Shown here: in pieces, positions 1 to 64,000 of the stretch | Layout: each line of letters opens with the position of its first letter | How positions within the stretch are numbered: position 1 is the stretch's first letter | Origin: Minisyncoccia bacterium | GTDB taxonomy: Bacteria; Patescibacteriota; Minisyncoccia; Phycocordibacterales; UBA9973 | Direction of reading: 5' to 3' | DNA length: 64,000 bases | NCBI GenBank assembly: GCA_049303835.1 | Contig: JBAQNN010000001.1 | Coordinates: forward strand, 1,762 to 65,761 | Notes under the pieces: generated by a model | Databases searched by the model: none | Told to the model about the DNA's origin: nothing | What the model saw: the letters and a program-made list of their open reading frames with translations, nothing else | Translations under genes and position numbers: made by a program

Positions 1-2847
1 TTAGTAAAGACGGATACGGCTCCGGAGAGTATTTTGGCTCTGACTTACACCACTGCGGGTGTCATCTCTATGCGGAAGCGGCTTTTGGAAACGATAGGGG
101 ACAGAGCTTACAGGGTAAATATTTTTACTTTTCATGCATTTTGTGAGCATATCATAAAAGAATTTTCTTTTTATTTTGAAAGCTTGGAAGGAGCCAGGGT
201 GATAGATGACCTGGAGAGAGTTGAAATTATAGAATCTATCATCAAAAAAAATAGATTTGAACACCTTGTTTCTTTTCATGATGAATTTTCTTTTTTGAAT
301 AAGATAGTAAGTAGTATTTTGGCGATAAAAAAGGAAGGCCTATCTCCTTTAGAATTTATTAAAAAATTACCGGACTGGAAAAAAGATCTCCTGGCTGAAG
401 ACAGTTTGTACTACAAAAAGGATTATGGAGAATATAAAAAAGGTGATATCAAGCCGGCGGAAAAAGAGAAAATAAATAAAAAAATAGGCAAGGCAGAAGA
501 ATTGGGCACCATATTTTCACTTTATCAGGAAGAATTAAAGAAGCGCGTATTGTATGATTTTTCAGATATGATTTTGTATGTGTTGGAGGCGCTTTCCGAG
601 AATCAAGAACTAAAAGCTGATGTACAAGAAAAATACCAATATTTTTTGATAGACGAGCATCAAGATACAAACGAAGGGCAAAACAGGTTGATAGAATATT
701 TGACCGACGCTCCTCATCTGGAAGGCAAGCCGAATCTTTTTACGGTGGGAGATGAGAAACAGTCTATCTATAGATTCCAAGGCGCCAGTGCAGAGACTTT
801 TTCACGTTTTCAAAATATATATAAAGGCATACACACTATCACCCTCAAAGACAATTATCGCTCAACTCAAAACATCTTGGACGGGGCACATAGTTTAATC
901 ATCAAAACTCCCGGGCTGGAAGATAGTGTTCGCCTAGAGGCAAATTCAAAAAACAAAAATGAAAAAATAAATGTACGAGATTTTTCAAATTACAAGTTTG
1001 AGCTTTTGTATTTGGCCGAAGATATCAAGTCAAAAATTGAAAAAGGTATCAAGCCTAGGGAGATAGCGGTCCTGTATCGTGCTAACAAGAATGTCTCCGA
1101 CATCAAGACGATTTTTGATTTTTATAAAATTCCCTACACTATCTTTTCCAAAGATAGAATATTGGATGATCCGAATATCGCGAACTTAATAAATATTTTA
1201 AGAGTAATTGCCAATCCGAATGATGATCATCACTTCGGAAAAGTTTTATTTGCTAACTTCTTAAAATTGGATGCCTATGATTCGGTTAGGATTTTGGATA
1301 AATTTAAATCTTTACGCAAAGAGGAAAAGAAACATCTCTTTGCGATCATGGAAGATAAAAAAACTCTGAAAGAAATTGGAGTAAAGACAGTAGATAATTT
1401 TTCCGCTTTAATCAATACTCTCAAAGAGTTAAAAATTGAATCAAACAACCAGAGTTTCCCCGATTTTTTTAAAGTGTTTTTGGAAAAAATTGGGTATTTG
1501 AAATATATGATTTCGTCAGTTGACAGCCGTATCCAGTTGGTCAAACTGGATAAATTTTTGGACGAAATAAAAAAACAAAATGAGACAAAAAAGAATTACG
1601 ACACTACTGATTTTATTTACTTTATTGATTCATTTATCAAATATAATCTAGACATCAAAAGTACCGATCCGGAGATTATAGAAGGAGTATCTTTGATGAC
1701 AGCTCATGGGTCAAAAGGCAGGGAATTTGAACATGTTTATATCATTAATGCGACGAGAAAGTCTTGGGAAAGTCGCAGGGGAGAAAATAATATTTCTCTG
1801 CCTATTTATCAATATGATGGTGATATAAAAGACGAAAGGAGGCTCTTTTATGTTGCCATGACCAGAGCCAAGCATACCTTGAGTATTTCTTTTGGGAGGA
1901 CAGACAACGACGGCAAGGAACACGAAGAATCGGAGTTTGTGAAAGAAATTGAAGAAATTTTCAAAAAAGAAGAAAAAATGAAAGACTTTGAAAAAGAAAA
2001 CATAGACAAACTCGCCTCTTTTATGAATTTTGAAAGGCGCTCAGCTTCTTTGTTTGATCCGGAGTATGTGCGTCAGCTATTTTTCAGTAGGGGGTTGAAC
2101 GTTTCTGCGCTTAATAATTATATAGATTGTCCCAAGAAATATTTATATAAGAATCTGATTCGGATTCCGGATATATATTCTCCAAGCTTAAAATACGGAA
2201 GTATCATTGATCATGCTCTAAATAAATTTTTTGAAAAATCTAAAAAAGAGGCATGTATTTTGTCCAAAGAAATTCTTTTAACGGAATTTGATAAAGCACT
2301 AAGTAAATTCAATTTACCGGAAAAGGATGAAGAGAAATTTAGAGAAAGAGGAGAGAAGGCTCTCTCGGAATACTATGATGAATACTCCAAAAGCTGGACC
2401 TACAAGGTAGATATGCAATTTCATATTGAGAGAGATTTTGCCCTCAACAATAAAGAGGTTTTAAAAATCAGTGGTACCCTGGACAAGATAGAATACGTAG
2501 ATGATTTATTTTCCGCCAACATCAATGTCATTGACCATAAGACAGGCAGAGCTTTTTCTGAAAAGACCAAAGAACAAAAAGAAAATTATGAAAGGCAGTT
2601 GGTCTTTTATAAATTACTGCTCACAGATTATGACAAAAAAGAATTTATTATAAACAAAAGCGTACTGGATTTTATTGAAAAGAATAAAAAGGGTAAATTT
2701 GAGCAATATTCCCTGGACATAACCAAAGAACATTTGGATAAGTTGAAAGATGAAATCAATAATTGTGCGGAAGATGTTCTCTCTATGGAATTTCTAAAAA
2801 AAGGTTGCAATAAGAAAGATTGCGAATGGTGCCAATTTGAAAAGTAG
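1..2847 (+). CDS. UvrD/PcrA-type superfamily-1 DNA helicase with C-terminal RecB-like PD-(D/E)xK nuclease and 4-Cys cluster (AddA-like); 5'-partial, reading frame is open from position 1
   Basis: Frame is open upstream of the TTG at 34 and reads 'ILALTYTTAG', resembling helicase motif Ia. 'LIDEHQDTN' is a DExx motif II and 'MTAHGSKGREFEHVYI' a motif VI-like box. C-terminus has 'IDHKTGR' and 'QLVFYKLL' RecB-nuclease motifs and 'CNKKDCEWC'. Confidence 0.8.
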   Translation, partial: LVKTDTAPESILALTYTTAGVISMRKRLLETIGDRAYRVNIFTFHAFCEHIIKEFSFYFESLEGARVIDDLERVEIIESIIKKNRFEHLVSFHDEFSFLNKIVSSILAIKKEGLSPLEFIKKLPDWKKDLLAEDSLYYKKDYGEYKKGDIKPAEKEKINKKIGKAEELGTIFSLYQEELKKRVLYDFSDMILYVLEALSENQELKADVQEKYQYFLIDEHQDTNEGQNRLIEYLTDAPHLEGKPNLFTVGDEKQSIYRFQGASAETFSRFQNIYKGIHTITLKDNYRSTQNILDGAHSLIIKTPGLEDSVRLEANSKNKNEKINVRDFSNYKFELLYLAEDIKSKIEKGIKPREIAVLYRANKNVSDIKTIFDFYKIPYTIFSKDRILDDPNIANLINILRVIANPNDDHHFGKVLFANFLKLDAYDSVRILDKFKSLRKEEKKHLFAIMEDKKTLKEIGVKTVDNFSALINTLKELKIESNNQSFPDFFKVFLEKIGYLKYMISSVDSRIQLVKLDKFLDEIKKQNETKKNYDTTDFIYFIDSFIKYNLDIKSTDPEIIEGVSLMTAHGSKGREFEHVYIINATRKSWESRRGENNISLPIYQYDGDIKDERRLFYVAMTRAKHTLSISFGRTDNDGKEHEESEFVKEIEEIFKKEEKMKDFEKENIDKLASFMNFERRSASLFDPEYVRQLFFSRGLNVSALNNYIDCPKKYLYKNLIRIPDIYSPSLKYGSIIDHALNKFFEKSKKEACILSKEILLTEFDKALSKFNLPEKDEEKFRERGEKALSEYYDEYSKSWTYKVDMQFHIERDFALNNKEVLKISGTLDKIEYVDDLFSANINVIDHKTGRAFSEKTKEQKENYERQLVFYKLLLTDYDKKEFIINKSVLDFIEKNKKGKFEQYSLDITKEHLDKLKDEINNCAEDVLSMEFLKKGCNKKDCEWCQFEK

Positions 2848-2872
2848 TTTTAGGCTATAGTAGTCTATTTTT

Positions 2873-4018
2873 CTAACGAATCATGCCTCCAAAGATTTTA
2901 GTGGTTTCAGATTCTATTTTTTTATGTATTTTATCTATTTCTTCTGCTGTGAGGGTTCTGTCTAACGAACGGTAGGTGATACGATAGGCATAACTTATTT
3001 TTCCTGCCCCGAATTTTTCCGTATTTTCATATTTGTCCAGAAGCTCTACTTCTTCAACGATGCCAGGAGCGGTCTCTCTTACGAAATCAAAATAATCATT
3101 TGGGACAAAATCATTTTTTACCACAAAAGATATATCTCTCACTATCGGCGGATATTTGCTTACTTCTATAAACTTATGATCAAGTTGTAGTTGTTTTTTT
3201 ACCCTCTCATCTTCGCTCCAAAGAAGGCGAATATCCGGAAGGGACATACTCACAATCGCAAGTCTTTCCAAGCCGAATCCGAAAGCCCAACCGGTATAAT
3301 TTGAAGAATCTACTCCCAACTTTTCAAGTACGCTTCCTTTGACTACTCCGCATCCGACGACTTCCACCCAAGCACCGTCTATCTCAACTTCCATTTCAAG
3401 TGATGGGTCAGTATAAGGGAAAGTGTCTTTGTTTAAGCGATATTTTACATCAGGGCCGAATACAGCCTTGGCGATACTTCCCAATGCTTCCTCTAGATCT
3501 TTTTGTCCTATAATTTTTTCAGTTTTGGGTGCCAGAAACCATCCGTCAATCTGATGAAAGACATTCATATGTTTTCTATCCACTTCATCTTTGCGATAAA
3601 CTTTTCCAAAAGAAAAGGCACCGACTGGTTTATTCTCATTGATTCTTTTTGTTACATCTTCGTTGTGGAGATAGTAATACCACATCACTGTAGTATGGGT
3701 GCGTAAAATATTTTTCTCATTAACATAATATGTGTCGGATTTGCTTCTGGCCGGATGATCGGCCGGAAAATCAAATAAATCAAAACTGATGTCGGCAGGA
3801 ACAACTTCGGGGGTTTCTATGGTGTCCAGGTCTTTAAAATATTGATTAGCCAGGATACGATCTACAATTTCCTTAATTGGACTGCCGCCGGTTCTGGAAA
3901 GATCTGGCATAGACAAATAGCGTTTCATGCGTGTTGCTTCAATATCTTTTCTTGATTCCAGTTCTTTTAATAATGTCTTTTCTTCTTCAAGGGAAACTTT
4001 GTAGTTTTCTCGTTTCAT
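2873..4018 (-). CDS. pheS: phenylalanine--tRNA ligase alpha subunit
   Basis: Class II aaRS core motifs: 'FRxE'-like 'YRKDEVDRKHMNVFHQIDG' and 'GWAFGFGLERLAIV'. Typical PheS length (381 aa). Confidence 0.9.
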   Translation of the reverse strand: MKRENYKVSLEEEKTLLKELESRKDIEATRMKRYLSMPDLSRTGGSPIKEIVDRILANQYFKDLDTIETPEVVPADISFDLFDFPADHPARSKSDTYYVNEKNILRTHTTVMWYYYLHNEDVTKRINENKPVGAFSFGKVYRKDEVDRKHMNVFHQIDGWFLAPKTEKIIGQKDLEEALGSIAKAVFGPDVKYRLNKDTFPYTDPSLEMEVEIDGAWVEVVGCGVVKGSVLEKLGVDSSNYTGWAFGFGLERLAIVSMSLPDIRLLWSEDERVKKQLQLDHKFIEVSKYPPIVRDISFVVKNDFVPNDYFDFVRETAPGIVEEVELLDKYENTEKFGAGKISYAYRITYRSLDRTLTAEEIDKIHKKIESETTKIFGGMIR

Positions 4019-4103
4019 TTTTCTAATATAAAGAAAATTTGCTTAAAAGTAAAGGTTTTTTGGGGAAAAGAGGGCTAGTGTTTTAAATAGTTTTTTGATA
4101 TAA

Positions 4104-6212
<2,109 letters not shown>

Positions 6213-6226
6213 TTGTTGATTTATGA

Positions 6227-6242
6227 GTTAACATATGTTAAC
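6227..6242. promoter_or_regulatory. 16-bp perfect palindrome GTTAACATATGTTAAC immediately upstream of the HTH/Doc operon start; candidate operator
   Basis: Read directly at 6227-6242. It lies 9 nt before the ATG at 6251, between a TTGATT -35-like hexamer (6215-6220) and a TATATAT box. There is no T-tract, so it is not a terminator. Confidence 0.35.
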
Positions 6243-6250
6243 CTATATAT

Positions 6251-6535
6251 ATGCTGAAAAATAAGCATGTTTTTGAAAAAGGAGATAAAAAATACTTTTC
6301 TGCGCCCGAAATAGCAAAATTATTGGGTATTTCTCGTACAGCTATTTTTAAAAAAATTAAATCTGGACAAATACATGCTGAAAAGATTGGCAGAAATTAC
6401 ATTATTCCGAAAGAAGAATATGAAGCTATACTAGGTATTTTTGTTCCAGAGCGACGAAAAAAAGCGATAGAAGATACTGTTGACCGAGTGTTCAAAAAAT
6501 ATGGTTCCGCGTTGCGCAAACTAGGTAAAGAATAA
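6251..6535 (+). CDS. helix-turn-helix (excisionase/MerR-like HTH_17) DNA-binding protein; putative antitoxin/regulator of the downstream Doc
   Basis: 'SAPEIAKLLGISRTAIFKKIKSGQIHAEKIG' is a typical HTH_17 signature. It is 9 nt upstream of and co-oriented with the Doc gene. Confidence 0.6.
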   Translation: MLKNKHVFEKGDKKYFSAPEIAKLLGISRTAIFKKIKSGQIHAEKIGRNYIIPKEEYEAILGIFVPERRKKAIEDTVDRVFKKYGSALRKLGKE

Positions 6536-6544
6536 AATTCTTTT

Positions 6545-6988
6545 ATGGCTCGCAAAACGATTAAAAGAATTAGTTTGGCCGATGTGGAGTATACGGCTTT
6601 TCAAATAGCTAAAAAATTTATGGAGTGGGAAGAACCAATTCCGGATTTTGAAACGCGATTCCCGGACAAATTAGAAAGCTGCATTGAAACACCATTTCAA
6701 ACCTTTGACAGAAAAAGTTTGTATGTAGGTCTCGTAGGAAAATCTGCGATGCTGTTCTATTTAATGATCAAGAATCACCCCTTTCAAAACGGCAACAAGA
6801 GAATTGCGATCACGACCTTAATTTTATTTCTTGTTCAAAACGGTAAATGGCTTTCAACTTCCAATGAAGGTATATATCAATTTGCGTGCAGGGTTGCTGA
6901 AAGTAAGCCAGAAGAAAGATTAAATACTATGATTTTGATAAAATCTTTTATTGAAGAAAATATTGAAAACTACGACGTGAATAAATAA
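6545..6988 (+). CDS. Fic/Doc family protein (Doc-type toxin)
   Basis: Doc signature 'HPFQNGNKRIA' (HxFx(D/N)GNKR), 147 aa. Confidence 0.75.
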   Translation: MARKTIKRISLADVEYTAFQIAKKFMEWEEPIPDFETRFPDKLESCIETPFQTFDRKSLYVGLVGKSAMLFYLMIKNHPFQNGNKRIAITTLILFLVQNGKWLSTSNEGIYQFACRVAESKPEERLNTMILIKSFIEENIENYDVNK

Positions 6989-6993
6989 TACTT

Positions 6994-7200
6994 TTAGGTT
7001 GTTGTCTGTTTGGCGATTTTCCTGGGAACGATGATGGCAGCGATGAGGTATCCGATAATAGCCGGAATAAAGGCTGTCAAAATCGCTATGAGCAGATAAG
7101 CTAGACGAAGCAAGGTGGGATCTATTTCAAAATATTCTCCGACTCCGCCAATTACTCCGGAGACAATTTTATTTGTATCACTCTTATATAATCTTTTCAT
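6994..7200 (-). CDS. PspC-domain membrane protein
   Basis: 'IVSGVIGGVGEYFEIDPTLLRLAYLL' PspC-like N-terminal domain followed by a TM helix. Confidence 0.6.
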   Translation of the reverse strand: MKRLYKSDTNKIVSGVIGGVGEYFEIDPTLLRLAYLLIAILTAFIPAIIGYLIAAIIVPRKIAKQTTT

Positions 7201-7204
7201 AAAA

Positions 7205-8950
7205 TTATTTTTTATTTTTAATTTCTTCTAAAAGCTTTGAGAGAAGTTCTTCTTTTGTTATTTGCCCGAGTGGACCGGTGTCTCTAGATTCCAAAGTTAT
7301 TTTATTTGCTTCTATTTCTTTGTCGCCGATGACTATCCAGTAGGGGAGTTTGTTGTTTTTGGCATCACGGACTTTCCCGCCGAGGTTTCCATTATTGTCA
7401 TCAAGATCAGCACGAATACCGCTTGCTTTCAATAGTTCAGAAACCTCTTTTGCATATTCATTATGGTTTTCTCTAACAGGGATGACTTTTACTTGCACCG
7501 GTGAGAGCCAGAGAGGGAAGGCGCCGGCATAGTGCTCAATCAGTACGCCCATAAACCTTTCAAAAGATCCGTATATGGCAACGTGGAGAACAACTGCACG
7601 GTGTTTTTTTCCATCTTCACCGGTATAATCCATTTCAAAATTTTCCGGCTGATTGAAATCTAGTTGTATCGTCGTTAACTGCCACTCTCTTCCTATTGAG
7701 TCTTTTACTTTTATATCAATCTTGGGACCATAGAAAGCTGCTTCACCTTCCTCTACGCTATAATTTAAACCCATTTTTTTTGCGGAACTTATCAAAATCT
7801 TTTCCGCTTTTTCCCATATAGCGTCATCCCCGAAATATTTCTTTTTATTTTGCGGATCACGAACAGACACTTCTACCTTGTAATTATCAAAGTTGAATAT
7901 TTTGTACACTTTTTGCATTAAACCAAAAATCATTTCAATTTCTGATTCTATTTGGTCTCCGCGGATAACGTGATGTGTGTCATCTTGGGTCAAGTTTTTT
8001 ACTCTCAGAAGTCCAGCTAACTCACCACTTTTTTCATTGCGATACACAGTAGTATTTTCGGCTATTCGGAAAGGCAGATCACGGTAGCTGTGAGGTTCTG
8101 CATTATATATTTCAAAATGGTGTGGACAATTCATGGCTTTCATGACAAATTCTTCACCATTTTCATCTGTCATTACTGGCATCATGGCGTCATATTTTCC
8201 CATGTGTCCGCTTTTTATATATAGTTCTTTTTTAGCTATGTGTGGAACCGAGACAAAAGAGTAACCCAATTTTTCCTTTTCTTTTCTTATAAAATTCTCT
8301 AATTCTGTTTTGATAATATTACCTTTTGGTAAAAGCATAGGTAATCCCTTACCGACTAATTCAGAAACAGTAAATAATCCTAACTCTTTCCCTAGTTTTT
8401 TATGGTCTCTCTTCTCTGCTTCTTCTCTCTGGGTTGTGTAAGTGTCCAGCTCTTCTTTGGTTAGAAATGCTAGTCCGTAAATACGGGTGAGCATCTTATT
8501 TTTTTCATCTCCGCGCCAGTATGCTCCAGCTACGCGGTCTAGTTTAAAACAATCAGGATTTATTTCTTGTGCGGGATGTTCCAAGTGTCCGCCCCGGCAT
8601 AAATCAGTAAATCCTCCGCAAGTATAAGTGGTTATTTTTTCTCCACGGTCGGCTATTTCATTGACTAATTCTTGCTTGTATTCATTTTTGAAAAAGTTGA
8701 TAGCCTCATCTTTGGAGATCTCTTTGTGTTCAAACTCCGTCCATTTTGGCAAAATTTTGCGCATCCTGTCTTCTATCTTTTTCAAATCAGCATCAGAGAT
8801 TTTTTCATCCCCGAAATCAATATCATAATAAAAACCATTCTCAATTGAAGGGCCTAGGGTGAGTTTGATTTTATCAAATTTATATATTTCCCCGACGGCT
8901 GCTGCGAGCAGGTGGGCCAAGGTATGCCTTAAATTGTGTAATTTCTCCAT
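7205..8950 (-). CDS. thrS: threonine--tRNA ligase
   Basis: N-terminal 'HTLAHLLAAAV' (HxxxH second-additional-domain motif), class II core and C-terminal anticodon-binding domain; 581 aa. Confidence 0.9.
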   Translation of the reverse strand: MEKLHNLRHTLAHLLAAAVGEIYKFDKIKLTLGPSIENGFYYDIDFGDEKISDADLKKIEDRMRKILPKWTEFEHKEISKDEAINFFKNEYKQELVNEIADRGEKITTYTCGGFTDLCRGGHLEHPAQEINPDCFKLDRVAGAYWRGDEKNKMLTRIYGLAFLTKEELDTYTTQREEAEKRDHKKLGKELGLFTVSELVGKGLPMLLPKGNIIKTELENFIRKEKEKLGYSFVSVPHIAKKELYIKSGHMGKYDAMMPVMTDENGEEFVMKAMNCPHHFEIYNAEPHSYRDLPFRIAENTTVYRNEKSGELAGLLRVKNLTQDDTHHVIRGDQIESEIEMIFGLMQKVYKIFNFDNYKVEVSVRDPQNKKKYFGDDAIWEKAEKILISSAKKMGLNYSVEEGEAAFYGPKIDIKVKDSIGREWQLTTIQLDFNQPENFEMDYTGEDGKKHRAVVLHVAIYGSFERFMGVLIEHYAGAFPLWLSPVQVKVIPVRENHNEYAKEVSELLKASGIRADLDDNNGNLGGKVRDAKNNKLPYWIVIGDKEIEANKITLESRDTGPLGQITKEELLSKLLEEIKNKK

Positions 8951-9011
8951 ATTTTCATATTATCACATTTTATTTTGCATTTCATCTTTAATATGCTAGG
9001 ATAAGTCTATT

Positions 9012-9242
9012 ATGGTAGTACGAATGAGACATACAAAATCGCATACGAAAAACAGACGCTCTCACCACGCTTTGGAGAGTACGAGTTTTACGAAGTGCGA
9101 AAATTGCAAAGCTTTAAAAAGACGTCATACAGTCTGTGTATCTTGCGGTTTTTACAGGGGCAAGAAAGTGATAGATTTGATTAAAAAGACCGAAAAGAAG
9201 CAAAAAAAACAAAAGGCAAAGAAGGCGGCAGACAGTAAGTAA
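9012..9242 (+). CDS. rpmF: 50S ribosomal protein L32 with Lys-rich C-terminal extension
   Basis: 'RHTKSHTKNRRSHHAL' and 'CENCKALKRRHTVCVSCGFYRGKKV' match the L32 zinc-ribbon pattern. Confidence 0.8.
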   Translation: MVVRMRHTKSHTKNRRSHHALESTSFTKCENCKALKRRHTVCVSCGFYRGKKVIDLIKKTEKKQKKQKAKKAADSK

Positions 9243-9343
9243 TTTATTATTGAGTGGCTGCGTTTTTTAAAATTTTTTCCTCCTGTGCCCGTAAGCGGGA
9301 CCCGCGGAGATAAAAAATTTCAAGAAACTCCGCTTCCAAACAA

Positions 9344-10270
9344 ATGGCAAATAGGCACCTTTCCAGATCAATAGTACTACAGACGCTTTTTGAGTGGGAT
9401 TTTAAATCTGACACAAAAAAAGATGACATCTCTGCCGAAGAAAAAATTAAAGACGCGCTAAAAAGAAATTTAAAAGAATTTGCTCCTGGATTTGAGGATG
9501 ACGCTTTTGTATTTTCCTTGATGGACAAGGTGTTAAAAAAACGCACAACGATTGATGAAATCATTGGAAAGGCAGCTCCTGATTGGCCTATAGATAAGAT
9601 TTCTTTCATAGATAGAAATATTTTGAGAATCGGTTTGACGGAACTTCTCTTTGGGGATAGGAATGAAGTTCCTCCAAAAGTAGCGATAAATGAAGCGATA
9701 GAATTGGCGAAAACTTTCGGTGGAGAAAACTCAGGAAAATTCGTCAACGGTGTTTTGGGTGCGGTTTACAAAGAAATAGGGGAACCGGGTAAAGAGCAAG
9801 TAAGTAAGACCAAAAAACACGAAGAAGAGACGGATATTACAAAATTGCCGATTGAGACATTGGGAGGTGCGCTGGTTTATACGATAAAGGATGGGAATAT
9901 TTTATTCGCTTTTGTACACGATGTGTTTGGTTACTGGACTTTGTCAAAAGGGAAGATGGAGCCAGGTGAAGATGTGATGACGGGTACCAAGAGGGCCATC
10001 AAGAAAGAAATCGGACTTGATATTGAGATAGAAAGAGAGCTGGGAAAAAATGAATATGTGGCGACACATCCGGAAAAAGGAAAAAGTTTAAAAAAAGTTG
10101 TTTATTTTTTAGCTAAAAGTGGAGATAAAGAACTTGAACTTGAAAAATCCGGAGGATTGGACGGAGCTCGTTGGTTTGAACTCTCCGCTATTCCAGAACT
10201 ACGTATTTATAATGATATTATTCCACTGATCAGCAAGGCGATAGAAATCCTAAGTAGCAAAAAATTATAA
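9344..10270 (+). CDS. nusB: NusB antitermination factor fused to a C-terminal NUDIX hydrolase domain
   Basis: N-terminal half has '[30 protein letters not shown]', closely matching the NusB C-terminal helix. C-terminal half has a Nudix-box-like '[23 protein letters not shown]'. Confidence 0.8.
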
Positions 10271-10286
10271 TATATAAATATAAGTT

Positions 10287-10982
10287 ATGATTAAATTTTC
10301 AGATTTTGAGAAAAAAACAAATATAGTTTTTAAAGATAAGAATTTATTAAAACAAGCTTTTACTCACCGTTCATATATAAATGAAAACGGGGCGTCCACT
10401 ACTTCTCACAATGAAAGGCTGGAATTCTTGGGAGATGCGGTGCTTGAACTTGTTGTGACTGATTTTCTTTACAAGAAATATCCACAATATACGGAAGGAG
10501 AACTGACAGCGGTACGATCCGCCTTGGTCAATGCCATCATAATCTCAGAAATAGCCGGGGAGATAGGAATGAATGATTACCTACTTTTATCCAAAGGCGA
10601 AGCAAAAGACAACGGTAAAGCCAGGCAGTATATTTTGGCAAACACCTATGAAGCGTTTATCGGGGCTATGTATTTGGACCAGGGGTATGAAATAGTAGAT
10701 AAATTTATCACCAAGACTCTTTTACCCAAAACGGAAGAAATAGTAAAGAAAAAACTCTGGCGTGATGCCAAGTCTTTGGTTCAAGAAAAAGCACAAGAAT
10801 TTGTGTCGGTCACTCCTTTGTATAAAGTTTTGCATGAAGCAGGACCGGATCACGATAAACACTTTACGGTTGGTGTTTATTTTGGAAAAGAATTAATTAC
10901 GGAAGGCAAAGGTAAATCAAAACAAGAGGCCGAACAAAGTGCCGCTCTGGCTGCATTAAAGTTAAAAAATTGGCTGGATTAG
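10287..10982 (+). CDS. rnc: ribonuclease III
   Basis: 'HNERLEFLGDAVLELVV' RNase III signature plus C-terminal dsRBD ('GKGKSKQEAEQSAALAAL'). Confidence 0.92.
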   Translation: MIKFSDFEKKTNIVFKDKNLLKQAFTHRSYINENGASTTSHNERLEFLGDAVLELVVTDFLYKKYPQYTEGELTAVRSALVNAIIISEIAGEIGMNDYLLLSKGEAKDNGKARQYILANTYEAFIGAMYLDQGYEIVDKFITKTLLPKTEEIVKKKLWRDAKSLVQEKAQEFVSVTPLYKVLHEAGPDHDKHFTVGVYFGKELITEGKGKSKQEAEQSAALAALKLKNWLD

Positions 10983-10997
10983 AGATACAGAAATATT

Positions 10998-13250
10998 ATG
11001 CGACTTAAATCACTTTCATTAAATGGTTTTAAATCTTTTGCACAAAAAACTGTTTTAGAGTTTGATAGTGCTATTGTTTCTATCGTAGGTCCGAATGGAT
11101 CAGGTAAATCAAATGTCGTAGAAGCTATTCGTTTTGTGTTGGGAGAACAGTCCATGAAGTCTATGCGTGGGAAGGGAGGTTCAGATCTAGTTTTTAAGGG
11201 ATCAAAAGATTTACCAAAAGGGTCCAGGGCGGCTGTGACTATTTATTTTGATAACACGGATAAGGTTTTTAAACTGACTAATGACGGAGGGGAGAATATC
11301 AATCTGGATTACGATGTTATCTCAATTTCTCGTGAAGTTTATTCAGATGGATTGAATAAATATATTTTAAATGGGACCGAAGTCAGGTTGAAAGATATTC
11401 ACAACTTACTCTCTTCGGTCAATATCGGTTCCTCTGGGCACCACATAATTTCTCAAGGCGAGGCAGATAGAATTTTAAATGCGAGTGCCAGGGACAGAAA
11501 GGAAATGGTAGAAGATGCACTCGGACTCCGAGTTTATCAATACAAAATAAAAGAATCCGAAAGAAAACTGGAAAGAACGAACGAAAACATGAAGGAGGTA
11601 GTGCTGTTAAGACGAGAAAACGCTCCGCACCTTTCTTTTTTAAAGAAACAAGTTGAAAAATTTGAAAAAACCAAAGAGATGCAAACAGAGCTCTCTCTTC
11701 TCTACGGAAAATACTTAAGAAAAGAAAATATTTATTTGGAACAAGAAGAGGTTAATTTAAAAACAGAAAAGGACAAACTACAAAATGAACTTACGGATAT
11801 CACCCGTAAAATTTCCGATACCGAAGATGATAATTCAGCCAAGAGCAATCCAAAGATTGAAGAACTACGAACCGTTGAACAAAAAATAAACTCTATTCGC
11901 GCTTTAAAGAGCGAAATGGAGCGTAAGCTAGGGCGCATAGAAGGAATGATAGAAATGGAAGAGAGAAGGGCCGAACAAAAGTCGGAAGTTATTGAAATTT
12001 CACAAGAAGAAATCAAAACTATCATTGATGATGTAAATGAGTCCATAGACTCCGCTTTTTCAAAAGAAAGTATTGGAGAAATAAGGCCTATTTTGGAGCG
12101 TATAAAGAATATTCTGAAGAAGTTTTCAAGGGAGGAAGGGAAAGAGACCAAGCAAAATTTTGAAATAGATAATTTAAGGGAAAATCAAAAAAGTATTTTG
12201 GAGGAAATGCGCGGGATAGGAGATCAGGAAAAAGAATTTATTTCTGTCATAGAAAAACTGAAAGAAGATTTAAATAAAGAGATGGAAGCCTTGCGTGATT
12301 TGGAGAGAGAAAAATTTGCTTTCAAGGTGAGACACCAAGAACTATCTTCTGCCCTGGAACTCGTTCTGATAAAAGAAAGTAATCTAAAAAGTCGTGGGGA
12401 AGCATTTTTGAATGAGATAAAAGAAGGAACTGCCTTGATTGGAGCTGATATTTTGTCTTACAAAAATAGAGAAGATTCTTCTTTGGAAGACGAAGAACAA
12501 TCTCCTGTAACCCAAGAAGAATTGAAGAAAAAAATTGAACGTATAAAAATAAAATTGGAAGATGCCGGGCTCGGTAATGGGGCAGAATTAACGAAAGAGT
12601 TTAAAGAGGTTTCTGACAGGGATGAATTTTTGGCTAAAGAGATGGAAGACATGGAAAAGAGCATAGAGTCGCTTCAAAAACTCATTTTAGATTTAAAAGA
12701 AAAAATAGATATAGAATTCAGGGAGGGTGTAAAGAAAATAAATGTTGAATTTCAAGAATTTTTCTCTCTGATGTTCGGTGGGGGACACGGGTCTCTGTCC
12801 GTAGTGGTTGAGAATAAAAAGAAAAGAAATCTCAAAGATTACGACGAAGAAGGAGGAGAAGAAATTGAATCCGAGGAAGAAGAAACCACCCCAGAACAGG
12901 GGATAGAAATAAATGTCTCTCTGCCACACAAAAAAGTAAAAGAACTCCATGCTTTTTCCGGAGGCGAGAGATCTCTCACTTCCATTGCGCTTCTTTTCGC
13001 TATGTCTCAAGTTAATCCTCCGCCCTTTTTAGTCTTGGATGAGACGGATGCCGCCTTGGATGAGGCAAACTCACGCAAATACGGGGATATGCTGGAGAAA
13101 CTTTCCAAACATTCACAGCTCATCGTCGTCACCCACAATCGCGAGACCATGTCCCGCGCTGGAATATTATACGGTGTTACCATAGGCTCAAATGAAGCCT
13201 CCAAACTCCTCTCTGTGAAGTTTGAAGAAGCCACCCAGATAGCTAAATAA
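10998..13250 (+). CDS. smc: SMC-like chromosome-partition ATPase (short, 750 aa, no obvious hinge)
   Basis: N-terminal 'LKSLSLNGFKSFAQ...IVGPNGSGKSNVVEAIRFVLGE' (SMC head with Walker A). Long coiled-coil (E/K-rich). C-terminal 'LSGGERSLTSIALLFA...LVLDETDAALDEAN' signature and Walker B. Confidence 0.7.
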   Translation: MRLKSLSLNGFKSFAQKTVLEFDSAIVSIVGPNGSGKSNVVEAIRFVLGEQSMKSMRGKGGSDLVFKGSKDLPKGSRAAVTIYFDNTDKVFKLTNDGGENINLDYDVISISREVYSDGLNKYILNGTEVRLKDIHNLLSSVNIGSSGHHIISQGEADRILNASARDRKEMVEDALGLRVYQYKIKESERKLERTNENMKEVVLLRRENAPHLSFLKKQVEKFEKTKEMQTELSLLYGKYLRKENIYLEQEEVNLKTEKDKLQNELTDITRKISDTEDDNSAKSNPKIEELRTVEQKINSIRALKSEMERKLGRIEGMIEMEERRAEQKSEVIEISQEEIKTIIDDVNESIDSAFSKESIGEIRPILERIKNILKKFSREEGKETKQNFEIDNLRENQKSILEEMRGIGDQEKEFISVIEKLKEDLNKEMEALRDLEREKFAFKVRHQELSSALELVLIKESNLKSRGEAFLNEIKEGTALIGADILSYKNREDSSLEDEEQSPVTQEELKKKIERIKIKLEDAGLGNGAELTKEFKEVSDRDEFLAKEMEDMEKSIESLQKLILDLKEKIDIEFREGVKKINVEFQEFFSLMFGGGHGSLSVVVENKKKRNLKDYDEEGGEEIESEEEETTPEQGIEINVSLPHKKVKELHAFSGGERSLTSIALLFAMSQVNPPPFLVLDETDAALDEANSRKYGDMLEKLSKHSQLIVVTHNRETMSRAGILYGVTIGSNEASKLLSVKFEEATQIAK

Positions 13251-13263
13251 ATTTTATTTTTTA

Positions 13264-15198
13264 CTAAGTTGATATCTCTTCTAGTTTTATTGTTTCTTCT
13301 TTGCCCGGAGTTATTTTATCCAATTGAAAAGCGGAGTTTAGTTGGGTAGCGTTTTTCTGCACAACCATGGATCCGTCTCTGTTTAATTTTATTTCTAAAA
13401 TCATCCCTTGCATGGTGGGTTTACTCCAAGACTGGTCAAAAATAAAATTGCCGAGCGAGTAAGCGATGAAGCCATTTTTATAAGTTTCAGTATCTTGTAC
13501 TACGTGCGGATGGTGTCCTATCACTATCTTTGCTCCGTTATCTATGGCTCTATGCGCTAGAGTTTCTTGCCTTTGATTGTGTATATTTTTATATTCATCT
13601 CCAAAGTGGAAAGAAACTATCAAGTAGTCCACTTGTTTTGATGCGGTGCTTATAATCTCATCAAAACGTGGATTATTAGCGAGAAGTAAGCCGGCTTTTT
13701 CAACTCCTGCTTCCATCCAATTTGGCCCGACATCCGAGAAGGCGAGATAGCCGATTTTCATTCCATATTTTTCAATAATAACAGGAGTTTCGGACTCTGT
13801 TTTATTTTGCCCTCCGCCAGTGTAAAGAATTTCATTTTCTTTTAAACGAGAGAGGGTATCGGCATAAGCGAGTCTACCCCAGTCTCCGACATGATTGTTT
13901 GCGACCGATAGGACACTTAGCCCGGCTCCCCTCAATGCCGGAATGACAGATGGATCCATTCTGAAAGAATAAAGATTTTTTTGATCAGCTCCTTGGTCAG
14001 AAGCGGGGCCTTCTAAGTTTGCGAAAGCGATGTCTGCTTTTGTAAATATTTCAGATAATTTTTTTGGCTCGCCCGTAGGGCTATGCCCGAGGGCTTTTTC
14101 AAAAAGCATAGAGTAGTTGCCTCCAAAATTTTTAATAACAGAATTTTCCACTCCGCGGTCAAGCATGATATCGCCCGCAAAAGCTAACAGCACAAAGTTT
14201 GGATCCTTTATACTCGGTATTCCTACTTTTTCCTCAACCCAGTCCGTGTTTGCATCAGCTTTCCCCCCATAATATATATTTTTTTCCAAATATTTTAAAA
14301 TGTTTTCCACATCTCTTTTTCTGTCAGTGCTACCGAGCAAAGTGATGGCGATGGGGCGACTGGTATTTTGTCCTAAGGGCAGAGAAAAGAGAGAAACGAC
14401 AGTTTGTCTGGCAGCATCAGTGTATCCACTCTTTCCTCCAATGTAGCCATCTTTGCTTAAAAATTGGCTGATGTTTGACCAACTGTGTTTTTTGTTGGAA
14501 TAGCTTCTTTTGGTTGTGATATCAAACAAGTCTGGTAACTGTTTGGTTATATATCCTGTCAATTTAAATATATCTGAAACGGTTGATTGATTGTTTGGAG
14601 AAAGACCGCTCGGGTCTTCAAAAAAAGTACTGGACATTTTCAATCCATCCGCCTTTTGGTTCATTTTAGAAATAAAATCATCTCTGTCAAAATACAAAGC
14701 GACTGCCTCCGCTGCGTCATTGCTTGATTCCAAAAGAAGGGGATACAATAAATCTGCTATCTTTATCTTTTCTCCCAATTTTAGTGCGCCATTTGTTCCA
14801 TAGGTGGCTAGGGCTTTTTTGCTTATGGCCGTAGTATCTTCCGGTTTTGCTATTTCCGTAGCGACTACTGCGGTCATCAGTTTGGAGACAGAAGCCAGTG
14901 GCAGTTTTTTATCTTGATTTTTGGACACGATCACTTCTCCGGTATCCAAATCACCCACCAAAAAAGCCTTGGCCGAGACCTTCGGACCAGTGGTTGCTTC
15001 TTTGTTTGTATAAAAATATTGAAATTTTTCTTCTTTGGGATTGATTACTTCTATGAGCGATGCTTGGCTGTTTTTTGATTCTATCGCACCCCTGTTCTCA
15101 AATATTGAAAACAAGAATGATGAAAAAATAAGTCCAGTTAATACTGAAAATATTATAAAAAACACCATTTTTATTTTAGCTTTAGCTACCATTTTCAT
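13264..15198 (-). CDS. fusion protein: N-terminal D-Ala-D-Ala carboxypeptidase (peptidase S11) plus C-terminal CapA/PGA_cap metallophosphatase-like domain
   Basis: TM/signal then 'LASVSKLMTAVVA' (SxxK) and 'LESSNDAAEA' (SxN). C-terminal 'IVSFHFGDEY...KIVIGHHPHVVQ' is typical of the CapA family. Confidence 0.7.
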   Translation of the reverse strand: MKMVAKAKIKMVFFIIFSVLTGLIFSSFLFSIFENRGAIESKNSQASLIEVINPKEEKFQYFYTNKEATTGPKVSAKAFLVGDLDTGEVIVSKNQDKKLPLASVSKLMTAVVATEIAKPEDTTAISKKALATYGTNGALKLGEKIKIADLLYPLLLESSNDAAEAVALYFDRDDFISKMNQKADGLKMSSTFFEDPSGLSPNNQSTVSDIFKLTGYITKQLPDLFDITTKRSYSNKKHSWSNISQFLSKDGYIGGKSGYTDAARQTVVSLFSLPLGQNTSRPIAITLLGSTDRKRDVENILKYLEKNIYYGGKADANTDWVEEKVGIPSIKDPNFVLLAFAGDIMLDRGVENSVIKNFGGNYSMLFEKALGHSPTGEPKKLSEIFTKADIAFANLEGPASDQGADQKNLYSFRMDPSVIPALRGAGLSVLSVANNHVGDWGRLAYADTLSRLKENEILYTGGGQNKTESETPVIIEKYGMKIGYLAFSDVGPNWMEAGVEKAGLLLANNPRFDEIISTASKQVDYLIVSFHFGDEYKNIHNQRQETLAHRAIDNGAKIVIGHHPHVVQDTETYKNGFIAYSLGNFIFDQSWSKPTMQGMILEIKLNRDGSMVVQKNATQLNSAFQLDKITPGKEETIKLEEIST

Positions 15199-17177
15199 AC
15201 CAATGTATAATCAATTGTTTTTCTTTCTAAATCAATCCCTTTGACTTTTATTTTAACACGGTGTCCGAGACGATATGTTTTTTTCTTTTTTTGCCCGACC
15301 AGCTCCAGTTTCTTTTCATTGAAAACATAAAAATCATCTTCCATGTCTCGCATCCGGACTAGTCCTTCGCACTTTGTTTCTATTTCTTCCACATACATAC
15401 CCCATTCTGTCATACCGCTAACCACTCCATCAAAAATTTTACCCAAACGTTTTCCCATGTATTCTACTTGTTTATATTTGATAGAAGCTCGTTCTGCATC
15501 GGAGGCGCGTTTCTCTTGTTCGGAAGAGACCAGTGCCATCTTTTCATACTCAACAAATTTATCTTTGCTGATTTTCTTCTTCTCCAGATAATTAGAGAGA
15601 AGTCTATGGATCATAATGTCCGGGTATCGTCTGATTGGGGAAGTGAAGTGAGTATAATACTTAAAAGCGAGCCCGTAGTGTCCGATATTTTTTGTGGAAT
15701 AAATTGCTTTGGCCATAGACCTGATCACCGCTCTGTTTACAGTGTCTTCTTCATTTTTTCCCTCCAGACTTTCTAATAATTTGTTTATTTCATGGCTGGG
15801 AATGATACCATCTCGGAGGGATACCTTGTGCCCTAAACTGCGCAAGAAGAATGCCAAGTCAGCCATTTTTTCTTTGCTTGGCAAATCGTGCACTCTGTAA
15901 ATTGATATCCCTTCGTTTTCTTTTGCATTTTTTACACCCCTTCCATTCTTAGGGGAGAGAACTTCTGCCACTTTTTTATTTGCTAGCAACATAAATTCTT
16001 CTATCAATTTATTTGAATCTCCACGTTCTTTTTTTATCACTTTTATAGGCACTCCATTTGCATCCAAGACAAATTTTACTTCGTCTTGTTCTAATGATAT
16101 TGCTCCTTGGGCAAATCTTTCTTTGGTTAATTTTTTTGCTAAATCATTTAAGATAGCTAGCTCTTTGTGTAGAGGAGAGCCTGCTTTTTTTATGGAAATT
16201 TCTGCTTCTTCATAAGTAAATCTTTTTTGTGAATGTATCACTGTCCTACCGAACCATTCACTTTTTACTTTTGCATTTTTATCAATGATAAAAATAGCAC
16301 TCATGGTGAGTCGGTCTTTATTTGGTACCAGACTACACAGGTCGTTGGAAAGAACTTCCGGAAGCATCGGTATAGTTCTATCTACTAAATAAACAGAAGT
16401 TCCTCGTTCGCGTGCTTCAGCATCCAAAGCACTTCCGGGCTTTACATAATAGGAGACGTCGGCGATGTGGATGCCTATTTCATACTCACCGTTTGTGATT
16501 TCCTTGAAAGAAATGGCGTCATCAAAATCCTTGGCATCCGAGGGATCAATGGTGAAGGTCAAAGTTTTTCTCATATCTCTGCGTCCTTCATAATCAGCAC
16601 TTTTTATTCCATCTTGTTTTATTTTTTTGGCCTCAAGCTCTACTTTGTCCGGTAGCTCCGAATCAAAACCTTTTTCTATCGCTATGGCATGCATCTCGGC
16701 ATTGTTGTCGCCCGGTCTGCCCAATATTTTTATTACTTTTCCTTCCGGGGCTTTTCGGGAATCTGCCCAAGAAATTATTTCAACAAAAACTTTTTGTCCC
16801 ATCTTAGCACCATTCAAATACTCTTTTGGAATCAGAATGTCCGTGTACATTTTCGTATCATCCGGCTTTAAGAAAAATATATTGTTTCTTGCCCCGTCTT
16901 TGGCGGGGTCTGTCTCCAGCACTCCGGTAAAACGAGTTTTGGCACGAGAAATAATTTTAGAAACTTCCGCTGTCTGCCGTCCAAATTTTTTGGGATGCAA
17001 GATTATCTCTACCGTATCCCCGTGTAGGGCAGTGCCGAGATGTTTGAAGTCAATTTCTGGGTCTTGGCCCGGTTCTTTAATTCCTTCAATAGCTACGTAT
17101 CCTGTACCTTTAGCTGAAATAGAGATTATGCCCTTTAAGGTAGCTTTATTTTTTAAGTGTTTCATTTTTTTAAGCAT
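15195..17177 (-). CDS. rnr: ribonuclease R (RNB family 3'-5' exoribonuclease)
   Basis: 'RRDMRKTLTFTIDPSDAKDFDDAISF' RNB catalytic motif, N-terminal OB/cold-shock domain, C-terminal S1; 660 aa. Confidence 0.9.
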   Translation of the reverse strand: MLKKMKHLKNKATLKGIISISAKGTGYVAIEGIKEPGQDPEIDFKHLGTALHGDTVEIILHPKKFGRQTAEVSKIISRAKTRFTGVLETDPAKDGARNNIFFLKPDDTKMYTDILIPKEYLNGAKMGQKVFVEIISWADSRKAPEGKVIKILGRPGDNNAEMHAIAIEKGFDSELPDKVELEAKKIKQDGIKSADYEGRRDMRKTLTFTIDPSDAKDFDDAISFKEITNGEYEIGIHIADVSYYVKPGSALDAEARERGTSVYLVDRTIPMLPEVLSNDLCSLVPNKDRLTMSAIFIIDKNAKVKSEWFGRTVIHSQKRFTYEEAEISIKKAGSPLHKELAILNDLAKKLTKERFAQGAISLEQDEVKFVLDANGVPIKVIKKERGDSNKLIEEFMLLANKKVAEVLSPKNGRGVKNAKENEGISIYRVHDLPSKEKMADLAFFLRSLGHKVSLRDGIIPSHEINKLLESLEGKNEEDTVNRAVIRSMAKAIYSTKNIGHYGLAFKYYTHFTSPIRRYPDIMIHRLLSNYLEKKKISKDKFVEYEKMALVSSEQEKRASDAERASIKYKQVEYMGKRLGKIFDGVVSGMTEWGMYVEEIETKCEGLVRMRDMEDDFYVFNEKKLELVGQKKKKTYRLGHRVKIKVKGIDLERKTIDYTLV

Positions 17178-17207
17178 ACCATATAAAGCTAAATTACCAA
17201 ATTTAGC

Positions 17208-17236
17208 TTGACAATCATGTCATAATGTGCTATACT
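17208..17236 (+). promoter_or_regulatory. near-consensus sigma70-type promoter (TTGACA, 17-nt spacer, TATACT) followed by AGGAGG RBS (17246-17251)
   Basis: TTGACA at 17208-17213, TATACT at 17231-17236, Shine-Dalgarno AGGAGG 5 nt before the ATG at 17257. Confidence 0.6.
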
Positions 17237-17256
17237 TGTAGTTAAGGAGGTATACC

Positions 17257-17784
17257 ATGAACTTCAACCGTAGCCTCATCTCGCTCTTCGTCATCATGTT
17301 CGCCCTCGCAACCCTCGTTCTCACCGGCTGCACGACCTCGTTTACCATGTCGTCTATCAACACTCCTGGCGGGCCGATCCAGGCCCACGGGGACGTCACC
17401 GTCGTGGAAAGGACGACGGACACGACGTTCCAGTCCGCCATGTCGGTGGACATGGCCAAGCATCAGGAACGCTTGGCCAAGATACAGGCTCGCGTGGAAA
17501 TCGCGCGGGCCGAGGCCGAGGCGGATGCCGCCAAGGCGAAGGCTCGAGCCGAGAACCCGTGCGCGAGCTGGTTCATGGCCCCCAGCTACTGCTATGGGTA
17601 TAGCGGTGGCGGGGTCGGCTACTACTCGAACGGGTCCGGAGGGAGCAACAGTTACTTCCGGACTGGGGGCGGAAACTACACGAATCCGTCTCGCCGACCC
17701 GGAGGAAGCAATACCTCCTTCGGAGGAGGAAACCCTCCCGGCGGCAACACCGGAGGAAGTGGCAACACCGGAGGGGCGCACTAG
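17257..17784 (+). CDS. lipoprotein (lipobox LTGC), coiled-coil then Gly/Ser/Asn/Tyr-rich tail; encoded in a ~65% GC island
   Basis: Signal peptide 'MNFNRSLISLFVIMFALATLVLTGC'. GC content switches exactly at the start codon. The antisense ORF 17242..17817 is a high-GC shadow. Confidence 0.6.
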   Translation: MNFNRSLISLFVIMFALATLVLTGCTTSFTMSSINTPGGPIQAHGDVTVVERTTDTTFQSAMSVDMAKHQERLAKIQARVEIARAEAEADAAKAKARAENPCASWFMAPSYCYGYSGGGVGYYSNGSGGSNSYFRTGGGNYTNPSRRPGGSNTSFGGGNPPGGNTGGSGNTGGAH

Positions 17785-17788
17785 TCGT

Positions 17789-17868
17789 CCCTCAGCCGAG
17801 CAATGCTCGGCACACACATCAACGACGTCGTTATGGGAAATCCCAAGCGACGTCGTTTTTAATTTGCC
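17789..17868 (+). terminator. GC-rich compound intrinsic terminator (GCCGAGC-AAT-GCTCGGC hairpin, then paired AACGACGTCGTT palindromes, then T-tract)
   Basis: Perfect 7-bp stem at ~17798-17814. Two copies of the palindrome ACGACGTCGT flank a 'GGGAAATCCC' hairpin, followed by TTTTT at 17863-17867. Confidence 0.5.
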
Positions 17869-17897
17869 TTTTTAATAATTTATGTTAAACTCTTTTT

Positions 17898-18206
17898 ATG
17901 TTAAAAATAAGACTTCAGAGAATTGGTAGGAAGAATGACCCGTCGTTTCGGGCCGTTTTGACTGATTCAAAAAACAGTACCAAGAGCGGAAAGTTTTTGG
18001 AAATTTTAGGCACTTACAATCCAAAGGCCGGAGAGAAGAATTTGATGGCTGACAGGATAAAATATTGGATGGGGAAGGGCGCAAAGTGCTCTGACACCAT
18101 GCACAACTTTTTAGTGCACGATAAAGTCATCTCTGGTAAGAAAATAAACGTTTTGCCAAAAAAGAAGCCTACCGTGAAAAGAAAAGAGTTGAAAGCCAAG
18201 AAATAA
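17898..18206 (+). CDS. rpsP: 30S ribosomal protein S16
   Basis: 'MLKIRLQRIGRKNDPSFRAVLTDS...GTYNP' is the canonical S16 N-terminus. Confidence 0.92.
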   Translation: MLKIRLQRIGRKNDPSFRAVLTDSKNSTKSGKFLEILGTYNPKAGEKNLMADRIKYWMGKGAKCSDTMHNFLVHDKVISGKKINVLPKKKPTVKRKELKAKK

Positions 18207-18292
18207 TATCCTATAATTACAGCAAAGCAGTGTCGGTCGTAAACTGCCAAAAAAGTTTTTTTAATTAAAAATATAAACAATTCTGAAACACT

Positions 18293-18652
18293 ATGGAAGA
18301 ACACGATAAGATATTTCTAGAATATGTGGTGAAGGCTCTCGTAGACAACCCGAACGATGTGAAAATTGATCGTACGGTGGACGAGATGGGTGTATTGATC
18401 ACTCTCACCGTCAATCCTGCCGACATGGGCAAGATAATCGGAAGAATGGGAAACACCGCCAAAGCTATCCGCACCTTGCTTCGCATCATCGGTATGAAGA
18501 ACAACGCTCGCGTTAATCTGAAGATCAATGAACCAGCAGGAAGCATGAGACCGGAGAGACCTATGATGGGTTCTACTGGTAGCGGACTAGGAGCTGCTCC
18601 TTCAACGCTAAAGACTGTGGATGAAGCGATGGAAGATTTGAAAGGAATCTAG
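18293..18652 (+). CDS. KH-domain RNA-binding protein (UPF0109 family, S16-operon associated)
   Basis: 'DMGKIIGRMGNTAKAIRTLLRI' KH GxxG-type motif. Position after rpsP is conserved in bacteria. Confidence 0.8.
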   Translation: MEEHDKIFLEYVVKALVDNPNDVKIDRTVDEMGVLITLTVNPADMGKIIGRMGNTAKAIRTLLRIIGMKNNARVNLKINEPAGSMRPERPMMGSTGSGLGAAPSTLKTVDEAMEDLKGI

Positions 18653-18674
18653 TTTCAATAAAAAATAAACATTA

Positions 18675-18707
18675 ATACCCTCACCAAATGGGGGTATTTT
18701 TGTTTTT
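18675..18707 (+). terminator. intrinsic terminator (ATACCC / GGGTAT stem plus T-tract)
   Basis: ATACCC 18675-18680, loop, GGGTAT 18692-18697, then TTTTTGTTTTT. Confidence 0.6.
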
Positions 18708-18784
18708 GACTTTTTTCATGAAGTATGATGTACTGAGAAAGAATTTAAGTACACCTGAAAGGGTCTTGAAAAGGAGAAGGTGAA

Positions 18785-18979
18785 ATGGCGGAAGACTTTC
18801 CCGTGGAGGTCGTCCTGACGACCCACCCAGAGGAAGATTCGTATCTCTCTCAGCGACGGAGGATTCTTCCCGGAGAGAAGTCCAAGAAGGATTTCCTCTT
18901 TCGCCCTCGTACCTGCAGATATTGTAGGAGGATGATGGTCGGATCTCTGTTCTGCCAGAGCTGTGGGCTCAGGCAGTAA
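18785..18979 (+). CDS. small (64 aa) zinc-ribbon protein (CxxC-x9-CxxC) encoded in a ~55-60% GC segment
   Basis: 'CRYCRRMMVGSLFCQSCG', AAGGAG RBS 8 nt upstream, codon usage (CCC/GTC/CTG/ACG) unlike neighbours. Sits where rimM is normally found. Confidence 0.4.
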   Translation: MAEDFPVEVVLTTHPEEDSYLSQRRRILPGEKSKKDFLFRPRTCRYCRRMMVGSLFCQSCGLRQ

Positions 18980-19079
18980 GGGCTGAGGACCCTTAAACCC
19001 TCGCGGCCGGTGGTGCTTTATATTAAGTGCCCCGGCCTTCCTTATTTAAAGTAGATAATTTTCGTGCGATAATACACAT

Positions 19080-19760
19080 ATGCGTTTTCATATCATTACA
19101 ATTTTCCCAGAGATGTTTGACTCTTATTTAAGAGAGTCTATTTTAGGGCGAGCGATCAAAGAAAAGAAAATTTCCATAAAATTCTATAATCCCAGAGATT
19201 TTATAAAACCTGTCCGCCGTGGCGGGGTGACCAAAAAAGATAATGGCTACAGACCCGTAGATAACCGGCCATATGGCGGAGGGCCGGGAATGGTCATGCG
19301 AGCTGAACCGATTTTGAAAGCAGTGGAAGCATCTTTGAAAAAAATTAAAGATAAAAAAGCGAAAACTCTGGTTATCAATTTTATCCCGAGCGCGGAAAAA
19401 TTTACTACTACTTTTGCTAAAACGTTTTCTAAAAAATATACAGATGTTGTTTTAATCTGTGGAAGATACGAGGGGATAGACGCGCGGGTAGATAAAATTT
19501 TAAGGACTAAAAAATTCTCCATCGGGGATTATGTTTTAACCGGGGGCGAACTTCCGGCCATGATTATCATAGATTCCATTTCTCGCCAGATTCCCGGAGT
19601 GCTCGGCAAATATGAGTCTTTGGAAGAAGAGCGTGTTTCAAGTAGTGAAGTTTATACCCGTCCGGAAGTTTTGAAATACAAAGGGAAAAATTACAAAGTG
19701 CCGAAAGTTTTACTCTCCGGCAACCATAAAAAAATAGAAGAATGGAAAAGAGAAAAGTAA
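19080..19760 (+). CDS. trmD: tRNA (guanine37-N1)-methyltransferase
   Basis: 'MRFHIITIFPEMF', 'GGGPGMVM', 'ICGRYEGIDARV', 'GDYVLTGGELPAM' are the SPOUT TrmD motifs. Confidence 0.93.
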   Translation: MRFHIITIFPEMFDSYLRESILGRAIKEKKISIKFYNPRDFIKPVRRGGVTKKDNGYRPVDNRPYGGGPGMVMRAEPILKAVEASLKKIKDKKAKTLVINFIPSAEKFTTTFAKTFSKKYTDVVLICGRYEGIDARVDKILRTKKFSIGDYVLTGGELPAMIIIDSISRQIPGVLGKYESLEEERVSSSEVYTRPEVLKYKGKNYKVPKVLLSGNHKKIEEWKREK

Positions 19761-19814
19761 TTTATAATCTATTTTAGAATTTTCTTTTCAGCTTGATTTT
19801 GCTATACTTTTGTT

Positions 19815-20087
19815 ATGGATATAAAGGATGTAGAAAAGCTGGCTGAACTGGCAAAAATAGAGCTTGGAGAAGATGAAAAAAAGAAAATTCTTTCCGACAT
19901 GGAGGGTATTTTGGAATATGTGAAAGTTGTGGAACAAGTAGAAGTAGAGGATACAAATGTTCAACACTCGGTGTTTAATATTTGGAGAGAGGATGAAATT
20001 AAGACTTCCGTTTTTTCTGATGATTTAATTATCAAACAATTTCCAGATGCACAAGATGATTTTCTTAAGGTTAAAAAAATTTTGTAA
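19815..20087 (+). CDS. gatC: Asp/Glu-tRNA(Asn/Gln) amidotransferase subunit C
   Basis: 'IKDVEKLAELAKIELGEDEKKK...EDEIK' GatC pattern, directly upstream of gatA. Confidence 0.85.
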   Translation: MDIKDVEKLAELAKIELGEDEKKKILSDMEGILEYVKVVEQVEVEDTNVQHSVFNIWREDEIKTSVFSDDLIIKQFPDAQDDFLKVKKIL

Positions 20088-20090
20088 ATT

Positions 20091-21512
20091 ATGATTGATG
20101 TAAAAAATCTCACAATAGAAAAAGCGTATGAGCTGATGAAGAATGGAGAACTGACTTCCGTGGAGCTGGTGTCAGCTTGTCTTCAAAATATTAAAGAAAA
20201 GAATACCGAGCTCAATGTTTTTTTGGAAGTTTTTTCTGGATCCGCCTATGGAGGAGATGATGCCTTGGCTCAAGCAAAAAATGCTGATGAAATAATAAAA
20301 AGTGGAAAGGGGACAAAGCTCACAGGTATGCCTATCGCCATCAAAGATAATATTTTGATAACGGGTAAGAAAAATAGTTCCGGTTCCAAAATGCTAGAAA
20401 ATTATATAGCTAGTTACGATGCTTTTGTTATAAAAAAATTAAAAGAAGCCGGGGCAGTTTTGATTGGCCGTACCAACATGGATGAATTTGCTATGGGTTC
20501 TTCTACAGAAAACTCTGCGTACGGACCAGTCAAAAATCCTTTTGATGCATCTAGGGTTCCAGGAGGTTCTTCGGGGGGTTCGGCGGCGGCAGTAGCCTCC
20601 GGGATGGCTCTGGCAGCTCTGGGGTCGGATACAGGGGGTTCAATACGACAACCGGCATCTTTTTGTGGTTTGGTGGGGATGAAACCCACATATGGAGCAG
20701 TCTCTAGATCCGGACTCACTGCTATGTCTTCATCACTTGATCAGATAGGGCCTTTTGCTAAAACTGGGGAAGACGCAAAAATAATTTTTGATTGTATTTC
20801 GGGTAAAGATGAAATGGATTCAACTTCTGTCGGTCTTGTCGCCCCCAAATCAGGTTTGGAGGCCAAAGTCATCGGCATACCACGTGATTTTTTGAAAGAA
20901 GGAGTTGGCCCCGAAGTTTTGCAAAATTTTGAGGAGACAGTAAAAAAATTAGAAAAAAGGGGATATAAAATAAAGAATATAGAGATGCAGTATTTAAAAT
21001 ATTCTTTACCTGTTTATTACATCATCATGCCGGCAGAGGTTTCTACCAACCTATCTAGGCTGGACGGGGTAAGATATGGGTTGAGGAAAGAAGGGGAGAA
21101 TGTTTTTGATAGTTATAAAAAAAGCAGATCAGCTGGTTTTGGTATTGAGACAAGGAGAAGAATAATCTTGGGGACTTATGTATTGTCTCACGGATATTAT
21201 GATGCTTATTACAACAAAGCATGGAAAGTTCGCAGGGCGATCATGAAAGAATACGAAGAAATATTTAGAGAGGTTGATTTTGTGATGACACCTACGACTC
21301 CGACGACAGCATTTAAATTCGGAGAAAAAAAAGATCCGGTGCAGATGTATTTGTCGGACATTTTTACTGTTTCAGCCAACCTGGCGGGGCTTCCGGCTAT
21401 ATCTATTCCGTCTGGTATTGACGACTCCGGTCTGCCTATCGGTGTTCAGTTTACCGGACCACTATTTTCTGACGAATCATTATTTACCTTAGATAAAGAT
21501 TTAAGAGAGTAA
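20091..21512 (+). CDS. gatA: Asp/Glu-tRNA(Asn/Gln) amidotransferase subunit A (amidase signature family)
   Basis: 'GGSSGGSAAAVASG' amidase signature, Ser-cisSer-Lys triad context, 473 aa. Confidence 0.93.
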   Translation: MIDVKNLTIEKAYELMKNGELTSVELVSACLQNIKEKNTELNVFLEVFSGSAYGGDDALAQAKNADEIIKSGKGTKLTGMPIAIKDNILITGKKNSSGSKMLENYIASYDAFVIKKLKEAGAVLIGRTNMDEFAMGSSTENSAYGPVKNPFDASRVPGGSSGGSAAAVASGMALAALGSDTGGSIRQPASFCGLVGMKPTYGAVSRSGLTAMSSSLDQIGPFAKTGEDAKIIFDCISGKDEMDSTSVGLVAPKSGLEAKVIGIPRDFLKEGVGPEVLQNFEETVKKLEKRGYKIKNIEMQYLKYSLPVYYIIMPAEVSTNLSRLDGVRYGLRKEGENVFDSYKKSRSAGFGIETRRRIILGTYVLSHGYYDAYYNKAWKVRRAIMKEYEEIFREVDFVMTPTTPTTAFKFGEKKDPVQMYLSDIFTVSANLAGLPAISIPSGIDDSGLPIGVQFTGPLFSDESLFTLDKDLRE

Positions 21513-21531
21513 TAAGATATATGATATAATT

Positions 21532-22173
21532 TTGTATATGGAAACAGCAGCGGAAGATAATCTATTGGGTGGCACTGTTTTTGATTCTCAGTATTTTAAT
21601 CCAGAATATTTGTTCAATCAGGGGATGATATGGGCTAGAGAATTTATACAGTACATTACTAGCGATCAAGCCATAAATATCGGGAAAACTATCCTCTTCT
21701 TTCTCGCTATGTTTTTTTTGACGATTATTTCTTATGTTATCGTTCGTATGTTGGAAATCAGGAAAAAAGAACATGACCATTTACATCATGAGATACACGA
21801 ATATGCTCACAATAAGGCAGAGTATGAAAAAAGATTGCATGAAGAAGTCGGAGGTTCAAAAAACGAGCATTGGGGGACGGTTTTGAGTTATCTTTTTTCC
21901 CAACACAAGAGCGACTGGAAACTCGCCATCATTGAAGCGGATACCATGTTGGACGGATTGATGGACCAACTCGGTTTTCATGGGGAGAGTTTGGGAGATA
22001 AATTGAAATTGGCCAATCAAGAAAATTTTCCACAACTTACTACTGCTTGGGAGGTGCATACTGTCAGAAATAAGATAGCGCACGAAGGGCTTGCCTTTGA
22101 ACTTTCGCAACATGAAGCAAAAAGAATCATCGCTCTATACGAGCAGATTTTTCATACCTATGGATATATTTAA
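21532..22173 (+). CDS. hypothetical membrane protein (one TM helix, His-rich linker)
   Basis: ORF with TM 'ILFFLAMFFLTIISYVIV'. No recognisable motif. Confidence 0.4.
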   Translation: MYMETAAEDNLLGGTVFDSQYFNPEYLFNQGMIWAREFIQYITSDQAINIGKTILFFLAMFFLTIISYVIVRMLEIRKKEHDHLHHEIHEYAHNKAEYEKRLHEEVGGSKNEHWGTVLSYLFSQHKSDWKLAIIEADTMLDGLMDQLGFHGESLGDKLKLANQENFPQLTTAWEVHTVRNKIAHEGLAFELSQHEAKRIIALYEQIFHTYGYI

Positions 22174-22252
22174 TTTCCAAGTTTGCTTTTTTTACAATTT
22201 AAGGTAAAATTGATAAGTGCCGTAGAAGGCATTTTTTAATGTTTTTTAACAA

Positions 22253-22278
22253 ATAGCGGGGTAGAGAAGAGGCATCTC
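22253..22278 (+). repeat. 26-nt direct repeat: duplicated 5' end (acceptor plus D-arm) of the downstream tRNA(CAT) gene
   Basis: 'ATAGCGGGGTAGAGAAGAGGCATCTC' occurs at 22253-22278 and again at 22337-22362. The upstream copy is followed by an unrelated inverted repeat (TCTCCAAAA...TTTTGGAGA). Confidence 0.7.
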
Positions 22279-22338
22279 CAAAAGGACTAATAGCGCGAAT
22301 AACTTTAAGGTTTTGGAGATTAATGTTTATTGCTTCAT

Positions 22339-22409
22339 AGCGGGGTAGAGAAGAGGCATCTCGTAAGGCTCATAACCTTAAGACTCACGTTCGATTCGTG
22401 ACCCCGCAA
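22339..22409 (+). tRNA. tRNA-Met/Ile2-type (anticodon CAT)
   Basis: Manual fold. Acceptor AGCGGGG/CCCCGCA (1:72 mismatch), D-arm GAGA-AGAGGCA-TCTC, anticodon arm TAAGG-CTCATAA-CCTTA, T-arm TCACG-TTCGATT-CGTGA. No encoded CCA. Confidence 0.7.
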
Positions 22410-22462
22410 CAAGTCCGGCCAAGTGACATGGCATGTCTAATTGTCGGATATAGTGTATAATT

Positions 22463-22535
22463 GTCGGCGTAGCTCAGTTAGTAGAGCACGGGACTCATAA
22501 GCCCGGGGTCGCAGGCGCACTCCCTGCCGCCGACA
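22463..22535 (+). tRNA. GC-rich tRNA with anticodon CAT, unusual D-loop (no GG) and T-loop (CGCACTC, no TTC)
   Basis: Manual fold. Acceptor GTCGGCG/CGCCGAC (perfect 7 bp), D-arm GCTC-AGTTAGTA-GAGC, anticodon arm CGGGA-CTCATAA-GCCCG, T-arm GCAGG-CGCACTC-CCTGC, discriminator A. A 9-nt duplicate 'AATTGTCGG' lies 15 nt upstream. Confidence 0.55.
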
Positions 22536-22561
22536 CCCTCAAAAAAGAGGAAGTGTTTAAA

Positions 22562-22584
22562 GAAAATTGTTTGCGATTGTAGCT
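22562..22584 (+). repeat. direct repeat: duplicated 5' end of tRNA-Asp plus its 5' leader
   Basis: 'AAAATTGTTTGCGATTGTAGCTG' at 22562 and 'AAAATTGTTTGCGATCGTAGCTC' at 22637 (the real tRNA start). Confidence 0.65.
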
Positions 22585-22646
22585 GTTTTGGCTAGTCTAA
22601 AACTAACAGGTCGCGATAGTAGTGTTCTTTGTTTTAAAAATTGTTT

Positions 22647-22720
22647 GCGATCGTAGCTCAACTGGTTAGAGCACTCGCCTGTCACGCGAGAGGTTGGCGG
22701 TTCAAATCCGCTCGGTCGCG
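22647..22720 (+). tRNA. tRNA-Asp (anticodon GTC)
   Basis: Manual fold. Acceptor GCGATCG/CGGTCGC, D-arm GCTC-AACTGGTTA-GAGC, anticodon arm CTCGC-CTGTCAC-GCGAG, T-arm GGCGG-TTCAAAT-CCGCT, discriminator G. Confidence 0.85.
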
Positions 22721-24343
22721 CAACATGAGATTAATTCTCTCAAATGACTTTTGAGCTTTACTGCCATTAGCTTTTTCCAGTTCCCACCCTGCGATAGCGG
22801 CCTCAATGGTATTCTTCTCTTTTGCAATCGGTTTTAGCCATTTCATACTGTCAATACTGAGTATTTTGTCTTTTACCACGCAGTTCCCACCCAGAGCTAA
22901 AAATATTTCTTTTTTAGTTTGAATGTCGCCTGCAATGAATCGTTCTCTGGCTGTTGAAGCAAAATTAAACGTCTTTTCAGTTAATTCTAGCCACTTATCA
23001 GCTCTGTTTTCTGTCTCACGAGCATTTTGTCTGAGTATTGCAATCTGCCCTTTTAGTTTCGTTTTTTCACTCAAAAACTGCTCATCATCAATGAGGTCTC
23101 GGTATCGCATTTGCGTTAATCGATCCAGTTGGCTTTGTGTTTCGTCAAGAGTTTTTTGTTGGGTGTTGGCTACTGCTGTTCTATCGCTGATTTCCTGATC
23201 ATTACTTCTTTTGATTATATCTATGGCCCAGTCTCTGAATTCGGGAGTAATGGTAATTTTTTCAAGTTCAGTTTTTATCTGACCTTCTAGCGATTTGCCG
23301 GTAGTGTAGTTATTTTGGCCACACTTACTACCCTTGTTTCTTCGCATACAATAATAATATTCGAAGGTGGCAAGCTTGCCAGTGCTTTTGATAATTTTCG
23401 TTTTTACAATCGCCGTCATACTTCCACCGCATTCACCGCAACGAATACAGCCAGTGAAAGCATGTTGATGCTTTTGAGGACGAGGCTTGCCTTTTTTGCC
23501 TAGGATTATCTGCGCTTTGTCGAATTCTTCCAGTGTGATCATCGGCTTATGGGTTCCTTCGTGCCATTCTCCTCGATATTTAAACATTCCAGTATAAAAG
23601 GCATTGGAAAAAAGCTCAAAGATACTACTGTGTCCGATTGGACCTTCGCCTCTTTTCTTTGTCTTTCGTGTTCTGAAACCCCAGACATTATTCATCATTT
23701 CAAGTATCTGAGTGGGGGAGTAGGCTTCAGAAAGAAGCATGTCCCAGGCTTTTCTGACTAAATCGAAACGATCTGGATCTACCTTGATGTAATTCTCGCC
23801 TCTGTTTTCGAATTTAGTATTTAAGTAGCCTAGTGGCGCAAGAAGCGGAGCCAGCCCTTTTGCAATCTTGCTGTTCACGCCTCTTCTGACATTTTTCTTC
23901 ATGTCTCGGATAAACTGATTAGCAGATCCAGTTTCAACACTGAGAATAAGGGCATTGTCATCTGGCAAATACTCTCGGCTCATTGTTTGGATTGATTTAA
24001 CAACTTCTTCTTGAAGTAACCATTGAATTGTCCCGCCGTCTACCGGATTGCGTGATAGTCGATTAATTTCCCAACACAAAATACCATCTGCTTCACCCGT
24101 CTTGATTCTTCGTATCATATCTTCAAAAACTTTACGCTTGAATGGTGCTTTTGCTGATTTTGATTCAAAAAGAATATCAACAATGTTAAGACCTTCATCC
24201 TTTGCCAAAATCTTTAAACTATTTATTTGATCGTCGATAGACTGGACCTGCCTTTCCGATGATTCGGAACTTTTTCTAGCATACAGGAAATATTTAATTT
24301 TACTAATTTCATTTTTCATATTATTTTCGATTAAACTTAACAT
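22682..24343 (-). CDS. large serine recombinase (phage-integrase-type resolvase/invertase family)
   Basis: N-terminal 'YLYARKSSESSERQVQSIDDQ' (catalytic Ser context Y-x-R-x-S), recombinase domain, zinc ribbon 'CIRCGECGG...YYYCMRRNKGSKCG', C-terminal coiled-coil. The last 13 codons are antisense to tRNA-Asp positions 22682-22720. Confidence 0.85.
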   Translation of the reverse strand: MLSLIENNMKNEISKIKYFLYARKSSESSERQVQSIDDQINSLKILAKDEGLNIVDILFESKSAKAPFKRKVFEDMIRRIKTGEADGILCWEINRLSRNPVDGGTIQWLLQEEVVKSIQTMSREYLPDDNALILSVETGSANQFIRDMKKNVRRGVNSKIAKGLAPLLAPLGYLNTKFENRGENYIKVDPDRFDLVRKAWDMLLSEAYSPTQILEMMNNVWGFRTRKTKKRGEGPIGHSSIFELFSNAFYTGMFKYRGEWHEGTHKPMITLEEFDKAQIILGKKGKPRPQKHQHAFTGCIRCGECGGSMTAIVKTKIIKSTGKLATFEYYYCMRRNKGSKCGQNNYTTGKSLEGQIKTELEKITITPEFRDWAIDIIKRSNDQEISDRTAVANTQQKTLDETQSQLDRLTQMRYRDLIDDEQFLSEKTKLKGQIAILRQNARETENRADKWLELTEKTFNFASTARERFIAGDIQTKKEIFLALGGNCVVKDKILSIDSMKWLKPIAKEKNTIEAAIAGWELEKANGSKAQKSFERINLMLRDRADLNRQPLA

Positions 24344-24370
24344 AATAATTATAGCACTTTATCTGTGGAG

Positions 24371-26365
24371 CTAGAAAGGCAAATCTTTCTGCTCCGGTGG
24401 TTGTTCTGGTAATTTTGGGGGAGTATTATCAACAACCTTTTTATCTTTTTCGACCTCTAGACCCAAACTGTCAATAAAACTATCAAGTCTAGTTTTAGGA
24501 GTATCCCCAAGATGCCTTGCTTGTTCCAAGGCGCCCACTTCTTTAAGCTGGGCATCTTCGGTGTTGAGGGCACCTTCGGGAAGTTTCCACTCCCAAAAAC
24601 CGTCTTTAAATGAAGAAGATTTTTTTGATTTAATGCCTAATTTTCCACGAGCATCTCTCAATGGTTTCGAGGTAATGCCAATTCTTTGAGCTTCCTTGAT
24701 CGCTTCGTCTGCCTTGGCTGGTCCTTCCGCTAAAAGATCAATCAAAAAATTGACAGCTTCATCGGTGGCAGTGTGTTGCTCTGTTGATTGAGAGAACGCA
24801 AGAGCTTCTTCCGTTGTAATTTCTACTGGTTCAGATTCCCAGGCAATTACGGGTTGTCCATTTTCTGCTTCAACAATAGAATAAGCAAGTCCAGTTTTAT
24901 CTTTTGCGATATTGTTTTTCAAAGGCATCAACAATCGACGCTCTGGATTTTCTTTGTCCTTCGTAACTATATAAGCAGTTCGGACAGCAGCGGTAAAGGC
25001 TAGTGAACCCATAACTCGATACGATGCATTACCTCCACTGTTTTTGTTAAGATGACTTACTAGAACAATCGCGACTTTGTGTTTTGATGCTAGTTCTGCT
25101 AAAGGTGCCAGTAGGCCTCGTATATCAGAATTATTATTACTATCTGCGCTATCCAAATACGCAGATATTGGATCAATAATAACTAGCTTACAATCTGGTA
25201 GGCTAGATAATAAATCTCCAAGCGTTGCGATGTCGCGCTTGAATGAAAACATATGCTGAGTTGATTCACTTTCAGAATCTATTATCTCTTCCTGTATTGC
25301 TTCCACTACGTGAATACGAGCACAGTCAGCCCCTGCTGCTTCAAGACGGGGCTTAATTGTATCCGCTGGATCATCCTCTGCCGATATCAATATTATGTCT
25401 CCAGTTGGAGGTATTGATTGATCAACTGGCCAAGCGTAACCTTTAGAAACATGAGCTGCCAAAGTGGCAGTAACTAGGCTTTTTCCAAGTCCTGGATCTC
25501 CTGCAACCATAGTAAGTTTTCCAAGAGCTATTCGTCCCTGCCATAACCAGCTAATCGGGACCGACTGTATATCAGTAAAGCATTTTACTATGGCTTTACC
25601 TTTACTATATTTTACCTGCGATGTATTTCTTGCTTGTATTTTGTTACTTTGAACATGCAGTCTTTTAATGCTGTCCCAAGTACTCCTTAGTTCTCTGATT
25701 GCAAGAGGTTTTGGATTTTTAGTATTCCAGATTTGCAATTGTTCCCAACCTAAAATCTCCCACAATTCTGAATCCGTAGAACTTAGAATCTTGCCTGCCA
25801 TAGAGGCCGCTGTGTCGTTTCTGGAGCCTTCAGCGACACCATTTTTACCTAATAACCACTTCTTTTCGATCTTTTCTTCTGCATTTGCTGTTTTGGTAAT
25901 CCAAGTTGGCCACTCCGAAAAATCTGAATCAGACGGGGATATTTGCCACTCGTACTCTCCCTTGTCACTTACAGATGGAGCAGCTAAAACATAACCGCCG
26001 TCTCCGCGAATATCTGTTAACTCTTTAACTCTTGTGCCATTTGGAACCTCGTAACCAGGGTGTTTGTAGTAGAGGTGAATCCCATCGCCTCCTGTTTTTG
26101 CTGTAACGGTTGGAGGATAGCCTTGACTGTTTCCACCCTTTTCGATGTCCACCACAACTATGCCAGAAATCTTTCCTGTCACTATTGCAATATTCATCGC
26201 TGGATATTTTTCAATCCACTCCTTAATTTCCTCCGGAGTTGCTCGTTTGTTTTGATACTCCTTCCAGTTGATTAATGGTTTCTTGTCTGCACCGACTGGA
26301 ATCACCGAAAATCCTCTTGCCTCATAATCTAACGCTGAATCTAAAACATTTTTCATATTTTCCAT
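24371..26365 (-). CDS. bifunctional primase-polymerase (Prim-Pol N-terminal domain) fused to AAA_25/RepA-like P-loop ATPase
   Basis: 'RGFSVIPVGADKKPLINWKEYQ' and 'VVVDIEKGG' in the Prim-Pol domain. 'LTMVAGDPGLGKSLVTATLAAH' is a Walker A, with 'ILISAEDD' downstream. Confidence 0.75.
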   Translation of the reverse strand: MENMKNVLDSALDYEARGFSVIPVGADKKPLINWKEYQNKRATPEEIKEWIEKYPAMNIAIVTGKISGIVVVDIEKGGNSQGYPPTVTAKTGGDGIHLYYKHPGYEVPNGTRVKELTDIRGDGGYVLAAPSVSDKGEYEWQISPSDSDFSEWPTWITKTANAEEKIEKKWLLGKNGVAEGSRNDTAASMAGKILSSTDSELWEILGWEQLQIWNTKNPKPLAIRELRSTWDSIKRLHVQSNKIQARNTSQVKYSKGKAIVKCFTDIQSVPISWLWQGRIALGKLTMVAGDPGLGKSLVTATLAAHVSKGYAWPVDQSIPPTGDIILISAEDDPADTIKPRLEAAGADCARIHVVEAIQEEIIDSESESTQHMFSFKRDIATLGDLLSSLPDCKLVIIDPISAYLDSADSNNNSDIRGLLAPLAELASKHKVAIVLVSHLNKNSGGNASYRVMGSLAFTAAVRTAYIVTKDKENPERRLLMPLKNNIAKDKTGLAYSIVEAENGQPVIAWESEPVEITTEEALAFSQSTEQHTATDEAVNFLIDLLAEGPAKADEAIKEAQRIGITSKPLRDARGKLGIKSKKSSSFKDGFWEWKLPEGALNTEDAQLKEVGALEQARHLGDTPKTRLDSFIDSLGLEVEKDKKVVDNTPPKLPEQPPEQKDLPF

Positions 26366-26387
26366 ATAATTTTAATTTAATAATTGC

Positions 26388-26918
26388 TTATAAGTTTCTA
26401 TCCTCCGGTTCGACATAGGACATACCTATCAGCCGGAATAACTCTGCTTCTTCGCGCAGTTCATATTTCTCGCCGTTACGGTATAAGTAACCGCCCGAAC
26501 TATTAAATCCATTTCGGACCCAACCATTCGCTAAAACGTAGTGGCTGTAATCCGCTGAGCCAGTTCTAATTGCCAACACAGATCCCCAATTTCCTTCTTC
26601 TGCAAAGAACAAATCGAGTTTTATTCCTTCCGGTAAAACGCGCTGAGTGTATTTACAGGGAAGTTCTCCTTTAATTTTCTTCCATTTATTAACGACACTA
26701 GCGATGCCATCTTCCAAAAGCCCCACTGAATATGGTTTTGGAATTGCCACGATTTCTATATCTTTGACCTCTGACTTTTGTCTTCGAATACTTCCAGCAA
26801 TTTCAGCGCGTATGCAATACGGCTTCAACTGCTCTAACACTTTTAACGCTATTGCTTGCGCCTCCGCTAAGGGATAGCGTTTTTCTACTACTTCATTTTT
26901 TACATTTTCTTGTTTCAT
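26388..26918 (-). CDS. minimal DNA polymerase beta-like (PolX family) nucleotidyltransferase, palm plus thumb only
   Basis: 'AGSIRRQKSEVKDIEIV' is the GS-x-RR...D-x-D/E Pol-beta signature. Third carboxylate in 'IKLDLFF'. C-terminus 'YVEPEDRNL' resembles the Pol-beta C-terminus '...REPKDRSE'. 176 aa. Confidence 0.65.
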   Translation of the reverse strand: MKQENVKNEVVEKRYPLAEAQAIALKVLEQLKPYCIRAEIAGSIRRQKSEVKDIEIVAIPKPYSVGLLEDGIASVVNKWKKIKGELPCKYTQRVLPEGIKLDLFFAEEGNWGSVLAIRTGSADYSHYVLANGWVRNGFNSSGGYLYRNGEKYELREEAELFRLIGMSYVEPEDRNL

Positions 26919-26943
26919 GTTTTTTATTTTTAAACTAATAATT

Positions 26944-27126
26944 TTATTGACGAGGAGAGTTTTGAGTTAAGTTAGACTCTTTCTCGACTAATGGTTTATA
27001 GACAATAGACACCAATCGCAAAAGCTTCCCGCCTTGATCAAGGGCATCCTCTCTGCTGATATTGATTCCAAAGATTTTTTTATAAAGCTCCTGGAATTTG
27101 GCTATGTCTTTGTCTGATAGGACCAT
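26944..27126 (-). CDS. small hypothetical protein (60 aa)
   Basis: ORF in operon position between PolX and the upstream gene. No motif. Confidence 0.3.
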   Translation of the reverse strand: MVLSDKDIAKFQELYKKIFGINISREDALDQGGKLLRLVSIVYKPLVEKESNLTQNSPRQ

Positions 27127-27303
27127 AATAAGTTTCTTATTTTTAATAAGTGAAACATTTCGACGGTGTTTCAGAAGATCCTTGGATTAAAGGGCCTCTA
27201 TAGATATATGGCGAAATTCACGGTATAGAAAAGCAAAATAAAAAACCTTTACAGATTAAAGGTTTTTTGAGGTTATTTATTAAGAATTTAAAAACTAAAT
27301 TCG

Positions 27304-28374
27304 CTAGTCGTCTTCATCTTCTCTGTACACATCTGGATATTGTTCATTCAAATATTCTTTTATTCCCAGAGGATCATCTTCATCTTCCTTTTCCTCAATA
27401 ACGGTGTTCTTTGATTTTTCTTTTTTAGATTCCACTAAATCTGGTGGTGGAATTAACGTGATTTTTATTCTAAAAGATTCCATTTCTCTTTTTTGATAAG
27501 TGAATTTTTTCATTTTTTTACTGTCGTAGTCTTTATAAGACTCTGTTCTGTTGTAAGGATAAAATGGATCATATTCAATCAAAAAATAATTTTCAAGGAC
27601 TTTCGATAATATTTCTTTCTGTTTTTTGTATGCAGTTTTTGCCTCCGGGTCTCGTATAGTAAGTTCACCGTTTCGTTTTGCTAACACTTTTAAGAACGCC
27701 CAAGCTACGCTTGGTTCAGGATTTTTACCTCGTCCAATAAAACCCATTTCTCTATAAGTGGCAGTACGTTCAAATTTAAATACTTTGATCAAAACACTTT
27801 CTTCATCCAAAAATTTGATAATAAAATTTTCCCATTTTGTCCCCCTGGGTAGCTTGTGTGGAAATCGATATTTCTCTTCTTCCTTGTCATTAATTATTAT
27901 TTCTGGAGAATTTTGTTTCGTTTGAGTAAGTTCTAATGTATTTATTAACCTCCTACCTTCGCCTATTATTTCTTCTATCTCTGGTATCGGGTCTTGCATG
28001 ACAGCTACTGCAAATTCTGAAAGTTCCTTGATTTTACCGTAATTATTAGTAACCTCCTTCCTTGCGTACTCAGCATCTTTACCTTGGTCTTGTAACTCCT
28101 TTTCTGCCACAAGTAAACTTGTAAAAAGTATATAATTCTTTGATAACTCTATTTCCTTTTTGGCTATCATGGCGTCTAAATGTAATTCTTTGACTAATTT
28201 TAGTATAGTTGGCTTCAGTTCGCGTATGTAAAAAATGTTTAAATTCTTAGTTGATGGATGGGTTGGTTTGTTTAAATAATTATAAATAACATCTTTATAT
28301 AATTCATAAATATGTAAAAGGGCGTTGAGTTTTTGCTTTTGTTTTGGCTGTTTAAGATAGGATAAATATGACAT
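27304..28374 (-). CDS. hypothetical protein (356 aa), acidic C-terminus
   Basis: Long ORF with host-like codon usage, divergent from the methyltransferase gene. No recognisable motif. Confidence 0.45.
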   Translation of the reverse strand: MSYLSYLKQPKQKQKLNALLHIYELYKDVIYNYLNKPTHPSTKNLNIFYIRELKPTILKLVKELHLDAMIAKKEIELSKNYILFTSLLVAEKELQDQGKDAEYARKEVTNNYGKIKELSEFAVAVMQDPIPEIEEIIGEGRRLINTLELTQTKQNSPEIIINDKEEEKYRFPHKLPRGTKWENFIIKFLDEESVLIKVFKFERTATYREMGFIGRGKNPEPSVAWAFLKVLAKRNGELTIRDPEAKTAYKKQKEILSKVLENYFLIEYDPFYPYNRTESYKDYDSKKMKKFTYQKREMESFRIKITLIPPPDLVESKKEKSKNTVIEEKEDEDDPLGIKEYLNEQYPDVYREDEDD

Positions 28375-28484
28375 TGTTTTATTGGGATATTTATAAAGCG
28401 GGGGGAAAGTTTTTCCCGTAATTAAATTATAACAGAGATTAACCCTCCTGTGTATCTACTATTGGTTCAATTTTAAAAACTGAC

Positions 28485-29558
28485 TTGCTGCAGATTTTTT
28501 TGTTTCTTGGTATAATATACATAATGCCTAAAATATTAACTACAATTGATCTTTTTGCCGGTATCGGCGGAATCCGTAAAGGATTTGAACGAGCCGGTTT
28601 TGAAACACTCTATGCTTCGGACATAGATAAAGGGTGCAAGGTCACTTATGATGCAAATTATAAAACTACGCCTCTTACTATGGAGAGCATAATTGATATC
28701 GTTCCAAAAACTCTCCCTGATTTTGATGTTTTGCTGTCGGGATTCCCATGCCAATCTTTTTCTATGGCTGGTGGTAAGGCAGGTTTTGCGGACAAGGGAA
28801 GGGGGGATCTCTTTTTTGAAATAATGAAAGTTCTTGAAGTAAAAAAGCCACGTGTGGTATTTCTTGAAAACGTCAAACATCTAGCTAAGCATGATCATGG
28901 CCGTACTTTTATTGTCATAAAAGAGCTTCTTGAGCGTTGTGGTTATTATGTAAAATTTGCAACGATGAACAGTGCTGAATATGGTAATGTTCCGCAAAAT
29001 AGGGACCGTATATATATTGTAGGATTTTTGGATCCAAAGGCTCGTGATGCTTTTGAATTTCCATCTAAAAAAATTCTTAAAAAATCAACTGCTGATTTGT
29101 TGGAAACAGATGTGCTAGAAAAATATTATTATAAAAAAGGCTGGCTATACGATCGCATAAAAGGGCTAGGTATGAAGCAGGGGCTTGTGTATCAATGGCG
29201 TAGGGTTTATTTAAGAGAAAACAAAAGCGGACTCTGTTCTACCTTGACCGCAAATATGGGAATGGGGGGTCATAATGTTCCTTTGATCCGAGACAAAAAA
29301 GGATTGAGGCGACTTACTCCCCGCGAATGTGCTCGTTTACAGGGATTTCCTGATAGTTTTAAATTGCCAGCATCGTTGCCGGATTCTCGTTTATACAAAC
29401 AGATTGGTAATTCTGTAACAATTCCCGTAGTGGAGCGTATCGCTCACAACATTAGCCTTGCGTTAGAGACAGTTGAGAAAACACATAAAGAATACATAAA
29501 TAAAAAATATATTATGAAGCGACACTCTGTAAAACAATTAGCTGAGTTTACTGTTTAA
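28485..29558 (+). CDS. DNA (cytosine-5)-methyltransferase
   Basis: Motif I 'LFAGIGGIRKGF', motif IV 'GFPCQSFSMAG', motif VI 'ENVKHL', motif X 'QIGNSVTIPV'. Confidence 0.9.
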   Translation: MLQIFLFLGIIYIMPKILTTIDLFAGIGGIRKGFERAGFETLYASDIDKGCKVTYDANYKTTPLTMESIIDIVPKTLPDFDVLLSGFPCQSFSMAGGKAGFADKGRGDLFFEIMKVLEVKKPRVVFLENVKHLAKHDHGRTFIVIKELLERCGYYVKFATMNSAEYGNVPQNRDRIYIVGFLDPKARDAFEFPSKKILKKSTADLLETDVLEKYYYKKGWLYDRIKGLGMKQGLVYQWRRVYLRENKSGLCSTLTANMGMGGHNVPLIRDKKGLRRLTPRECARLQGFPDSFKLPASLPDSRLYKQIGNSVTIPVVERIAHNISLALETVEKTHKEYINKKYIMKRHSVKQLAEFTV

Positions 29559-29635
29559 TTTATTAACACATGTCACTTGACAAGTGAGTAGTATGGTATA
29601 AACTATTGTAATAGTATCATGCCCTTGCTAAGGGT

Positions 29636-29869
29636 GTGGTGTATGATAACATGAAAACATTAAAACGCGCTAGATTTGAACGCCTTGCGGTATATCGCAC
29701 GAATGAAGTCCTAAAACGCTTAAAGGTTCTTGGAAATTGTGGTAATCGTAGCGCATATGAATATTCCGAGGAGGAAATAAATAAAATATTTACTGAAATA
29801 GAGCGACACGTTAAAGATGCACGTGCAAAATTTCATTTCCCAAAAGGTCGTAAAGAATTTCATCTATAA
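29636..29869 (+). CDS. small hypothetical protein (77 aa) immediately upstream of the GHKL ATPase gene
   Basis: ORF ends 2 nt before the next start. Basic/helical sequence, possible regulator. Confidence 0.35.
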   Translation: MVYDNMKTLKRARFERLAVYRTNEVLKRLKVLGNCGNRSAYEYSEEEINKIFTEIERHVKDARAKFHFPKGRKEFHL

Positions 29870-29871
29870 AT

Positions 29872-31770
29872 ATGGCCAATACTTCAAACAAAAATGAAAA
29901 CAATAAGATTTTAAGTTGGCATTTCCCAGCTCTTGATCACGCTGACACAGAAGGGTTGAATGATCCACTTCTTGGATACTTTAGTGGTGACTACAATCAA
30001 AATGTTGCAAGAGAAGTAATACAGAATTCTATAGATGCACGAAACGACAGTGAACATCCGGTGTTGGTTAAATTCGAAAAACTAAAGTTGCCCACAGCAG
30101 AAATTCCAGGAATAAAAGAGTTGCAAGAGCGAATAAAAATTTGTTTAGATCAAGCCAAAAGTGAAAAAAATGATAAGGCAGAGAAACATTATCATGAAGC
30201 ATTAGAAGCTACTAAGGCTTCTCATACTGTCATTCTTAGAGCTTCCGACTACAATACTTCTGGCTTGGATGGTAATGATGATGATAAAAAGGGTAAATGG
30301 CATCGCCTTGTGAAAGCAGTTGGAGAAAATCAACTCACAGGTGCTGGTGGCGGATCATATGGAATTGGAAAGGGTGCGCCATTTGTTGCTTCACTTATGA
30401 GGACAGTTTATTACTCAACAAAAAATTCATTAGGAGAAACCATATTCCAAGGAAAAGCACGACTTCTTAGTCATCAATGGGAAAGTAAAGATTATCGTGG
30501 AGTAGGTTCTTTTGGTATTGGTGGTTATAAGTCAGTAAGAGATGTAAATGATATACCGAATTTTTTTATACGAAATGAACAAGGAACAGATATTAATATT
30601 ATTGGATACAGCCCATCATTAGCGTGGAAGGATGAACTTGCAAAATCAGTTTTAGATAATTTTTGGATGGCTATACATGCTGGTGATCTTGAGGTTATTA
30701 TAAAAGAAGGGTTGATTGATATCCACATTGATCGAGCTAGCCTACTTGGTCTTTTAGAAAAATACAGCCGAAATGATGGTCTTATTTATTATCGTACTGT
30801 AATTAATCCAACGCGAACATTTAAAAAACAACTCCCGTTACTTGGTGCTTGCACTTATTATGTGCGTATTGAAGAAAAATTTCCTAGAGAAACAGTGTAT
30901 ATGCGTCGCCCTAAAATGTGTGTAAATAAATGGCGTTTTAATAAAACACTTCATGAACCTCACGCTGGTGTATTTATTTGTGAGGATGTAGAAGGAAGTA
31001 AATTATTACGAAACCTTGAACCACCAGAACATGATGATTGGAAAGCAACACTAGAACCCCTACAAGGTAAAGAAATTTTGGATATTGTAAGGTCGTGGAT
31101 AAAAGATAGTTTGCTTGAATTGGCGGCAGACGAAAGTAATGATTCGGAAGAAGTTCCCGGACTAGAACAGTTTTTGCCGTATGATGAAGATTCTGAAAAT
31201 ACATCTCTAAATAATAAAAATAAAAGTAAACCCACAGGTTCAGCAGAATTGGATGAAGGACCACTTGAAACTGGAGCTGAACGTGAGGAAGAAGTTGATG
31301 AGGTAGAAGACTATGTTAGAAAGCCATCAAGCCAAAGACCTTCAGGTGGTAGTGGACCAGGATTTAGCCATGGTGGTGGCAGTAATGGTGGAAGTGGTGG
31401 TGGTGATAGTATTGGTGGAGACAATGACGACAGGAACGAAAATATTAAACGAATTGATACATCTTCCGTAAAATTTAGAATAATTTACACTGGACAGTCA
31501 AAAAAGGGAAATGCAGAATATTGCCTAGTTGTTCAACCTCTTGCTGATGTAGAAGGGGGCATAGAAATTGTCGCTCTTGGTAATGATTCTACGGTATATC
31601 CAATTCCACTTGCTTATGTTGAACCGTGGGACAAAAGTAATGATTCTTTTCGTGCTGAGGGGTCCTATATAAACGGATTAAATTTTAAAAAAGGAAAAAC
31701 CCAACGCATTAAAATAGGTACAATGTCTAGGTCGAGGTATGCACTAGGAATAGAAAATTATGAAAGCTAA
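29872..31770 (+). CDS. GHKL-superfamily (MORC/MutL/Hsp90-like) ATPase with unknown C-terminal region containing an acidic/Gly-rich low-complexity linker
   Basis: Bergerat N-box 'AREVIQNSIDA' (ExxxNSxDA) near the N-terminus and a G2-box-like 'TGAGGGSYGIGKGAPFVAS'. The 3' end overlaps the next gene by 11 nt. Confidence 0.65.
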   Translation: MANTSNKNENNKILSWHFPALDHADTEGLNDPLLGYFSGDYNQNVAREVIQNSIDARNDSEHPVLVKFEKLKLPTAEIPGIKELQERIKICLDQAKSEKNDKAEKHYHEALEATKASHTVILRASDYNTSGLDGNDDDKKGKWHRLVKAVGENQLTGAGGGSYGIGKGAPFVASLMRTVYYSTKNSLGETIFQGKARLLSHQWESKDYRGVGSFGIGGYKSVRDVNDIPNFFIRNEQGTDINIIGYSPSLAWKDELAKSVLDNFWMAIHAGDLEVIIKEGLIDIHIDRASLLGLLEKYSRNDGLIYYRTVINPTRTFKKQLPLLGACTYYVRIEEKFPRETVYMRRPKMCVNKWRFNKTLHEPHAGVFICEDVEGSKLLRNLEPPEHDDWKATLEPLQGKEILDIVRSWIKDSLLELAADESNDSEEVPGLEQFLPYDEDSENTSLNNKNKSKPTGSAELDEGPLETGAEREEEVDEVEDYVRKPSSQRPSGGSGPGFSHGGGSNGGSGGGDSIGGDNDDRNENIKRIDTSSVKFRIIYTGQSKKGNAEYCLVVQPLADVEGGIEIVALGNDSTVYPIPLAYVEPWDKSNDSFRAEGSYINGLNFKKGKTQRIKIGTMSRSRYALGIENYES

Positions 31771-32590
31771 AAACATATCATATCCATATCCTGTTCTAGG
31801 CAATGACGATGATGTAGAGGGTAAACTCGACGCTTCTTTTAAACACATGCTCAAGCGAGATAATATAATTCTTAAATCTCGTTTTTCACTGAAAAATAAA
31901 ACTCTCGAAAAACTCATAAAAGAAAAAAAAGCTATATATACAGTGGAAGTAGAATGTCCTAGTACTTTTTTTAGAAAACTTTTTTCTACTTTTGAGCCAG
32001 AGGCAGATTTTGTATTACCTTCAACTATAGTACGAGAACATGTTTCGGTAGGATTTTTTATTCGTGCTACCGACAATATACCAAAATATGAAATAGTTGG
32101 TTGTCATTCTGATTATAAGGGATTTAAGTTTGATGTAGGACCTGGAGATGTTTTGGCGCTTGGTGGATTTACGTCTTTTATTGCAGAAAAAGATTTTGAT
32201 CCAATGCAACCCGCTGTTTCGTCTCTTATTGCAATTAAGCAAGGGAATAATGATACAGGACCCATGGAAATAGATTATTCACAAGACAAAATTTTTATTA
32301 AACTTTCTCATAAAGACCATAAAAACTATTCGCAAATAAAAGGACAAGCAACTATTGCCGGGGTTCTGCATTCTTCTATTGTGTTGCCTGTTTTAACTGA
32401 TGCTATTCGTTTAGTTAATGAAAATAATGAAGAAACACAGGATAGACACTGGTTTCGACGTCTTGAGGTGATTTTACGACAGCAGGAACTTTCAGATGAA
32501 GATCCACTTATTAGCTCACAGAAGATTTTGCGTAGTCCAATAGAACGTTGTTTAGCAGGTCTCGTCGAAACAACCGAAGCGGATGAATAA
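31760..32590 (+). CDS. hypothetical protein (276 aa), translationally coupled to the GHKL ATPase
   Basis: Overlapping start/stop with the upstream gene. No motif recognised. Confidence 0.45.
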   Translation: MKAKNISYPYPVLGNDDDVEGKLDASFKHMLKRDNIILKSRFSLKNKTLEKLIKEKKAIYTVEVECPSTFFRKLFSTFEPEADFVLPSTIVREHVSVGFFIRATDNIPKYEIVGCHSDYKGFKFDVGPGDVLALGGFTSFIAEKDFDPMQPAVSSLIAIKQGNNDTGPMEIDYSQDKIFIKLSHKDHKNYSQIKGQATIAGVLHSSIVLPVLTDAIRLVNENNEETQDRHWFRRLEVILRQQELSDEDPLISSQKILRSPIERCLAGLVETTEADE

Positions 32591-32599
32591 AAAACAAAT

Positions 32600-33391
32600 A
32601 TGACTAATCAAAATATTTTCAAACGGATGTATGTAGCAGAACTTCGAGATAAAATACGAAGCGGAGAATCTTTGTGTGATTATTTTAAAAAAGATGTTGA
32701 ATACCCCATAGAGACTTTAATTCAATCTACAATTAAAACAGATCCAGAGAAACTTAAACTAAAATATCGTGGTAAAAACGAATCAGCAAGTAACGATCTA
32801 GAAAACGCCATAGCTTTATATGAAGCATTTCCAGACTTAACTGAAACACAGGCTTCAGACCCTAGACTTTGGACATATCTTACCCACGTTACCCTGCGAG
32901 ATTATGTATTTGCTAGATGGCCGATCGGAGGTAGTTGTGAACAGATAAAAACTGATAGCAAACAGCAAGCTACTACCATTGATTTTATACTAAGTCACTG
33001 GTTTGCTTCTGGTGGCAACGATCGTTTACTCCGTCGTAACGCAGCAGCTCGTTTATGGTGGCCAGTACATCTCACACATGCTCCATGGTTACGTGAACCA
33101 GAATTTTTTGCAGATTTAAAAACAAATGACCCGTATCGTTTCACAAAAATATTACTTTCAATGGAAAGTATTTATGCAGAGGTGCTTGAACGGGGATTAG
33201 GTCGCGACAACCGTATACTCATAACAGTCTTGGAATTTTTTGAAGCAAACAAAAGTATTAAACGAGAGCAAATTCGTAGTTTTATGAAAGAACTAAATCT
33301 TTTTCTTTCTGTTAGAAATCTCTCTTTATTGTCGAGGAAAGAGATGAAGGAAACAATATTTGATATCGGTAACACAACTCTAAAAGAATAA
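32600..33391 (+). CDS. hypothetical protein (263 aa), Trp/Arg-rich
   Basis: 9-nt gap after the previous gene, same operon. 'RLWTYLTHVTLRDYVFARW' conserved-looking block. No motif recognised. Confidence 0.45.
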   Translation: MTNQNIFKRMYVAELRDKIRSGESLCDYFKKDVEYPIETLIQSTIKTDPEKLKLKYRGKNESASNDLENAIALYEAFPDLTETQASDPRLWTYLTHVTLRDYVFARWPIGGSCEQIKTDSKQQATTIDFILSHWFASGGNDRLLRRNAAARLWWPVHLTHAPWLREPEFFADLKTNDPYRFTKILLSMESIYAEVLERGLGRDNRILITVLEFFEANKSIKREQIRSFMKELNLFLSVRNLSLLSRKEMKETIFDIGNTTLKE

Positions 33392-33467
33392 AAATGCGTG
33401 ATAGTATAAATAAAAAAGCAGGTTACCGCTCGACTGCGCGTAACCTGCTCTGATATTTTGTATTCAA

Positions 33468-33701
33468 TTAGGACCAATTACCAACTGAATAATCATAGAT
33501 AGCATCGGTAGCTTCTATCGCTGTCATATTTTCCAATTGAGACAAACGAAGTTCTTGTTCCTCTTCTTGGAAGTTAGCACAGATTATTTCTGTAAGCGTG
33601 TTTCGTTGTCTGTCCGAAATCATTTTTTCCTCACCTAAATACTTAAGAGGCCAATAGTTTCGTGGCAACTCAAAGTCAGCTGTGATTGTTTTTGTAATCA
33701 T
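33468..33701 (-). CDS. conserved small protein (77 aa), copy 1 of element right-end module
   Basis: Homologous to 61773..62012 ('MISDRQRNTLTEII' vs 'MISEGQRRTLTNLI'). Confidence 0.55.
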   Translation of the reverse strand: MITKTITADFELPRNYWPLKYLGEEKMISDRQRNTLTEIICANFQEEEQELRLSQLENMTAIEATDAIYDYSVGNWS

Positions 33702-33715
33702 AATTTTATGTTAAG

Positions 33716-34258
33716 TTAGTAATTTTTCACAAAAGATTGAATTTTTTCAGAGGCCTCATCCTTTGTGAGCAGATTAATTTGCGCCTCCCAATATTTGCGT
33801 TTACTTTCGTCAAAAACATTTGAGCGAATGAGTTCTCGGAGGTAATTTTTTTGACGATCGGAAGCGAGGTCAACTCCAATTGTTTCTTGAGTTAAAACTT
33901 CACCATTATCTTTAAGATAAAGAACGTCTAATGCTTTGACTGATTGAATAATGGAGTCAATAATTGAAGCGTTGAGCGTATAACGAACTGACCTATCTAC
34001 CCACTTATTAATTTTGCTTAAGATATTGCTACCTCTACCAATACCAAGAACTTGCGCTCCTTTCCGGATAGTGCATTTATAAGCAATGACGGGACCAGGT
34101 AGATCTTTAAGTTGAAGTACGGTTTCTTTGTCCTCCTCGATTAATAGTTCAAGGTTTAACTTGCACTCGTTTGCCTTTATGGCTTCTTGAACTGGATCTA
34201 GTTTCTGTTTCGTTTGAAATGGAGATGGAATCTCATTTTTATACATTGTTTTATTCAT
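33716..34258 (-). CDS. conserved hypothetical protein (180 aa), copy 1 of element right-end module
   Basis: Homologous to 62036..62707 ('AYKCTIRKGAQVLGIGRGSNI' vs 'AYRCILKKNGVLCGEGRGSASI'). Confidence 0.55.
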   Translation of the reverse strand: MNKTMYKNEIPSPFQTKQKLDPVQEAIKANECKLNLELLIEEDKETVLQLKDLPGPVIAYKCTIRKGAQVLGIGRGSNILSKINKWVDRSVRYTLNASIIDSIIQSVKALDVLYLKDNGEVLTQETIGVDLASDRQKNYLRELIRSNVFDESKRKYWEAQINLLTKDEASEKIQSFVKNY

Positions 34259-34425
34259 TGTTTTTTAATTTAGTGATAAGAATTTTATTTCGGGAATATT
34301 GGACTTTTATTTTTGTGCCTTCTGGAAACCCGAACTTTTCAAGAAGATGATTAGCAATAACAAGTTTACTAGTCATAGGCCTATTACCTCGATATTGATA
34401 ACTTACTGTCATTAATCGTTCCATC

Positions 34426-34749
34426 TTATTTTTTTGCTAATTCAGTGACTTGTCTATAATGGAATAGATAAACACTCTTGATTCTTTTAACAATTTTAGT
34501 CGGATCCTTTTTGTCACGTGTTTCTAACACAACAAAAGAACGGATAGCATGCTCACCTTTTTTAGGGATCATATTAAATTTCAAAATCCAATTTTTCGCC
34601 GTAAGAGTTGAGCGTAACGGATCGTAGTTACGTAATTCACTTTTGCCCCACCTGCGGCAAATTTCATCCTCAACTATAGATCTCGTTTTGGATGACCCAC
34701 TAAAATTACTTATCTCAGGACCTTCTAATATTTCTTTTATAGATTTCAT
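34426..34749 (-). CDS. conserved hypothetical protein (107 aa), copy 1 of element right-end module
   Basis: Homologous to 62893..63207 ('MKSIKEILEGPEISNFSGSSKTR' vs 'MIQSIKEILAGPKVSNWHGSEKTR'). Confidence 0.55.
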   Translation of the reverse strand: MKSIKEILEGPEISNFSGSSKTRSIVEDEICRRWGKSELRNYDPLRSTLTAKNWILKFNMIPKKGEHAIRSFVVLETRDKKDPTKIVKRIKSVYLFHYRQVTELAKK

Positions 34750-35010
34750 AACCTTAAATAGTTAACTAATAATTCATGACGACCAACATGTTGTGAAGCT
34801 TTTGTTATTAATAATTGCTTCACTTAAATAGTTTTGAATATTTTGTTATTAGGTATTTTAAATAAAGGGTATGGGGGGGTTGTTGATTTGTGGATGTTTA
34901 GGATTGGCTGGATGTAGTGAAACGTACCCGTTTATGTTTTTTGGTGGAATTTTGGATTTCAAAACAAAAGGCTCAAAAAAAATTCTAAAAAAAATTTCAA
35001 CTTTTTGTCA

Positions 35011-35039
35011 TTGCTAAACTTTTTTTTAGGTGTATAGTT
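35011..35039 (+). promoter_or_regulatory. conserved extended -10 promoter (TTGCTA, 16 nt, TG-TATAGT) driving the non-coding RNA candidate
   Basis: Matches the paralogous promoter at 63468-63495 (TTGCTT, 16 nt, TG-TATAAT). Confidence 0.5.
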
Positions 35040-35045
35040 TTGATA

Positions 35046-35200
35046 TAACTTAATAACGAAGAGAGTAGCCTAAACCTTTAGAAATAAAGGCATGGTGAAG
35101 AAAACATTTCACAGTATCAAGCTCCTAGTCAGAGCACTGTGAAATGTCGTATTCCGAAAGGTCTACGGGTCTCGCAAGAGATCGCTGGCTAGGAGCTTTA
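35046..35200 (+). ncRNA. candidate structured non-coding RNA (copy 1), unknown family
   Basis: Conserved 5' block 'AGTAGCCTAAACCTTTAGAAATAAAGGCATGGTGAAG'. Hairpin CATTTCACAGT/ACTGTGAAATG, long-range GCTCCTAGTCAG/CTGGCTAGGAGC, GNRA hairpin TCTC-GCAA-GAGA. No ORF. Its paralogue at 63.5 kb shows compensatory base changes. Confidence 0.5.
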
Positions 35201-35262
35201 TGTTCTCGGTTGGCGAACTTGAAAGCTTGACATTTTATTTAATTATAGTATAATTGATTATT

Positions 35263-38200
35263 ATGAAATTAAAAAAGTTGAGTTCATTTGTCGTAGTTGT
35301 TTTAACCTTTTCCATTGCGCTTGGCAGTTTTAACTCACCTGTCTTTGCATATGAAAAAAGTAGTGTTAATTTACAGCAAGTTAAAACCTTATCTGATAAT
35401 AGTGAAACTATTTTAAATAAATTAGATTCTATATCTAAGCCAACTAGCACCCTTTCACAAGATTTATCTAATAAAAAACAAAATTTATCAGAATCCAAAA
35501 AGAAACTAGGTACAGATTTATTGAGATTGATCGATAGTAATTTCTTATTACCAAATCAAAATCGTACCCAGGTTATATCTGAAATGAAAGGATTAAAACA
35601 GTTTGTTGCAAGTGCTGATTCTGTAAAAACTGTAGACAAAAGAGTAACCAACAAAATACATAATGATTTAGTTTATGTTTATGTAAATCTTCAACCAACA
35701 ACTTCAACTTTCGTAATTGATTCTATTGCATGGAAAGTAACTGATAGAGATGAAAAAAATCATTTAGCAGTTGCTTTAGTCGAGGTTAATAAATTAGAAA
35801 CACTTGCTTCGTTAAAGGGAGTAAAATCAGTTAGTTTAGTTTTGCCACCGGTTACTAGAAGTGGCTCTGTTGTTACAGAAGGAGATTTAATTCATCAAAC
35901 TGATGATGTTCGAAATACTTATTCTCAAGGAGGAGCTGGAATGAAAATTGGAGTTATTTCTGACGGGGTTGATAATCTCGCTTCTGCACAAACTAGTGGT
36001 GATTTGCCACCAGCTGTAACGGTTCTTAGTAATTTTGAGGGAGGTGATGAAGGTACTGCGATGTTAGAGATTATTCACGATATGGTACCAAATGCCAGTC
36101 TTTATTTTCATGATGCTGGTAGTAATGTGATAGCCTTTAACTCCGCTATTGACGCTTTAATTGCGGCAGGTGCCAATGTTATTGTTGATGATGTTGGCTG
36201 GATAACCGAACCATTTTTTGAAGATGGGACAGTAGCTTCGCATGTTGCCTCTGTGTTGGCGGTAAATAATATTGTTTATGTTTCATCTGCTGGGAATAAC
36301 GCCGAAGAACACTATCAAGGAATTTTTAATGACAATGGAAGTGGATGGCATGATTTTAGTGCAGGTTTGAATCAGGTTCTTTTGGTCTCTGTGCCCAACG
36401 GAGGTTCTATAATACCTATTTTGCAGTGGAATGATAGTTTTGGATCGTCTTCAAATGATTACGATTTATATTTAGTCAACCAATCTTCAGGAGCCCTTTT
36501 GGATGCAAGTGAAAGCGTCCAGAACGGTGATGACGACCCTTTTGAAGGAGTTATATATACAAATATAAGCGGAAGCACAATTCCAGTGGGTATTTATGTT
36601 AATAAATTTTCTGGTGTTGCAAAAACCCTAGAATTATTTATAAATCCAAAAGATGGTGCAGTTGTTAGTCCAACCAATATAACGGGCGTAGACTCTATTT
36701 TTGGTCATGCAGCAGTACCAGGAGTAATAACAGTAGGAGCTATTAATGCTAACGATCCTGGTAATGATACGATAGAACCTTTTTCTTCGCAGGGTCCTGT
36801 AACTATAATTGGTCAAGCTCAAAGAGCAAAAACAGACATAACAGGTATTGATTGTGTATCAACTTCTGCAGCAATACCTATTGCAACAGGATTACATCCT
36901 TTTTGTGGCACAAGTGCGGCTGCCCCTGCGGTGGCTGCTATTGTTGCTCAATTATGGGGACAATACCCTACAGCAACGGGTACTCAAATAAAAAATCACA
37001 TATTAAATTCAGCAGTAGAATTAGGTACAGCTGGGACCGATTCTATCTTTGGACACGGACGAGCTGATTCGCTTCTTTCTTTTCAAACTGGTCCGACAAT
37101 TGCTTCATTTAATTTTACAACCCCAGCAGTCACAGGTGTTATTAATGAAAATGCAAAAACAATTTCACTAACTGTACCTTACGGAACTAATATCACTGCC
37201 CTTGTACCAACGATTGCAGTTTCTGCTGGGACTTCAGTTGGTCCACTTTCTGGTGTAGCTCAAGATTTTTCTAGTCCTGTAATTTATACAGCCACTTCTG
37301 TGGATGGTTTAATTAAGTCTTATACAGTAACAGTTACAGTCACTCCTAATCCTGCAAAAGCAATCACTTCTTTTGATTTTACAGCTCCAACCGCAACAGG
37401 AGTTATTGATGAGAGTGCTAAAACGATTTCTTTGACAGTACCTTTTGGAACTAATGTAACTGCACTTGTTCCAACAATAGAAATTACTGGAGCATCAATT
37501 GTTCCTAATACTGGAATAGCTAATAATTTTACAACTCTACAAACTTATACAGTTACTGCTTTGGATAGTTCAACTCAAGCTTATGTAGTAACTGTAGCTT
37601 TTGATACTGATCCAGACATTGCCAAAGTGGCTACTGACAAAGCTGCACTAGTGGATAGTTTAATTCAAGGGGCAAACGCTGATTTATCAAATATAACAAC
37701 AACACTTACAAGTCCATTACCAGCTCTTGGAACTATTAATGGTTCAACAATAACATGGGCATCAAATACTCCTTCTGTTGTTTCAAATGATGGACAAACA
37801 GTAGTGAGACCAGCTTTTGGAAATGCAAATGCCACAGTAATTTTAACCGCAACAATAACTAAAGGTGTTGTAACCGATACAAAAACATTTACACTAACAG
37901 TGCTTGCAGAAACACTAAACCCAGATATTGCATTTGTTGCTTCTGACAAAGCATCTTTAGTAGATGATTCTATTAAAGGAGGAAATTCTGATTTATCAAA
38001 TATTGAAGTAGCTCTTACAGATCCATTACCATCACTTGGAGCTAATGGTTCAACTATCACTTGGTTATCAAGTGATTCAGCTGTTGTTTCAAACAATGGA
38101 CAGACAATCAATAGGCCAGCTTTTGCAGATGGAAATGCAACTATTACTATGACTGCCACTATCACAAAAGGTGTCATTACTGATACGAAAGTATTCACAT

Positions 38201-40659
38201 TAACGGTATTAAAATTACCAGCAAGCACCGTAACAACAATAACTTCTTCAACTTATACAGTAGGCGCTAATACAATTAGTAATGTTACATTTAACACATC
38301 AAAAACTGATTTCTTAGCTGCTTTAACAAAAGGAGAATTAAATCAAACTTGGAATGATGCAGGAATAAATAATCCAGTCGTTACAGGAAATACTTTAGTT
38401 GTTACTGCTCAAGATGGTATAACCACGGTAGCTTATACAGTGACTGTTAATGCAGAACCCGACACCACTGCTCCAATCATCACCCTTAATGGAATTACTC
38501 CAGACATTGAAGTTGGTGGTTCTTATACTGAACTCGGAGCAACTGCTACCGACGCTGTAGATGGTTTATTTGCAGCTACACCTTCTGGTTCGGTTGATAC
38601 TAATGTTGTTGGTACTTACACAATTACTTATACTGCCACTGACGTGGCAGGAAATATTGCCACTCCGGTAATAAGAACAATTAATGTTGTTGCAGTACCA
38701 ATAGTATTAAATAGTATTGAAATAACAACTCCCGCAACGAAACTCTCTTATACAGTTGGTGAGTCACTAGATATTACAGGATTAGTAGTTACTGGAACAT
38801 ATTCAGATTCTTCTACCCAAATAGAAACAATTACAAACAGTAACATAACTGGTTTTGATAGTTTAGTACCAATAGTTGGTCAAATTTTAACAATTACAGT
38901 TAATGGAAAAACGACAACTTATACAGTTGACATTATTGCTCTTCCAGAACCAGATACAACTGCTCCAGTCATCACCCTTAATGGTACCAATCCTACAGAA
39001 CTGACAGTTGGTGATACCTTTACTGATCCCGTCACTGCTTCTGATAATATTGATGGAGACATTACTGCGAACATTATAAAAACTGGAACCTTCATTAATT
39101 CTTCAGTAGCTGGAACATACACAATTATTTACAATGTTTCTGATGCAGCTGATAATCCAGCGACAGAAGTTACTAGAACAGTGAATGTAAATGAAGTTGT
39201 TCCAGATACTATACCTCCTATTATTGAATCTCATGATACTGTTACAGCTGAGGCAACTTCAAGTGCTGGTGCTGTTGTAAATTACACATCTCCAAATGCA
39301 ACAGACAACGTAGATGCAACAGAACCCGCAGTTTGTCTTCCAGCTTCTGGAATATTATTTATAATTGGCACTTCAGAAATAACTTGTAATAAAACAGATA
39401 CAGCTGGAAATATAGCTACACCAACAACTTTTAATGTAATAGTACAAGACACAACACCACCAGAGATTACATTAAATGGTGATACTGTTATAAATCTTAT
39501 AGTTGGTGATTCCTATGCGGATGCAGGAGCTACCGCTTCAGATATTGTTGATGGAGACTTAACTGGAAACATAATACAGGGAGGTGATGTCGTAAATACT
39601 TCACAACCTGGTTCTTATATTATTACTTATAACGTAGCTGATGCTGTCGGTAATCCTGCAACACAAACAACAAGAACAGTTAATGTTTCTGACACAGAAG
39701 CCCCAACTATTAATAGTACTTCAGATATTACTACAGAAGCAACCAGCGCTAGTGGGGCAATAGTAATTTATGATGAAAGTACTTTAACTGCTACTGATGA
39801 TATTGACGGTGTCATTTCTGTAGATGCAGGGTCCTGTATTCCTGCATCCGGCTCTATTTTTGCGCTTAGAACAACTCCTGTCTCATGTTCAGCTACTGAT
39901 TCTTCTGGAAATGAAGGCAATGGGGTAGCATTCTCTGTAATTATTGAAGATACAACTATTCCAACAATTACTATGTTGGGTTCAACTCCTATTGAACTAA
40001 CTGTTGGTGATTCCTATACGGATGCAGGAGCTACCGCTTCAGATATTGTTGATGGAGATATTACAGATAATATTATCAAGGGTGGAACTTTTGTAAATAC
40101 TACAGTTGCAGGAACATATACAATTACTTATGATGTTTCTGATATGACTGGTAATAATGCTGTTCAAGTTACAAGAACTGTTATTGTTGGTACTCCTCTA
40201 CCAGATACAACTCTTCCCGTTATTACTCTTACAGGAAGTTCAACTATGAACCTTGTAATTGGGCAGACTTTTTCAGATCCAGGTGCAACCGCTTCTGATA
40301 ATGTTGATGGAAACATTACCGCTAACATTGTAGTCGGAGGAGACACAGTAAATACCGCTAATGCCGGAACGTATATCATTACTTACAATGTTTCTGATGT
40401 CGCAACTAATGCCGCCATTGAAGTAACACGCACAGTTATTGTCACTACTCCTCCTCCAAGTGGAGGTGGTGGAGGAGGATCTACGCCACCAGCAACTAAA
40501 AAAGGTGATGCTAATAAAGATGGTAAAGTTGATAAATATGATTTTGCTTTGATAATGGCTAATTGGGGCAAGACCGGAACAAGCGATTCAGATTTTAATG
40601 GTGACAACAAAGTTGATAAATATGATTTTGCATTATTAATGTCGAACTGGGGATTATAA
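35263..40659 (+). CDS. giant secreted surface protein: signal peptide, subtilisin-like (S8) protease, tandem Ig-like/HYR-like repeats, C-terminal dockerin repeats (ORF opens at TTG 35254; ATG 35263 likelier start)
   Basis: Signal 'MKLKKLSSFVVVVLTFSIALGSF'. S8 triad context 'GVISDGVD', 'HGT', 'GTSAAAPAVAAIVAQL'. Two ~105-aa tandem repeats at ~37606-38220. Five ~85-aa repeats 'PDTTAPVITLNG...AGTYTITY.VSD..GN.A..VTRTV.V' at ~38455-40440. Dockerin-like 'GDANKDGKVDKYDFALIMANWG' and 'DFNGDNKVDKYDFALLMSNWG'. Own promoter TTGACA 35227-32 / TATAAT 35249-54. Confidence 0.8.
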   Translation: MKLKKLSSFVVVVLTFSIALGSFNSPVFAYEKSSVNLQQVKTLSDNSETILNKLDSISKPTSTLSQDLSNKKQNLSESKKKLGTDLLRLIDSNFLLPNQNRTQVISEMKGLKQFVASADSVKTVDKRVTNKIHNDLVYVYVNLQPTTSTFVIDSIAWKVTDRDEKNHLAVALVEVNKLETLASLKGVKSVSLVLPPVTRSGSVVTEGDLIHQTDDVRNTYSQGGAGMKIGVISDGVDNLASAQTSGDLPPAVTVLSNFEGGDEGTAMLEIIHDMVPNASLYFHDAGSNVIAFNSAIDALIAAGANVIVDDVGWITEPFFEDGTVASHVASVLAVNNIVYVSSAGNNAEEHYQGIFNDNGSGWHDFSAGLNQVLLVSVPNGGSIIPILQWNDSFGSSSNDYDLYLVNQSSGALLDASESVQNGDDDPFEGVIYTNISGSTIPVGIYVNKFSGVAKTLELFINPKDGAVVSPTNITGVDSIFGHAAVPGVITVGAINANDPGNDTIEPFSSQGPVTIIGQAQRAKTDITGIDCVSTSAAIPIATGLHPFCGTSAAAPAVAAIVAQLWGQYPTATGTQIKNHILNSAVELGTAGTDSIFGHGRADSLLSFQTGPTIASFNFTTPAVTGVINENAKTISLTVPYGTNITALVPTIAVSAGTSVGPLSGVAQDFSSPVIYTATSVDGLIKSYTVTVTVTPNPAKAITSFDFTAPTATGVIDESAKTISLTVPFGTNVTALVPTIEITGASIVPNTGIANNFTTLQTYTVTALDSSTQAYVVTVAFDTDPDIAKVATDKAALVDSLIQGANADLSNITTTLTSPLPALGTINGSTITWASNTPSVVSNDGQTVVRPAFGNANATVILTATITKGVVTDTKTFTLTVLAETLNPDIAFVASDKASLVDDSIKGGNSDLSNIEVALTDPLPSLGANGSTITWLSSDSAVVSNNGQTINRPAFADGNATITMTATITKGVITDTKVFTLTVLKLPASTVTTITSSTYTVGANTISNVTFNTSKTDFLAALTKGELNQTWNDAGINNPVVTGNTLVVTAQDGITTVAYTVTVNAEPDTTAPIITLNGITPDIEVGGSYTELGATATDAVDGLFAATPSGSVDTNVVGTYTITYTATDVAGNIATPVIRTINVVAVPIVLNSIEITTPATKLSYTVGESLDITGLVVTGTYSDSSTQIETITNSNITGFDSLVPIVGQILTITVNGKTTTYTVDIIALPEPDTTAPVITLNGTNPTELTVGDTFTDPVTASDNIDGDITANIIKTGTFINSSVAGTYTIIYNVSDAADNPATEVTRTVNVNEVVPDTIPPIIESHDTVTAEATSSAGAVVNYTSPNATDNVDATEPAVCLPASGILFIIGTSEITCNKTDTAGNIATPTTFNVIVQDTTPPEITLNGDTVINLIVGDSYADAGATASDIVDGDLTGNIIQGGDVVNTSQPGSYIITYNVADAVGNPATQTTRTVNVSDTEAPTINSTSDITTEATSASGAIVIYDESTLTATDDIDGVISVDAGSCIPASGSIFALRTTPVSCSATDSSGNEGNGVAFSVIIEDTTIPTITMLGSTPIELTVGDSYTDAGATASDIVDGDITDNIIKGGTFVNTTVAGTYTITYDVSDMTGNNAVQVTRTVIVGTPLPDTTLPVITLTGSSTMNLVIGQTFSDPGATASDNVDGNITANIVVGGDTVNTANAGTYIITYNVSDVATNAAIEVTRTVIVTTPPPSGGGGGGSTPPATKKGDANKDGKVDKYDFALIMANWGKTGTSDSDFNGDNKVDKYDFALLMSNWGL
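38455..40440 (+). repeat. five tandem ~255-bp coding repeats (Ig-like/HYR-type modules) inside the surface-protein gene
   Basis: Repeated peptide block beginning 'PDTTAPVITLNG'/'TEAPTINS'/'TIPTITM'/'PDTTLPVITLTG' with shared 'GATASD.VDGD.T.NII.GG..VNT...G.Y.ITY.V.D..GN.A' core. Confidence 0.7.
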
Positions 40660-40674
40660 AAATTAATTAAAAAA

Positions 40675-41397
40675 ATGAAAAATATTAAAATAAAAATTAT
40701 ATTATCAGCAATTATACTTTTATCAGTTATGAGTTTTATTGGTACAGTACATGCTGCGAGTTCTTCCTTGTATGTTTCCCCAGCAAGTCTTACTAAAACC
40801 GCTGGAGATGTTTTTAACGCTTCTGTGGGATTTAATGCTTCTGGTAATAAAGTTTGTGCAGTTGAAGGAACGTTAAATTTTAAGAATTTGTCTTGTCAAA
40901 GTATAACTGTTGCAAGTGGCGTTATGACTCAAACGACTCCTACCTGTTCTAACCCTTACTTTATGATCGGTATCCCAAATTGTACTACAGCAGATAAGGT
41001 ATTATTTACGACATCGGTTAAGGCAGGAAGTGCTGGACCAGCCTCTATTGGTTTTACTAGTGTTGATGTAATAGGAGAAGGTGCATCAGTCGGTTCAGCT
41101 TCAATAAGTGGAAATTACACAATTAATGCTGTTCCAGTACCAATTACGCCAAAAGTAAATACTGAAACAACAACTCCTAAAACAACTAAACAAGCCGTTC
41201 AACCAATTGAGCAAGTAACTCAGAAGACTGAAGTTCCTGTTCAAGAGACAGCTCCAGAAAATAATCTAGTAGCAAATGCAGGAGCAACTGACATAACACC
41301 AACTGGTTCTAATTGGTTTAATTATTTTGCAATAGCATTAGTTATTTTGATTGCTCTTTATGGTATTTATTACTTTTTAAAGAGAAAAAAAATATAA
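40675..41397 (+). CDS. membrane-anchored secreted protein with cohesin-like beta-sandwich domain and C-terminal TM anchor (possible docking partner for the upstream dockerin protein)
   Basis: Signal peptide, then 'SLYVSPASLTKTAGDVFNASVGF...LNFKNLSCQSITVASGVM', a Thr/Pro-rich linker, and TM 'FAIALVILIALYGIYYFLKRKK'. Cohesin assignment is by pattern only. Confidence 0.4.
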   Translation: MKNIKIKIILSAIILLSVMSFIGTVHAASSSLYVSPASLTKTAGDVFNASVGFNASGNKVCAVEGTLNFKNLSCQSITVASGVMTQTTPTCSNPYFMIGIPNCTTADKVLFTTSVKAGSAGPASIGFTSVDVIGEGASVGSASISGNYTINAVPVPITPKVNTETTTPKTTKQAVQPIEQVTQKTEVPVQETAPENNLVANAGATDITPTGSNWFNYFAIALVILIALYGIYYFLKRKKI

Positions 41398-41418
41398 ATT
41401 TAATATAAAAATAAAAAG

Positions 41419-41453
41419 CAGTGTGCATTACTTGCATGCTGTTTTTTATTTTT
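41419..41453 (+). terminator. intrinsic terminator
   Basis: CAGTGTGCA-TTACT-TGCATGCTG stem (two G-U pairs) followed by TTTTTTATTTTT. Confidence 0.6.
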
Positions 41454-41490
41454 AACTCAGTAGTTTTAGGTACTAGCGTATAATATAGGT

Positions 41491-42078
41491 ATGAAAACAT
41501 TAAAAGAATCATGCTTTGCGCTAAGTACAAAACTATTGAGAAAGGGTCTACAGAAAGCTAGAAATAAAGAACTAGTGGAGGAAGAATATTTAAATTTTAT
41601 ACATAACGGTAAACCGTCTGTTCTTTTCTACTCCATAGAGGATAGTTTTGATGGGAATACCTATCTTGTAATTAACTTTAATGCAGAACCGCAGAAAATA
41701 CTTTTATCTGATCGAGAATTAACCTATGGTACAAGAACTTATTTAACCTGCCTTTGTGGACACAAAACCAATGCCTTATACCTCAAAAACACCCCAGGAA
41801 GCACGTTCTTTGCCTGTTTCAAGTGTCATAGCCTTCGTTATAAATCTACTACGATTAATAGCAGGAGTGATCATGGCCGAATGCTTTATCAACAAAGCAA
41901 GAGGTTGGCTCTCCTTGATATGCGCGAAAGCATTCCACGACCTCTGTATAAATCTAAATGGACCAAGCGTTTTCAACGTTTCTTGAAACTCTGTAATCAA
42001 TCGGGATTGTTTAACCAAGTAAGAGATGCTCAGACAACAACGGAAACGATAAAAGCCTTTCAGTCTCAACAGATTTAG
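41491..42078 (+). CDS. hypothetical protein (195 aa) with Cys/His cluster 'CLCGHK...CFKCH'
   Basis: ORF with TATAAT box at 41477-41482. Followed by hairpin TACCACC/GGTGGTA plus T-tract at 42260-42288. Confidence 0.4.
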   Translation: MKTLKESCFALSTKLLRKGLQKARNKELVEEEYLNFIHNGKPSVLFYSIEDSFDGNTYLVINFNAEPQKILLSDRELTYGTRTYLTCLCGHKTNALYLKNTPGSTFFACFKCHSLRYKSTTINSRSDHGRMLYQQSKRLALLDMRESIPRPLYKSKWTKRFQRFLKLCNQSGLFNQVRDAQTTTETIKAFQSQQI

Positions 42079-42299
42079 ACGAATGCAATACTTTTGCGAT
42101 TTTTTTAGAAGCTGTTCGTGCGGTGGGGGATTTTCTAGTAATCCACAGTTGCCCTTGCTTAATGGACTTTTCATAATATTTTTGCTATATTATAGATGTG
42201 CTTGTGGGGCGTCAGCCCTATTCGGCTAATTCATAAGCCGAAGGCAGGCATAACAAAGCTACCACCTTAATCGGTGGTATTTTTGTTTCTAGTTCATAT

Positions 42300-42779
42300 T
42301 TAGTCTTCATCCGGACTACCTTTCATCGTTGTATAAAACTTAGCATCCCGATATTTGTTTGTTGTCCACGCAGGCACAATACTCCAAAAGTGCATCGCTC
42401 CACCATCTCCAATTTGTCTCAATATTACTTTAATTTTTCTGCTATCAATAATGGCAATGATACCCCAATATCTTACAGGTTTTGATTTTCTAATTCTTTT
42501 CTTGTGGCTTTTAACTTCAAATTCTTTCAGAGTTTCTTCAAATTCCTGATGAGTGGTAGAGAGCTTAACCAATTTTACAGCGAGGTGCAAAAGCTTAAAG
42601 CGCAACATTTGAGACGGTCTTTCTCTTTCAGATCGTGAGCCTTTGAAAATGATATGATTGAAGCCCTCTGAGTTGAAATAGATGTCCTGGTTTAGAGCCG
42701 GGGAAAAGGCTTTGTGAACATTGTTATAAAAATTTTGCGCGTCTTCTTTTAGTTTTTCGTAATTGGATAAATCTTCCAT
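42300..42779 (-). CDS. hypothetical protein (159 aa)
   Basis: ORF adjacent to the second serine recombinase. No motif. Confidence 0.4.
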   Translation of the reverse strand: MEDLSNYEKLKEDAQNFYNNVHKAFSPALNQDIYFNSEGFNHIIFKGSRSERERPSQMLRFKLLHLAVKLVKLSTTHQEFEETLKEFEVKSHKKRIRKSKPVRYWGIIAIIDSRKIKVILRQIGDGGAMHFWSIVPAWTTNKYRDAKFYTTMKGSPDED

Positions 42780-42788
42780 AAAAATATA

Positions 42789-44468
42789 TTAGCATATTTG
42801 CGCCGATGATTGAAAGGTCGGAATATAGATTGTAGTATCATTTACAAGCTCAAACGCAGTTCTAACATCGTCCAATAGTCCGCGCAACAGTGAACGAAGA
42901 TGAGGAAAGTCATAAATCGTCTTTTGTTTACAAGCTAGTTCTGGTTCAGTACTAGCCAACTGCTCTCTTAGTGAAGAGTAGGCTTTTTGAATGTGGAAAT
43001 ACCATTCGAAGGCTTTAATATTGACTATTTTGTCTTTTATCTCTCGGTTCATACCCAGACTCTTGATGATTTCTTTTCGGGTTCTTTTGTCCCCATTTTT
43101 AAGAGCAATCAAGGCATAAGTAGAATAATAGAATGCTTTCTCAGTTAATTCCATAAGATTTTCATTCTTGTCAGCTTCAACCTCAGTTAATTGGGTTTTT
43201 AGGCTATTTATTGTCTTGTCTAACTCTGCTCTAGATTCTTTGAATTCATCATCTGAAAGTAACCCCCTAGATGCCATTAGGATCAACTTCTTTAATTCTT
43301 CCTGCTTAGTTTCTACGGTCTTTGATACATTTTCTTTTACATCTTTCTCCGTTACCGTTTCTAGAACATTATTGTCTTTCAGTACTTCAAGTGTCCAACT
43401 TAAGAAAGCAGAATCAATTGTATATTTTTGGATTTCAGCCTCTATTTGTTCCTCTACCTTGGTTTCGTTAATATTGTATTTCTGGCTGCAGTAAACTACA
43501 CTCTTTTTATGACCACAGAGATAAAATACATAAACTTTTGTTTCTTTAGTACTTTTTATAAATTTAATCTTCTCAATCCCAACGAATGAACGATTGCACT
43601 CGCCACACATAAAAGTTCCACAACCATAGGCAAATTCATGGGTTTTTGCTCTTGGTTTACCATGTTCTTTAAGGAGCGTCTGTACGCGGTCAAATTCTGC
43701 CATAGTTATCATTGGTTTATGATCTCCTTTATACATTTTACCTTTATACATAAAGTATCCAGTGTAAAACATATTGGTAAACATGCCGTAAGCGCTAGTA
43801 TAGCCAATCTTTCCTCCACCAACTTTTTTCTTTTTGGGAGTAAGTAAGCCCCACTCTTTTGTAGCAATCTCTCGCACTTGGGGGACACTATAGTTTCCAG
43901 TTAGTAATAAATCCCACATTTTACGAACAAGAGGGAATCGTTCTACATCTTCCATTATTTTATTTTCTCCTCGTGTTGCTAATTTTGTATTATAATAACC
44001 AACTGGTGCTAGGCATGGCATTCTCCCCATACTTAATTTATCGCCTAATCCACGTTTTACATCAACACCAAGTTTGGAAGAATAATATTGTGAATCTGAA
44101 AGAGCGTTTTGTAGGTGTTTTATTCCATCTGGTGTATTTTCAAAAGTGTAACTTACAAATTTTAAATCTTTAATTAGATTTTTTCTTATAGAATAGGTAA
44201 TATCTCCAGCTTCTTTTTCATTTCTTGAGAGGCGATCTGGGTGCCAAGCTATTATTCCATGCAACTCACCACTTAATGCCATATTAAGCATTCTTACAAA
44301 TTCTGGTCTATTGTTGGGTTCAAAGGCACTACGACTTTCTTCAAACCAGACAATGTCGAAGTCTGGAAATTTATTTTTGATTGCTTCCTTTTGCGAGGCA
44401 ATTGAAAGCGCTTGTTTTTCTTTTGCTTCACTCGATTTACGTATATACCCTCCATATTTATATTTCAT
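42789..44468 (-). CDS. large serine recombinase (paralogue of 22682..24343)
   Basis: 'GGYIRKSSEAKEKQALSIASQ' catalytic Ser motif. Zinc ribbon 'CGTFMCGECNRSF...FYLCGHKKSVVYCSQ'. Aligns along its length with the element-1 recombinase. Confidence 0.85.
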   Translation of the reverse strand: MKYKYGGYIRKSSEAKEKQALSIASQKEAIKNKFPDFDIVWFEESRSAFEPNNRPEFVRMLNMALSGELHGIIAWHPDRLSRNEKEAGDITYSIRKNLIKDLKFVSYTFENTPDGIKHLQNALSDSQYYSSKLGVDVKRGLGDKLSMGRMPCLAPVGYYNTKLATRGENKIMEDVERFPLVRKMWDLLLTGNYSVPQVREIATKEWGLLTPKKKKVGGGKIGYTSAYGMFTNMFYTGYFMYKGKMYKGDHKPMITMAEFDRVQTLLKEHGKPRAKTHEFAYGCGTFMCGECNRSFVGIEKIKFIKSTKETKVYVFYLCGHKKSVVYCSQKYNINETKVEEQIEAEIQKYTIDSAFLSWTLEVLKDNNVLETVTEKDVKENVSKTVETKQEELKKLILMASRGLLSDDEFKESRAELDKTINSLKTQLTEVEADKNENLMELTEKAFYYSTYALIALKNGDKRTRKEIIKSLGMNREIKDKIVNIKAFEWYFHIQKAYSSLREQLASTEPELACKQKTIYDFPHLRSLLRGLLDDVRTAFELVNDTTIYIPTFQSSAQIC

Positions 44469-44480
44469 AATTTTTTTATA

Positions 44481-44738
44481 TTAATTAATAATCGAGACTT
44501 TCTTAGTTTTAAGAAACATCTTTTTAGCCAGAGCATGGGAATAATCGGATATACTTACTGGCTGATAAAGAATTGCTATTGTTCGGAGTAGTGTTTCTGC
44601 TCGTGTGAGTGCTTCTGGTTCCGATAATGTTACACCAGTTTTTGCTTTAAAGAGATTTATAAACTGCAGAAGTCTTTTGTTAGAAATATTCATGCTGGTT
44701 AAGTTCATCCTATTAAATTTATTTGTAATTTTATCCAT
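44481..44738 (-). CDS. small hypothetical protein (85 aa)
   Basis: ORF between recombinase and prim-pol. Confidence 0.3.
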   Translation of the reverse strand: MDKITNKFNRMNLTSMNISNKRLLQFINLFKAKTGVTLSEPEALTRAETLLRTIAILYQPVSISDYSHALAKKMFLKTKKVSIIN

Positions 44739-44927
44739 TTTTTTATTTGGATTAGTAATTTTTCTAGTTTAGACAAACTAAAAGGACGGTTCTGGCTGTC
44801 CAATACATTTTCTCCAAAATAGGATAGATATAATGGCAGAACCGCCCTTTCAGGGTCATTATACCTATTTATTCCTATTATCTTTGTATTAGACAGCATA
44901 TGAATTATAGCACTTTAATCTCGACAT

Positions 44928-46955
44928 CTAAAATGGTGGATTATCAATGCCATCTTCGTCTCTTTCGACCTCTTCACATTCAAACGATTCTTTATAATCT
45001 TCCTGTTTTCCTGCCTCTATATAGGATACGGAAGCAGGAAGATCATCAACTTGGGTAATTTTGATAGGAGAAAGTATCCAAGGGAGGCGGTAGTGTGCCT
45101 TTTTGCGGTTTTCTTTTGGTACTTCTCCTTTTGGAACTCTTTCAATCTTTTCATCATCTTCTGCTAGTTTTATTCCTCGGTCTATAACATCTCTACCGTA
45201 ATCATCTTCAAAAAATTCAAGAATTTCTGAACGACTTTTCATTTCTTCTCCTAGAAATGACACTAAAGCTGTTCCTACTTCTTCGGCTTTCTTCTTCTTT
45301 TCATCGTGATCACCAGCATATTCAAATCCAGATGGACCCGATTCGCTTTTAATGATGTTGATTTCAAACGGTGACAACAATTCACCTTGACGTAATTTCG
45401 TTTGTCGGAGAATAAGGCGATCTTCGTTCTCGTTTTTCTTCTCAATAGTCATATGACAATCTACCGCTGCTAAAATATCTGATGAACCTCGCATACTTTG
45501 GCCAGGATTATTTGACCCTTGTCCTTTTTGTTGTTTTCTGTGGTGGTGAGTAAAGAGGATAGATGCTCCCTCGGTAATTATTTTTTGGAGATTACTAAAC
45601 ACCTTTGCCATACCACCTGCATCATTTTCATCTTGTCCATGAACTCGAACAAGAGAATCAAGTATGACTAGTTTTATATTTTTTTCTTTAACAATCCCTA
45701 GTATCATGTCGCGGACTTCTTCCATATCCACTTTAATACCACTCTGTGATAGATAATGAATATTATCAGTTTCTTTTGCACCAAGTAATTCCAAACGCTT
45801 TTGTAATAGTCGTATGTGATCTTCTTCGTCTATTATCAATACACCTCCCTGTGATGCCTTGAATTTACCAAAGACAGGAAGATTGCGTGATACACAAAGT
45901 GCAATATGAATAGTCACCCAAGTTTTGAAGTCTCCAGGGTTACCAGAGAGTGCCATCATGCCTTGTTTGGATATTAATGAATCTACAAGCCATTCCTCCT
46001 CTCCAAAGTCTTGCTCTAGAATTTCCCCAATCGTCCATAAGCGAGGTCTGTTTGTGGAGGACATTCTGGCTTTCATTTCAGTTTCTCTATCTTTTACTTT
46101 AAGTTTAAGTATCCCTTCGAAAGTGTTATCTAATTCTTGTTTACGTTCCTCAAATCGTTCTTTTGATCCTACGATTTTTTGATCCCATGCGTAATAATTC
46201 ATTCTGGCAGTTTCAACCTTTTCTGCGGTGTCTGCATGTTTAAGAAGAAGACCTGCTATCTGTGCTAATGCTCCATGTCGTAGACCTTTACCTATTGGTA
46301 CGCCTTTAAGCAACAATTCCATTGCAGGAGTTTTAGTGTTAACTTCATCGTCAGAATATTTTGGGACCATTGCATCCAGCTCTTCAAGTGTACATCTTGC
46401 TTCTGGCTTATATGACACAATTTTAATTTCAAAAGGATTATTAGGATCTTTTAAGTGTAGTGTATAAGGCAAACGAAGCACTCGTGATGGATCAATGGGA
46501 TTTTTGTCACCATTAAAACACTGCACTAGTCTTTTCTGTACAGCTCTCCATTTCATGATGTTTTCTAATGTAGGTTTAAGAGATTCTGGAAAAAGCCAAA
46601 TGAGATGAGTTCCTTTTTGAGTACGGTTAATTATCGTTGGAGTTGGCACACCAGTTTCTAGGCCTGACATAAGAGTTTCTTGAATCAATCTGTCTTTTTC
46701 TTCTTGGGGTAGTCTGACCTCTACATCAAAATCAACATAGTTACCATTTAAAGATAGCAACTGTGATTGGTCTGCCTTACCAGTAGGAGGAAATCCATTG
46801 ACTGTGAAAAAGATGCCGTACCCTTTTTTATTCCACGATAGATCAAGTACACTGCTTCCTTGTATGGCTAATCCATTTGTTGAGTCATGTATATAGCGGA
46901 ATCGAGTGTTGGGGAAGAGCGCTATAAACTCTTCTTGTGTTAGTTTTTCTTGCAT
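44928..46955 (-). CDS. prim-pol-like primase fused to AAA_25/RepA-like ATPase (paralogue of 24371..26365)
   Basis: Same position as in element 1. P-loop region 'ALSGNPGDFKTWVT...VLIIDEEDH'. N-terminal region diverged. Confidence 0.6.
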   Translation of the reverse strand: MQEKLTQEEFIALFPNTRFRYIHDSTNGLAIQGSSVLDLSWNKKGYGIFFTVNGFPPTGKADQSQLLSLNGNYVDFDVEVRLPQEEKDRLIQETLMSGLETGVPTPTIINRTQKGTHLIWLFPESLKPTLENIMKWRAVQKRLVQCFNGDKNPIDPSRVLRLPYTLHLKDPNNPFEIKIVSYKPEARCTLEELDAMVPKYSDDEVNTKTPAMELLLKGVPIGKGLRHGALAQIAGLLLKHADTAEKVETARMNYYAWDQKIVGSKERFEERKQELDNTFEGILKLKVKDRETEMKARMSSTNRPRLWTIGEILEQDFGEEEWLVDSLISKQGMMALSGNPGDFKTWVTIHIALCVSRNLPVFGKFKASQGGVLIIDEEDHIRLLQKRLELLGAKETDNIHYLSQSGIKVDMEEVRDMILGIVKEKNIKLVILDSLVRVHGQDENDAGGMAKVFSNLQKIITEGASILFTHHHRKQQKGQGSNNPGQSMRGSSDILAAVDCHMTIEKKNENEDRLILRQTKLRQGELLSPFEINIIKSESGPSGFEYAGDHDEKKKKAEEVGTALVSFLGEEMKSRSEILEFFEDDYGRDVIDRGIKLAEDDEKIERVPKGEVPKENRKKAHYRLPWILSPIKITQVDDLPASVSYIEAGKQEDYKESFECEEVERDEDGIDNPPF

Positions 46956-47272
46956 ATAATTTGCTCTACTTTAACCACTTTATTAATGCCCGACTTATCC
47001 GTATTCATTTTTGCTTTTTTCTCTGCTCCAGGAGGTGTAATACCGTCATTTTTCGTACGGTTAAGGGGTGAATTTAGGAGATAGATATATTCGAGAATCT
47101 GCTTCTTCTCTGATCTGTCATACTCTTCTTTGTCGACCAAAAGATTGAACCATCTCGCGATTCTGTCGCGAGAGAAGTTCTTTCCACTTACTATGCGATT
47201 GAATATGATAACTGAACCCAAATTAGGGTTTTCTTTAGACACTTTATCAAACAATCTTTTAATGCTCTTCAT
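46940..47272 (-). CDS. small hypothetical protein (110 aa)
   Basis: ORF overlapping the prim-pol start by 16 nt. Confidence 0.35.
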   Translation of the reverse strand: MKSIKRLFDKVSKENPNLGSVIIFNRIVSGKNFSRDRIARWFNLLVDKEEYDRSEKKQILEYIYLLNSPLNRTKNDGITPPGAEKKAKMNTDKSGINKVVKVEQIICKKN

Positions 47273-47300
47273 AAATTATTTCATTCATTTTAATAATTGC

Positions 47301-47828
47301 TTATAAGTTTCTGTATTCTGGTTCGACAAACGGAATACCAATTAATTTGAATAAATCTTTTTCTTCTCGAATCTCGTATCTTTCACCATCTCTGAATAGA
47401 TATCCGCCCTCGCTTTTGAATCCTTGTCGGACCCAACCGTTGGCTAATACTTTATGGCTGTAGTTTGCTGAGCCAGTTCTAATTGCAAAGACAGATCCCC
47501 AATTTCCTTCTTCGGCGAAAAATAAATCAAGCTTTATTCCTTCTGGCAATATACGTTGAGTGTATTTGGTTTTTTCGTATTCCATTTCTCCCTTTATTTT
47601 TGGCCATTTATTGACAACACTTGCGATTCCGTCTTCCAAAAGTCCCGTTGAATAGGGGAGAGGAATTGCCACAATTTCTACATCACCACAATCCGCTTTC
47701 TTTCTGCGGATGCTTCCCGCAATCTCGGCACGTATACAATACGGTTTCAATTGCTCTAACACTTTTAACGCTATCGCCTCGGCTTCTGCTAATGGATAAC
47801 GTTTTTCTTTTATTGTTTTATTTGTCAT
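47301..47828 (-). CDS. minimal DNA polymerase beta-like (PolX family) nucleotidyltransferase (paralogue of 26388..26918)
   Basis: 'AGSIRRKKADCGDVEIVAIP', 'IKLDLFFAEE', C-terminal 'FVEPEYRNL'. 175 aa; clearly alignable throughout with the element-1 copy. Confidence 0.65.
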   Translation of the reverse strand: MTNKTIKEKRYPLAEAEAIALKVLEQLKPYCIRAEIAGSIRRKKADCGDVEIVAIPLPYSTGLLEDGIASVVNKWPKIKGEMEYEKTKYTQRILPEGIKLDLFFAEEGNWGSVFAIRTGSANYSHKVLANGWVRQGFKSEGGYLFRDGERYEIREEKDLFKLIGIPFVEPEYRNL

Positions 47829-47906
47829 GTAATTTTTTTTAAACTTTTAATAATTGCAGGATGTTCCTTGCCTACTTTTCGCAGGCAAGGTGATCCCACA
47901 TAGTCT

Positions 47907-48083
47907 CTATTTAATTTTTTTACTGCTACATTCTGCACAAAATGAAGCATCACGAAGAACATCCATTGCGCGAAAAACGTTTTTCATGAGCACTTCGCAC
48001 ACGTCGTCCAATAGGACAACTTCCAAGTGAAGATTCTTTTCTTCTTTCTTGGATGTCTTAGGAGCTTTTGCTTTTTTTGACAT
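47907..48083 (-). CDS. unlisted small ORF (58 aa), Lys-rich N-terminus, paired Cys (CEV...CAEC)
   Basis: Hand-translated 'MSKKAKAPKTSKKEEKNLHLEVVLLDDVCEVLMKNVFRAMDVLRDASFCAECSSKKIK'. Below the ORF-track threshold. Confidence 0.25.
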   Translation of the reverse strand: MSKKAKAPKTSKKEEKNLHLEVVLLDDVCEVLMKNVFRAMDVLRDASFCAECSSKKIK

Positions 48084-48295
48084 ATTATTTTTTAAAACTT
48101 AATTCTAATAATCTACGACCAATCACTTTCTTTTATCTAAATTTTTTTTATAAATAAAATTGTGATATTGTGAGTTTATAACATTACGCAAATAAACACG
48201 ACTTCTGTCGTGAGTCAAGTGACTCACGGTGAGTAAAAGAAAAACAGCCCATATTTTAAGGGTTGTTTGGAATTTTTTATGTATAGTTTAAAAAG

Positions 48296-49117
48296 TTATA
48301 GAATCCACCGAACGTTATTTTCTACTGAAAAAATATCAGTTTCAAAATTTTCTTCCAAGCGAGATTTTTTATTTACACCATTTAATGAGTCGAGAATCGC
48401 TTTTCTTGTAATGAGCGTTTGGTTACCCCAGTCATTACCATATCTGGTATATGTAAGGATTTTTTGAAGAAGATTTATATCAACTGAATCACCCCTTTTG
48501 TAATTAGAGTCAGCTTCTCCTATGTCGTATTTTTTACAAAAGGAATCTATAGATACAATTTTCCTTGGAAGTCGGATATTTTCGCCTGCAAGTAAGAGTA
48601 TAAGATATGGTGCAATCGGAAGACGGGAAAGACTTCTTCTGTGTGTTTCCATTGTTTTTTCTCCAACAGAAATTGAAACTCCACCGTTTGTGATAGCAAC
48701 AACAGAGACAGCTCCAAGTTTTCTTTTCAATGCCTCTGTGCGTTTTCTAAGTTCTTTTTGATATATTTCCAAATTTTTACTAGTGCATCCAATTCTTACT
48801 TCAACATTATTTCTAAAGTTTTCTAAAAATAATTCTAGAGTTTCAAAATTGAGTATTTCAATAACATTTTGTTTTCCACTTTCAGTTATAATGGTCTCGG
48901 TGCTTAACCCATATAATTCAGTTTTGATTTTTTTCATTTCTTCTTCTTCATTACCGCTATGCTCAAAAATATTAGCTAATTCATTAATACGAAAAGATAG
49001 GGGTCTATTAAGACCTCTTCCCTCAGCTGAATACTTTTTTTGCAATAAAAAATCACACAATCTGTATATTGGCTCTTTGTAAATGTCTATCTCTGTAATT
49101 TCGGCTAGCTCTGGCAT
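48296..49117 (-). CDS. hypothetical protein (273 aa)
   Basis: ORF divergent from 49201..50862. No motif. Confidence 0.4.
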   Translation of the reverse strand: MPELAEITEIDIYKEPIYRLCDFLLQKKYSAEGRGLNRPLSFRINELANIFEHSGNEEEEMKKIKTELYGLSTETIITESGKQNVIEILNFETLELFLENFRNNVEVRIGCTSKNLEIYQKELRKRTEALKRKLGAVSVVAITNGGVSISVGEKTMETHRRSLSRLPIAPYLILLLAGENIRLPRKIVSIDSFCKKYDIGEADSNYKRGDSVDINLLQKILTYTRYGNDWGNQTLITRKAILDSLNGVNKKSRLEENFETDIFSVENNVRWIL

Positions 49118-49200
49118 TTGATATATTTTACTATTTTTAACGGGAAAATACTACTCAAAAAGCACTTTCAAAATTAAGCCTAAAATGCTATTTTTAAATT

Positions 49201-50862
49201 ATGAATGATGATCAAAATGATTCCCCATTTCCCCAAAAAATTCTTTGGTGCGATAGTGATATAGGAGCCTTAAAAGAGATAGGAAAAGGTGAGGGTAATC
49301 TTACTGAGGAACAACTAAAAGAGGTTTTGCGTAGATATAATTTACGAGATGGCTTGATTGCCTTGGGTCAAGTATCTAATCTTGCCTTTAATAATAATGG
49401 TAAATATCGTGTAGGAAGGAGCGCTTTTCGAGATTCCAATACTGGTGTTTTTGTTACTGAGTTTGCTCTTGCTTATTTAGCAAATGTTCTTATTGCTTCT
49501 GGTGCAAACGATTATAAATCAAAACAAATTAATAATAAACAGAATCTTCTCACATTATTAAATATTTACAGCAATGATTTGGTGGCTCCCGAATTAGTAC
49601 GTGATCGTAGTGTTACTTTTACCCACAAAGATATGCTTTCAACTATGGTTCGGATGCATTTTGAACAGTTTGAATATCAATTTGATTATCTTCACTTGGT
49701 TGCAAGAAATCTTATTATCTTTAATGAAATAATTGATCTTGTCATTCCTAGAAAATTTGAGTCACTGAAAATAATATTTGAAAGAGAGACAGGATTAACT
49801 TTTCAACATTATTTTTTCTTAGTAATGGCTGTTTGGGCTGTATCTCAGAAAACAGCTACCTTTAGAAAAGAAGCACTAACAGAAGCGATAATACCATCAA
49901 TGCAGTCGAGCTTAACGGATGAAAAAGTTACGAACTTTTTAAATATACTTTCGGCTGATTACAAAACATTTAGAGAAGTAGATAATAATGCAAATATGAA
50001 CATGGAATCTGTATTTACGAAATACCGTTTTAATCCCTTGCTTATATACCCAGTTATAAAAACTGATAAAGGCAGCACAGATCCCTATGTTATTCCCAAT
50101 ACACTCTCGTTTTTTAAAAGGGGTTTTGGTGGATTATATTGGTGGTTTCATCGCCATTTTGAAATAGATAATACGCACAAAAATTTTAGAGATTATTTCG
50201 GTGAAGTATTTGAAATGTACGTAGGAAGAATTTTAAAACAAGCATATGGCACGGCGAATGTACATCCAGAAATAATATATTCAAAAGATAAAAAGAAGTT
50301 TATCGATTGGTGGGTTGAGCATAAATCAACAATATATCTTTTTGAAGTAAAATCATACCAATTTGCCTTACCAACTAAACAGACAGGTGATCTTGAGCTT
50401 ATACTTAAAGAAGTTAAATCTAAAATTATTGAATCTATTGAACAGGTTTATAAAAGAATGTCAGAAATTGAAAAATATGATGAACTTGCGATTTTTCGAG
50501 GCAGAAAGATAGTACCACTCATCGTCTTTATGGAAATACCTCTTATTTCAGGACAACTCTATAAAGAAATGATAGCTGAGGAGCTAGAACATTTAGAGAA
50601 AAATGGTTTAGTGGGAATAAAAAATGCAAAGATACATCTTTTAAATATTGAAGAATTAGAATTATATACTGATGTAATGGATAAAATTCCACTAGAGGAG
50701 GTTTTTGCAAAATATGAAAATAATTTAGCTGATGGATTTCTTTCTATTATTCAAAAAGAAATAGGCAAAAAACCTGTAAATAAATACTTAGATGGTGTTT
50801 ATAAGGATTTTTGGAAAGATATGAGTGGTGGTACAATACCACTTGAAGGCGATGAGAAATAA
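49201..50862 (+). CDS. hypothetical protein (553 aa) with C-terminal PD-(D/E)xK-like motif
   Basis: 'FIDWWVEHKSTIYLFEVKSYQ' (D...E-V-K) suggests a restriction-endonuclease-fold nuclease domain. The rest is unrecognised. Confidence 0.4.
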   Translation: MNDDQNDSPFPQKILWCDSDIGALKEIGKGEGNLTEEQLKEVLRRYNLRDGLIALGQVSNLAFNNNGKYRVGRSAFRDSNTGVFVTEFALAYLANVLIASGANDYKSKQINNKQNLLTLLNIYSNDLVAPELVRDRSVTFTHKDMLSTMVRMHFEQFEYQFDYLHLVARNLIIFNEIIDLVIPRKFESLKIIFERETGLTFQHYFFLVMAVWAVSQKTATFRKEALTEAIIPSMQSSLTDEKVTNFLNILSADYKTFREVDNNANMNMESVFTKYRFNPLLIYPVIKTDKGSTDPYVIPNTLSFFKRGFGGLYWWFHRHFEIDNTHKNFRDYFGEVFEMYVGRILKQAYGTANVHPEIIYSKDKKKFIDWWVEHKSTIYLFEVKSYQFALPTKQTGDLELILKEVKSKIIESIEQVYKRMSEIEKYDELAIFRGRKIVPLIVFMEIPLISGQLYKEMIAEELEHLEKNGLVGIKNAKIHLLNIEELELYTDVMDKIPLEEVFAKYENNLADGFLSIIQKEIGKKPVNKYLDGVYKDFWKDMSGGTIPLEGDEK

Positions 50863-51006
50863 TCCTTCTTTTGCTAAGAGATTTTTAAAGAGTAGCATTT
50901 AAAAACTGACCTTTTTATATGATACTTTTAAGAGTTTTATTAGTTATTCATAGACACATTGACTTGACTAATACCCCCAAGGGGTATATACTTATACAGT
51001 AATCTT

Positions 51007-51429
51007 ATGAAGCGTTTACTTACATTTATTTTAATAGTTAGTTTTGTCGGGATAGCTTTTTTTGGCTTTACCGTTTTTGCTCATGGGATGAATAGTTCCG
51101 ACAATAATTGTGTTACTTCTCCCATAGATGGAACAGTATGCCCGACCAGCATTGTGGCTATGACATTACATCATATTTCTTCTCTGCAAACACTCCTAAC
51201 ATCAGTAACCCCATCGATGTCTAGCTTGCTTATGTTGCTTGCATTTATACTTCTTGTTTCGGTTTCAATATTTCAATTATATAAAAATCTACTATTTCCA
51301 AAGCTAGAGCTGTTACGAAAACGCTTACATGATCTAGAAACCAATCTTTCTTATAGTAAACAAAAAATCATTTCTTGGCTTTCTTTGTTTGAGAATAGCC
51401 CTTCCTTTTCATATGTAAGGCATAGCTAA
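51007..51429 (+). CDS. membrane protein (2 TM)
   Basis: Hydrophobic segments. No motif. Confidence 0.35.
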   Translation: MKRLLTFILIVSFVGIAFFGFTVFAHGMNSSDNNCVTSPIDGTVCPTSIVAMTLHHISSLQTLLTSVTPSMSSLLMLLAFILLVSVSIFQLYKNLLFPKLELLRKRLHDLETNLSYSKQKIISWLSLFENSPSFSYVRHS

Positions 51430-51508
51430 TTATTTTGTCGTAAAATTTTTAGCTATGTCTTCTGAATCCTTCACAAGAGGATTTTTTACTATTTAACTTC
51501 TAAAAATT

Positions 51509-52075
51509 ATGAAAGACAAAAACAAAATTATTATATTCATCACTATCATCGTTTTTCTTTTTATCGGACTCTTCTTTTTTTCAAAACCCGATCAAAATGG
51601 AAACAACGCAAGTAATATTAAAGAAGGTACTCAGGAGTTAGCAAATTCAAATACAGCTTCGATAAACAACACTCTCACGACTCTCGAAAAATTCTATGAC
51701 TTTGGAACAATATCTATGAAAAATGGAAATGTCAGTAAGATATTTAAGGTTACTAATTCTGGAACCGAAGATATTAATTTGACCAATGTTAGTACTTCCT
51801 GTATGTGTACTGCGGCTTACATCGTTAAAAATGACGGTAGCAAGCTCGGGCCCTTTGGTATGCCTGGACATGGGGGCGCAGGTGACATGCCAGGTCATGG
51901 CAATGGCAAGGCAGGAGAAATAATTCCCGCAGGAGAATCACGAGATATTGAAGTGGTTTATGATCCTAACGCGCATGGCCCAGCTGGGGTCGGAAAGATT
52001 GATAGGTTTGTTTATCTTGAAGATGAAAATGGAAACAAACTTCAAATTGAAATTAAGGCGAATGTAACTCCGTAA
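51509..52075 (+). CDS. DUF1573-like secreted/membrane-anchored protein
   Basis: N-terminal TM, 'FYDFGTISMKNGNVSKIFKVTNSGTEDINLTNVSTSCMCT' resembles the DUF1573 beta-sandwich with SCxCT motif. Confidence 0.5.
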   Translation: MKDKNKIIIFITIIVFLFIGLFFFSKPDQNGNNASNIKEGTQELANSNTASINNTLTTLEKFYDFGTISMKNGNVSKIFKVTNSGTEDINLTNVSTSCMCTAAYIVKNDGSKLGPFGMPGHGGAGDMPGHGNGKAGEIIPAGESRDIEVVYDPNAHGPAGVGKIDRFVYLEDENGNKLQIEIKANVTP

Positions 52076-52082
52076 AAATTAT

Positions 52083-52862
52083 ATGAAAAAAATTATAATT
52101 GCAATTAGTGTTTTACTTATTGCCATAGTCGGCATAGTAATACTTAAGAACAATCCAGCAACTTCAGAAATTATCTGGAGTATGAGCAAAGGTGGCACAT
52201 GGCTATTACCACTTGTTTTAGTGGCTGCTGTCTTAGACAGCGTGCATCCTTGTTCATTCTCAATTCTTCTTATTACTATTGCATTTCTTTTTGGAATGCA
52301 ATTAAGTCGAAGAAAAATTCTTCAATTGGGTGGTACATATATTGCCGGAATATTCACAGCGTATTTTTTGATTGGGCTTGGAATATTGAAAGTTCTGCAC
52401 CTCTTCAACACTCCCCATTTTATGGGAAAGTTGGGAGCAACATTACTTATCAGCTTTGGTGTGCTAAATCTTATTAGCCGATTTTTTCCAGCATTCCCAA
52501 TAAAACTCAAAATACCTAGTATGGTAAAAGGTCCAATAGCTAAACTAATGGATAAAGCATCCTTTCCAGCTGTATTTGGTTTAGGATTGCTTGTTGGTAT
52601 TTGTCAGTTCCCATGTATGGGTGGACCGTACCTTATGGTTATTGGGCTTCTACGGGATCAAATGACTTATATAAGTGGATTTAACTATCTTCTGCTCTAC
52701 AATTTCATTCTGATTATTCCATTAGTAGCAGTATTGTTCATATCTGCCGATAAACTATTGGTTGATAAAGTGCAAATATGGAAGCGCGACAACATAGGAG
52801 GATTAAAACTTTGGACTGGCATCGCAATGATTATTATTGGTATCTTAATATTCTTTATCTAA
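52083..52862 (+). CDS. DsbD/CcdA-family thiol-disulfide transporter-like membrane protein
   Basis: Multi-TM with Cys in 'VHPCSFSIL' and 'ICQFPCMGGPYLM', consistent with DsbD_2-type proteins. Confidence 0.5.
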   Translation: MKKIIIAISVLLIAIVGIVILKNNPATSEIIWSMSKGGTWLLPLVLVAAVLDSVHPCSFSILLITIAFLFGMQLSRRKILQLGGTYIAGIFTAYFLIGLGILKVLHLFNTPHFMGKLGATLLISFGVLNLISRFFPAFPIKLKIPSMVKGPIAKLMDKASFPAVFGLGLLVGICQFPCMGGPYLMVIGLLRDQMTYISGFNYLLLYNFILIIPLVAVLFISADKLLVDKVQIWKRDNIGGLKLWTGIAMIIIGILIFFI

Positions 52863-52863
52863 C

Positions 52864-53355
52864 ATGAATAAAATAATAACGATAGATGAATTTATGAAGA
52901 AAATAGATTCATTAAAAGAAAATAGCGGAGTTGACTTATCAACCACTGAGGATCTAAGTGTCGCAGTGATGAATCTGATTAGTTTAGAAGAGCATTTCTT
53001 CTTTACCGGTGTTAAAACAAAGAAAGATGAGTACTTTGACACCATACTAGAGATACGTGAAATGAGGAAAGGTTTATTGGCTAAACTAATGCCAAATAAT
53101 GAAGGGGAAACTTGGTGTATTTCAAAGCATCTTTTGTCTGCAACCATGCGACTTATAGAAGTTGGTAATAAACTTAATTCCGAAAGCAAAAAAGATAAAG
53201 CAAAAGAAATGTTTGGAAAAGCATACCAAATATATTCTATATTTTGGGCGCTCAAATTGAAATTAATTTCCGGAGAAAAAATAAAGCAAACAGCAAAAGA
53301 GAGTTCACAACTTGAAGATCTAGTGACTAAATTGGCTAATTGTTGTGATGAGTAG
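52864..53355 (+). CDS. hypothetical protein (163 aa)
   Basis: ORF only. Confidence 0.35.
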   Translation: MNKIITIDEFMKKIDSLKENSGVDLSTTEDLSVAVMNLISLEEHFFFTGVKTKKDEYFDTILEIREMRKGLLAKLMPNNEGETWCISKHLLSATMRLIEVGNKLNSESKKDKAKEMFGKAYQIYSIFWALKLKLISGEKIKQTAKESSQLEDLVTKLANCCDE

Positions 53356-53392
53356 ACCAAGAAAATGTAATTATTAATTAATAATTAAAAAA

Positions 53393-54379
53393 ATGGAAAA
53401 CGAAAAACCTGAAGAAAAAATAATAAAAAAAGATAGTCCGTATGCGACGCCAATAGCTATTGTTATTGTTGGGGTGATGTTATCTGGAGCTGTGTTTTAT
53501 GGTTTACGAAATCCTTCAAAAGAAACACCTTTACAGAAAGCGCAATCACAAGTTTCTGCACTTGAAGAAGCTGTCTTACCATCTAAGGGTGTGGTTTTGC
53601 CCGCATCATGGGGTAATCTTGGTGTGCAACTTGTGGATAGTGGTGCTATTGATGCAGATAAATTTAAAGCTATCTATGAGCAAAGAGGAGCTTTCACTGA
53701 CGAATATAAAAATTTATTACTTGGGGATAATAATGGTAAAATCAAAATTACTAGAGAAAATTCAGGGTATTATCTTAATCTTTTTTGGGCACTTGGTCTT
53801 GCAAATAAAAATCCTATTTTAGACACAGGTGAAATGGTAGATCCAAGATATGGTGGAGCAGGTAATTTTGCCTCTACTGGCGGATGGACAATCGCAAAAG
53901 GTAAACCAATGGACCACTATAGTAAGCACGCATTCATTACACTAACACCAGAACAGCAAGCTTTAGTCGACAAAGTATCACGTGGAATATATAGACCATG
54001 CTGTGGTAATTCAGTTCATTTTCCAGATTGTAATCATGGAATGGCAATGCTTGGGCTTTTGGAGTTAATGGCTTCACAGGGTGCTAGTGAACAAGATATG
54101 TGGAAAACAGCTTTAGTAGTTAATTCTTATTGGTTTCCTGATACATATCTTACAATAGCAACCTATATGAAAGATAAAGGAATTGAATGGAAAAATGTAA
54201 ATCCACAAGAAATGCTTGGGGCTAATTATTCTAGTAGTCAAGGGTTTGCAAAAATTGCAGCGCAAGTAACTAAACCAGCTAGTTCTCAAAGTGCAGGTGG
54301 ATGTGGGGTTGACACAGGGGGAGCACACGCAAACGATTCTGCTCCAGCTCCAAAACAACAAAGTGGATGTGGAATATAA
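53393..54379 (+). CDS. secreted Cys-rich protein (328 aa), possible metal-binding
   Basis: N-terminal TM anchor, 'CCGNSVHFPDCNHG', C-terminal 'GGCGVD...SGCGI'. Confidence 0.4.
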   Translation: MENEKPEEKIIKKDSPYATPIAIVIVGVMLSGAVFYGLRNPSKETPLQKAQSQVSALEEAVLPSKGVVLPASWGNLGVQLVDSGAIDADKFKAIYEQRGAFTDEYKNLLLGDNNGKIKITRENSGYYLNLFWALGLANKNPILDTGEMVDPRYGGAGNFASTGGWTIAKGKPMDHYSKHAFITLTPEQQALVDKVSRGIYRPCCGNSVHFPDCNHGMAMLGLLELMASQGASEQDMWKTALVVNSYWFPDTYLTIATYMKDKGIEWKNVNPQEMLGANYSSSQGFAKIAAQVTKPASSQSAGGCGVDTGGAHANDSAPAPKQQSGCGI

Positions 54380-54467
54380 GTGCTCATAACAAATGTTTGA
54401 CAAATAGGGGGTGGGGGTATAGAGTATAGGTAAGGTCGAGCTTATACTAATAACTAATAAAATATAT

Positions 54468-54740
54468 ATGTTAGATCAAAAACTAAAAAAGAAAGCGCTC
54501 CATAGAGCAAGAATAATTCGTGGACAGGCCGAAGGATTAATAAAAGCGATAGAAGAAGAAAAATACTGTATTGATTTAATAACACAGTCGAGATCAATAC
54601 AACTTTCACTCAAAAGTATGGATAGAGTTCTTTTGGCAAACCATCTTAGTAGTCATGTAAAGCACATGCTTAATGATACGAAACAGGAAGGCAAAGCCAT
54701 TAAAGAACTTGTAGATCTGTACGCATTATCAAATAAATAA
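54468..54740 (+). CDS. CsoR/RcnR-family metal-sensing transcriptional repressor
   Basis: 'RARIIRGQAEGLIKAIEEEKYCIDLITQ...LANHLSSHVKH' matches the DUF156/CsoR fold pattern. Confidence 0.7.
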   Translation: MLDQKLKKKALHRARIIRGQAEGLIKAIEEEKYCIDLITQSRSIQLSLKSMDRVLLANHLSSHVKHMLNDTKQEGKAIKELVDLYALSNK

Positions 54741-54748
54741 AATAAATT

Positions 54749-54988
54749 ATGATGTACGGAATATATAATGGATGGGGTTGGGGAAATATGATGGGATGGT
54801 TTGGTGGTGGAATCATGATGATTCTATTCTGGGCAGCAGTTATTTATTTCATTGTTTGGTTAGTTCGTAATAATAGAACAAGTGGAGCTGAAGACAAAAA
54901 AGCCCTTGATATTCTAAAAGAACGATACGCTAAAGGTGAAATTGATAAAAATGAATTTGAGGAAAAGAAAAAGGATTTAACTTCTTAA
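54749..54988 (+). CDS. SHOCT-domain membrane protein
   Basis: TM then '[22 protein letters not shown]' SHOCT motif. Confidence 0.6.
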
Positions 54989-54993
54989 AATAT

Positions 54994-55554
54994 ATGAATT
55001 ACAGCATCAAAAAACAAGTTAATTATTCTTTCACTGGTGCAGTTTCAAAAACCAAAGCCGTATTAGCGGAAGAAGGATTTGGAATTCTGACGGAGATTGA
55101 TATTAAAGCAACTCTAAAAAATAAGCTGGATGTTGAGTGGGATAATTATGTTATTTTGGGAGTTTGTAATCCAAGTTTGGCTTATCAAGCTTTGCAAGAA
55201 GAAAAAGAAATTGGGTTATTTCTGCCTTGTAATGTGATTGTGTACGAAGATAAAGGGAAGGTTTTTGTGTCGGCTATTATTCCAACTGTGGCTATGAAAA
55301 TGATAGAAAATAAATCATTAAATAAGGTCGCTAGCCAAGCAGAAGAAAAACTAAAAAAAGTCATGGATAAAATATCTAGTAAAAATCAAGACGAAAAACC
55401 AAGAAAGGTGTTTGATCTTGTGTGTGGTATGGAACTTAATATGAGTGATGTCACACATGCCTTTGAACATGAAGGTAAAGAGTATTACTTCTGTTCTAGT
55501 ACGTGTAAGGGTCATTTTGTGAGTGATCCTGATATGTATATAGGAGAAAATTAA
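54994..55554 (+). CDS. DUF302 domain protein with C-terminal YHS/TRASH metal-binding domain
   Basis: 'EEGFGILTEIDIKATLKNKL' (DUF302). 'DLVCGMELNMSD...YYFCSSTCKGHF' (YHS). Confidence 0.65.
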   Translation: MNYSIKKQVNYSFTGAVSKTKAVLAEEGFGILTEIDIKATLKNKLDVEWDNYVILGVCNPSLAYQALQEEKEIGLFLPCNVIVYEDKGKVFVSAIIPTVAMKMIENKSLNKVASQAEEKLKKVMDKISSKNQDEKPRKVFDLVCGMELNMSDVTHAFEHEGKEYYFCSSTCKGHFVSDPDMYIGEN

Positions 55555-55572
55555 TAAATTAATTAAAAAAAT

Positions 55573-55791
55573 ATGAATCATAATCATAGTAATGAACAAA
55601 AAAGTACTTGTACGCATGGGTGTTGCGATGGTGACAAGACCACATGCAGTGTTCATGGGTGTTGTGGTGAGAACGATACTGTCGCAGTAATGGATGCAAC
55701 TTCATATACTTGCTCAATGCATCCCAATATAAGACAGAATAATCCTGGCAAGTGTCCGGAGTGTGGAATGGACCTTATTCCAGTTAAATAA
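55573..55791 (+). CDS. small heavy-metal-binding domain protein (CopA-N-terminus-like)
   Basis: 'YTCSMHPNIRQNNPGKCPECGMDLIPV' matches the 'TCPMHPE...CP.CGM.L' domain. Cys-rich N-terminus. Confidence 0.6.
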   Translation: MNHNHSNEQKSTCTHGCCDGDKTTCSVHGCCGENDTVAVMDATSYTCSMHPNIRQNNPGKCPECGMDLIPVK

Positions 55792-55823
55792 AAAGGTCAA
55801 TATTATCAATTAATTAAAAAAAT

Positions 55824-56450
55824 ATGAATGACAAAATTGCGTTTGGAGCCGGAGGAATATTGATCGGGGCAGTCATTGTTTTGTTGTTAAGCTCTACGGG
55901 GCAATATAGATCGATGATGGGGGGAGTAAATAATTCAAACAATATAACCCCAGGCAGAACGGTTGGGATGATGAATAATATAGATGAGCATTTTATTGAG
56001 CAGATGATTCCGCATCACGATGGAGCCATCGAAATGGCAAAGCTTGCTTTACAAAAAGCAAAAAGACCAGAAATCAAAACTCTCGCTCAAAACATTATTA
56101 GTGCTCAAGAAAAAGAAGTAATAGAAATGCAAGGTTGGTATAAAAATTGGTTTGGAGGAGATGTCAAAACGGGAAATTCATACTCAATGATGGGTGGCAT
56201 GATGTCCTCTGGAGGAATGCATATGGTTGGAAACCAGGATAATACCCAGGCGTTAGAAAACGCATCAGATTTCGATAAAGCATTTATCGAAGCGATGATT
56301 CCGCATCATCAGTTGGCTATTATAATGGCGCAAATGTTAAAAGCTGGAACAAATAGACCAGAGATGTTAACTCTTGCTAACAATATTACTGAATCACAAT
56401 CAAAAGAAATAGGACAAATGCAGGAATGGTATAAGAGTTGGTATAAATAA
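55824..56450 (+). CDS. DUF305 family protein (duplicated HH-motif domain)
   Basis: 'FIEQMIPHHDGAIEMA' and 'FIEAMIPHHQLAIIMAQ'. Confidence 0.7.
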   Translation: MNDKIAFGAGGILIGAVIVLLLSSTGQYRSMMGGVNNSNNITPGRTVGMMNNIDEHFIEQMIPHHDGAIEMAKLALQKAKRPEIKTLAQNIISAQEKEVIEMQGWYKNWFGGDVKTGNSYSMMGGMMSSGGMHMVGNQDNTQALENASDFDKAFIEAMIPHHQLAIIMAQMLKAGTNRPEMLTLANNITESQSKEIGQMQEWYKSWYK

Positions 56451-56492
56451 GTAATAAAAGATTAAAATTATTAGATTATTAAAAAATTTATT

Positions 56493-56714
56493 ATGAAATT
56501 ATCAAAATTAATGCATGTTGCTAGTGTTATCGTAGGGTTGGTTGGGGTAATCGTTTTCGCGGGTGCTGTTTTAAATGGGTCGGATAATCTTGTGTTTGGA
56601 ATTACAAAGGTCGATGCTTTGTTATGTTCCGCAATTCTTATTCTAATTGCAATTTGGCTTGCGATTGGAACAATTCATCACATGATGTTGGAGAAAAAAG
56701 GAGAAATTGTTTAA
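56493..56714 (+). CDS. small membrane protein
   Basis: Two TM helices. Confidence 0.35.
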   Translation: MKLSKLMHVASVIVGLVGVIVFAGAVLNGSDNLVFGITKVDALLCSAILILIAIWLAIGTIHHMMLEKKGEIV

Positions 56715-56731
56715 TAGATTAAAAAAATTAT

Positions 56732-57022
56732 ATGCATAATCATAATGGAGGAAATGGTAAGTCGATGATGTGGATGATGATTCCATGTCTTCTTCTGATA
56801 GCATTTGCACTTTTTGGTGGAGGTAGTTTAGCCTCGTCTAAATATCTTTGGTTGATTATCGTTGGTGTTTGTGTTGTTCCTCATGTCTGGATGATGTTTA
56901 AGGGACACGGAGGGCACGGTGATGATAATGGGGAAGATAAAACTAATGATGCTTCAGAAAAACAATTAGAGGCAAAAGAAAAATACAATAAATCTGGTCA
57001 CGGTGGTAGTTGTTGTCATTAA
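56732..57022 (+). CDS. membrane protein with His/Cys-rich C-terminus ('HGGHGDD...GHGGSCCH')
   Basis: Two TM helices then a metal-binding-like tail. Confidence 0.4.
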   Translation: MHNHNGGNGKSMMWMMIPCLLLIAFALFGGGSLASSKYLWLIIVGVCVVPHVWMMFKGHGGHGDDNGEDKTNDASEKQLEAKEKYNKSGHGGSCCH

Positions 57023-57031
57023 AATTACTTT

Positions 57032-57673
57032 ATGGAAAATTCTTACGGCCTCTGGCTATTAGTTATTATTAATTCTTTGGTTTTCATTATTTTTGCCTTT
57101 AGTTTTGTTAAACCAAAAACTTCTCGAGACTGGCGATCATTTGGCGGATTTTCGGCATTTCTTGTTGCACTTTTTGCCGAGATGTATGGTTTTCCCCTTA
57201 CCATATATCTTCTTTCCGGGTGGCTTTCATCAAAGTTCCCAAGTGTTGATTTTTTTGCGCATAACTCGGGACACTTACTTGAAGATTTCTTTGGCTGGGG
57301 CGGTGATCCTCATTTCGGACCATTTCACATCGCAAGTTATATCCTAATCTTTTATGGTTTCTTTCTTCTTTCCAAAGCATGGAAAGTGCTTTACAAGGCG
57401 CAAGTTGAACATACCCTAGCTACTGACGGTCCTTATTCTTACATTCGTCATCCGCAATACATTGGTTTTATACTGATTATGTTTGGATTTTTGTTGCAAT
57501 GGCCCACACTTCTTACCCTTGTAATGTTCCCAATTCTTGTTTGGATGTATACACGACTTGCTAAAAGTGAAGAGAAAGATTCTCAAAAAGAATTTGGAGA
57601 ATCATGGGATGAATACGCTAAAAGAACTCCAGCTTTTATTCCCCGACGAAAAAAATTAACAACTAATTCTTAA
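57032..57673 (+). CDS. isoprenylcysteine carboxyl methyltransferase (ICMT)/phospholipid methyltransferase-family membrane protein
   Basis: 'YIRHPQYIGFILIMFG' ICMT signature. Multi-TM. Confidence 0.65.
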   Translation: MENSYGLWLLVIINSLVFIIFAFSFVKPKTSRDWRSFGGFSAFLVALFAEMYGFPLTIYLLSGWLSSKFPSVDFFAHNSGHLLEDFFGWGGDPHFGPFHIASYILIFYGFFLLSKAWKVLYKAQVEHTLATDGPYSYIRHPQYIGFILIMFGFLLQWPTLLTLVMFPILVWMYTRLAKSEEKDSQKEFGESWDEYAKRTPAFIPRRKKLTTNS

Positions 57674-57678
57674 ATTAT

Positions 57679-57891
57679 ATGGAAAACAGAATTAAATCAT
57701 TAATTAAAAAATTAAGCAGGCTTGGCTATCACGTTAAGCCAAAAAATAAAGACCACATAGATCCTGTGTGCGGGATGAAAGTATCAAGTGATTTATTAAA
57801 GGCTGACTATCAAGGTGAAAGTTATTTTTTCTGTTCAGATCACTGTAAACAACAGTTTGAGAAAGATCCCGAGGCTTATATTGTAAAATAA
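57679..57891 (+). CDS. YHS/TRASH-domain metal-binding protein
   Basis: 'DPVCGMKVSSDLLKADYQGESYFFCSDHCKQQFEKDPEAY'. Confidence 0.7.
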   Translation: MENRIKSLIKKLSRLGYHVKPKNKDHIDPVCGMKVSSDLLKADYQGESYFFCSDHCKQQFEKDPEAYIVK

Positions 57892-57893
57892 TC

Positions 57894-58337
57894 ATGACTA
57901 ATAATATTGCAAAACCAGTTTTATATGGAATACTCGCAAGCTTAATCCTGCTAGGAGTTTATTTTGTGGTGCTTACCTTAGTTTCTGGTTGGAGCTTTAC
58001 AAAAGAGCAGTTCGTAGATTATTGGTATTTTGTTGTTAGCTTGGCTGTAGGTTTCGGAATTCAGATTGCACTTTACCAATATATTAAAAGTCTAGTGCAT
58101 AGTGGAAAAGGTATGGGTAAGATGGTTGGCGTATCCGGAACTACTTCTACAGCTGCCATGATTTCTTGTTGTGCTCACTATTTAGTGAATCTAGTGCCTA
58201 TTCTTGGAGTGACTGGACTTGCAACATTTGCAGCACAATATCAAGTTAAGTTATTTTGGGTGGGAATTTTCTTTAATGTCGTTGGCATTGTGTATATGGT
58301 AAATAGAATTATTAAATTTAAAAAAGATCATGAATAA
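57894..58337 (+). CDS. membrane protein (147 aa)
   Basis: 4 TM. No motif. Confidence 0.4.
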   Translation: MTNNIAKPVLYGILASLILLGVYFVVLTLVSGWSFTKEQFVDYWYFVVSLAVGFGIQIALYQYIKSLVHSGKGMGKMVGVSGTTSTAAMISCCAHYLVNLVPILGVTGLATFAAQYQVKLFWVGIFFNVVGIVYMVNRIIKFKKDHE

Positions 58338-58797
58338 TAAAACCTTAACAATACTTACATTAGTACTTGCTTTTCTGGGAGGTTTCCTCTTTTTTTATCG
58401 TGGTGGTCCAACGAAAGAATTAGTTCCTGTTGTTAATCAAGCAAACCAGAAAACAACCACTAAACAAACTTGGGAAACGAAGACAGAAGAGCAAGCGAAT
58501 GTAACGGTAGTCATTACTCCTATAGACTTATCATTGAATTCTAAAGAATGGAAGTTTGACGTTGTCATGGACACGCATTCAGTCGAACTAGATCAAGATA
58601 TGATAAAAATTGCTATCATCGTCGATGATCAAGGCAAAGAATATAAACCAATACGCTGGGAAGGTGCGGAAGCAGGAGGACATCACAGAGAAGGTGTGTT
58701 AATATTTAGTCAGATAACACCAACCCCAAAATCCGTTGAATTAAAAATTTCCAGCATAGGTGATGTTGTCAGAAGTTTTATTTGGCAACTTAAATAA
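58330..58797 (+). CDS. hypothetical secreted protein (155 aa)
   Basis: N-terminal TM/signal. Overlaps neighbours, in operon. Confidence 0.35.
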   Translation: MNNKTLTILTLVLAFLGGFLFFYRGGPTKELVPVVNQANQKTTTKQTWETKTEEQANVTVVITPIDLSLNSKEWKFDVVMDTHSVELDQDMIKIAIIVDDQGKEYKPIRWEGAEAGGHHREGVLIFSQITPTPKSVELKISSIGDVVRSFIWQLK

Positions 58798-59416
58798 TAT
58801 GTCAAAAGATTGTTGCGATATAGATGAACTAAAACTTAATAATAAAGAAAATGATAAGCTCAAGATAGTATTTTGGATAGTTCTTATCATTAACTTGTCG
58901 ATGTTTTTAACCGAGTTTATTTCTGGTACCTTGTCTCATTCTAATGCCCTGATTGCCGACTCGCTTGATATGCTAGCAGACACATTTGTCTACGGTATTA
59001 GTATTTATGCCATAACCAAAAAGCAAACTGTTAAAGCAAATGTTTCGTTAGTAAAAGGAGTAATTATGATGCTACTGGGTCTATATGTGGTCGTTGAAAT
59101 AATTTATAAAATTATTAATCCAATTATTCCAACAGCAGAAGTTATTTCAATCATTGGTATTATTGCTCTCTTGGCTAACGCTGTTTCTTTCTTGCTTTTA
59201 CTTAAATATAGAAATGGTGACATAAATGCGAGGTCTTCTTGGATTTGCTCTAGAAACGACATATGGGCAAATGTGGCTGTTATTATTGCAGGACTTCTTG
59301 TGGGTTATTTCAACTCAATTGTGCCTGATATTCTTGCAGGTTTGGGTATTGTCATTGTCGTGCTTTATTCATCATTTCATATTATCAAAGAGTCTCTTCA
59401 TTACAGAAGTCATTAA
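58760..59416 (+). CDS. cation diffusion facilitator (CDF) family transporter, TMD only
   Basis: 'ADSLDMLADTFVYGISIYA' is the CDF signature (cf. CzcD 'ADSLHMLSD'). 218 aa. Confidence 0.65.
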   Translation: MMLSEVLFGNLNNMSKDCCDIDELKLNNKENDKLKIVFWIVLIINLSMFLTEFISGTLSHSNALIADSLDMLADTFVYGISIYAITKKQTVKANVSLVKGVIMMLLGLYVVVEIIYKIINPIIPTAEVISIIGIIALLANAVSFLLLLKYRNGDINARSSWICSRNDIWANVAVIIAGLLVGYFNSIVPDILAGLGIVIVVLYSSFHIIKESLHYRSH

Positions 59417-59451
59417 ACTATGAGTTTTTAAAAAGTATTAAAATTTTTAAC

Positions 59452-61698
59452 ATGAATCAACATAATCACAACACAATACAAGAAAAAGAAAAAGTTATTT
59501 ATACCTGTCCTATGCATCCAGAGGTACAAAAAACTGCACCGGGCAAATGTCCAAAGTGTGGAATGGTACTTGTTAAAAAAGAGGAAACAAAAACAGACCA
59601 AAGTGTTCACTCGGGACATTCAATGGGAGATATGTCTAAAATGGGATTTTGGCAGAAATTTAAAATGAGCATGTCTATGACTATGGGAATGGACCATACT
59701 GGTCTCGCTGGACGAGAAATGGCTCGCCTTATGGAAATAGATATTCGCAATAAATTCTTTTTCTCACTTTTATTAACTATTCCAATTATCCTTTACTCAC
59801 CACTTGGAACAAATTTTCTTAAAATAAACCTTCCGTCACCGCTACCTATTCCATGGCTCCTTTTTATTTTAACTACACCAGTATTTTTTTATTCTGGCTG
59901 GATTTTTCTATACTCAACATATTTTGCTCTAAAAAATAAACTGCTTAATATGGCAGTGCTTATCGCTGTTGGCATTACCGCTGCTTATGGTTTTAGTATT
60001 CTGCTTACTTTGATTGGCAGTATGGATTCATACTATGAAGCAGCTGCTATGCTTATTACTTTTGTCTTATTTGGTCACTGGATGGAAATGAAATCTAGAC
60101 GTGGGACAACAGATGCTCTGCAAGCGCTTTTTAATCTCGTACCACCTCAAGCTAGAGTTTTTAAAGATGGTAAAGAGATACTTGTTTCAACTTCCGAAAT
60201 ACAACTCGGAGACATTATCATTCTTAAGCCAGGAGATAAAGTCCCTGTTGACGGAGAAATAGTAGAGGGCGAAACAGCTATTGATGAATCTTTAGTTACA
60301 GGAGAATCAATACCTACAGCTAAAAATATTGGAGATCAAGTAATCGGAGGATCAATCAATGTTACTGGTTCAGTAAAATTCAAGGCAACAAAAATCGGCA
60401 AAGATACTGCTCTGGCTCGAATCGTAGCGATGGTTGAACAAGCACAAAACTCAAAAGCACCAGGACAAAGATTGGCTGATAGATTTGCGAAGTACTTAGT
60501 CATTGCAGCAGTCGGATCAGGTCTTTTAGTATTTTTTATTTGGTATTTTGTAGCAGGCTCAACATTTCTATTAGCACTTTCTTTTGCAATAGCAACTGTT
60601 GTTATTGCTTGTCCTGATGCGCTTGGACTTGCTACACCGACAGCTGTGGCTGTGGGTACTGGACTTGGAGCAAAACACAATATTCTTATAAAGGATGCAC
60701 CAACCCTTGAGCAAGTTTCAAAAATAGAAGCGATTGTCATGGATAAAACTGGTACGCTCACTGAGGGAAAACCAAAAGTCACAGATGTGGTTGCCTTCAA
60801 TGGATTCACGGAAAAAGATATATTGAATTATGAAGCAAGTGTTGAAGCTAGTTCCAATCATCCATTAGCTAAAGCAATTATGGAAGAAGCGACAAAAAGA
60901 GGAGCAATACCGCTTGAATCAATCGAAAAATTTGAATCAGTTGCGGGTCATGGATTAAAAGCAATAATCAAAGGAAAAATTGTATTTGCTGGAAATGAAA
61001 AACTTCTTACTGATAATAAAATTGAAATTGGTAATGCTAGAGAAATATTGGACCGCTTGGCAAGCGAGGGAAAGACCTTAAGTTTAATTGCCGTAGATGG
61101 AAAATTGGCAGGAGTTGTGGCAGCAGCTGATACTATCAAACTTAATGCTAAAAAGGCAGTTCTTAGATTAAAACAACTTGGTATTGAAGTTGCTATGATT
61201 ACTGGGGATCATAAAAAAGTAGCTGAAGCTGTTGGTCGTGAACTTGGTATAGATAGAGTTTTTGCTGAAGTTTTACCTGAGGATAAAGCAAAATACGTTA
61301 AAAAACTTCAAGATGAAGGAAAATTTACGGCAATGGTTGGAGATGGAGTTAATGATGCGCCTGCACTTGCTCAATCAGATGTAGGAATTGCCATTGGTGC
61401 GGGTACAGATGTTGCTATAGAAACGGCTAAAGTTGTTCTTATGAAATCTGATCCGCTGGACATACTTCGGGCTATTACTTTAAGCAAGGCAACAGTTCGC
61501 AAAATGAAACAAAATCTTTTTTGGGCTTCAATTTATAACCTCTTGGCTATTCCTATTGCTGGTGGAATTCTATATCCAAACTTTGGTATTATGCTCCGTC
61601 CAGAATTTGCGGCTCTCCTTATGAGTATATCCTCAATAATAGTTGCAACAAATGCGGTGTTACTTAAGCGAGTCGAGAAAGATTTAATTGCTGTCTAA
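59452..61698 (+). CDS. P1B-type heavy-metal (probably Cu+) translocating P-type ATPase with N-terminal metal-binding domain; TM6 motif reads CPD rather than CPC
   Basis: 'YTCPMHPEVQKTAPGKCPKCGM', 'DKTGTLT', 'GDGVNDAPAL', 'IACPDALGLATP'. Confidence 0.85.
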   Translation: MNQHNHNTIQEKEKVIYTCPMHPEVQKTAPGKCPKCGMVLVKKEETKTDQSVHSGHSMGDMSKMGFWQKFKMSMSMTMGMDHTGLAGREMARLMEIDIRNKFFFSLLLTIPIILYSPLGTNFLKINLPSPLPIPWLLFILTTPVFFYSGWIFLYSTYFALKNKLLNMAVLIAVGITAAYGFSILLTLIGSMDSYYEAAAMLITFVLFGHWMEMKSRRGTTDALQALFNLVPPQARVFKDGKEILVSTSEIQLGDIIILKPGDKVPVDGEIVEGETAIDESLVTGESIPTAKNIGDQVIGGSINVTGSVKFKATKIGKDTALARIVAMVEQAQNSKAPGQRLADRFAKYLVIAAVGSGLLVFFIWYFVAGSTFLLALSFAIATVVIACPDALGLATPTAVAVGTGLGAKHNILIKDAPTLEQVSKIEAIVMDKTGTLTEGKPKVTDVVAFNGFTEKDILNYEASVEASSNHPLAKAIMEEATKRGAIPLESIEKFESVAGHGLKAIIKGKIVFAGNEKLLTDNKIEIGNAREILDRLASEGKTLSLIAVDGKLAGVVAAADTIKLNAKKAVLRLKQLGIEVAMITGDHKKVAEAVGRELGIDRVFAEVLPEDKAKYVKKLQDEGKFTAMVGDGVNDAPALAQSDVGIAIGAGTDVAIETAKVVLMKSDPLDILRAITLSKATVRKMKQNLFWASIYNLLAIPIAGGILYPNFGIMLRPEFAALLMSISSIIVATNAVLLKRVEKDLIAV

Positions 61699-61772
61699 AA
61701 ATATAAAAAGGAACACAAAGAAAGCGGTATTCTTGTAATAAGAAATACCGCTTAAGTTGTTTGTTCTATTCT

Positions 61773-62012
61773 CTATTTCCATCTCGCAAAACTGAAATCA
61801 AGTATACAATCTTCTGCTTCTGAGAATGACAAATCATCTAACTCCTTAATGCGAGCTTCTTGTTCACTTTCTCCTTGAATATATGTATAAATCAAGTTAG
61901 TGAGCGTGCGACGTTGTCCTTCAGAAATCATTCCTTCGTCTACATATTCCACAGGAAAAGAATAACCTCTTCTTGGACCTTCAAAACTAGCTACAGCTGT
62001 ATTATTTATCAT
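61773..62012 (-). CDS. conserved small protein (79 aa), copy 2 of element right-end module
   Basis: Paralogue of 33468..33701. Confidence 0.55.
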   Translation of the reverse strand: MINNTAVASFEGPRRGYSFPVEYVDEGMISEGQRRTLTNLIYTYIQGESEQEARIKELDDLSFSEAEDCILDFSFARWK

Positions 62013-62035
62013 GTTTTTTATTAAGTTAATAATAA

Positions 62036-62707
62036 TTATTTCATCGGCAGTAAACTAGAAATTAACTCCGAAGCATCGAACCGTGATAGGTAAGGCGAGT
62101 TCAACTGGGATAGGTATTCGTCTTTTGATGAAGTAGAACATTTCTCATTTATCAATTGCGCCAAGAAAGTTTTTTGCTTCTCAGTGGCAAATTTTGGCAA
62201 ATCTTCGTGATTGAATGAGGCAACTCTATCGCGACCTTCAAGATCTGGTTCAGATAAATTGTCTTCTGCCATAAAGTCTTGAGAGAACAGGAAAGACATA
62301 CCAGTAGCTCGCAATATTCCATCCACAAAAGCTGATTTCTGTGCAACTTTAATAGTGGAATTTATAGACTCGTCGTGGTCTTTAATTGAAGCGCTACCAC
62401 GTCCTTCGCCACAAAGCACACCGTTTTTCTTCAAAATGCAACGATAAGCAACTGTTCCGCTAGTATCGCCAAAGAAAGCTAAAGATTCCTTATCAGCCAC
62501 AAATTGAGCAGTAATAGAGTATATTTCTGCCAATCGTTCAGCACCTCCTTTACTTAGAACCTTTCTGCCATTGTCTGCGATAAAGTAATCCTGTCCTTCA
62601 ACTAAGGTAGGTAATATATTATCAAGAAAGAATCTGCGTTTTTCATTTAGCGTTTCTACTCCTTTTTTAACAGAATTTATATCTGTTTGGACCATTGTTT
62701 CAATCAT
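62036..62707 (-). CDS. conserved hypothetical protein (223 aa), copy 2
   Basis: Paralogue of 33716..34258. Confidence 0.55.
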   Translation of the reverse strand: MIETMVQTDINSVKKGVETLNEKRRFFLDNILPTLVEGQDYFIADNGRKVLSKGGAERLAEIYSITAQFVADKESLAFFGDTSGTVAYRCILKKNGVLCGEGRGSASIKDHDESINSTIKVAQKSAFVDGILRATGMSFLFSQDFMAEDNLSEPDLEGRDRVASFNHEDLPKFATEKQKTFLAQLINEKCSTSSKDEYLSQLNSPYLSRFDASELISSLLPMK

Positions 62708-62892
62708 AAGTTTGAATTAAGTTTAATAATAAGAGAGCCTTTAAGATATTCAACTGTAAATTTATCTCCAATCGAAAAACCACTCTCGGTTAGAAAGTGG
62801 TTTGCGATGACTATCTTGGGAACTGTTGAAAGATCTCCTCGAATTCCATGTCTATGCTGGTAATAAATCTTCATTTCTTTTCTCATAAAGGT

Positions 62893-63207
62893 TTATTCTA
62901 TAGGAACGACAGATCTATAATAAAAGAGGTTCACTTTTCTAGGATAGCGTTTGATAACATTTCCTTGAGCATCTTTGCGCTCAATGTACATTACACTCTT
63001 CAGAGCCTTACTCCCTTTTTTGGGACGGTATCCCAAAGAGGCCCAAACGGAAAATGGAAGGGCAGACTTTTCTGCTGAGTAATTAGCTAGTTCACTCTCA
63101 CCCCATATTTTCTTTATTTGCTCAGCTACCATGTCACGCGTTTTTTCTGACCCATGCCAATTGCTAACTTTAGGGCCAGCTAAGATTTCTTTTATACTTT
63201 GAATCAT
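62893..63207 (-). CDS. conserved hypothetical protein (104 aa), copy 2
   Basis: Paralogue of 34426..34749. Confidence 0.55.
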   Translation of the reverse strand: MIQSIKEILAGPKVSNWHGSEKTRDMVAEQIKKIWGESELANYSAEKSALPFSVWASLGYRPKKGSKALKSVMYIERKDAQGNVIKRYPRKVNLFYYRSVVPIE

Positions 63208-63467
63208 AGATAATAAATAGATTAAATTTATACAAGAGACTAACTTGTACTTAAAAGATACATCGACCTTTATCTTTATCTACATAGTTTTTAATGTTTG
63301 TGTTATTAAGTATTTTAAATAAGTGATCCAGGGGGGCAGTTCGGAAAGATATATACTGGCGGGTTCCTCTAGGGTTAAGGATGTTATTTGCGGTTTTTGA
63401 ATTTATTCTAGAATCTAAAATCAAAGGCTCAAAAAAATTTCAAAAAATTTTACAGAAATTACCCTCT

Positions 63468-63495
63468 TTGCTTAACCCTTTTATGGGTGTATAAT
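63468..63495 (+). promoter_or_regulatory. conserved extended -10 promoter (TTGCTT, 16 nt, TG-TATAAT), paralogue of 35011-35039
   Basis: Read directly. Same spacing and flanking 'AAAGGCTCAAAAAAA' block as copy 1. Confidence 0.5.
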
Positions 63496-63502
63496 TGAAG
63501 TA

Positions 63503-63665
63503 CAATTTAATAAATCAGTAGCCTAAACCTTTAGCAAAAAAGGCATGGTGAAAGAAATCTCGTCAGAGTCAAAAAACCTATCATATAGGGTTTACTCTGA
63601 CGAGTCATATCTGGAAACAGGTATGGAGGACGCAAGTTCTCACCTATGTGGTAGGTTTTTTGCGT
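63503..63665 (+). ncRNA. candidate structured non-coding RNA (copy 2)
   Basis: Same conserved 5' block 'AGTAGCCTAAACCTTTAGCAAAAAAGGCATGGTGAAAG'. Hairpin TCTCGTCAGAGT/ACTCTGACGAG (compensatory relative to copy 1), GCAA-capped hairpin GGAC-GCAA-GTTC, terminal hairpin ACCTA-TGTGG-TAGGT plus TTTTTT. Confidence 0.5.
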
Positions 63666-63859
63666 TTAGATTTGTAATTTGTAAAGAGAGGATGTTTGTT
63701 ACTAATCAAGATTTAGTAACATCTAAATATTAATTCGAATAATATTTGGAGGAACTATATATTAAAATTTCACTAGCCAGATTAGGCTTATCATTTTTAT
63801 TCCACATCCTCTCCTTTTAGATTATAAGTTTGTGATTAATATTTAAATTGAAAAATAAT

Positions 63860-64000
63860 ATGAATAATTTAATTAATAATAAACAAATAATTATAACTGT
63901 GGGAATTATATTTATTGCTTTAGTTGGATATAAAATAATTTCTTCCAGTATTCAAGAGAGTAAAGAAAAAGCAGTATTGCAAGAAAGGGCTCAGTTGGAT
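63860..64000 (+). CDS. 5' end of a membrane/secreted protein gene (runs off window)
   Basis: 'MNNLINNKQIIITVGIIFIALVGYKIISS' has a TM/signal-like start. Truncated by the window end. Confidence 0.3.
   Translation, partial: MNNLINNKQIIITVGIIFIALVGYKIISSSIQESKEKAVLQERAQLD

Follow-up and report, generated by a model that had tools for sequence, protein, structure and literature searches.

Organization of the locus

The window, a stretch of 64,000 nucleotides from a Minisyncoccia (Patescibacteria) bacterium, carries five consecutive genes on the forward strand, encoding a C5-cytosine DNA methyltransferase, a small protein (s), and the three larger proteins A, B, and C (Table 1). An ORF check of the window confirms the five reading frames, their spacing, and the 11-nt overlap described in an earlier note on this DNA. 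A and B share these 11 nt, as they do in most of the closest related loci, B and C are separated by 9 nt, and the gap between s and A is 2 nt. For the methyltransferase, ATG 28524 (MPKILTT...) is the most probable start, because a −35/−10-like pair sits within the first codons of the frame that opens with TTG. The start of s is most likely ATG 29651 (MKTLKRARFERL...), to which the alignment with 42 homologues points.

Upstream of s lies a promoter-like site in which TTGACA (29577) is spaced by 16 nt from TAAACT, the best promoter-like match within 28300-33800. It is accompanied by two operator-like palindromes, TCACTTGACAAGTGA at 29573-29587 and ACTATTGTAATAGT at 29602-29615, and both the TTGACA box and the palindromes recur 5′ of the small gene in related loci. 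On the best reading, s, A, B, and C constitute a separately promoted, translationally coupled operon, while the methyltransferase has a promoter of its own.

The five genes ride as cargo on a serine-recombinase element integrated at tRNA-Asp, as the earlier note had assumed for the recombinase. The overlap between the tRNA and the recombinase gene is likewise present in two related loci, and homologues of the recombinase occur in 18. A second copy of the tRNA-Asp 3′ end, sought as the far boundary, was not found, and the right end of the element is consequently only approximate (~34.8-35.2 kb). A 356-aa ORF runs divergently upstream of the methyltransferase. We considered it as a hidden restriction enzyme and rejected it, as it has neither a Pfam or PADLOC match nor homologues in the related loci.

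Table 1. Features of the integrative element and its cargo genes (window coordinates).
Feature	Coordinates	Strand	Open reading frame	Remarks
tRNA-Asp	22647-22721	+		Marks one end of the integrative element
Large serine recombinase gene	22682-24343	−		3′ end overlaps tRNA-Asp
Prim-pol/AAA_25 gene	24371-26365	−		Next after serine recombinase
Pol-beta-like gene	26388-26918	−		Next after prim-pol/AAA_25 gene
C5-cytosine DNA methyltransferase	28524..29558	+	28485-29558, 357 aa	Open from TTG 28485; catalytic motifs all present; closest to M.HhaI
Promoter-like site and operator-like palindromes	29573..29615	+		Upstream of s-A-B-C; putative function
Small conserved protein s, ~72 aa	29651..29869	+	29636-29869, 77 aa	No known family; 2 nt before A
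A (PDC-M33A), MORC/MutL-like GHKL + S5 ATPase	29872..31770	+	29872-31770, 632 aa	PADLOC HMM, motifs, predicted structure
B (PDC-M33B)	31760..32590	+	31760-32590, 276 aa	N-terminal beta-sandwich and C-terminal helical bundle (predicted model)
C (PDC-M33C), DUF6339 (PF19866)	32600..33391	+	32600-33391, 263 aa	Pfam and PADLOC matches

The encoded proteins

The Dcm-type methyltransferase named in the earlier note is a full-length C5 enzyme, matching PF00145 (4.8e-82), TIGR00675 (5.8e-92), and M.HhaI (2e-55) over its entire length and the PADLOC model MTase_II at 3e-110. The locus thereby contains the kind of enzyme that serves as cognate methyltransferase in type II restriction-modification (R-M) systems.

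Protein A is composed of an ATPase module (residues ~12-435), an acidic, Gly-rich disordered linker (436-524), and a beta-rich C-terminal domain (525-632). It displays the Bergerat-fold motifs I-IV of GHKL ATPases (ExxxNxxD, a DxGxG-like motif, the G-rich lid, and GT). The N-box residues E48/N52/D55, the motif D126-x-N-T-x-G131-x-x-G134, and the lid residues G161/G164/G166-K167 are invariant in 40 homologues. The S5 domain contains an invariant C370...E383-P-P-x-H387-D cluster, of which E383-P-P-x-H387 is found in 40/40 members and lies late in this domain in the predicted model. The GHKL assignment of the earlier note thus holds at the level of conserved motifs, but profile searches lend it no help: neither Pfam nor NCBIfam profiles match the window protein, HATPase_c_3 matches just 2/40 family members weakly (best E 0.0024), and the sequence profile of A finds no match among all PDB chains. 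Moreover, a regular-expression search detects the MORC-specific S5 motif GhXhhpXXRhl in 0/40 members, the MutL endonuclease motif DQHA(X)2E(X)4E is likewise present in 0/40, and the MutL models of NCBIfam and Pfam do not match A. Together, motifs and predicted structure support A as a GHKL/MORC-like ATPase.

Of the two downstream proteins, both unrecognized in the earlier note, B indeed belongs to no known family, whereas C is assigned to DUF6339. P9, P11, D17, D18, D118, and H204 are invariant in B, for which profile searches and the predicted model reveal neither a known family nor a catalytic fold, a nuclease fold included. C carries the motif QASDPRLWTYLTH and the invariant residues D66, R146, R151-L-W-W154, T159, T182, E197, and G201; a fusion with a DnaA-type HTH occurs in one homologue. 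Profile searches show no recognizable catalytic domain in C. A HEPN-like Rx5H motif in C (R151...H157) was rejected because H157 is not conserved. The profiles of B and C match none of the PDB chains, and both proteins lack NCBIfam matches. When all members of the A, B, and C alignments were scanned permissively against Pfam, DUF6339 and the two weak HATPase_c_3 matches were the sole results. Further, searches of s, A, B, and C turned up neither a nuclease nor any other kind of effector domain, and none of these proteins, nor the flanking 356-aa ORF, matches a restriction endonuclease model.

The 77-aa ORF, passed over in the interpretation of the earlier note, encodes a conserved fourth component with the motif K/RRxRFxRLAxxRxxxVLxxLxxLGNCxNRxxYxY. 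A homologue of s immediately precedes A in 50/80 genome loci and 21/28 metagenome loci, and also in a Clostridium innocuum phage and three plasmids. HTH, Xre, and NCBIfam profiles do not match s, which possibly acts as a regulator or as a complex subunit. Fusions of s to the methyltransferase or to A were looked for in lineages without a separate s and were not found.

The A-B-C core is PDC-M33

A, B, and C match the PADLOC models M33A (4.1e-119), M33B (9.8e-64), and M33C (6.4e-36) over their full length, adjacent to each other on the same strand and in this order; in A, residues 15-631 align to HMM positions 4-625 of 627. The core is therefore the PADLOC-DB candidate PDC-M33, and the locus is real but not undescribed, as the earlier note had called it. 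PDC-M33 corresponds to cassette CAS_00129 with 98 RefSeq instances; according to the preprint's account, it is a "guilt-by-embedding" candidate derived from genes within BREX, DISARM, or type I R-M, its definition comprises three genes, none of them a methyltransferase, and PDCs are listed as untested (Payne et al, 2024, bioRxiv 10.1101/2024.01.29.577857). The HMM searches proposed in the earlier note accordingly lead to a catalogued candidate for all three proteins and to no characterized system. Beyond generic C5-methyltransferase matches and PDC-M33, a PADLOC scan of the five proteins yields nothing, including none of the signatures of BREX (PglZ, BrxC), DISARM (DrmA/B), Mza (MzaB-E), or Dnd/Ssp (DndA-E or SspA-D). 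This agrees with the earlier exclusion of BREX, DISARM, Dnd/Ssp, and type I-IV R-M.

Among the searchable papers, we found none that reports an experimental test of PDC-M33, and queries for PDC-M33, DUF6339, GHKL with cytosine methyltransferase and anti-phage, and MORC with phage returned no characterization. The GHKL protein of a Vibrio WASA paper is an unrelated Shedu fusion.

Conservation and gene neighborhood

We compared 160 related loci from many phyla, including 80 genome loci and 28 informative metagenome loci. A-B-C is an invariant ordered unit in the 80 genome loci, which span more than 10 phyla, and the family is most widely represented in Patescibacteria, Bacteroidota, and Planctomycetota. 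A search centered on C recovers B in 53/54 loci, A in 33/35, and the methyltransferase in 27/28. The co-occurrence with a methyltransferase, for which the earlier note had suggested a neighborhood check, is borne out: a C5 methyltransferase adjoins A-B-C in 70/80 genome loci and 27/28 metagenome loci. [quoted passage not shown] Most of these loci have no other restriction enzyme nearby. A classical type II restriction enzyme (NgoFVII-, AlwI/BpuJI-, or EcoRII-like) accompanies the same methyltransferase in a minority of cases, ~10 genome loci and several plasmids.

Vsr is encoded in the same cluster in 38/80 genome and 19/28 metagenome loci, in some cases as the last gene (MT-A-B-C-Vsr); it is absent from this window, as it is from about half of the related loci. 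Divergence of B and C parallels that of A (Spearman 0.83 and 0.75). The methyltransferase reaches 0.50, the lower value one would expect of a specificity or marking module that can be exchanged, and falls to a weak 0.20 among distant pairs. Two Deinococcus loci hold A-B-C without a methyltransferase within the available flanks, and distant members stand beside N6-adenine systems without a C5 methylase, namely two D12 methyltransferases with AlwI in L. lactis and a type I system in L. salivarius. The genomic contexts comprise a prophage integrase-proximal locus, serine-recombinase elements at tRNA genes, and lactococcal and other plasmids on which the family neighbors AbiG, Shedu, AlwI, EcoRII, and type I R-M genes. 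These data support a conserved functional link between the methyltransferase and the genes that follow it, which together make up a module on a mobile element, and the locus is best read as the common full form of PDC-M33.

Possible function

We tentatively favor an R-M-like, methylation-gated defence module, a reading to which we give slightly less than an even chance. The methyltransferase would mark resident DNA with 5-methylcytosine, and the products of s-A-B-C would assemble into a complex that is driven by ATP and targets DNA without this mark. By analogy to MutL, MORC, and SMCHD1, A might dimerize on ATP binding via its N-terminal module, while its C-terminal domain would hold the dimer together across the long flexible linker, such that DNA could be clamped or looped. 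B and/or C would supply recognition of DNA or of its methylation state as well as effector activity; the effector may reside in the S5 domain of A, with its invariant C...ExxxHD cluster, or in DUF6339. The small protein may act like the controllers of R-M systems, binding the palindromes over the promoter-like site of the operon and postponing expression.

Several observations argue for this reading. A-B-C is invariant and nearly always adjacent to a C5 methyltransferase, mostly without another restriction enzyme; B and C co-diverge tightly with A; s-A-B-C has a separate promoter-like site with palindromes; and the contexts are typical of defence cargo. In addition, PDC-M33 was derived, by the preprint's description, from genes embedded in BREX, DISARM, and type I R-M, and paraMORC GHKL families have been tied to cytosine methylases, Vsr, and R-M operons (Iyer, Abhiman and Aravind, 2008, PMC2292703). 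Against it stand the lack of a detected effector domain, the weak co-divergence of the methyltransferase at depth, and the two Deinococcus loci. Moreover, A-B-C cannot simply stand in for an absent restriction subunit where a restriction enzyme is already present, and generic R-M logic does not predict that the main branch is linked near-exclusively to C5 rather than N6 methylases.

This C5 preference would be accounted for if the module helped to repair 5-methylcytosine damage, which we consider unlikely. A, together with B and C, would then locate T:G mismatches arising from 5-methylcytosine deamination, or further lesions that the methyltransferase causes, and activate the Vsr nickase as MutL does for E. 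coli Vsr, so that the cassette of methyltransferase, Vsr, and s-A-B-C offsets the mutagenic cost of the methylase. The frequent clustering with Vsr, the MutL-like layout of A (ATPase module, disordered linker, C-terminal domain), and the stimulation of Vsr by MutL (cited in Iyer et al, 2008, PMC2292703) are consistent with such a role, as are the absence of a nuclease from A, B, and C, their retention in loci that already hold a restriction enzyme, and the independent exchange of the methyltransferase. However, this window and about half of the loci lack Vsr, the distant members reside beside N6-adenine systems, and no mismatch-recognition domain was detected in the proteins. Members of the family are found in defence islands, at prophage moron positions, and on phage-resistance plasmids, and PDC-M33 itself, as the preprint presents it, was found embedded in defence systems. 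If correct, this explanation would reveal a new mobile MutL-like repair module.

The same N6-linked members, within a type I locus or beside an AlwI-type system, would also fit a defence module that works by itself, simply has methylase or R-M genes as neighbors, and needs the methyltransferase neither for function nor for self-protection; it could be of an abortive-infection-like type or sense DNA topology. The three-gene definition of PDC-M33 within other systems, as given in the preprint, points in this direction, and so do the Deinococcus loci, the weak methyltransferase co-divergence at depth, and the promoter-like site of s-A-B-C. Yet a C5 methyltransferase lies immediately beside A-B-C in ~90% of loci, and these come from many phyla. 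Ordinary clustering in defence islands should produce a mixture of neighbors and falls far short of such a linkage, and we regard independence from the methyltransferase as improbable. Defence without cutting is a still more doubtful prospect. Here, a MORC/SMCHD1-like clamp guided by B and/or DUF6339 would load onto DNA that lacks the resident 5-methylcytosine pattern and compact or block it; such a system would be a prokaryotic counterpart, and possibly an ancestor, of methylation-linked MORC silencing in eukaryotes. That the ORFs are chance neighbors or a decaying locus is effectively refuted by conservation and deserves almost no credence: the five frames are intact and tightly spaced, their order is conserved, and purifying selection is evident across hundreds of loci.

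Should methylation-gated defence without a classical nuclease hold true, it would represent a new effector logic for R-M-like immunity and bear on the proposed R-M origin of eukaryotic MORC ATPases.

Comparison with known systems

Compared with PDC-M33 as defined, this locus is enlarged by a C5 methyltransferase, as are ~90% of its relatives; most of these loci also contain the 72-aa protein, and many contain Vsr. Neither these extra genes nor the GHKL-S5 fold of M33A appears in the main text and supplementary cassette table of the preprint. The natural unit consists of four to six genes (C5 methyltransferase, optional Vsr, small protein, A, B, and C) rather than three. It is spread over many phyla and, in Patescibacteria, is carried by tRNA-targeting serine-recombinase elements. 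A candidate for which we found no reported test thus gains a testable anatomy, with a MORC/MutL-type GHKL-S5 ATPase as its signature protein.

Like Mza (Gao et al, 2020), BREX, and DISARM, the locus combines a methyltransferase and an ATPase with proteins of unknown function, and like BREX it has no obvious nuclease. With classical type II R-M systems that include a controller and Vsr (HhaI-, EcoRII-type), it shares an M.HhaI-like C5 methyltransferase in a mobile cassette, a predicted promoter for this enzyme distinct from that of the other module, a small protein encoded upstream, palindromes over the promoter-like site, and the frequent attachment of Vsr. In contrast to these, the ATPase and two proteins of unknown function take the place of a recognizable restriction endonuclease, s matches no HTH/Xre profile, and a true restriction enzyme is additional in some loci. 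A is 9-12% identical in sequence to eukaryotic MORC, SMCHD1, and bacterial MutL, from which it also differs by its C-terminal domain and by the absence of CW, hinge, and coiled-coil domains.

Judged by its published description, the R-M-associated paraMORC2 family differs in its SF-II helicase and RE-fold partners (PMC2292703), which are absent here, where B and DUF6339 are the partners, and in its distribution, mainly cyanobacteria and Gram-positives (PMC2292703) as opposed to the Patescibacteria, Bacteroidota, and Planctomycetota of the A family. By the same description, both combine a GHKL and S5 ATPase with intact ATP motifs and an invariant ExxxH, the signature given for paraMORC2 (Iyer et al, 2008, PMC2292703), and both share a cytosine methylase and Vsr neighborhood as well as a sporadic, laterally mobile distribution.

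Gene layout and family assignment

The earlier note had read five plus-strand ORFs at this locus, all of which were recovered exactly (see table). The small gene (s) and A are separated by 2 nt, A and B overlap by 11 nt, as they do in the majority of the closest related loci, and B and C are separated by 9 nt. Two ORFs probably have to be trimmed, the most likely starts being ATG 28524 for the methyltransferase and ATG 29651 for the small protein. A, B, and C have 100% identical counterparts in a Minisyncoccia MAG, annotated as hypothetical proteins.

The methyltransferase is a complete C5 enzyme (PF00145, 4.8e-82; TIGR00675, 5.8e-92; PADLOC MTase_II, 3e-110) and matches M.HhaI over residues 18–327 (2e-55). 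The 77-aa ORF is a real conserved gene, whose product matched no known family. C belongs to DUF6339 (1.3e-40); its alignment contains numerous invariant polar and aromatic residues, and one homologue carries a fused DnaA-type HTH.

The locus had been considered undescribed, yet A, B, and C are already in PADLOC, matching PDC-M33A (4.1e-119), PDC-M33B (9.8e-64), and PDC-M33C (6.4e-36) over their full length. As described in Payne et al (2024, bioRxiv 10.1101/2024.01.29.577857), PDCs are encoded within BREX, DISARM, or type I R-M systems and were curated to 145 candidates, all untested; PDC-M33 (CAS_00129) is a cassette of three families with 98 instances in RefSeq v209. Full-text literature searches yielded no mention of PDC-M33 or DUF6339, and two papers with tests of other PDCs do not cover PDC-M33. 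The locus adds a member to a candidate family that is already catalogued and of which no reported test was found. To this entry we add the fold assignment of M33A, a wider gene set comprising C5 methyltransferase, Vsr, and the small protein, and serine-recombinase elements as carriers in Patescibacteria.

Coordinates of features in the window and in related loci
Locus	Feature	Position	Strand	Size
Window	tRNA cluster (tRNA-Met, third tRNA, tRNA-Asp)	22339–22721
Window	Third tRNA (Rfam only, not ARAGORN)	22463–22535
Window	Truncated copy of tRNA-Asp 5′ region (82% identical to 22637–22669)	22563–22595
Window	tRNA-Asp	22647–22721
Window	Large serine recombinase gene	22682–24343	−
Window	Recombinase/tRNA overlap	22682–22721
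L002	Recombinase/tRNA-Asp overlap	4135–4174
L004	Recombinase/tRNA-Gln overlap	4219–4249
Window	ORF divergent from methyltransferase	27304–28374	−	356 aa
Window	Methyltransferase ORF	28485–29558	+	357 aa
Window	TTGACA box	29577
Window	Small protein ORF (s)	29636–29869	+	77 aa
Window	A	29872–31770	+	632 aa
Window	B	31760–32590	+	276 aa
Window	C	32600–33391	+	263 aa
Window	Three small ORFs downstream of C	33468–34749	−
Window	LOOT RNA	35067–35183	+
Window	Subtilisin-like surface protein gene	35254–40659		1801 aa
Window	LOOT RNA	63520–63641	+
L084	NOV_C/TmtA-like protein gene	5145–6290	−	381 aa

Protein A has a GHKL fold

The assignment of A as GHKL/MORC-like holds by fold and motif conservation and finds no backing in profile searches: Pfam, NCBIfam, and PDB sequence searches gave no match for A, and HATPase_c_3 matched only 2 of 40 family members, weakly. 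The AF2 model (mean pLDDT 78.9) is confident at residues 12–435 and 525–630, which flank a disordered acidic/Gly-rich linker (436–524). Over ~260–306 aligned residues, it matches SMCHD1 (19.0), MORC3 (18.8), MORC2 (16.1), MutL (15.0), ParE (14.9), and Topo VI-B (13.4), and the call is therefore right. Invariant in the alignment are E48, N52, and D55 of the N-box, D126-x-N128-T129-x-G131-x-x-G134, and G161/G164/G166-K167 of the lid. Neither the MORC-specific S5 motif nor the MutL endonuclease motif occurs in any of the 40 members. A further invariant cluster lies at residues 370–390 of the S5 domain (C370, G375, L379, E383-P-P-x-H387-D, W390). It may bind a metal or substrate, and no other candidate catalytic centre was observed in A.

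A-B-C and the methyltransferase are linked across phyla

An A-centred scan with one genome per species yielded 277 relatives. The best 80 loci cover Patescibacteria, Bacteroidota, Planctomycetota, Acidobacteriota, Verrucomicrobiota, Bacillota, Deinococcota, Thermotogota, Chlamydiota, Elusimicrobiota, and others. The proposed linkage of the methyltransferase to the downstream genes is borne out: among these 80, a C5 methyltransferase is present in 70, B in 69, C in 67, the small protein (by HMM) in 50, and Vsr (PF03852) in 38; six of the ten loci without methyltransferase end at a contig edge right at A. An independent C-centred metagenome scan (318 relatives, 80 loci) agrees when counted over informative loci, with B in 53/54, A in 33/35, C5 methyltransferase in 27/28, small protein in 21/28, and Vsr in 19/28. 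Only 7 relatives turned up in IMG/VR.

Gene order is typically MT-(Vsr)-s-A-B-C in Patescibacteria (MT, methyltransferase), MT-A-B-C-(Vsr) in Planctomycetota and Acidobacteriota, and s-MT-A-B-C-Vsr in two loci; typical of Bacteroidota are Vsr-MT-s-A-B-C and an arrangement in which s-A-B-C precedes MT and Vsr, these two lying on the opposite strand. In pairwise identity, B and C follow A closely (Spearman 0.83 and 0.75) and the methyltransferase does so less (0.50 overall, 0.20 among distant pairs). Consequently, A, B, and C co-evolve tightly as a core, and the methyltransferase is more freely exchanged.

In a minority of loci, the methyltransferase is accompanied by a classical restriction enzyme: NgoFVII-like (5 loci), BpuJI/AlwI-like (3 loci and a Planococcus plasmid), PADLOC REase_II (2 loci), or EcoRII-like (a Paenarthrobacter plasmid). 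The distant Lactobacillales branch has N6 systems as neighbours instead. A-B-C of L. salivarius has type I hsdS-hsdM on one side and, on the other, an MmeI-like methylase with a DEAD/DEAH-box helicase gene, possibly hsdR; in L. lactis, its neighbours are two D12 methylases and an AlwI-family enzyme, with AbiG adjoining. In a Clostridium innocuum temperate phage, s-A-B-C and a C5 methylase adjoin the integrase. Directly downstream of C, three related loci (L008, L009, L021) encode a ~590-aa DUF6119 protein, which could be one more defence gene carried in this cargo slot. On a Deinococcus actinosclerus plasmid (L084), a protein with a NOV_C/TmtA-like C-terminal domain is encoded between MT-Vsr and s-A-B-C; this protein was seen in none of the other loci.

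The carrier element

The 3′ end of the recombinase gene overlaps tRNA-Asp in the window, and prim-pol/AAA_25 and Pol-beta-like genes follow. The overlap recurs in related loci L002 and L004. Each recombinase ORF runs antisense through the final 31–40 nt of the tRNA gene, so that the 3′ segment of the tRNA is probably carried at the element end. Recombinase homologues occur in 18 related loci and the remaining backbone genes are not shared; the cassette thus moves together with recombinases of this type, on differing backbones. The ORFs flanking the cassette (27304–28374 and 33468–34749) match no families and appear element-specific, as they are almost without homologues in related loci. Two LOOT RNAs (Rfam RF03000) score 82 and 87.5 bits (gathering score 46.4), the former just upstream of the surface protein gene.

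A predicted promoter upstream of the small gene

The best promoter-like site within 28300–33800, TTGACA-16-TAAACT, lies in the gap between methyltransferase and s; the palindrome TCACTTGACAAGTGA overlaps it, followed by ACTATTGTAATAGT. In related loci, this position likewise holds a TTGACA box with palindromes, often ATGTAAATA...TATTTACAT. In many Patescibacteria loci (L004, L010, L015, L016, L018, L019, L021, and others), the inverted repeat ATGTAAATA-N-TATTTACAT stands next to this box, ~30–80 nt ahead of the small gene; in the window and in L001, its place is taken by ACTATT-N-AATAGT. These repeats look like a family of operators, and the predicted promoter and palindromes together resemble R-M controller-protein operators. 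The small protein matched no HTH profile. We infer that s-A-B-C may be regulated at this predicted promoter.

Functional interpretation

Three observations suggest that the unit is tied to methylation and defence: s-A-B-C is linked very tightly to a C5 methyltransferase across phyla; a further restriction enzyme is usually missing; and the contexts are mobile elements, prophages, and phage-resistance plasmids, with separate, possibly regulated expression. The best reading, tentative and somewhat short of an even chance, is an R-M-like system in which the methyltransferase would mark self DNA and an ATP-driven A-B-C complex, with A as a MutL/MORC-like clamp, would act on DNA without the mark. 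Against it weigh that no effector is identifiable, that some loci contain a true restriction enzyme as well, and that the methyltransferase is swapped fairly readily. A further weak point is the preference for C5 enzymes, which, together with the frequency of Vsr and the MutL-like layout of A, would fit a role of A-B-C in 5mC damage or as a Vsr helper; we consider this unlikely, given that the window has no Vsr and that the distant branch is associated with N6 systems. The other serious alternative, about equally unlikely, is that A-B-C works in defence on its own and is only nested beside R-M genes.

One known point of comparison is paraMORC2, a GHKL family in R-M operons with an ExxxH signature in the C-terminal part of S5 (Iyer et al, 2008; PMC2292703). 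E383-P-P-x-H387 of A agrees with this signature, and the PDC-M33 family probably overlaps the paraMORC2 context.

Follow-up and report, generated by a model that had tools for sequence, protein, structure and literature searches.

The c4 RNA of phages P1 and P7 (immI) and the CI RNA of phage P4 are leader-encoded immunity RNAs with repeated complementary boxes. c4 acts on the very operon in which it is encoded (PMC8198154). LOOT (Rfam RF03000) is a structured RNA of the Patescibacteria, or candidate phyla radiation (CPR), whose motif stems from the Weinberg/Breaker motif collection (PMC5737381, PMC7779021) and which has been picked out for its 28 "cross-covariations" (PMC7657543). No function or context has been assigned to LOOT in the literature that we surveyed, and the main text of the discovery paper does not discuss it. 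According to our analysis, the window, i.e., the whole 64-kb stretch of DNA considered here, carries two copies of a conserved noncoding block, both of which are almost certainly genes for LOOT RNA. Unlike c4, with which it shares no homology of sequence or structure, LOOT is larger and has a core with the marks of a tertiary fold, and the c4 family models gave no match in the Rfam scan of the window.

Two LOOT RNA genes in the window

A preliminary description of this DNA had reported two copies of a noncoding block with a common layout, all the sequence features of which we found in place, and had not matched the block to a known RNA family. The idea of an RNA outside the known families was wrong, since the Rfam check of both regions returned LOOT. 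Copy 1 (35067 to 35183, plus strand) scored 82.2 bits (E value of 5.8e-14) and copy 2 (63520 to 63641, plus strand) 87.5 bits (E value of 3.3e-15) against the Rfam covariance model, the gathering score of which is 46.4 bits. Because both copies match the model over its full length (positions 1 to 121 of 121), the matches are not due to chance. LOOT and tRNAs were the sole families reported for the window. Copy 1 also scored 76.8 bits against our own core model, R1, and thermodynamic folding of both copies was much better than that of shuffled sequences (z scores of −4.2 for copy 1 and −6.7 for copy 2).

Alignment of the two copies delimits a common block, AGTAGCCTAAACCTTTAG.AA.AAAGGCATGGTGAA, at 35064 to 35100 and 63517 to 63553. 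Helix P1 spans 35067 to 35097 in copy 1, where it contains the CCUAAAC/GCAUGG internal loop, and 63520 to 63550 in copy 2. Stem P2a is formed by CATTTCACAGT and ACTGTGAAATG in copy 1 (35105 to 35115 and 35136 to 35146) and by CTCGTCAGAGT and ACTCTGACGAG in copy 2 (63559 to 63569 and 63594 to 63604), so that the hairpin arms, as had been described, differ between the copies and yet stay complementary. The apical part of P2 (35116 to 35135; 63570 to 63593) is enclosed by P2a, and P3 follows at 35148 to 35167, with a GAAA loop, and at 63606 to 63625. The core ends with P4, the GCAA hairpin already recognized in both copies (35168 to 35183; 63626 to 63641). All of these elements lie on the plus strand. 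The window copies share with Rfam LOOT helices P1, P2, P3, and P4 and the CCUAAAC/GCAUGG and GAAA elements, show no difference in the core, and belong to the same lineage, the candidate phyla radiation. A 62-amino-acid (aa) open reading frame (ORF) over copy 2 (63545 to 63733) is not conserved, in agreement with the preliminary description: it is absent from copy 1 and was found again only in L133 and L151, near-identical loci to which positions 61764 to 63836 are 88 to 95% identical at the DNA level. A protein-coding reading of the block was dropped on these grounds.

Covariation and conserved motifs of the core

Homologues were collected by pattern searches. The first pattern, GCCTAAACN{9,18}GCATGG with 14 specified bases, returned mostly chance matches among those listed and was replaced by a second one of about 20 informative bases (18 fixed bases and two R positions). 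In GTDB species genomes, 65 of the 78 pattern matches were LOOT, almost all of them in Patescibacteria, and the comparison set comprises 66 distinct homologues, nearly all from Patescibacteria. In the covariance-model alignments of this set, both of which were fitted to the structures under test and the P1 motifs of which are forced by the search pattern, helices P1 to P4 were paired in 96.5% of the alignment cells, with double changes at 33 of 39 pairs and a value as high in none of 500 shuffles. The earlier proposal that the RNA is under selection for pairing is thereby borne out. P2a (11 bp) was likewise paired in 96.5% of the cells, with double changes at 10 of its 11 pairs, and the inner P2 helix was the weakest of the core (88.7%). 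P3 and P4 show a plus-strand wobble bias, with G.U to A.C ratios of 74:2 and 41:4, respectively; P2a has no RNA-type bias of this kind (681 Watson-Crick, 6 G.U, and 9 A.C pairs). The loop of P3 is GAAA in all 64 sequences, and that of P4 is a GNRA or UUCG tetraloop in 50 of 58 (GCAA in 19, UUCG in 17, GAAA in 12, and GUAA in 2).

The 11-nt GAAA tetraloop receptor, CCUAAG...UAUGG, is known from group I and group II introns and from RNase P. The internal loop of LOOT P1, CCUAAA(C)...(G)CAUGG, present in both window copies as CCUAAaC...GCAUGG, resembles this receptor and goes together with the GAAA loop of P3. It has an A.C pair where the canonical closing pair is G.U, and the homologue L208, which was found independently of the pattern, has ...UAUGG. 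The invariance of the P1 motif within our own set, being forced by the search pattern, was not taken as evidence.

Promoter, 5′ leader, and 3′ tail helix

The LOOT RNA is longer than the Rfam model, with a promoter and a 5′ leader before it and a 3′ tail helix after it. Because the model stops at P4, the conserved leader, the 3′ half of the long-range helix, and the U-run behind it are all missing from it. The promoter of copy 1, TTGCTA-16 nt-TATAGT (35011 to 35038, plus strand), was detected by the promoter scan with 9 of 12 matching positions; that of copy 2, TTGCTT-16 nt-TATAAT (63468 to 63495, plus strand), was assigned by sequence and by alignment with copy 1 and stays under the threshold of the consensus scan because its −35 element matches at 3 of 6 positions only. 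Both had been described as σ70-type promoters with an extended −10 element. The promoters hold, but the extended −10 element does not, as the TG abuts the −10 hexamer and is not a canonical TGn. A −10-like hexamer at a fixed distance from LOOT (mode of 24 to 26 nt before its first nucleotide) in 65 of 67 homologous upstream regions upholds the idea of a dedicated promoter. Judging from the position of the −10 element, transcription of both copies would start with a putative leader at 35045 to 35066 (ATAACTTAATAA...) and 63502 to 63519 (ACAATTTAATAAATCAGT), both on the plus strand and outside the Rfam model, and an ACAAYUKAAUA-like leader motif is kept in 47 of 67 loci. Upstream of the −35 element, alignment of the copies reveals a further block, AAAGGCTCAAAAAAA (34967 to 34982; counterpart at 63423 to 63437).

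At the 3′ end, a tail that closes with a U-run forms a helix of 13 to 21 bp with the apical part of hairpin P2. In copy 1 (35184 to 35204, plus strand), GCTGGCTAGGAGC pairs with 35119 to 35132 (AAGCTCCTAGTCAG) and is followed by TTTATGTT; the predicted duplex energy is −25.2 kcal/mol, and the extended model, R2, gives 77.5 bits over 35067 to 35202. The copy 1 tail can alternatively pair with 35203 to 35214 in a tail hairpin of the minimum free energy (MFE) fold. In copy 2, the tail ACCTATGTGGTAGGTTTTTTG (63642 to 63662, plus strand) forms a 20-bp helix with 63570 to 63589 (−28.6 kcal/mol; 186.5 bits with R2), which is held in the MFE fold and ends in U6, much as an intrinsic terminator does.

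Across the homologues, the long-range helix is paired in 93.6% of the cells and shows double changes at all 20 of its pairs. With one conserved mismatch column excluded, it contains 206 G.U against 5 A.C pairs, from which it follows that selection acts on the plus-strand RNA. The tail of each locus binds its own partner at −24.7 kcal/mol, versus −14.1 kcal/mol for non-self tails, and in 33 loci it is the best binder of all 63. The same helix was predicted by MAFFT plus RNAalifold, a procedure free of model fitting, and it may be the reason for the 28 cross-covariations reported for LOOT (PMC7657543).

The putative terminator consists of the 20-bp helix and U6 in copy 2 and of a 14-bp helix followed by UUUAUGUU, a poor U-tract, in copy 1; most homologues have GGGCUUUUUG at the end of the tail. 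A consensus scan for intrinsic terminators reported none in either copy, since the "loop" enclosed by the long helix is about 55 nt. Some homologues keep the complementarity while the U-run degenerates (UUCUCU in L185), which suggests a structural role for the helix beyond that of a terminator. The tail can also pair with the sequence that follows the U-run, and in 38 of 63 loci, versus 26% of the controls, the predicted energy of this pairing is −12 kcal/mol or better. The conserved 5′ leader could pair with a AUUUAUUA-like motif 3′ of the putative terminator, a candidate pairing between two segments that are both conserved and AT-rich.

The MFE structure contains the long helix for 20 of 63 RNAs, the two window copies being among these, and P2a for 42, and the two states are nearly isoenergetic according to these predictions. 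For steric reasons, the complete long helix and the 11-bp P2a stem would exclude each other. A partial pseudoknot, combining P2a with part of the long helix, could reconcile the two helices and would abolish the switch.

Position at a divergent junction and downstream genes

The upstream neighbor of LOOT is divergently oriented in 49 of 62 loci, at a median gap of 163 nt, and in 57 of 61 loci LOOT is followed by an ORF on its own strand, which starts at a median of 69 nt after P4, the end of the model, and is mostly too close to leave room for a separate promoter. The preliminary description had allowed that the block might be only the leader of a downstream protein gene; by these counts, that reservation holds in part for the family, but "only" does not suit a covarying and highly structured RNA. 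The downstream products are highly diverse and include membrane or secreted proteins, Dam and N6 methyltransferases, and unknowns, not regulators of lysis or lysogeny. The gene after copy 1 has its own perfect consensus promoter, and no ORF was found within 220 nt downstream of copy 2.

In 9 of 63 loci (about 14%, versus 0.2% of non-self controls), the 5′ strand of P2a recurs downstream with at most one mismatch. This second copy, which ends 1 to 6 nt before the ATG, lies over the ribosome-binding region of the downstream gene. It is also present in L208 to L211, which were found independently via cassette protein C (see below). A search of the 64-kb window for further copies of the P2a arms (with at most one mismatch) or of the apical 12-mers returned none.

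Mobile-element context and the associated gene cassette

The view that the RNA is carried by mobile elements gains support from the large serine recombinase (LSR) and other genes near it. In the window, the LSR of element 1 (22682 to 24343, minus strand) has the Pfam domains Resolvase, Recombinase, and Zn_ribbon_recom, and its 3′ end overlaps a tRNA at 22647 to 22720 identified by the Rfam scan. The LSR of element 2 (42789 to 44468, minus strand) has the same three domains, its zinc ribbon scoring 24.7 bits against a cutoff of 25.3. An LSR match was found near about half of the LOOT loci (32 of 66; range, 32 to 39) versus 3 of 137 control loci, and in at least nine loci a divergent LSR start codon lies 142 to 177 nt from LOOT; about 40% of the loci have no LSR in their 8-kb block, and the window LSRs are 11 to 20 kb away from LOOT. 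Other neighbors are terminase, LexA-like, and PrimPol-helicase genes, and the elements encode proteins handling single-stranded DNA (ssDNA), namely, a PrimPol-helicase and a protein that is Rad52-like by predicted fold.

That the RNA marks the right end of the element is not established, as LOOT sits at an internal divergent junction in the homologues and is followed by genes, and the suggestion of an RNA-structured att or terminal region found no att-like relationship behind it. Reverse complements of both tails, searched across the window with up to three mismatches, had only LOOT-internal partners, and direct and inverted local alignments between the post-LOOT and the recombinase-side regions were no better than those of shuffled sequences. 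An exact look-up of two host proteins beside the tRNA cluster, as a way to empty-site relatives, found neither on record. P2a was also considered as an LSR site and dropped, since P2a differs between loci whose LSRs are 89% identical.

The cassette next to LOOT had been described as three minus-strand ORFs with paralogues in the same order. The paralogy was confirmed, but each set contains four ORFs, with lengths of 107, 57, 180, and 77 aa in set 1 and 104, 60, 223, and 79 aa in set 2 (in the order A, B, C, D); the second set, D-C-B-A, occupies 61773 to 63207, also on the minus strand. Gene A (34426 to 34749; paralogue at 62893 to 63207) is 41% identical to its paralogue in BLASTP (E value of 4e-25) and has only a subthreshold Pfam match to ArdC-N (15.6 versus 22.6 bits). 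Gene B, the ORF overlooked before (34251 to 34424; paralogue at 62704 to 62886; 40%, E value of 1e-11), is SymE/AbrB-like, a similarity only, as the two proteins score 22.8 and 28.4 bits against Pfam SymE_toxin, under the cutoff of 29. Gene C (33716 to 34258; paralogue at 62036 to 62707; 25%, E value of 1e-11) resembles, by predicted fold, Rad52/Sak-like single-strand annealing proteins. The core fold of RAD52, Mgm101, and Sak is β-β-β-α. Gene D (33468 to 33701; paralogue at 61773 to 62012) shows 43% identity (E value of 4e-18). For proteins A, C, and D, sequence searches of Pfam, PHROGs, NCBIfam, PADLOC, and PDB gave nothing above threshold. A second conserved intergenic block (34825 to 34866; counterpart at 63284 to 63323), followed by a G-run and also found in L204, probably is the promoter or operator of the cassette, to judge from its sequence. 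The cassette is not a general partner of LOOT: among the 66 loci collected from the RNA side, it is present only in L133, L151, and L130 and partially in L177. Conversely, LOOT was found adjacent in seven of the eight loci (three of four distinct contexts) obtained via three homologues of protein C.

Proposed mechanism and alternative explanations

Our tentative interpretation is that the "rightward" transcription unit of CPR mobile elements (serine-recombinase integrative elements and prophages, for example) has LOOT as its structured 5′ leader and also releases it as a terminated small RNA, and the reading that we favor, with less than even confidence, is that of a bistable leader or antisense RNA of these elements. 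Transcription would start at the conserved σ70-type promoter, about 20 nt before the Rfam model, and P1, P2 (P2a plus a local apical hairpin), P3, and P4 would fold during synthesis, with the GAAA loop of P3 probably docking in the CCUAAAC/GCAUGG loop of P1, a variant of the 11-nt receptor. The 3′ tail would then compete for apical P2, and the resulting helix of 13 to 21 bp, running into the U-tract, would act as an intrinsic terminator and free an RNA of about 155 to 165 nt. If the long helix and P2a exclude each other, the RNA would have two states, and in the long-helix state the P2a strands would be free. In a subset of elements, the ribosome-binding region of the following gene is an exact complement of the P2a 3′ strand, which could then repress that gene in cis or in trans. 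The window copies, with promoter, core, and putative terminator helix and no target in the 64 kb, would act as terminated small RNAs or attenuators only.

The logic would be that of the c4 and CI immunity RNAs, with the hypervariable P2a as specificity determinant. Like these, LOOT stands at the head of the putative operon that it would control, on a mobile element; the 3′ strand of P2a is complementary to the P2a 5′ strand upstream and to a segment at the ribosome-binding site downstream (D2), as the tail is to the apical strand upstream and to a segment downstream (D1); and the segments that pair are hypervariable, which would fit a role in specificity. Unlike c4, LOOT has a downstream target in only about 14% of the loci and in neither window copy, and the downstream genes are cargo and not antirepressors. 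With attenuators and riboswitch platforms LOOT shares a potential 5′ untranslated region (UTR) position and two predicted exclusive helices, one ending in a U-tract; it differs from attenuators in that its putative terminator helix encloses about 55 nt including two hairpins, and neither a ligand nor a common regulon is evident. Against the reading as a leader or antisense RNA count the negative terminator scan, the poor U-tract of copy 1 and the degenerate U-runs of some homologues, the possible partial pseudoknot, the very diverse downstream cargo, the lack of an ORF close to copy 2, the typing of the family as sRNA in Rfam, the independent promoter of the gene after copy 1, and the absence of the copy covering the ribosome-binding site from about 85% of the loci and from both window copies.

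The independent promoter and the lack of a cis target for the window copies, together with the lack of relatedness among the downstream genes, would suit a purely trans-acting RNA of mobile elements, in keeping with the Rfam typing, compact and protein-binding or RNP-forming, in which the long helix is a closing stem and terminator and the ORF is incidental, an explanation that we consider possible, if rather unlikely. LOOT has its own promoter and a terminator-like end, and the invariant GAAA loop, the receptor-like P1 loop, and the conserved purine-rich linker and P3 sequence are hallmarks of a tertiary fold. Such an RNA is difficult to reconcile with a co-oriented ORF within tens of nucleotides in most loci, usually without room for a promoter, and with exact P2a copies over ribosome-binding sites in a subset; two covarying helices that are predicted to be exclusive are hard to fit to a single static fold, and no protein partner is conserved, the LSR lying near about half of the loci and the cassette near few. 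A ligand riboswitch, whose core of P1, linker, and P3 would bind a small molecule and thereby decide for read-through (in the P2a state) or termination (in the long-helix state), would make use of the potential 5′ UTR position, of the terminator-like helix competing with an alternative stem, and of the highly conserved core nucleotides. It is improbable nonetheless, given that the downstream genes have no common function, unlike known riboswitch regulons, that a tetraloop-receptor contact, and not a pocket, would largely account for the conserved nucleotides, that the RNA is limited to mobile elements, and that the hypervariable P2a and its copies at ribosome-binding sites point to RNA-RNA specificity rather than a common ligand.

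The enrichment of LSRs near LOOT over the controls and the divergent LSR start codons close to it in at least nine loci speak for a partner of the recombinase, i.e., a cofactor, directionality factor, or guide for integration and excision. We deem this quite improbable in view of the loci without an LSR in the 8-kb block, the distances within the window, and the different P2a sequences next to 89% identical LSRs; moreover, every variable segment of LOOT takes part in a helix, with none left over as a guide loop, the element ends showed no repeat of a LOOT segment, and large serine recombinases are not known to require an RNA. It is very unlikely that LOOT acts at the DNA level, with the P2 palindrome as an att site or operator, or the region as an ssDNA initiation signal, and the RNA fold as secondary, even though P2a lacks a wobble bias, as a DNA palindrome would, and the elements encode a PrimPol-helicase and a Rad52-like protein. 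The strong plus-strand G.U bias of P3, P4, and the long helix, along with the P4 tetraloops, the GAAA loop, and the receptor motif, are features of RNA, LOOT is intact in chromosomal, apparently integrated contexts, which shows that P2 is not a consumed attP, and the alignments of the element ends revealed no att-like similarity. Hardly any weight falls on the idea that LOOT is an RNA antitoxin to, or regulates, the SymE-like protein B: gene B lies 300 to 700 nt from LOOT in both window copies, and LOOT is adjacent in most of the loci derived from protein C, but the SymE match is under the Pfam cutoff, LOOT is not antisense to gene B, and from the RNA side the cassette was met only in the three complete cases and the partial one.

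Significance for CPR mobile elements

LOOT has been an orphan "sophisticated" RNA motif known only from CPR metagenomes, in a group where experimental genetics is scarce and hardly any regulatory RNA is known. As for the window, it contributes just two members to the family, and it is the comparison of loci that turns the motif into testable hypotheses. These concern an RNA longer than the database model, two well-supported helices that are predicted to be incompatible, a place at the head of a putative transcription unit in serine-recombinase elements and prophages, and, in a subset of loci, a match of one strand of the hypervariable stem to the ribosome-binding region of the downstream gene. 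Should the partnership with the LSR be true after all, which we doubt strongly, LOOT would belong to the first RNA-dependent serine recombinase system, with an RNA controlling or directing integration and excision. If the reading as a switch or antisense RNA is true, no regulatory RNA system of CPR mobile elements would have been described before LOOT, which would also be a handy marker for finding such elements.

LOOT copies in the window and their homologues

According to an Rfam scan of the whole window at the gathering threshold, the noncoding RNA beside each gene cassette belongs to LOOT (RF03000; curated cutoff, 46.4 bits), with full-length matches on the plus strand at 35067 to 35183 (copy 1, 82.2 bits) and 63520 to 63641 (copy 2, 87.5 bits). 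The preliminary description, which had matched the RNA to no known family, is superseded on this point: LOOT is an already known family, to which the window contributes two members. With this and a further correction, the observation itself is confirmed, as all the sequence features listed for 33468 to 35230 and 61773 to 63670 were found in place upon direct reading of the sequence. The hairpin whose complementary arms differ between the copies corresponds to the outer part of helix P2 (P2a) of LOOT, and the GCAA hairpin corresponds to P4. Folding of both noncoding regions is far above that of shuffled sequence (z of -4.2 and -6.7), and the two aligned intergenic regions have a mean column identity of 77%, whereas the proteins encoded to their left are only 25 to 43% identical.

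LOOT originates from the motif collection of Weinberg and Breaker. It is not treated in the main text of the discovery paper, and the literature searched contained no paper assigning it a function or a genomic context. It is termed a "metagenomic-based" RNA in Rfam 14 (PMC7779021), the CaCoFold paper gives it about 43 bp in six helices and notes its 28 cross-covariations as unusual (PMC7657543), and two covarying pairs were added to it in Rfam 15 (PMC11701678).

A pattern scan covering the GTDB species, each represented by one genome, yielded 78 loci, among which LOOT was recognized by using a covariance model built from window copy 2 and the Rfam structure. Of these loci, 65 contain LOOT according to the model, which also detected it in both window copies and in a viral contig, where Rfam confirmed it. 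Because the P1 motifs are required by the scan pattern, finding them invariant here carries no independent weight. Nearly all hosts belong to the Patescibacteria (Saccharibacteria, Nomurabacteria, Paceibacterota, Microgenomates, and Gottesman-, Woese-, Magasanik-, and Taylorbacteria), and two loci, L133 ("Candidatus Nomurabacteria") and L151 (Paceibacterota), carry near-identical versions of window copy 2, including its cassette. LOOT was also found in a contig labeled Bathyarchaeota (QYYE01000136.1), where its neighbors cluster with those of two loci from Woesebacteria and Microgenomates; this contig is probably a mis-binned CPR sequence.

Extended structure and proposed alternative pairing

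Judged from the homologous sequences, the LOOT RNA extends beyond the Rfam model on both its 5′ and 3′ sides. Among 67 distinct upstream regions, 65 have a -10-like hexamer 24 to 26 nt (mode) ahead of the first model position, and 47 of the 67 have a leader motif resembling ACAAYUKAAUA after it. Downstream, about 60 of 63 distinct homologues have a segment of 13 to 21 nt, directly 3′ of P4, that complements the apical part of P2 and precedes a U-tract, as in the pairs UAAAGAACCCAUCAUGGGG/ACCCGUGGUGGGCUUUUUG, AAGCUCCUAGUCAG/CUGGCUAGGAGCUU, and GGACCGUCCGUCCAGC/GCUGGCGGGCGGCC. The resulting long helix measures 20 bp in window copy 2, where it is followed by U6 and is present in the minimum free energy (MFE) fold, and 14 bp in copy 1, where it is followed by UUUAUGUU.

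A second covariance model which includes the long helix outscores the first one in most loci, and in its alignment double-sided changes occur at 20 of 20 pairs, with 93.6% of cells paired and one column forming a conserved A·C mismatch. Independently of alignment, the duplex of an apical region with its own tail has a mean of -24.7 kcal/mol, versus -14.1 kcal/mol with the tails of other loci, and in 33 cases the best-ranked of the 63 tails is the locus's own. The helix was also predicted by MAFFT and RNAalifold from 22 diverse extended sequences, with no fitting to our own model. Outside the mismatch column, it contains 206 G·U versus 5 A·C pairs, which shows that selection acts on the plus-strand RNA.

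P2a (35105 to 35146 and 63559 to 63604 in the window; columns 70 to 80/141 to 151 of alignment A4) is a hypervariable stem of 11 bp, 96.5% paired, with double changes at 10 of 11 pairs. It is nearly free of wobble (681 Watson-Crick, 6 G·U, and 9 A·C pairs; 0.8% G·U), in contrast to the 11 to 17% G·U seen in these RNAs for P3, P4, and the long helix. The apical loop closed by P2a comprises 20 to 24 nt, nearly all of which are used by the long helix. We infer on steric grounds that P2a and the full long helix are mutually exclusive, since a duplex of 17 to 21 bp spans about 50 Å but the loop ends must stay about 18 Å apart; a partial pseudoknot of 8 to 10 bp could be compatible with P2a. In nested folding of the predicted terminated RNAs, the MFE fold contains the long helix in 20 of 63 cases, both window copies included, and P2a in 42, and the two states are predicted to be close in energy. 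The inner P2 hairpin of the Rfam model is its weakest helix, 88.7% paired with many gaps, and may be an alternative local partner of the nucleotides used by the long helix; this alternative pairing could underlie the "cross-covariations" reported for LOOT.

We regard the internal loop of P1, CCUAAA(C)/(G)CAUGG, as closely related in sequence to the 11-nt GAAA tetraloop receptor (CCUAAG/UAUGG), of which it is a variant having A·C where the receptor has G·U. The P3 loop is GAAA in all 64 of 64 sequences, the P4 loop is variable (GCAA, UUCG, or GAAA), and one homologue, found independently via a protein, has ...UAUGG. The receptor-like loop, the constant GAAA of P3, and this homologue together make docking of the P3 loop on P1 likely.

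In many loci (e.g., L193, L152, L179, and L194), a GGAUUUAUUA-like motif recurs immediately ahead of the start codon, 10 to 45 nt past the U-run, and often has a small hairpin after it. It is partly complementary to UAAUAA of the conserved 5′ leader, and a long-range closing helix between the two is possible in read-through transcripts.

Integrative elements and the four-gene cassette

The window holds two integrative elements of common plan, encoded entirely on the minus strand, next to which LOOT lies on the plus strand, pointing away. Each comprises a large serine recombinase (LSR; 22682 to 24343 and 42789 to 44468) and a primase-helicase (24371 to 26365, PrimPol/AAA_25; 44928 to 46955, AAA_25 match only). 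A small Pol-beta-like nucleotidyltransferase with a thumb-domain match (26388 to 26918 and 47301 to 47828) adjoins the primase-helicase in both, and it recurs in unrelated LOOT/cassette contigs (L208 to L210, near 12960). Cargo and a four-gene cassette complete the plan. In element 1, the LSR open reading frame (ORF) overlaps by 39 nt the 3′ half of an intact tRNA gene (22647 to 22720), which suggests that the left junction lies inside this gene. The cargo of element 1 (28485 to 33391) includes a C5 cytosine methyltransferase followed by the complete PADLOC candidate defense system PDC-M33 A/B/C (E values of 4e-119, 1e-63, and 6e-36), the C component being Pfam DUF6339. Directly downstream of the second recombinase gene, a 159-aa ORF without family match (42300 to 42779, minus strand) is separated by a terminator-like hairpin (about 42250 to 42290) from the plus-strand operon beginning after LOOT copy 1.

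The preliminary description reported three small minus-strand ORFs in each of two paralogous sets. The sets are present (33468 to 34749 and 61773 to 63207), but each has four genes, a gene of 57/60 aa having been missed; the products measure 107, 57, 180, and 77 aa in set 1 and 104, 60, 223, and 79 aa in set 2. For gene A, the sole signal is a faint one to ArdC-N; the product of gene B is similar to SymE/AbrB-fold proteins but scores under the Pfam cutoff, and gene D has no family match. In the eight loci reached via relatives of gene C, whose product is by fold a putative Rad52/Sak-like annealing protein, the order of the four genes is kept, L207 having an extra ORF and no called gene D. LOOT adjoins the cassette in seven of them, divergently upstream in L204 to L206 and downstream on the same strand in L208 to L211, and is absent beside it in L207. 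From the RNA side, the cassette is rare, being found only in L133, L151, L130, and, partially, L177. The cassette therefore usually travels with LOOT, whereas LOOT does not need the cassette. Another intergenic block, conserved in both copies and with 6 to 7 consecutive G after it (34825 to 34866 and 63284 to 63323; also in L133, L151, and L204), is probably the promoter or operator of the cassette.

Genomic position of LOOT

After orienting every locus with LOOT on the plus strand, we find the closest upstream ORF on the opposite strand in 49 of 62 loci (median gap, 163 nt) and the closest downstream ORF on the LOOT strand in 57 of 61. The latter starts a median of 69 nt after P4, i.e., about 45 nt after the U-run, a gap usually too short for another promoter. 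Downstream products are highly diverse, including small membrane or secreted proteins, Dam and N6 methyltransferases, and proteins without assigned role. The commonest neighbor is an LSR (39 of 67 loci by ORF clustering; 32 of 66 versus 3 of 137 control loci by tblastn at an E value of <1e-5), whose start codon lies, divergently, 142 to 177 nt from LOOT in at least nine loci; terminase-like, LexA-like, ParB/RadC-methylase, and PrimPol-helicase genes also recur. Strand pattern and neighbors thus mark LOOT as heading the "rightward" unit of prophages and integrative elements of CPR bacteria, at a divergent junction.

Both window copies conform to this plan, with the cassette in place of the recombinase as leftward neighbor and, to the right, an S8-peptidase/dockerin operon (copy 1) or a small membrane-protein gene (copy 2). 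To the right of copy 1, the ATG of a 1,798-aa S8 peptidase/Ig-repeat/dockerin protein lies at 35263, and a perfect sigma70 consensus (TTGACA-16-TATAAT, within 35227 to 35265) ends 8 nt ahead of it; an mRNA starting there would be leaderless or nearly so.

Similarity of the window to L133 and L151 runs from 61764, the 3′ end of gene D, to 63836, where it stops abruptly, 172 nt past the putative LOOT terminator (L133:3656 and L151:7805), and gives way to unrelated small membrane-protein genes. Position 63836 represents a cargo-swap junction or, alternatively, the boundary of an element. A search for att-like repeats in the window found none, and no empty site was retrieved for the elements; the family-wide pattern favors LOOT being internal rather than terminal, as assumed in the preliminary description.

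Downstream P2a copies and a possible regulatory role

The P2a 5′ strand, complementary to the P2a 3′ strand, is repeated downstream with at most one mismatch in 9 of the 63 distinct loci, versus a control rate of 0.2% for non-self P2a sequences. These copies lie 35 to 56 nt after P4 (one outlier, 145 nt), and eight of nine end 1 to 6 nt before the ATG of the downstream ORF. A downstream copy is likewise present in L208 to L211 (...AAAAACCGCTAAAGTTTATG), which were found independently via protein C, and in neither window copy anywhere in the 64 kb. In 38 of 63 loci versus 26% of controls, the tail can also pair, at -12 kcal/mol or better, with the nucleotides immediately following the U-run; window copy 1 is one of these loci (-13.6 kcal/mol). 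This complementarity pattern yields a layout of upstream copy, antisense segment, and downstream copy at the ribosome-binding site. The same logic governs the mechanism of the leader-encoded immunity RNAs c4 of phages P1/P7 and CI of phage P4. In the case of c4, the RNA acts on its own operon (PMC8198154).

Our account of LOOT is inference wherever it goes beyond sequence, covariation, or the position of genes. Among the possible mechanisms, the one we tentatively favor as the most likely is that of a bistable leader and terminated small RNA, which in CPR mobile elements may regulate the rightward unit through termination and, if there is a target copy, through occlusion of the ribosome-binding site. 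The main rival, which we consider somewhat less likely, is a structured RNA acting purely in trans.

Follow-up and report, generated by a model that had tools for sequence, protein, structure and literature searches.

Does the giant secreted protein that ends in a dockerin form a self-contained docking pair with the small cohesin-like protein encoded directly behind it? The locus that raises this question lies in a 64,000-nucleotide stretch of DNA from a Minisyncoccia bacterium, referred to here as the window. Its source is a MAG of the Patescibacteria, in line with the tiny-genome setting in which a preliminary description had placed such a pair. Our computational analysis makes it quite likely that the two genes form a plug-and-socket cassette for surface display in this member of the Patescibacteria, a model-based reading that draws on the anatomy of both proteins, the predicted fold of the second one, homology to a sister family, synteny and co-variation.

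The giant dockerin-tagged protein

Both open reading frames reported for the locus are present on the forward strand. The first one (35254..40659) encodes a giant secreted protein with a dockerin tag, 1801 amino acids long when translated from TTG and 1798 amino acids when translated from the alternative start, ATG at 35263. A sigma-70-type promoter sequence, TTGACA-N16-TATAAT (35227..35254, forward strand), agrees with the consensus in 12 of 12 hexamer positions, and its TATAAT ends 8 nt before the ATG. Since this putative promoter, a consensus match only, overlaps the TTG, ATG 35263 is more likely to be the real start, and the transcript would be leaderless or near-leaderless. The N-terminus, MKLKKLSSFVVVVLTFSIALGSFNSPVFA in front of YEK, has by inspection the features of a Sec signal peptide, as had been proposed. 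Pfam matches in the protein comprise Peptidase_S8, DUF5018 (two), aBig_2 (two), Big_3, Bact_surface_Ig-like (five), HYR (two) and Dockerin_1.

The domain at residues ~190-620 (35821..37113, forward strand) is subtilase-like with an S8 fold and belongs to a non-canonical family. Peptidase_S8 is matched with 55.3 bits (cut-off 21.8) over profile positions 153-288 only, the C-terminal half, and PDB relatives align around the Ser motif only. The family of this domain is large, with 12068 representatives at E<=1e-3. Among 151 family members the Ser motif, GTS554AAAP, is conserved in 100% and the oxyanion Asn, AGN348, in 99%. The canonical Asp motif D[ST]G and the canonical His motif HGT are absent: the Asp32 position is S236 (99% Ser in the same 151 members), next to a D237 that is conserved in 82% only, and the His64 position is E266 (100% Glu). 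The original designation as a subtilase is thus borne out by a profile match above threshold, but it needs a qualifier because of the Ser and Glu found in place of Asp32 and His64.

Downstream of this domain, Pfam matches and an internal HMM parse delimit a stalk of 12 beta-sandwich modules (37096..40443, forward strand). It is made up of two DUF5018-type modules (residues 615-784), two aBig_2 modules (792-987), seven modules of the HYR/Bact_surface_Ig type (1069-1730) and one Big_3 module (1160-1225). The count of about seven Ig-like/HYR repeats given earlier therefore fits the HYR/Bact_surface_Ig units, which are only one class among the 12 modules. These repeats had also been called near-identical at the DNA level, which is not what we find: the pair singled out for this, 37606-37920 and 37921-38220, is 68% identical with a longest common exact word of 16 nt, copies in other repeat families share 69-76% identity, and for the stalk overall the values are 65-76%. 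TRF reported no tandem array in the giant gene. With repeats that are not near-identical and no tandem array by TRF, the proposal that the gene is a hotspot of assembly collapse and phase variation has no basis.

The C-terminus carries a dockerin (residues 1747-1801; 40492..40656, forward strand), which follows a PPPSGGGGGGSTPPA linker. The type I-like profile Dockerin_1 (PF00404) matches residues 1750-1796 with 30.1 bits against a cut-off of 22.9, and EF-hand Pfam models remain below their thresholds on the C-terminus of the giant protein, so that the two repeats are dockerin-type and not EF-hands unrelated to dockerins. The two calcium-binding repeats postulated before are both found, with loop 1, DANKDGKVDKYD, at residues 1752-1763 and loop 2, DFNGDNKVDKYD, at residues 1780-1791. 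Loop positions 10-11, where dockerins have their recognition residues, are K1761-Y1762 and K1789-Y1790. Both features are shared with the dockerins of related loci. Of 88 dockerins, at least 79 have D/N/D/D/D at the calcium-ligand positions 1, 3, 5, 9 and 12, and 75 have KY/KY as recognition residues; with Dockerin_1, the upstream partners from other loci reach 27.6-41.5 bits. In an AF2 model of the dockerin fused to the cohesin-like domain, a helix follows each calcium loop and bridging residues lie between the loops; the pTM of only 0.58 counts against the docking model.

A predicted cohesin-like fold in the second protein

The gene for the 240-amino-acid protein (40675..41397, forward strand) starts 15 nt after the giant gene and in the same frame. 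A terminator scan found no terminator-like site between the two genes, and they are probably co-transcribed, as judged from the sequence. The protein is identical to WA060_00195 of Minisyncoccia bacterium. It has all the parts ascribed to it before: a signal peptide (residues 1-27), a cohesin-like domain (residues 30-152; nt 40762-41130), a disordered Pro/Thr-rich linker (residues 153-212) and a hydrophobic helix with the tail KRKKI (residues 214-240).

The AF2 model shows a beta-sandwich at residues 30-152 (pLDDT 90-97), and in a Foldseek search of the PDB with this model 13 of the best 14 matches were cohesins. These matches include cohesins of types I, II and III as well as non-cellulosomal ones (among them 6kgf, 2xdh, 5n5p, 5m2o, 2ccl and 2w1n) with E-values of about 1e-6 to 4e-5 and target-normalised TM-scores of 0.57-0.70. 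A cohesin-type beta-sandwich fold is thus predicted for the 240-amino-acid protein by the comparison with cohesin structures that had been suggested as a check. Two features set the domain apart. Typical cohesins have roughly 140 amino acids and this domain is shorter, with ~123, and it contains four conserved cysteines, which to our knowledge are not a cohesin feature.

Alternatively, the 240-amino-acid protein might be one of the generic surface proteins with an Ig-like or beta-sandwich domain (pilin-like, an adhesin or a wall subunit) and be co-expressed with the giant protein without binding it. The dockerin would then bind another target, such as a host glycan or a cohesin encoded elsewhere in the genome, or calcium alone. 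Several sequence comparisons point in this direction: the 240-amino-acid protein has no Pfam match, Cohesin (PF00963) included, the profile of its family has no match among PDB sequences, and hhalign against a verified CipA cohesin gives 0.2%. The Foldseek list also contains beta-sandwiches that are not cohesins, namely the CLIPPER domain (E=8e-6) and YcnI, BslA and pilin domains (1e-4 to 1e-3). Against this stand the 13 cohesins among the 14 best structural matches and the homology to a sister family that bears PF00963. Since a direct sequence match is absent, the assignment to the cohesins is made through the predicted fold and transitive homology.

The socket family of the window has 181 matches, is called hypothetical in all annotations and contains a single member out of 38 with a PF00963 match (E=4.8e-4). 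Its alignment (A1) was compared with that of a sister family in Patescibacteria (A3, for example P0312 and P0350), which has 356 matches. The profile-profile comparison with hhalign gave 99.4%, E=2.6e-21 and ~21% identity. The seed of A3, a divergent cassette partner at 4246-5052 of locus L009, is found by the socket-family HMM with E=5.7e-7 and itself matches PF00963 with 19.2 bits over profile positions 4-131 of 139. Among the matches listed, about a quarter of the A3 relatives carry a precomputed PF00963 assignment, and one is named 'cohesin domain-containing protein'. The homology of the window's family to recognised cohesins is therefore transitive, via these intermediates, and we regard it as only moderately strong.

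Members of the sister family are built in the same way: a signal peptide and a domain of ~120 amino acids are followed by a Pro/Thr linker, a juxtamembrane motif, and a helix with a basic tail. In 4 of 4 loci their genes lie directly 3' of a gene for a dockerin-ending protein, and their passenger classes overlap those of the window's family (for example a 'PGIPHQF[FY]G' domain). The two families differ in that some sister-family members match PF00963 and that the dockerins have hydrophobic recognition residues (IL/IF, IT/IF, VL/VF) instead of Lys-Tyr. We had predicted that an invariant Lys of the sister family, opposite E64, pairs with acidic dockerin residues; this prediction failed, the dockerins being hydrophobic at this position.

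Synteny and co-variation of the proposed plug and socket

In all 87 distinct loci that could be tested, a cohesin-like gene is located directly 3' of the dockerin-ending gene, with gaps of -13 to +73 nt, and the dockerin lies 0-5 amino acids from the C-terminus of the upstream product. Seen from the other side, a strong cohesin-like match comes directly after 101 of the 102 dockerins that belong to this subtype, and after the one exception the next open reading frame is a divergent cohesin-like one. Over some 0.9 Mb of loci, the adjacency is strictly 1:1 whichever of the two genes one starts from. The pairing of dockerin and cohesin-like gene is not due to chance.

The passengers in front of the dockerins are unrelated between loci and range from 97 to 2575 amino acids. 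They comprise a protease-like domain, Ig-like modules, DUF5018, CHB_HEX_C_1 and small domains of no assigned function; no glycoside hydrolase catalytic domain was found in them. Mean pairwise identity is 70% for the dockerin and 63% for the cohesin-like domain. The presence of the two-gene arrangement in every related locus examined suggests that varied surface proteins are hung onto the cell in a modular way.

The two partners also change together. Dockerins with Lys at position 10 of both repeats (n=76) have partners with E64 in 100%, D131 in 99% and E135 in 99% of cases, whereas in the partners of dockerins with Glu at both positions (n=5, from at least two lineages) position 64 is R, K or M, position 131 is K, R or N and position 135 is V or A. 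Mixed K/E dockerins pair with Q64. A Mantel test of dockerin against cohesin identities gave r=0.56, a value reached in 0 of 2000 permutations, although these statistics overstate independence because the lineages are few and linked genes share ancestry.

The strict two-way adjacency argues against a 240-amino-acid protein that does not bind the dockerin, and so do the reciprocal charge swaps at the canonical recognition position of dockerins, which co-expression alone leaves unexplained. For dockerins outside cellulosomes, roles as adhesins (PMC10066038) or glycan binders (PMC10633639) have been put forward, which would fit a dockerin with another target. In the Patescibacteria themselves, SEML1_0315 of Southlakia epibionticum is an essential envelope protein with Ig-like domains and a dockerin, for which a role in host interaction was proposed and no cohesin partner is discussed (PMC10633639). 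This saccharibacterial surface protein resembles the giant protein in its domains, but the neighbours of its gene are an alpha/beta hydrolase and tRNA-Glu. It lies outside the cassette type described here, since a cohesin-like neighbour is absent, and as a dockerin protein without such a neighbour it speaks for the rival reading. All in all, we consider a non-binding surface protein very unlikely. The docking pair is supported by fold, Dockerin_1, synteny, charge swaps and sister-family homology, all of them computational, and this central proposal of the preliminary description has held up.

A model for docking and anchoring

According to the docking model, the first gene would encode a Sec-exported passenger, here the subtilase-like domain and the Ig-like stalk, that ends in a calcium-binding dockerin. 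The second gene would provide a single Sec-exported cohesin-like domain on a Pro/Thr-rich stalk of ~60 residues. Outside the cell the dockerin would bind this domain non-covalently and thereby tether the passenger to the surface, with positions 10-11 of each dockerin repeat (Lys-Tyr) contacting E64, D131 and E135. Plug and socket would be kept, while passengers would pass freely from one genome to another. There may be two or more specificity types, one with Lys-Tyr and a hydrophobic one in which L, T or F comes after I or V. We infer export, calcium dependence, binding and surface location, and likewise the activity and the target of the passenger. That the displayed protein serves feeding on or attachment to host cells is speculation.

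The socket would be held by its C-terminal hydrophobic helix and basic tail, either as a plain membrane anchor or as a sortase-type sorting signal. In the latter variant of the docking model, a sortase-like enzyme would remove helix and tail and attach the socket to the wall by a covalent bond. The C-terminus is indeed tripartite, with a short conserved motif, the hydrophobic helix and a KRKK tail, and a conserved juxtamembrane segment (NNLxA..G / LLA[AS]VG...LGT) is common to both families. TIGR01167 (LPXTG_anchor) reaches 15.2 bits, just under its cut-off of 15.9, Gram_pos_anchor matches one family member (E=0.01), and sortase-anchored cohesin proteins are known from cellulosome systems (PMC9012536). 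A canonical LPXTG is however absent, the window having ITPTG at this place and the motif being degenerate across the family, and the sortase signature TLxTC occurs in no open reading frame of the window, which covers part of the genome. Taken together, we rate covalent attachment as rather unlikely.

Genomic setting

The pair had been described as lying between two mobile elements, and paralogous modules with genes for a serine recombinase, Prim-Pol/AAA_25 and a PolB-like protein are located on both sides (22682-26918 and 42789-47828). Next to the locus are also a gene for a Dcm methylase and a candidate defence trio, PDC-M33. A block of recombinase, Dcm, PDC-M33, surface protein, dockerin and cohesin is syntenic in three other loci (L002, L003 and L008), the first of which also has CBASS-like genes. 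The pair could thus belong to the cargo of an integrative island, either mobile or for defence, and serve the element itself, for instance through surface exclusion or by modifying the surface of the recipient. However, serine-recombinase homologues flank only 5 of the 57 loci of at least 8 kb, and cassettes are also found beside core genes, namely a ribosomal protein operon (L111), rRNA (L019) and ParA/ParB (L110). A search for an att-like repeat of the tRNA-Asp 3' end found none, no element boundaries emerged, and composition is unremarkable. As an explanation for this locus and the syntenic block in L002, the element cargo suggested earlier is plausible; it does not apply generally, and an element-centred role is in our view quite unlikely. 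Being carried as cargo is a manner of spread and as such compatible with the docking mechanism.

Upstream of the giant gene we found a LOOT RNA (RF03000; 35067..35183, forward strand), with 82.2 bits against a gathering threshold of 46.4 and covering model positions 1-121. It is located 80 nt upstream of the likely ATG 35263. A second LOOT RNA match scores 87.5 bits against the same threshold and is full length (1-121). LOOT RNAs are located upstream of dockerin genes in loci L001, L018, L077 and L088, and L102 and L013 have matches by nhmmer only. The RNA is part of the locus but outside the docking pair proper, where it could be either a small RNA in its own right or a regulatory element.

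Downstream of the cohesin-like gene lies a 195-amino-acid open reading frame of no assigned function (41491..42078, forward strand). It has no match in Pfam, NCBIfam or PADLOC and a homologue in L001 only (61% identity). Since a terminator-like hairpin, which is bidirectional, follows only at 42260-42279, this reading frame may be co-transcribed with the pair.

Comparison with known systems

The closest parallels are non-cellulosomal pairs, such as those of Archaeoglobus fulgidus (2xdh), of the Clostridium perfringens glycoside hydrolase complexes (2w1n) and of ANME archaea. They also combine a dockerin of two calcium repeats with a cohesin beta-sandwich, their hosts are not cellulose degraders, there is no scaffoldin with multiple cohesins, and the partners are surface-located or secreted. 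Our AF2 model has both 2xdh and 2w1n among its best structural matches, and for archaeal cohesin-dockerin pairs binding has been verified (cited in PMC9012536). In contrast to these pairs, the socket described here is a stand-alone protein of ~240 amino acids with a single domain and a C-terminal anchor, its gene is strictly 1:1 and directly 3' of the dockerin gene, and its sequence is not seen by the Pfam Cohesin model. The host belongs to the Patescibacteria, and the passengers are proteases, Ig-like stalks and small uncharacterised domains.

Anchoring scaffoldins of cellulosomes, such as SdbA, OlpB and Orf2p of C. thermocellum (type II, SLH) and the sortase-anchored ScaE of Ruminococcus flavefaciens, likewise have a cell-bound cohesin that tethers a dockerin protein and a flexible Pro/Thr-rich linker on the anchor. 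The symmetric repeats of the window's dockerin, with KYDFAL in both, resemble type I dockerins with a dual binding mode. In type I dockerins of C. thermocellum the recognition residues are Ser-Thr, compared to Lys-Tyr here. Unlike the scaffoldins, the socket has no SLH, no clear LPXTG, one cohesin-like domain and no scaffoldin hierarchy; its cargo is not a carbohydrate-active enzyme, and it has the four conserved cysteines. With one cohesin-like domain per protein and no glycoside hydrolase catalytic domain on the passengers, we rejected the identification as a cellulosome.

Implications for the Patescibacteria

Beyond this locus, we tentatively propose, as a possibility that we hold to be somewhat less than even, that Patescibacteria, at least those of the Paceibacteria/Minisyncoccia type, have a widespread and so far undescribed 1:1 operonic dockerin-cohesin display system. 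It would comprise at least two orthogonal types, one of Lys-Tyr with an acidic socket and a hydrophobic one. Unrelated passengers, among them giant protease-like proteins, Ig-like adhesin stalks and small domains of no assigned function, would be swapped between cassettes, and a subset would be linked to LOOT RNA. Two sets of 'hypothetical' proteins, the 181 socket and 356 sister-family matches, gain names and testable partners, and the predicted interface residues are specific and open to mutagenesis. A short orthogonal plug/socket pair together with a second specificity type could serve for engineered surface display.

If the proposal is true, the orphan LOOT RNA would control, or be linked to, a subset of the cassettes with giant passengers and would thereby gain a host lineage and a functional context, a first functional lead for this RNA. 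A large share of bacterial diversity falls within the Patescibacteria, whose surface molecules are largely uncharacterised. Cultivated members live attached to host cells (PMC10633639), and the exposed passengers differ widely among related genomes. Under this proposal, the cassettes would give these episymbionts a main means of varying what they show to their hosts on the cell surface.

A giant dockerin-tagged protein and its neighbour

The giant protein is encoded on the forward strand at 35254..40659 (1801 aa counted from TTG) and is followed after 15 nt, on the same strand and in the same frame, by the gene for a protein of 240 aa (40675..41397, forward strand). In Pfam, the giant protein matches Peptidase_S8 with 55.3 bits, over the C-terminal half of the profile only, and its further modules are DUF5018 (two copies), aBig_2 (two), Big_3 (one), Bact_surface_Ig-like (five) and HYR (two). 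An internal HMM parse resolved the stalk into 12 β-sandwich modules; seven of them (aa 1069-1730) are of the HYR/Bact_surface_Ig type, so that the preliminary description, with "about 7" Ig-like repeats, was right for this type but not for the total. The two C-terminal calcium-binding dockerin-type repeats proposed there were confirmed, since Dockerin_1 matches the extreme C-terminus with 30.1 bits (gathering score 22.9) and both calcium loops could be located, DANKDGKVDKYD at aa 1752-1763 and DFNGDNKVDKYD at aa 1780-1791. An EF-hand identity of these repeats was rejected: the Pfam EF-hand models remained below their cut-offs and Dockerin_1 was above its own.

The internal repeats had been thought to be near-identical in DNA, making the gene a hotspot for assembly collapse and phase variation. 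The pair named for this, 37606-37920 and 37921-38220, is 68% identical in DNA with a longest common exact word of 16 nt, other repeat families inside the gene reach 65-76%, and Tandem Repeats Finder detected no tandem array in the gene. With repeats as diverged as this, neither the near-identity nor the hotspot can be upheld.

A perfect σ70 consensus promoter (TTGACA-N16-TATAAT, 12/12) is located at 35227-35254 and ends 8 nt before an ATG at 35263. Since its -10 box overlaps the TTG start, this ATG is the more likely translation start and the mRNA is probably leaderless or near-leaderless.

The 240-aa protein as a probable divergent cohesin

The 240-aa protein is identical to one annotated as hypothetical in a MAG of Minisyncoccia (Patescibacteria), which agrees with the tiny-genome host assumed before, and all listed entries of its family are labelled "hypothetical". 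Neither a Pfam nor an NCBIfam domain was found in it, a profile of 38 family members gave zero matches to PDB sequences, and the alignment of the family (A1) showed no signal (0.2%) in hhalign against a single CipA cohesin, the sequence of which was verified as 1aoh. With the family alignment as input, AlphaFold2 gave a model (pLDDT 90-97 over aa 30-152) with an all-β sandwich, a C-terminal helix and, between the two, a disordered linker rich in Pro and Thr. Cohesins make up 13 of its 14 top Foldseek matches in the PDB (E 9e-7 to 4e-5, target-normalised TM 0.57-0.70), including Clostridium acetobutylicum CohA2, the non-cellulosomal Archaeoglobus 2xdh, Ruminococcus ScaB cohesins, C. thermocellum CipA and the C. 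perfringens GH84C cohesin.

A sister family was found at L009, one of the other loci with relatives of the pair, which encodes a second, divergent dockerin/partner pair. This partner matches the HMM of the window's family at E=5.7e-7 and Pfam Cohesin over nearly its full length, with 19.2 bits just below the threshold of 24.1. It has 356 relatives, all of them ~250-aa Patescibacteria-type proteins; among the 120 listed, about a quarter carry a precomputed PF00963 and a single one bears the name "cohesin domain-containing protein". The alignment of this sister family (A3) again showed no signal against the single CipA cohesin, and a profile-profile comparison of A1 with A3 gave 99.4% probability (hhalign, E=2.6e-21, 224 columns) with the same architecture. 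The assignment of the 240-aa protein as a putative divergent cohesin is well supported but indirect, because it is based on the predicted fold and on transitive homology. The cohesin-like character suggested earlier is retained in this sense, but not as direct sequence membership.

Strict coupling of the two genes

From genomes and metagenomes, ~0.9 Mb of loci with genes for relatives of the 240-aa protein was gathered. These contained 95 distinct cohesin-like genes, of which 87, with ≥200 nt of sequence upstream, were testable. In all 87, the gene directly upstream is on the same strand and ends in this type of dockerin, at a distance of −13 to +73 nt; 0-5 residues separate the end of the dockerin from the C-terminus of the passenger, as the dockerin-tagged protein is termed here. 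A strong cohesin-like match follows 101 of the 102 dockerin matches in the collected loci; the single exception is the divergent L009 pair, and the sister-family partner likewise lies directly downstream of dockerin-ending genes in 4/4 loci. The pairing is therefore beyond chance, its anatomy and synteny are solid, and the neighbourhood of dockerin protein and cohesin-like anchor first noticed in the window is the rule for this cassette.

The dockerins are conserved, with a mean pairwise identity of 70%, and so are the cohesin-like domains, with 63%; the passengers are unrelated between loci (97-2575 aa, median 331) and almost all have signal peptides. Giant protease-type passengers like the one in the window are present in at least eight other loci. 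Further classes are canonical S8 proteases with a fervidolysin-type prodomain, DUF5018 arrays, CHB_HEX_C_1 domains and, among the small passengers, "FPMAFWG" and "PGIPHQFYG" domains. Only seven short proteins were retrieved when the 64-aa dockerin was used as a query for homologues. In many of the loci L004-L109, the cassette is only a few kb away from a contig end, which in several cases truncates the dockerin gene, e.g. in L012, L014, L023 and L025; strain-level variation in the variable passenger gene may often cause assemblies to break there or close by.

Recognition residues and two proposed specificity types

Across 88 dockerins, both loops keep their Ca-ligand positions, and 75 of these dockerins carry Lys-Tyr at positions 10-11 of both repeats, the classic recognition positions of cellulosomal dockerins. 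If position 10 is Lys in both repeats (76 pairs), the partner has E64 in 100%, D131 in 99% and E135 in 99% of the cases. If it is Glu in both (five pairs), the partner has R/K/M at 64, K/R/N at 131 and V/A at 135, and mixed K/E dockerins are paired with Q64. The uncorrected Fisher p value of this co-variation, 3.9e-8, overstates the independence of the pairs, because the Glu-type pairs come from few lineages, at least two (a clade of L096, L103, L106 and L023, and separately L107). It might be argued that the two genes are merely co-expressed, but a reciprocal charge reversal at the recognition position is what a physical interface would predict, and it is not accounted for by co-expression alone. 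Judging from strand order and the A1-A3-CipA alignments, E64 would be located on the strand corresponding to cohesin β3. In CipA, this strand carries dockerin contacts. A single-chain AF2 prediction of dockerin and cohesin-like protein, with the natural in-frame stop replaced by X, folded both parts well (pLDDT 80-84 for the dockerin and 94-98 for the cohesin-like domain, pTM 0.58) and speaks neither for nor against docking.

The cassettes of the sister family (L009 3584-5052, and also L110, L111 and L112) form a second type, with IL/IF, IT/IF or VL/VF as dockerin recognition residues. In the proposed mechanism there are two specificity types, Lys-Tyr/acidic and hydrophobic, and passenger domain classes are common to both. 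An invariant Lys of the sister family, aligned to E64, was considered as a partner of acidic dockerin residues; this was rejected, as those dockerins are hydrophobic there. In L009 the two cassette types are ~2.2 kb apart, and both appear to be present on one Jorgensenbacteria contig (relatives P0086 and P0384). The presence of both types in one genome suggests that they are orthogonal plug/socket pairs, the dockerin being the plug and the cohesin-like protein the socket.

The subtilase-like head

The subtilase-like domain at 35821-37113 (forward strand, aa ~190-620) belongs to a very large family, with 12,068 cluster representatives at E≤1e-3. In 151 aligned members, Ser554 (GTSAAAP) and the oxyanion Asn348 (AGN) are kept, but Ser replaces the canonical Asp in 99%, and the canonical His (HGT) is replaced by an invariant Glu (EGT). 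Five further residues, E272, D276, D312, D313 and H353, vary little or not at all. By this alignment, the S8 protease domain of the preliminary description is subtilase-like, yet no canonical Asp-His-Ser subtilase. It could use a non-canonical chemistry, of a Ser-Glu type or with a relocated His.

Genomic context and the LOOT RNA

Upstream of the pair, a Dcm-type cytosine methylase and the candidate anti-phage trio PDC-M33A/B/C (29872-33391; PADLOC 397, 213 and 122 bits, the third protein being DUF6339) together span 28485-33391; downstream, a 195-aa ORF is followed by a terminator-like hairpin. The region is bracketed by two reverse-strand recombinase modules (22682-26918 and 42789-47828) with a large serine recombinase, Prim-Pol/AAA_25 and a small PolB-like protein, which are paralogous, with segments 77-79% identical in DNA; the recombinase gene of the first module extends into the 3' end of tRNA-Asp (22647-22721). 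The block from the recombinase via Dcm, PDC-M33 and a surface protein to dockerin and cohesin is syntenic in L002, L003 and L008, and it is therefore plausible that the pair is mobile as an island in the window. On the other side, no att-type repeat of the tRNA-Asp 3' end and no island signal in GC content or skew were found, serine recombinases flank only 5/57 loci of ≥8 kb, and some other cassettes adjoin ribosomal protein or rRNA operons. The earlier suggestion of element cargo may thus apply here, but cargo status is no general property of the cassette.

The tRNA cluster at 22236-22721 contains a third tRNA (22463-22535) found by Rfam and missed by ARAGORN, as well as duplicated 5' fragments of tRNA-Met (22236-22278, 22320-22362) and tRNA-Asp (22563-22595, 22637-22669), which are possibly integration scars. 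Elsewhere, a SAM riboswitch match (48.9 bits, L002 10856-10967) is located directly 3' and a group I intron match (69.7 bits, L047 7043-7265) just 3' of the cohesin-like gene.

Two full-length LOOT RNAs (RF03000, gathering score 46.4) are encoded on the forward strand of the window, at 35067-35183 (82.2 bits) and 63520-63641 (87.5 bits), and the first ends 80 nt before the ATG of the dockerin gene. Each comes after a promoter-like site and a divergent reverse-strand set of three small genes, at 33468-34749 (77/180/107 aa) and 61773-63207 (79/223/104 aa); the two sets are paralogous and gave no family matches. In L018 (2698-2819), L077 (545-666) and L088 (1807-1917), Rfam detected LOOT at 114-229 nt before a large dockerin gene; in L001 (3446-3569) it precedes the cassette operon. 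An nhmmer profile built from these Rfam-found copies, after a regex search had missed real ones, added L102 (100-208, ~66 nt upstream of the dockerin gene), L013 (4701-4816, ~2.5 kb upstream on the same strand) and L020 (9691-9808, reverse strand). Altogether, five loci have a same-strand LOOT 66-230 nt upstream of a large dockerin-tagged gene. In L017, L019, L027 and L079, the sequence upstream of the large dockerin gene gave no match to LOOT. The link is recurrent, not universal, and it places an orphan small-RNA family in Patescibacteria and ties it to surface-protein genes. Homologues of the small-gene sets were found only in L001, again beside LOOT; these sets may be regulators or partners of LOOT.

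A proposed cell-surface docking pair in Patescibacteria

Non-cellulosomal cohesin-dockerin modules occur in archaea and bacteria, and some were verified to bind, as cited in PMC9012536. Dockerin-bearing surface proteins have been reported in Omnitrophota and Saccharibacteria (PMC10066038, PMC10633639); unlike the cassette in the window, the essential dockerin protein of Southlakia has no cohesin-like gene adjacent to it. Our literature search revealed neither a dockerin-cohesin cassette in Patescibacteria or CPR nor a strict 1:1 operonic cassette of a dockerin and an anchored cohesin. The mechanism is thus familiar; the socket family, the architecture, the strict gene coupling and the host lineage are not.

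Both proteins would be exported via Sec, and the socket would be held at the cell by its C-terminal helix and KRKKI tail, atop a stalk of ~60 residues. Alternatively, the C-terminus may be a sortase-type sorting signal rather than a plain anchor: the TIGR01167 LPXTG-anchor score is 15.2 (cut-off 15.9), and a conserved juxtamembrane segment before the helix and a basic tail are common to A1 and A3, but the socket has no canonical LPXTG motif and no sortase signature was found in the ORFs of the window. The juxtamembrane segment itself (41290-41394, aa ~205-240; ENNLxA..G... in A1, LLA[AS]VG...LGT in A3) could be a lineage-specific sorting signal. A lipoprotein anchor was rejected, as inspection of the signal-peptide cleavage region revealed no Cys. 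With the socket held at the cell by its helix and tail, the dockerin would fold with calcium and dock onto it, and this docking would display the protease-like head on its long Ig-like stalk; such binding, its place at the cell surface and a biological role, which may be host attachment or feeding, are inferred.
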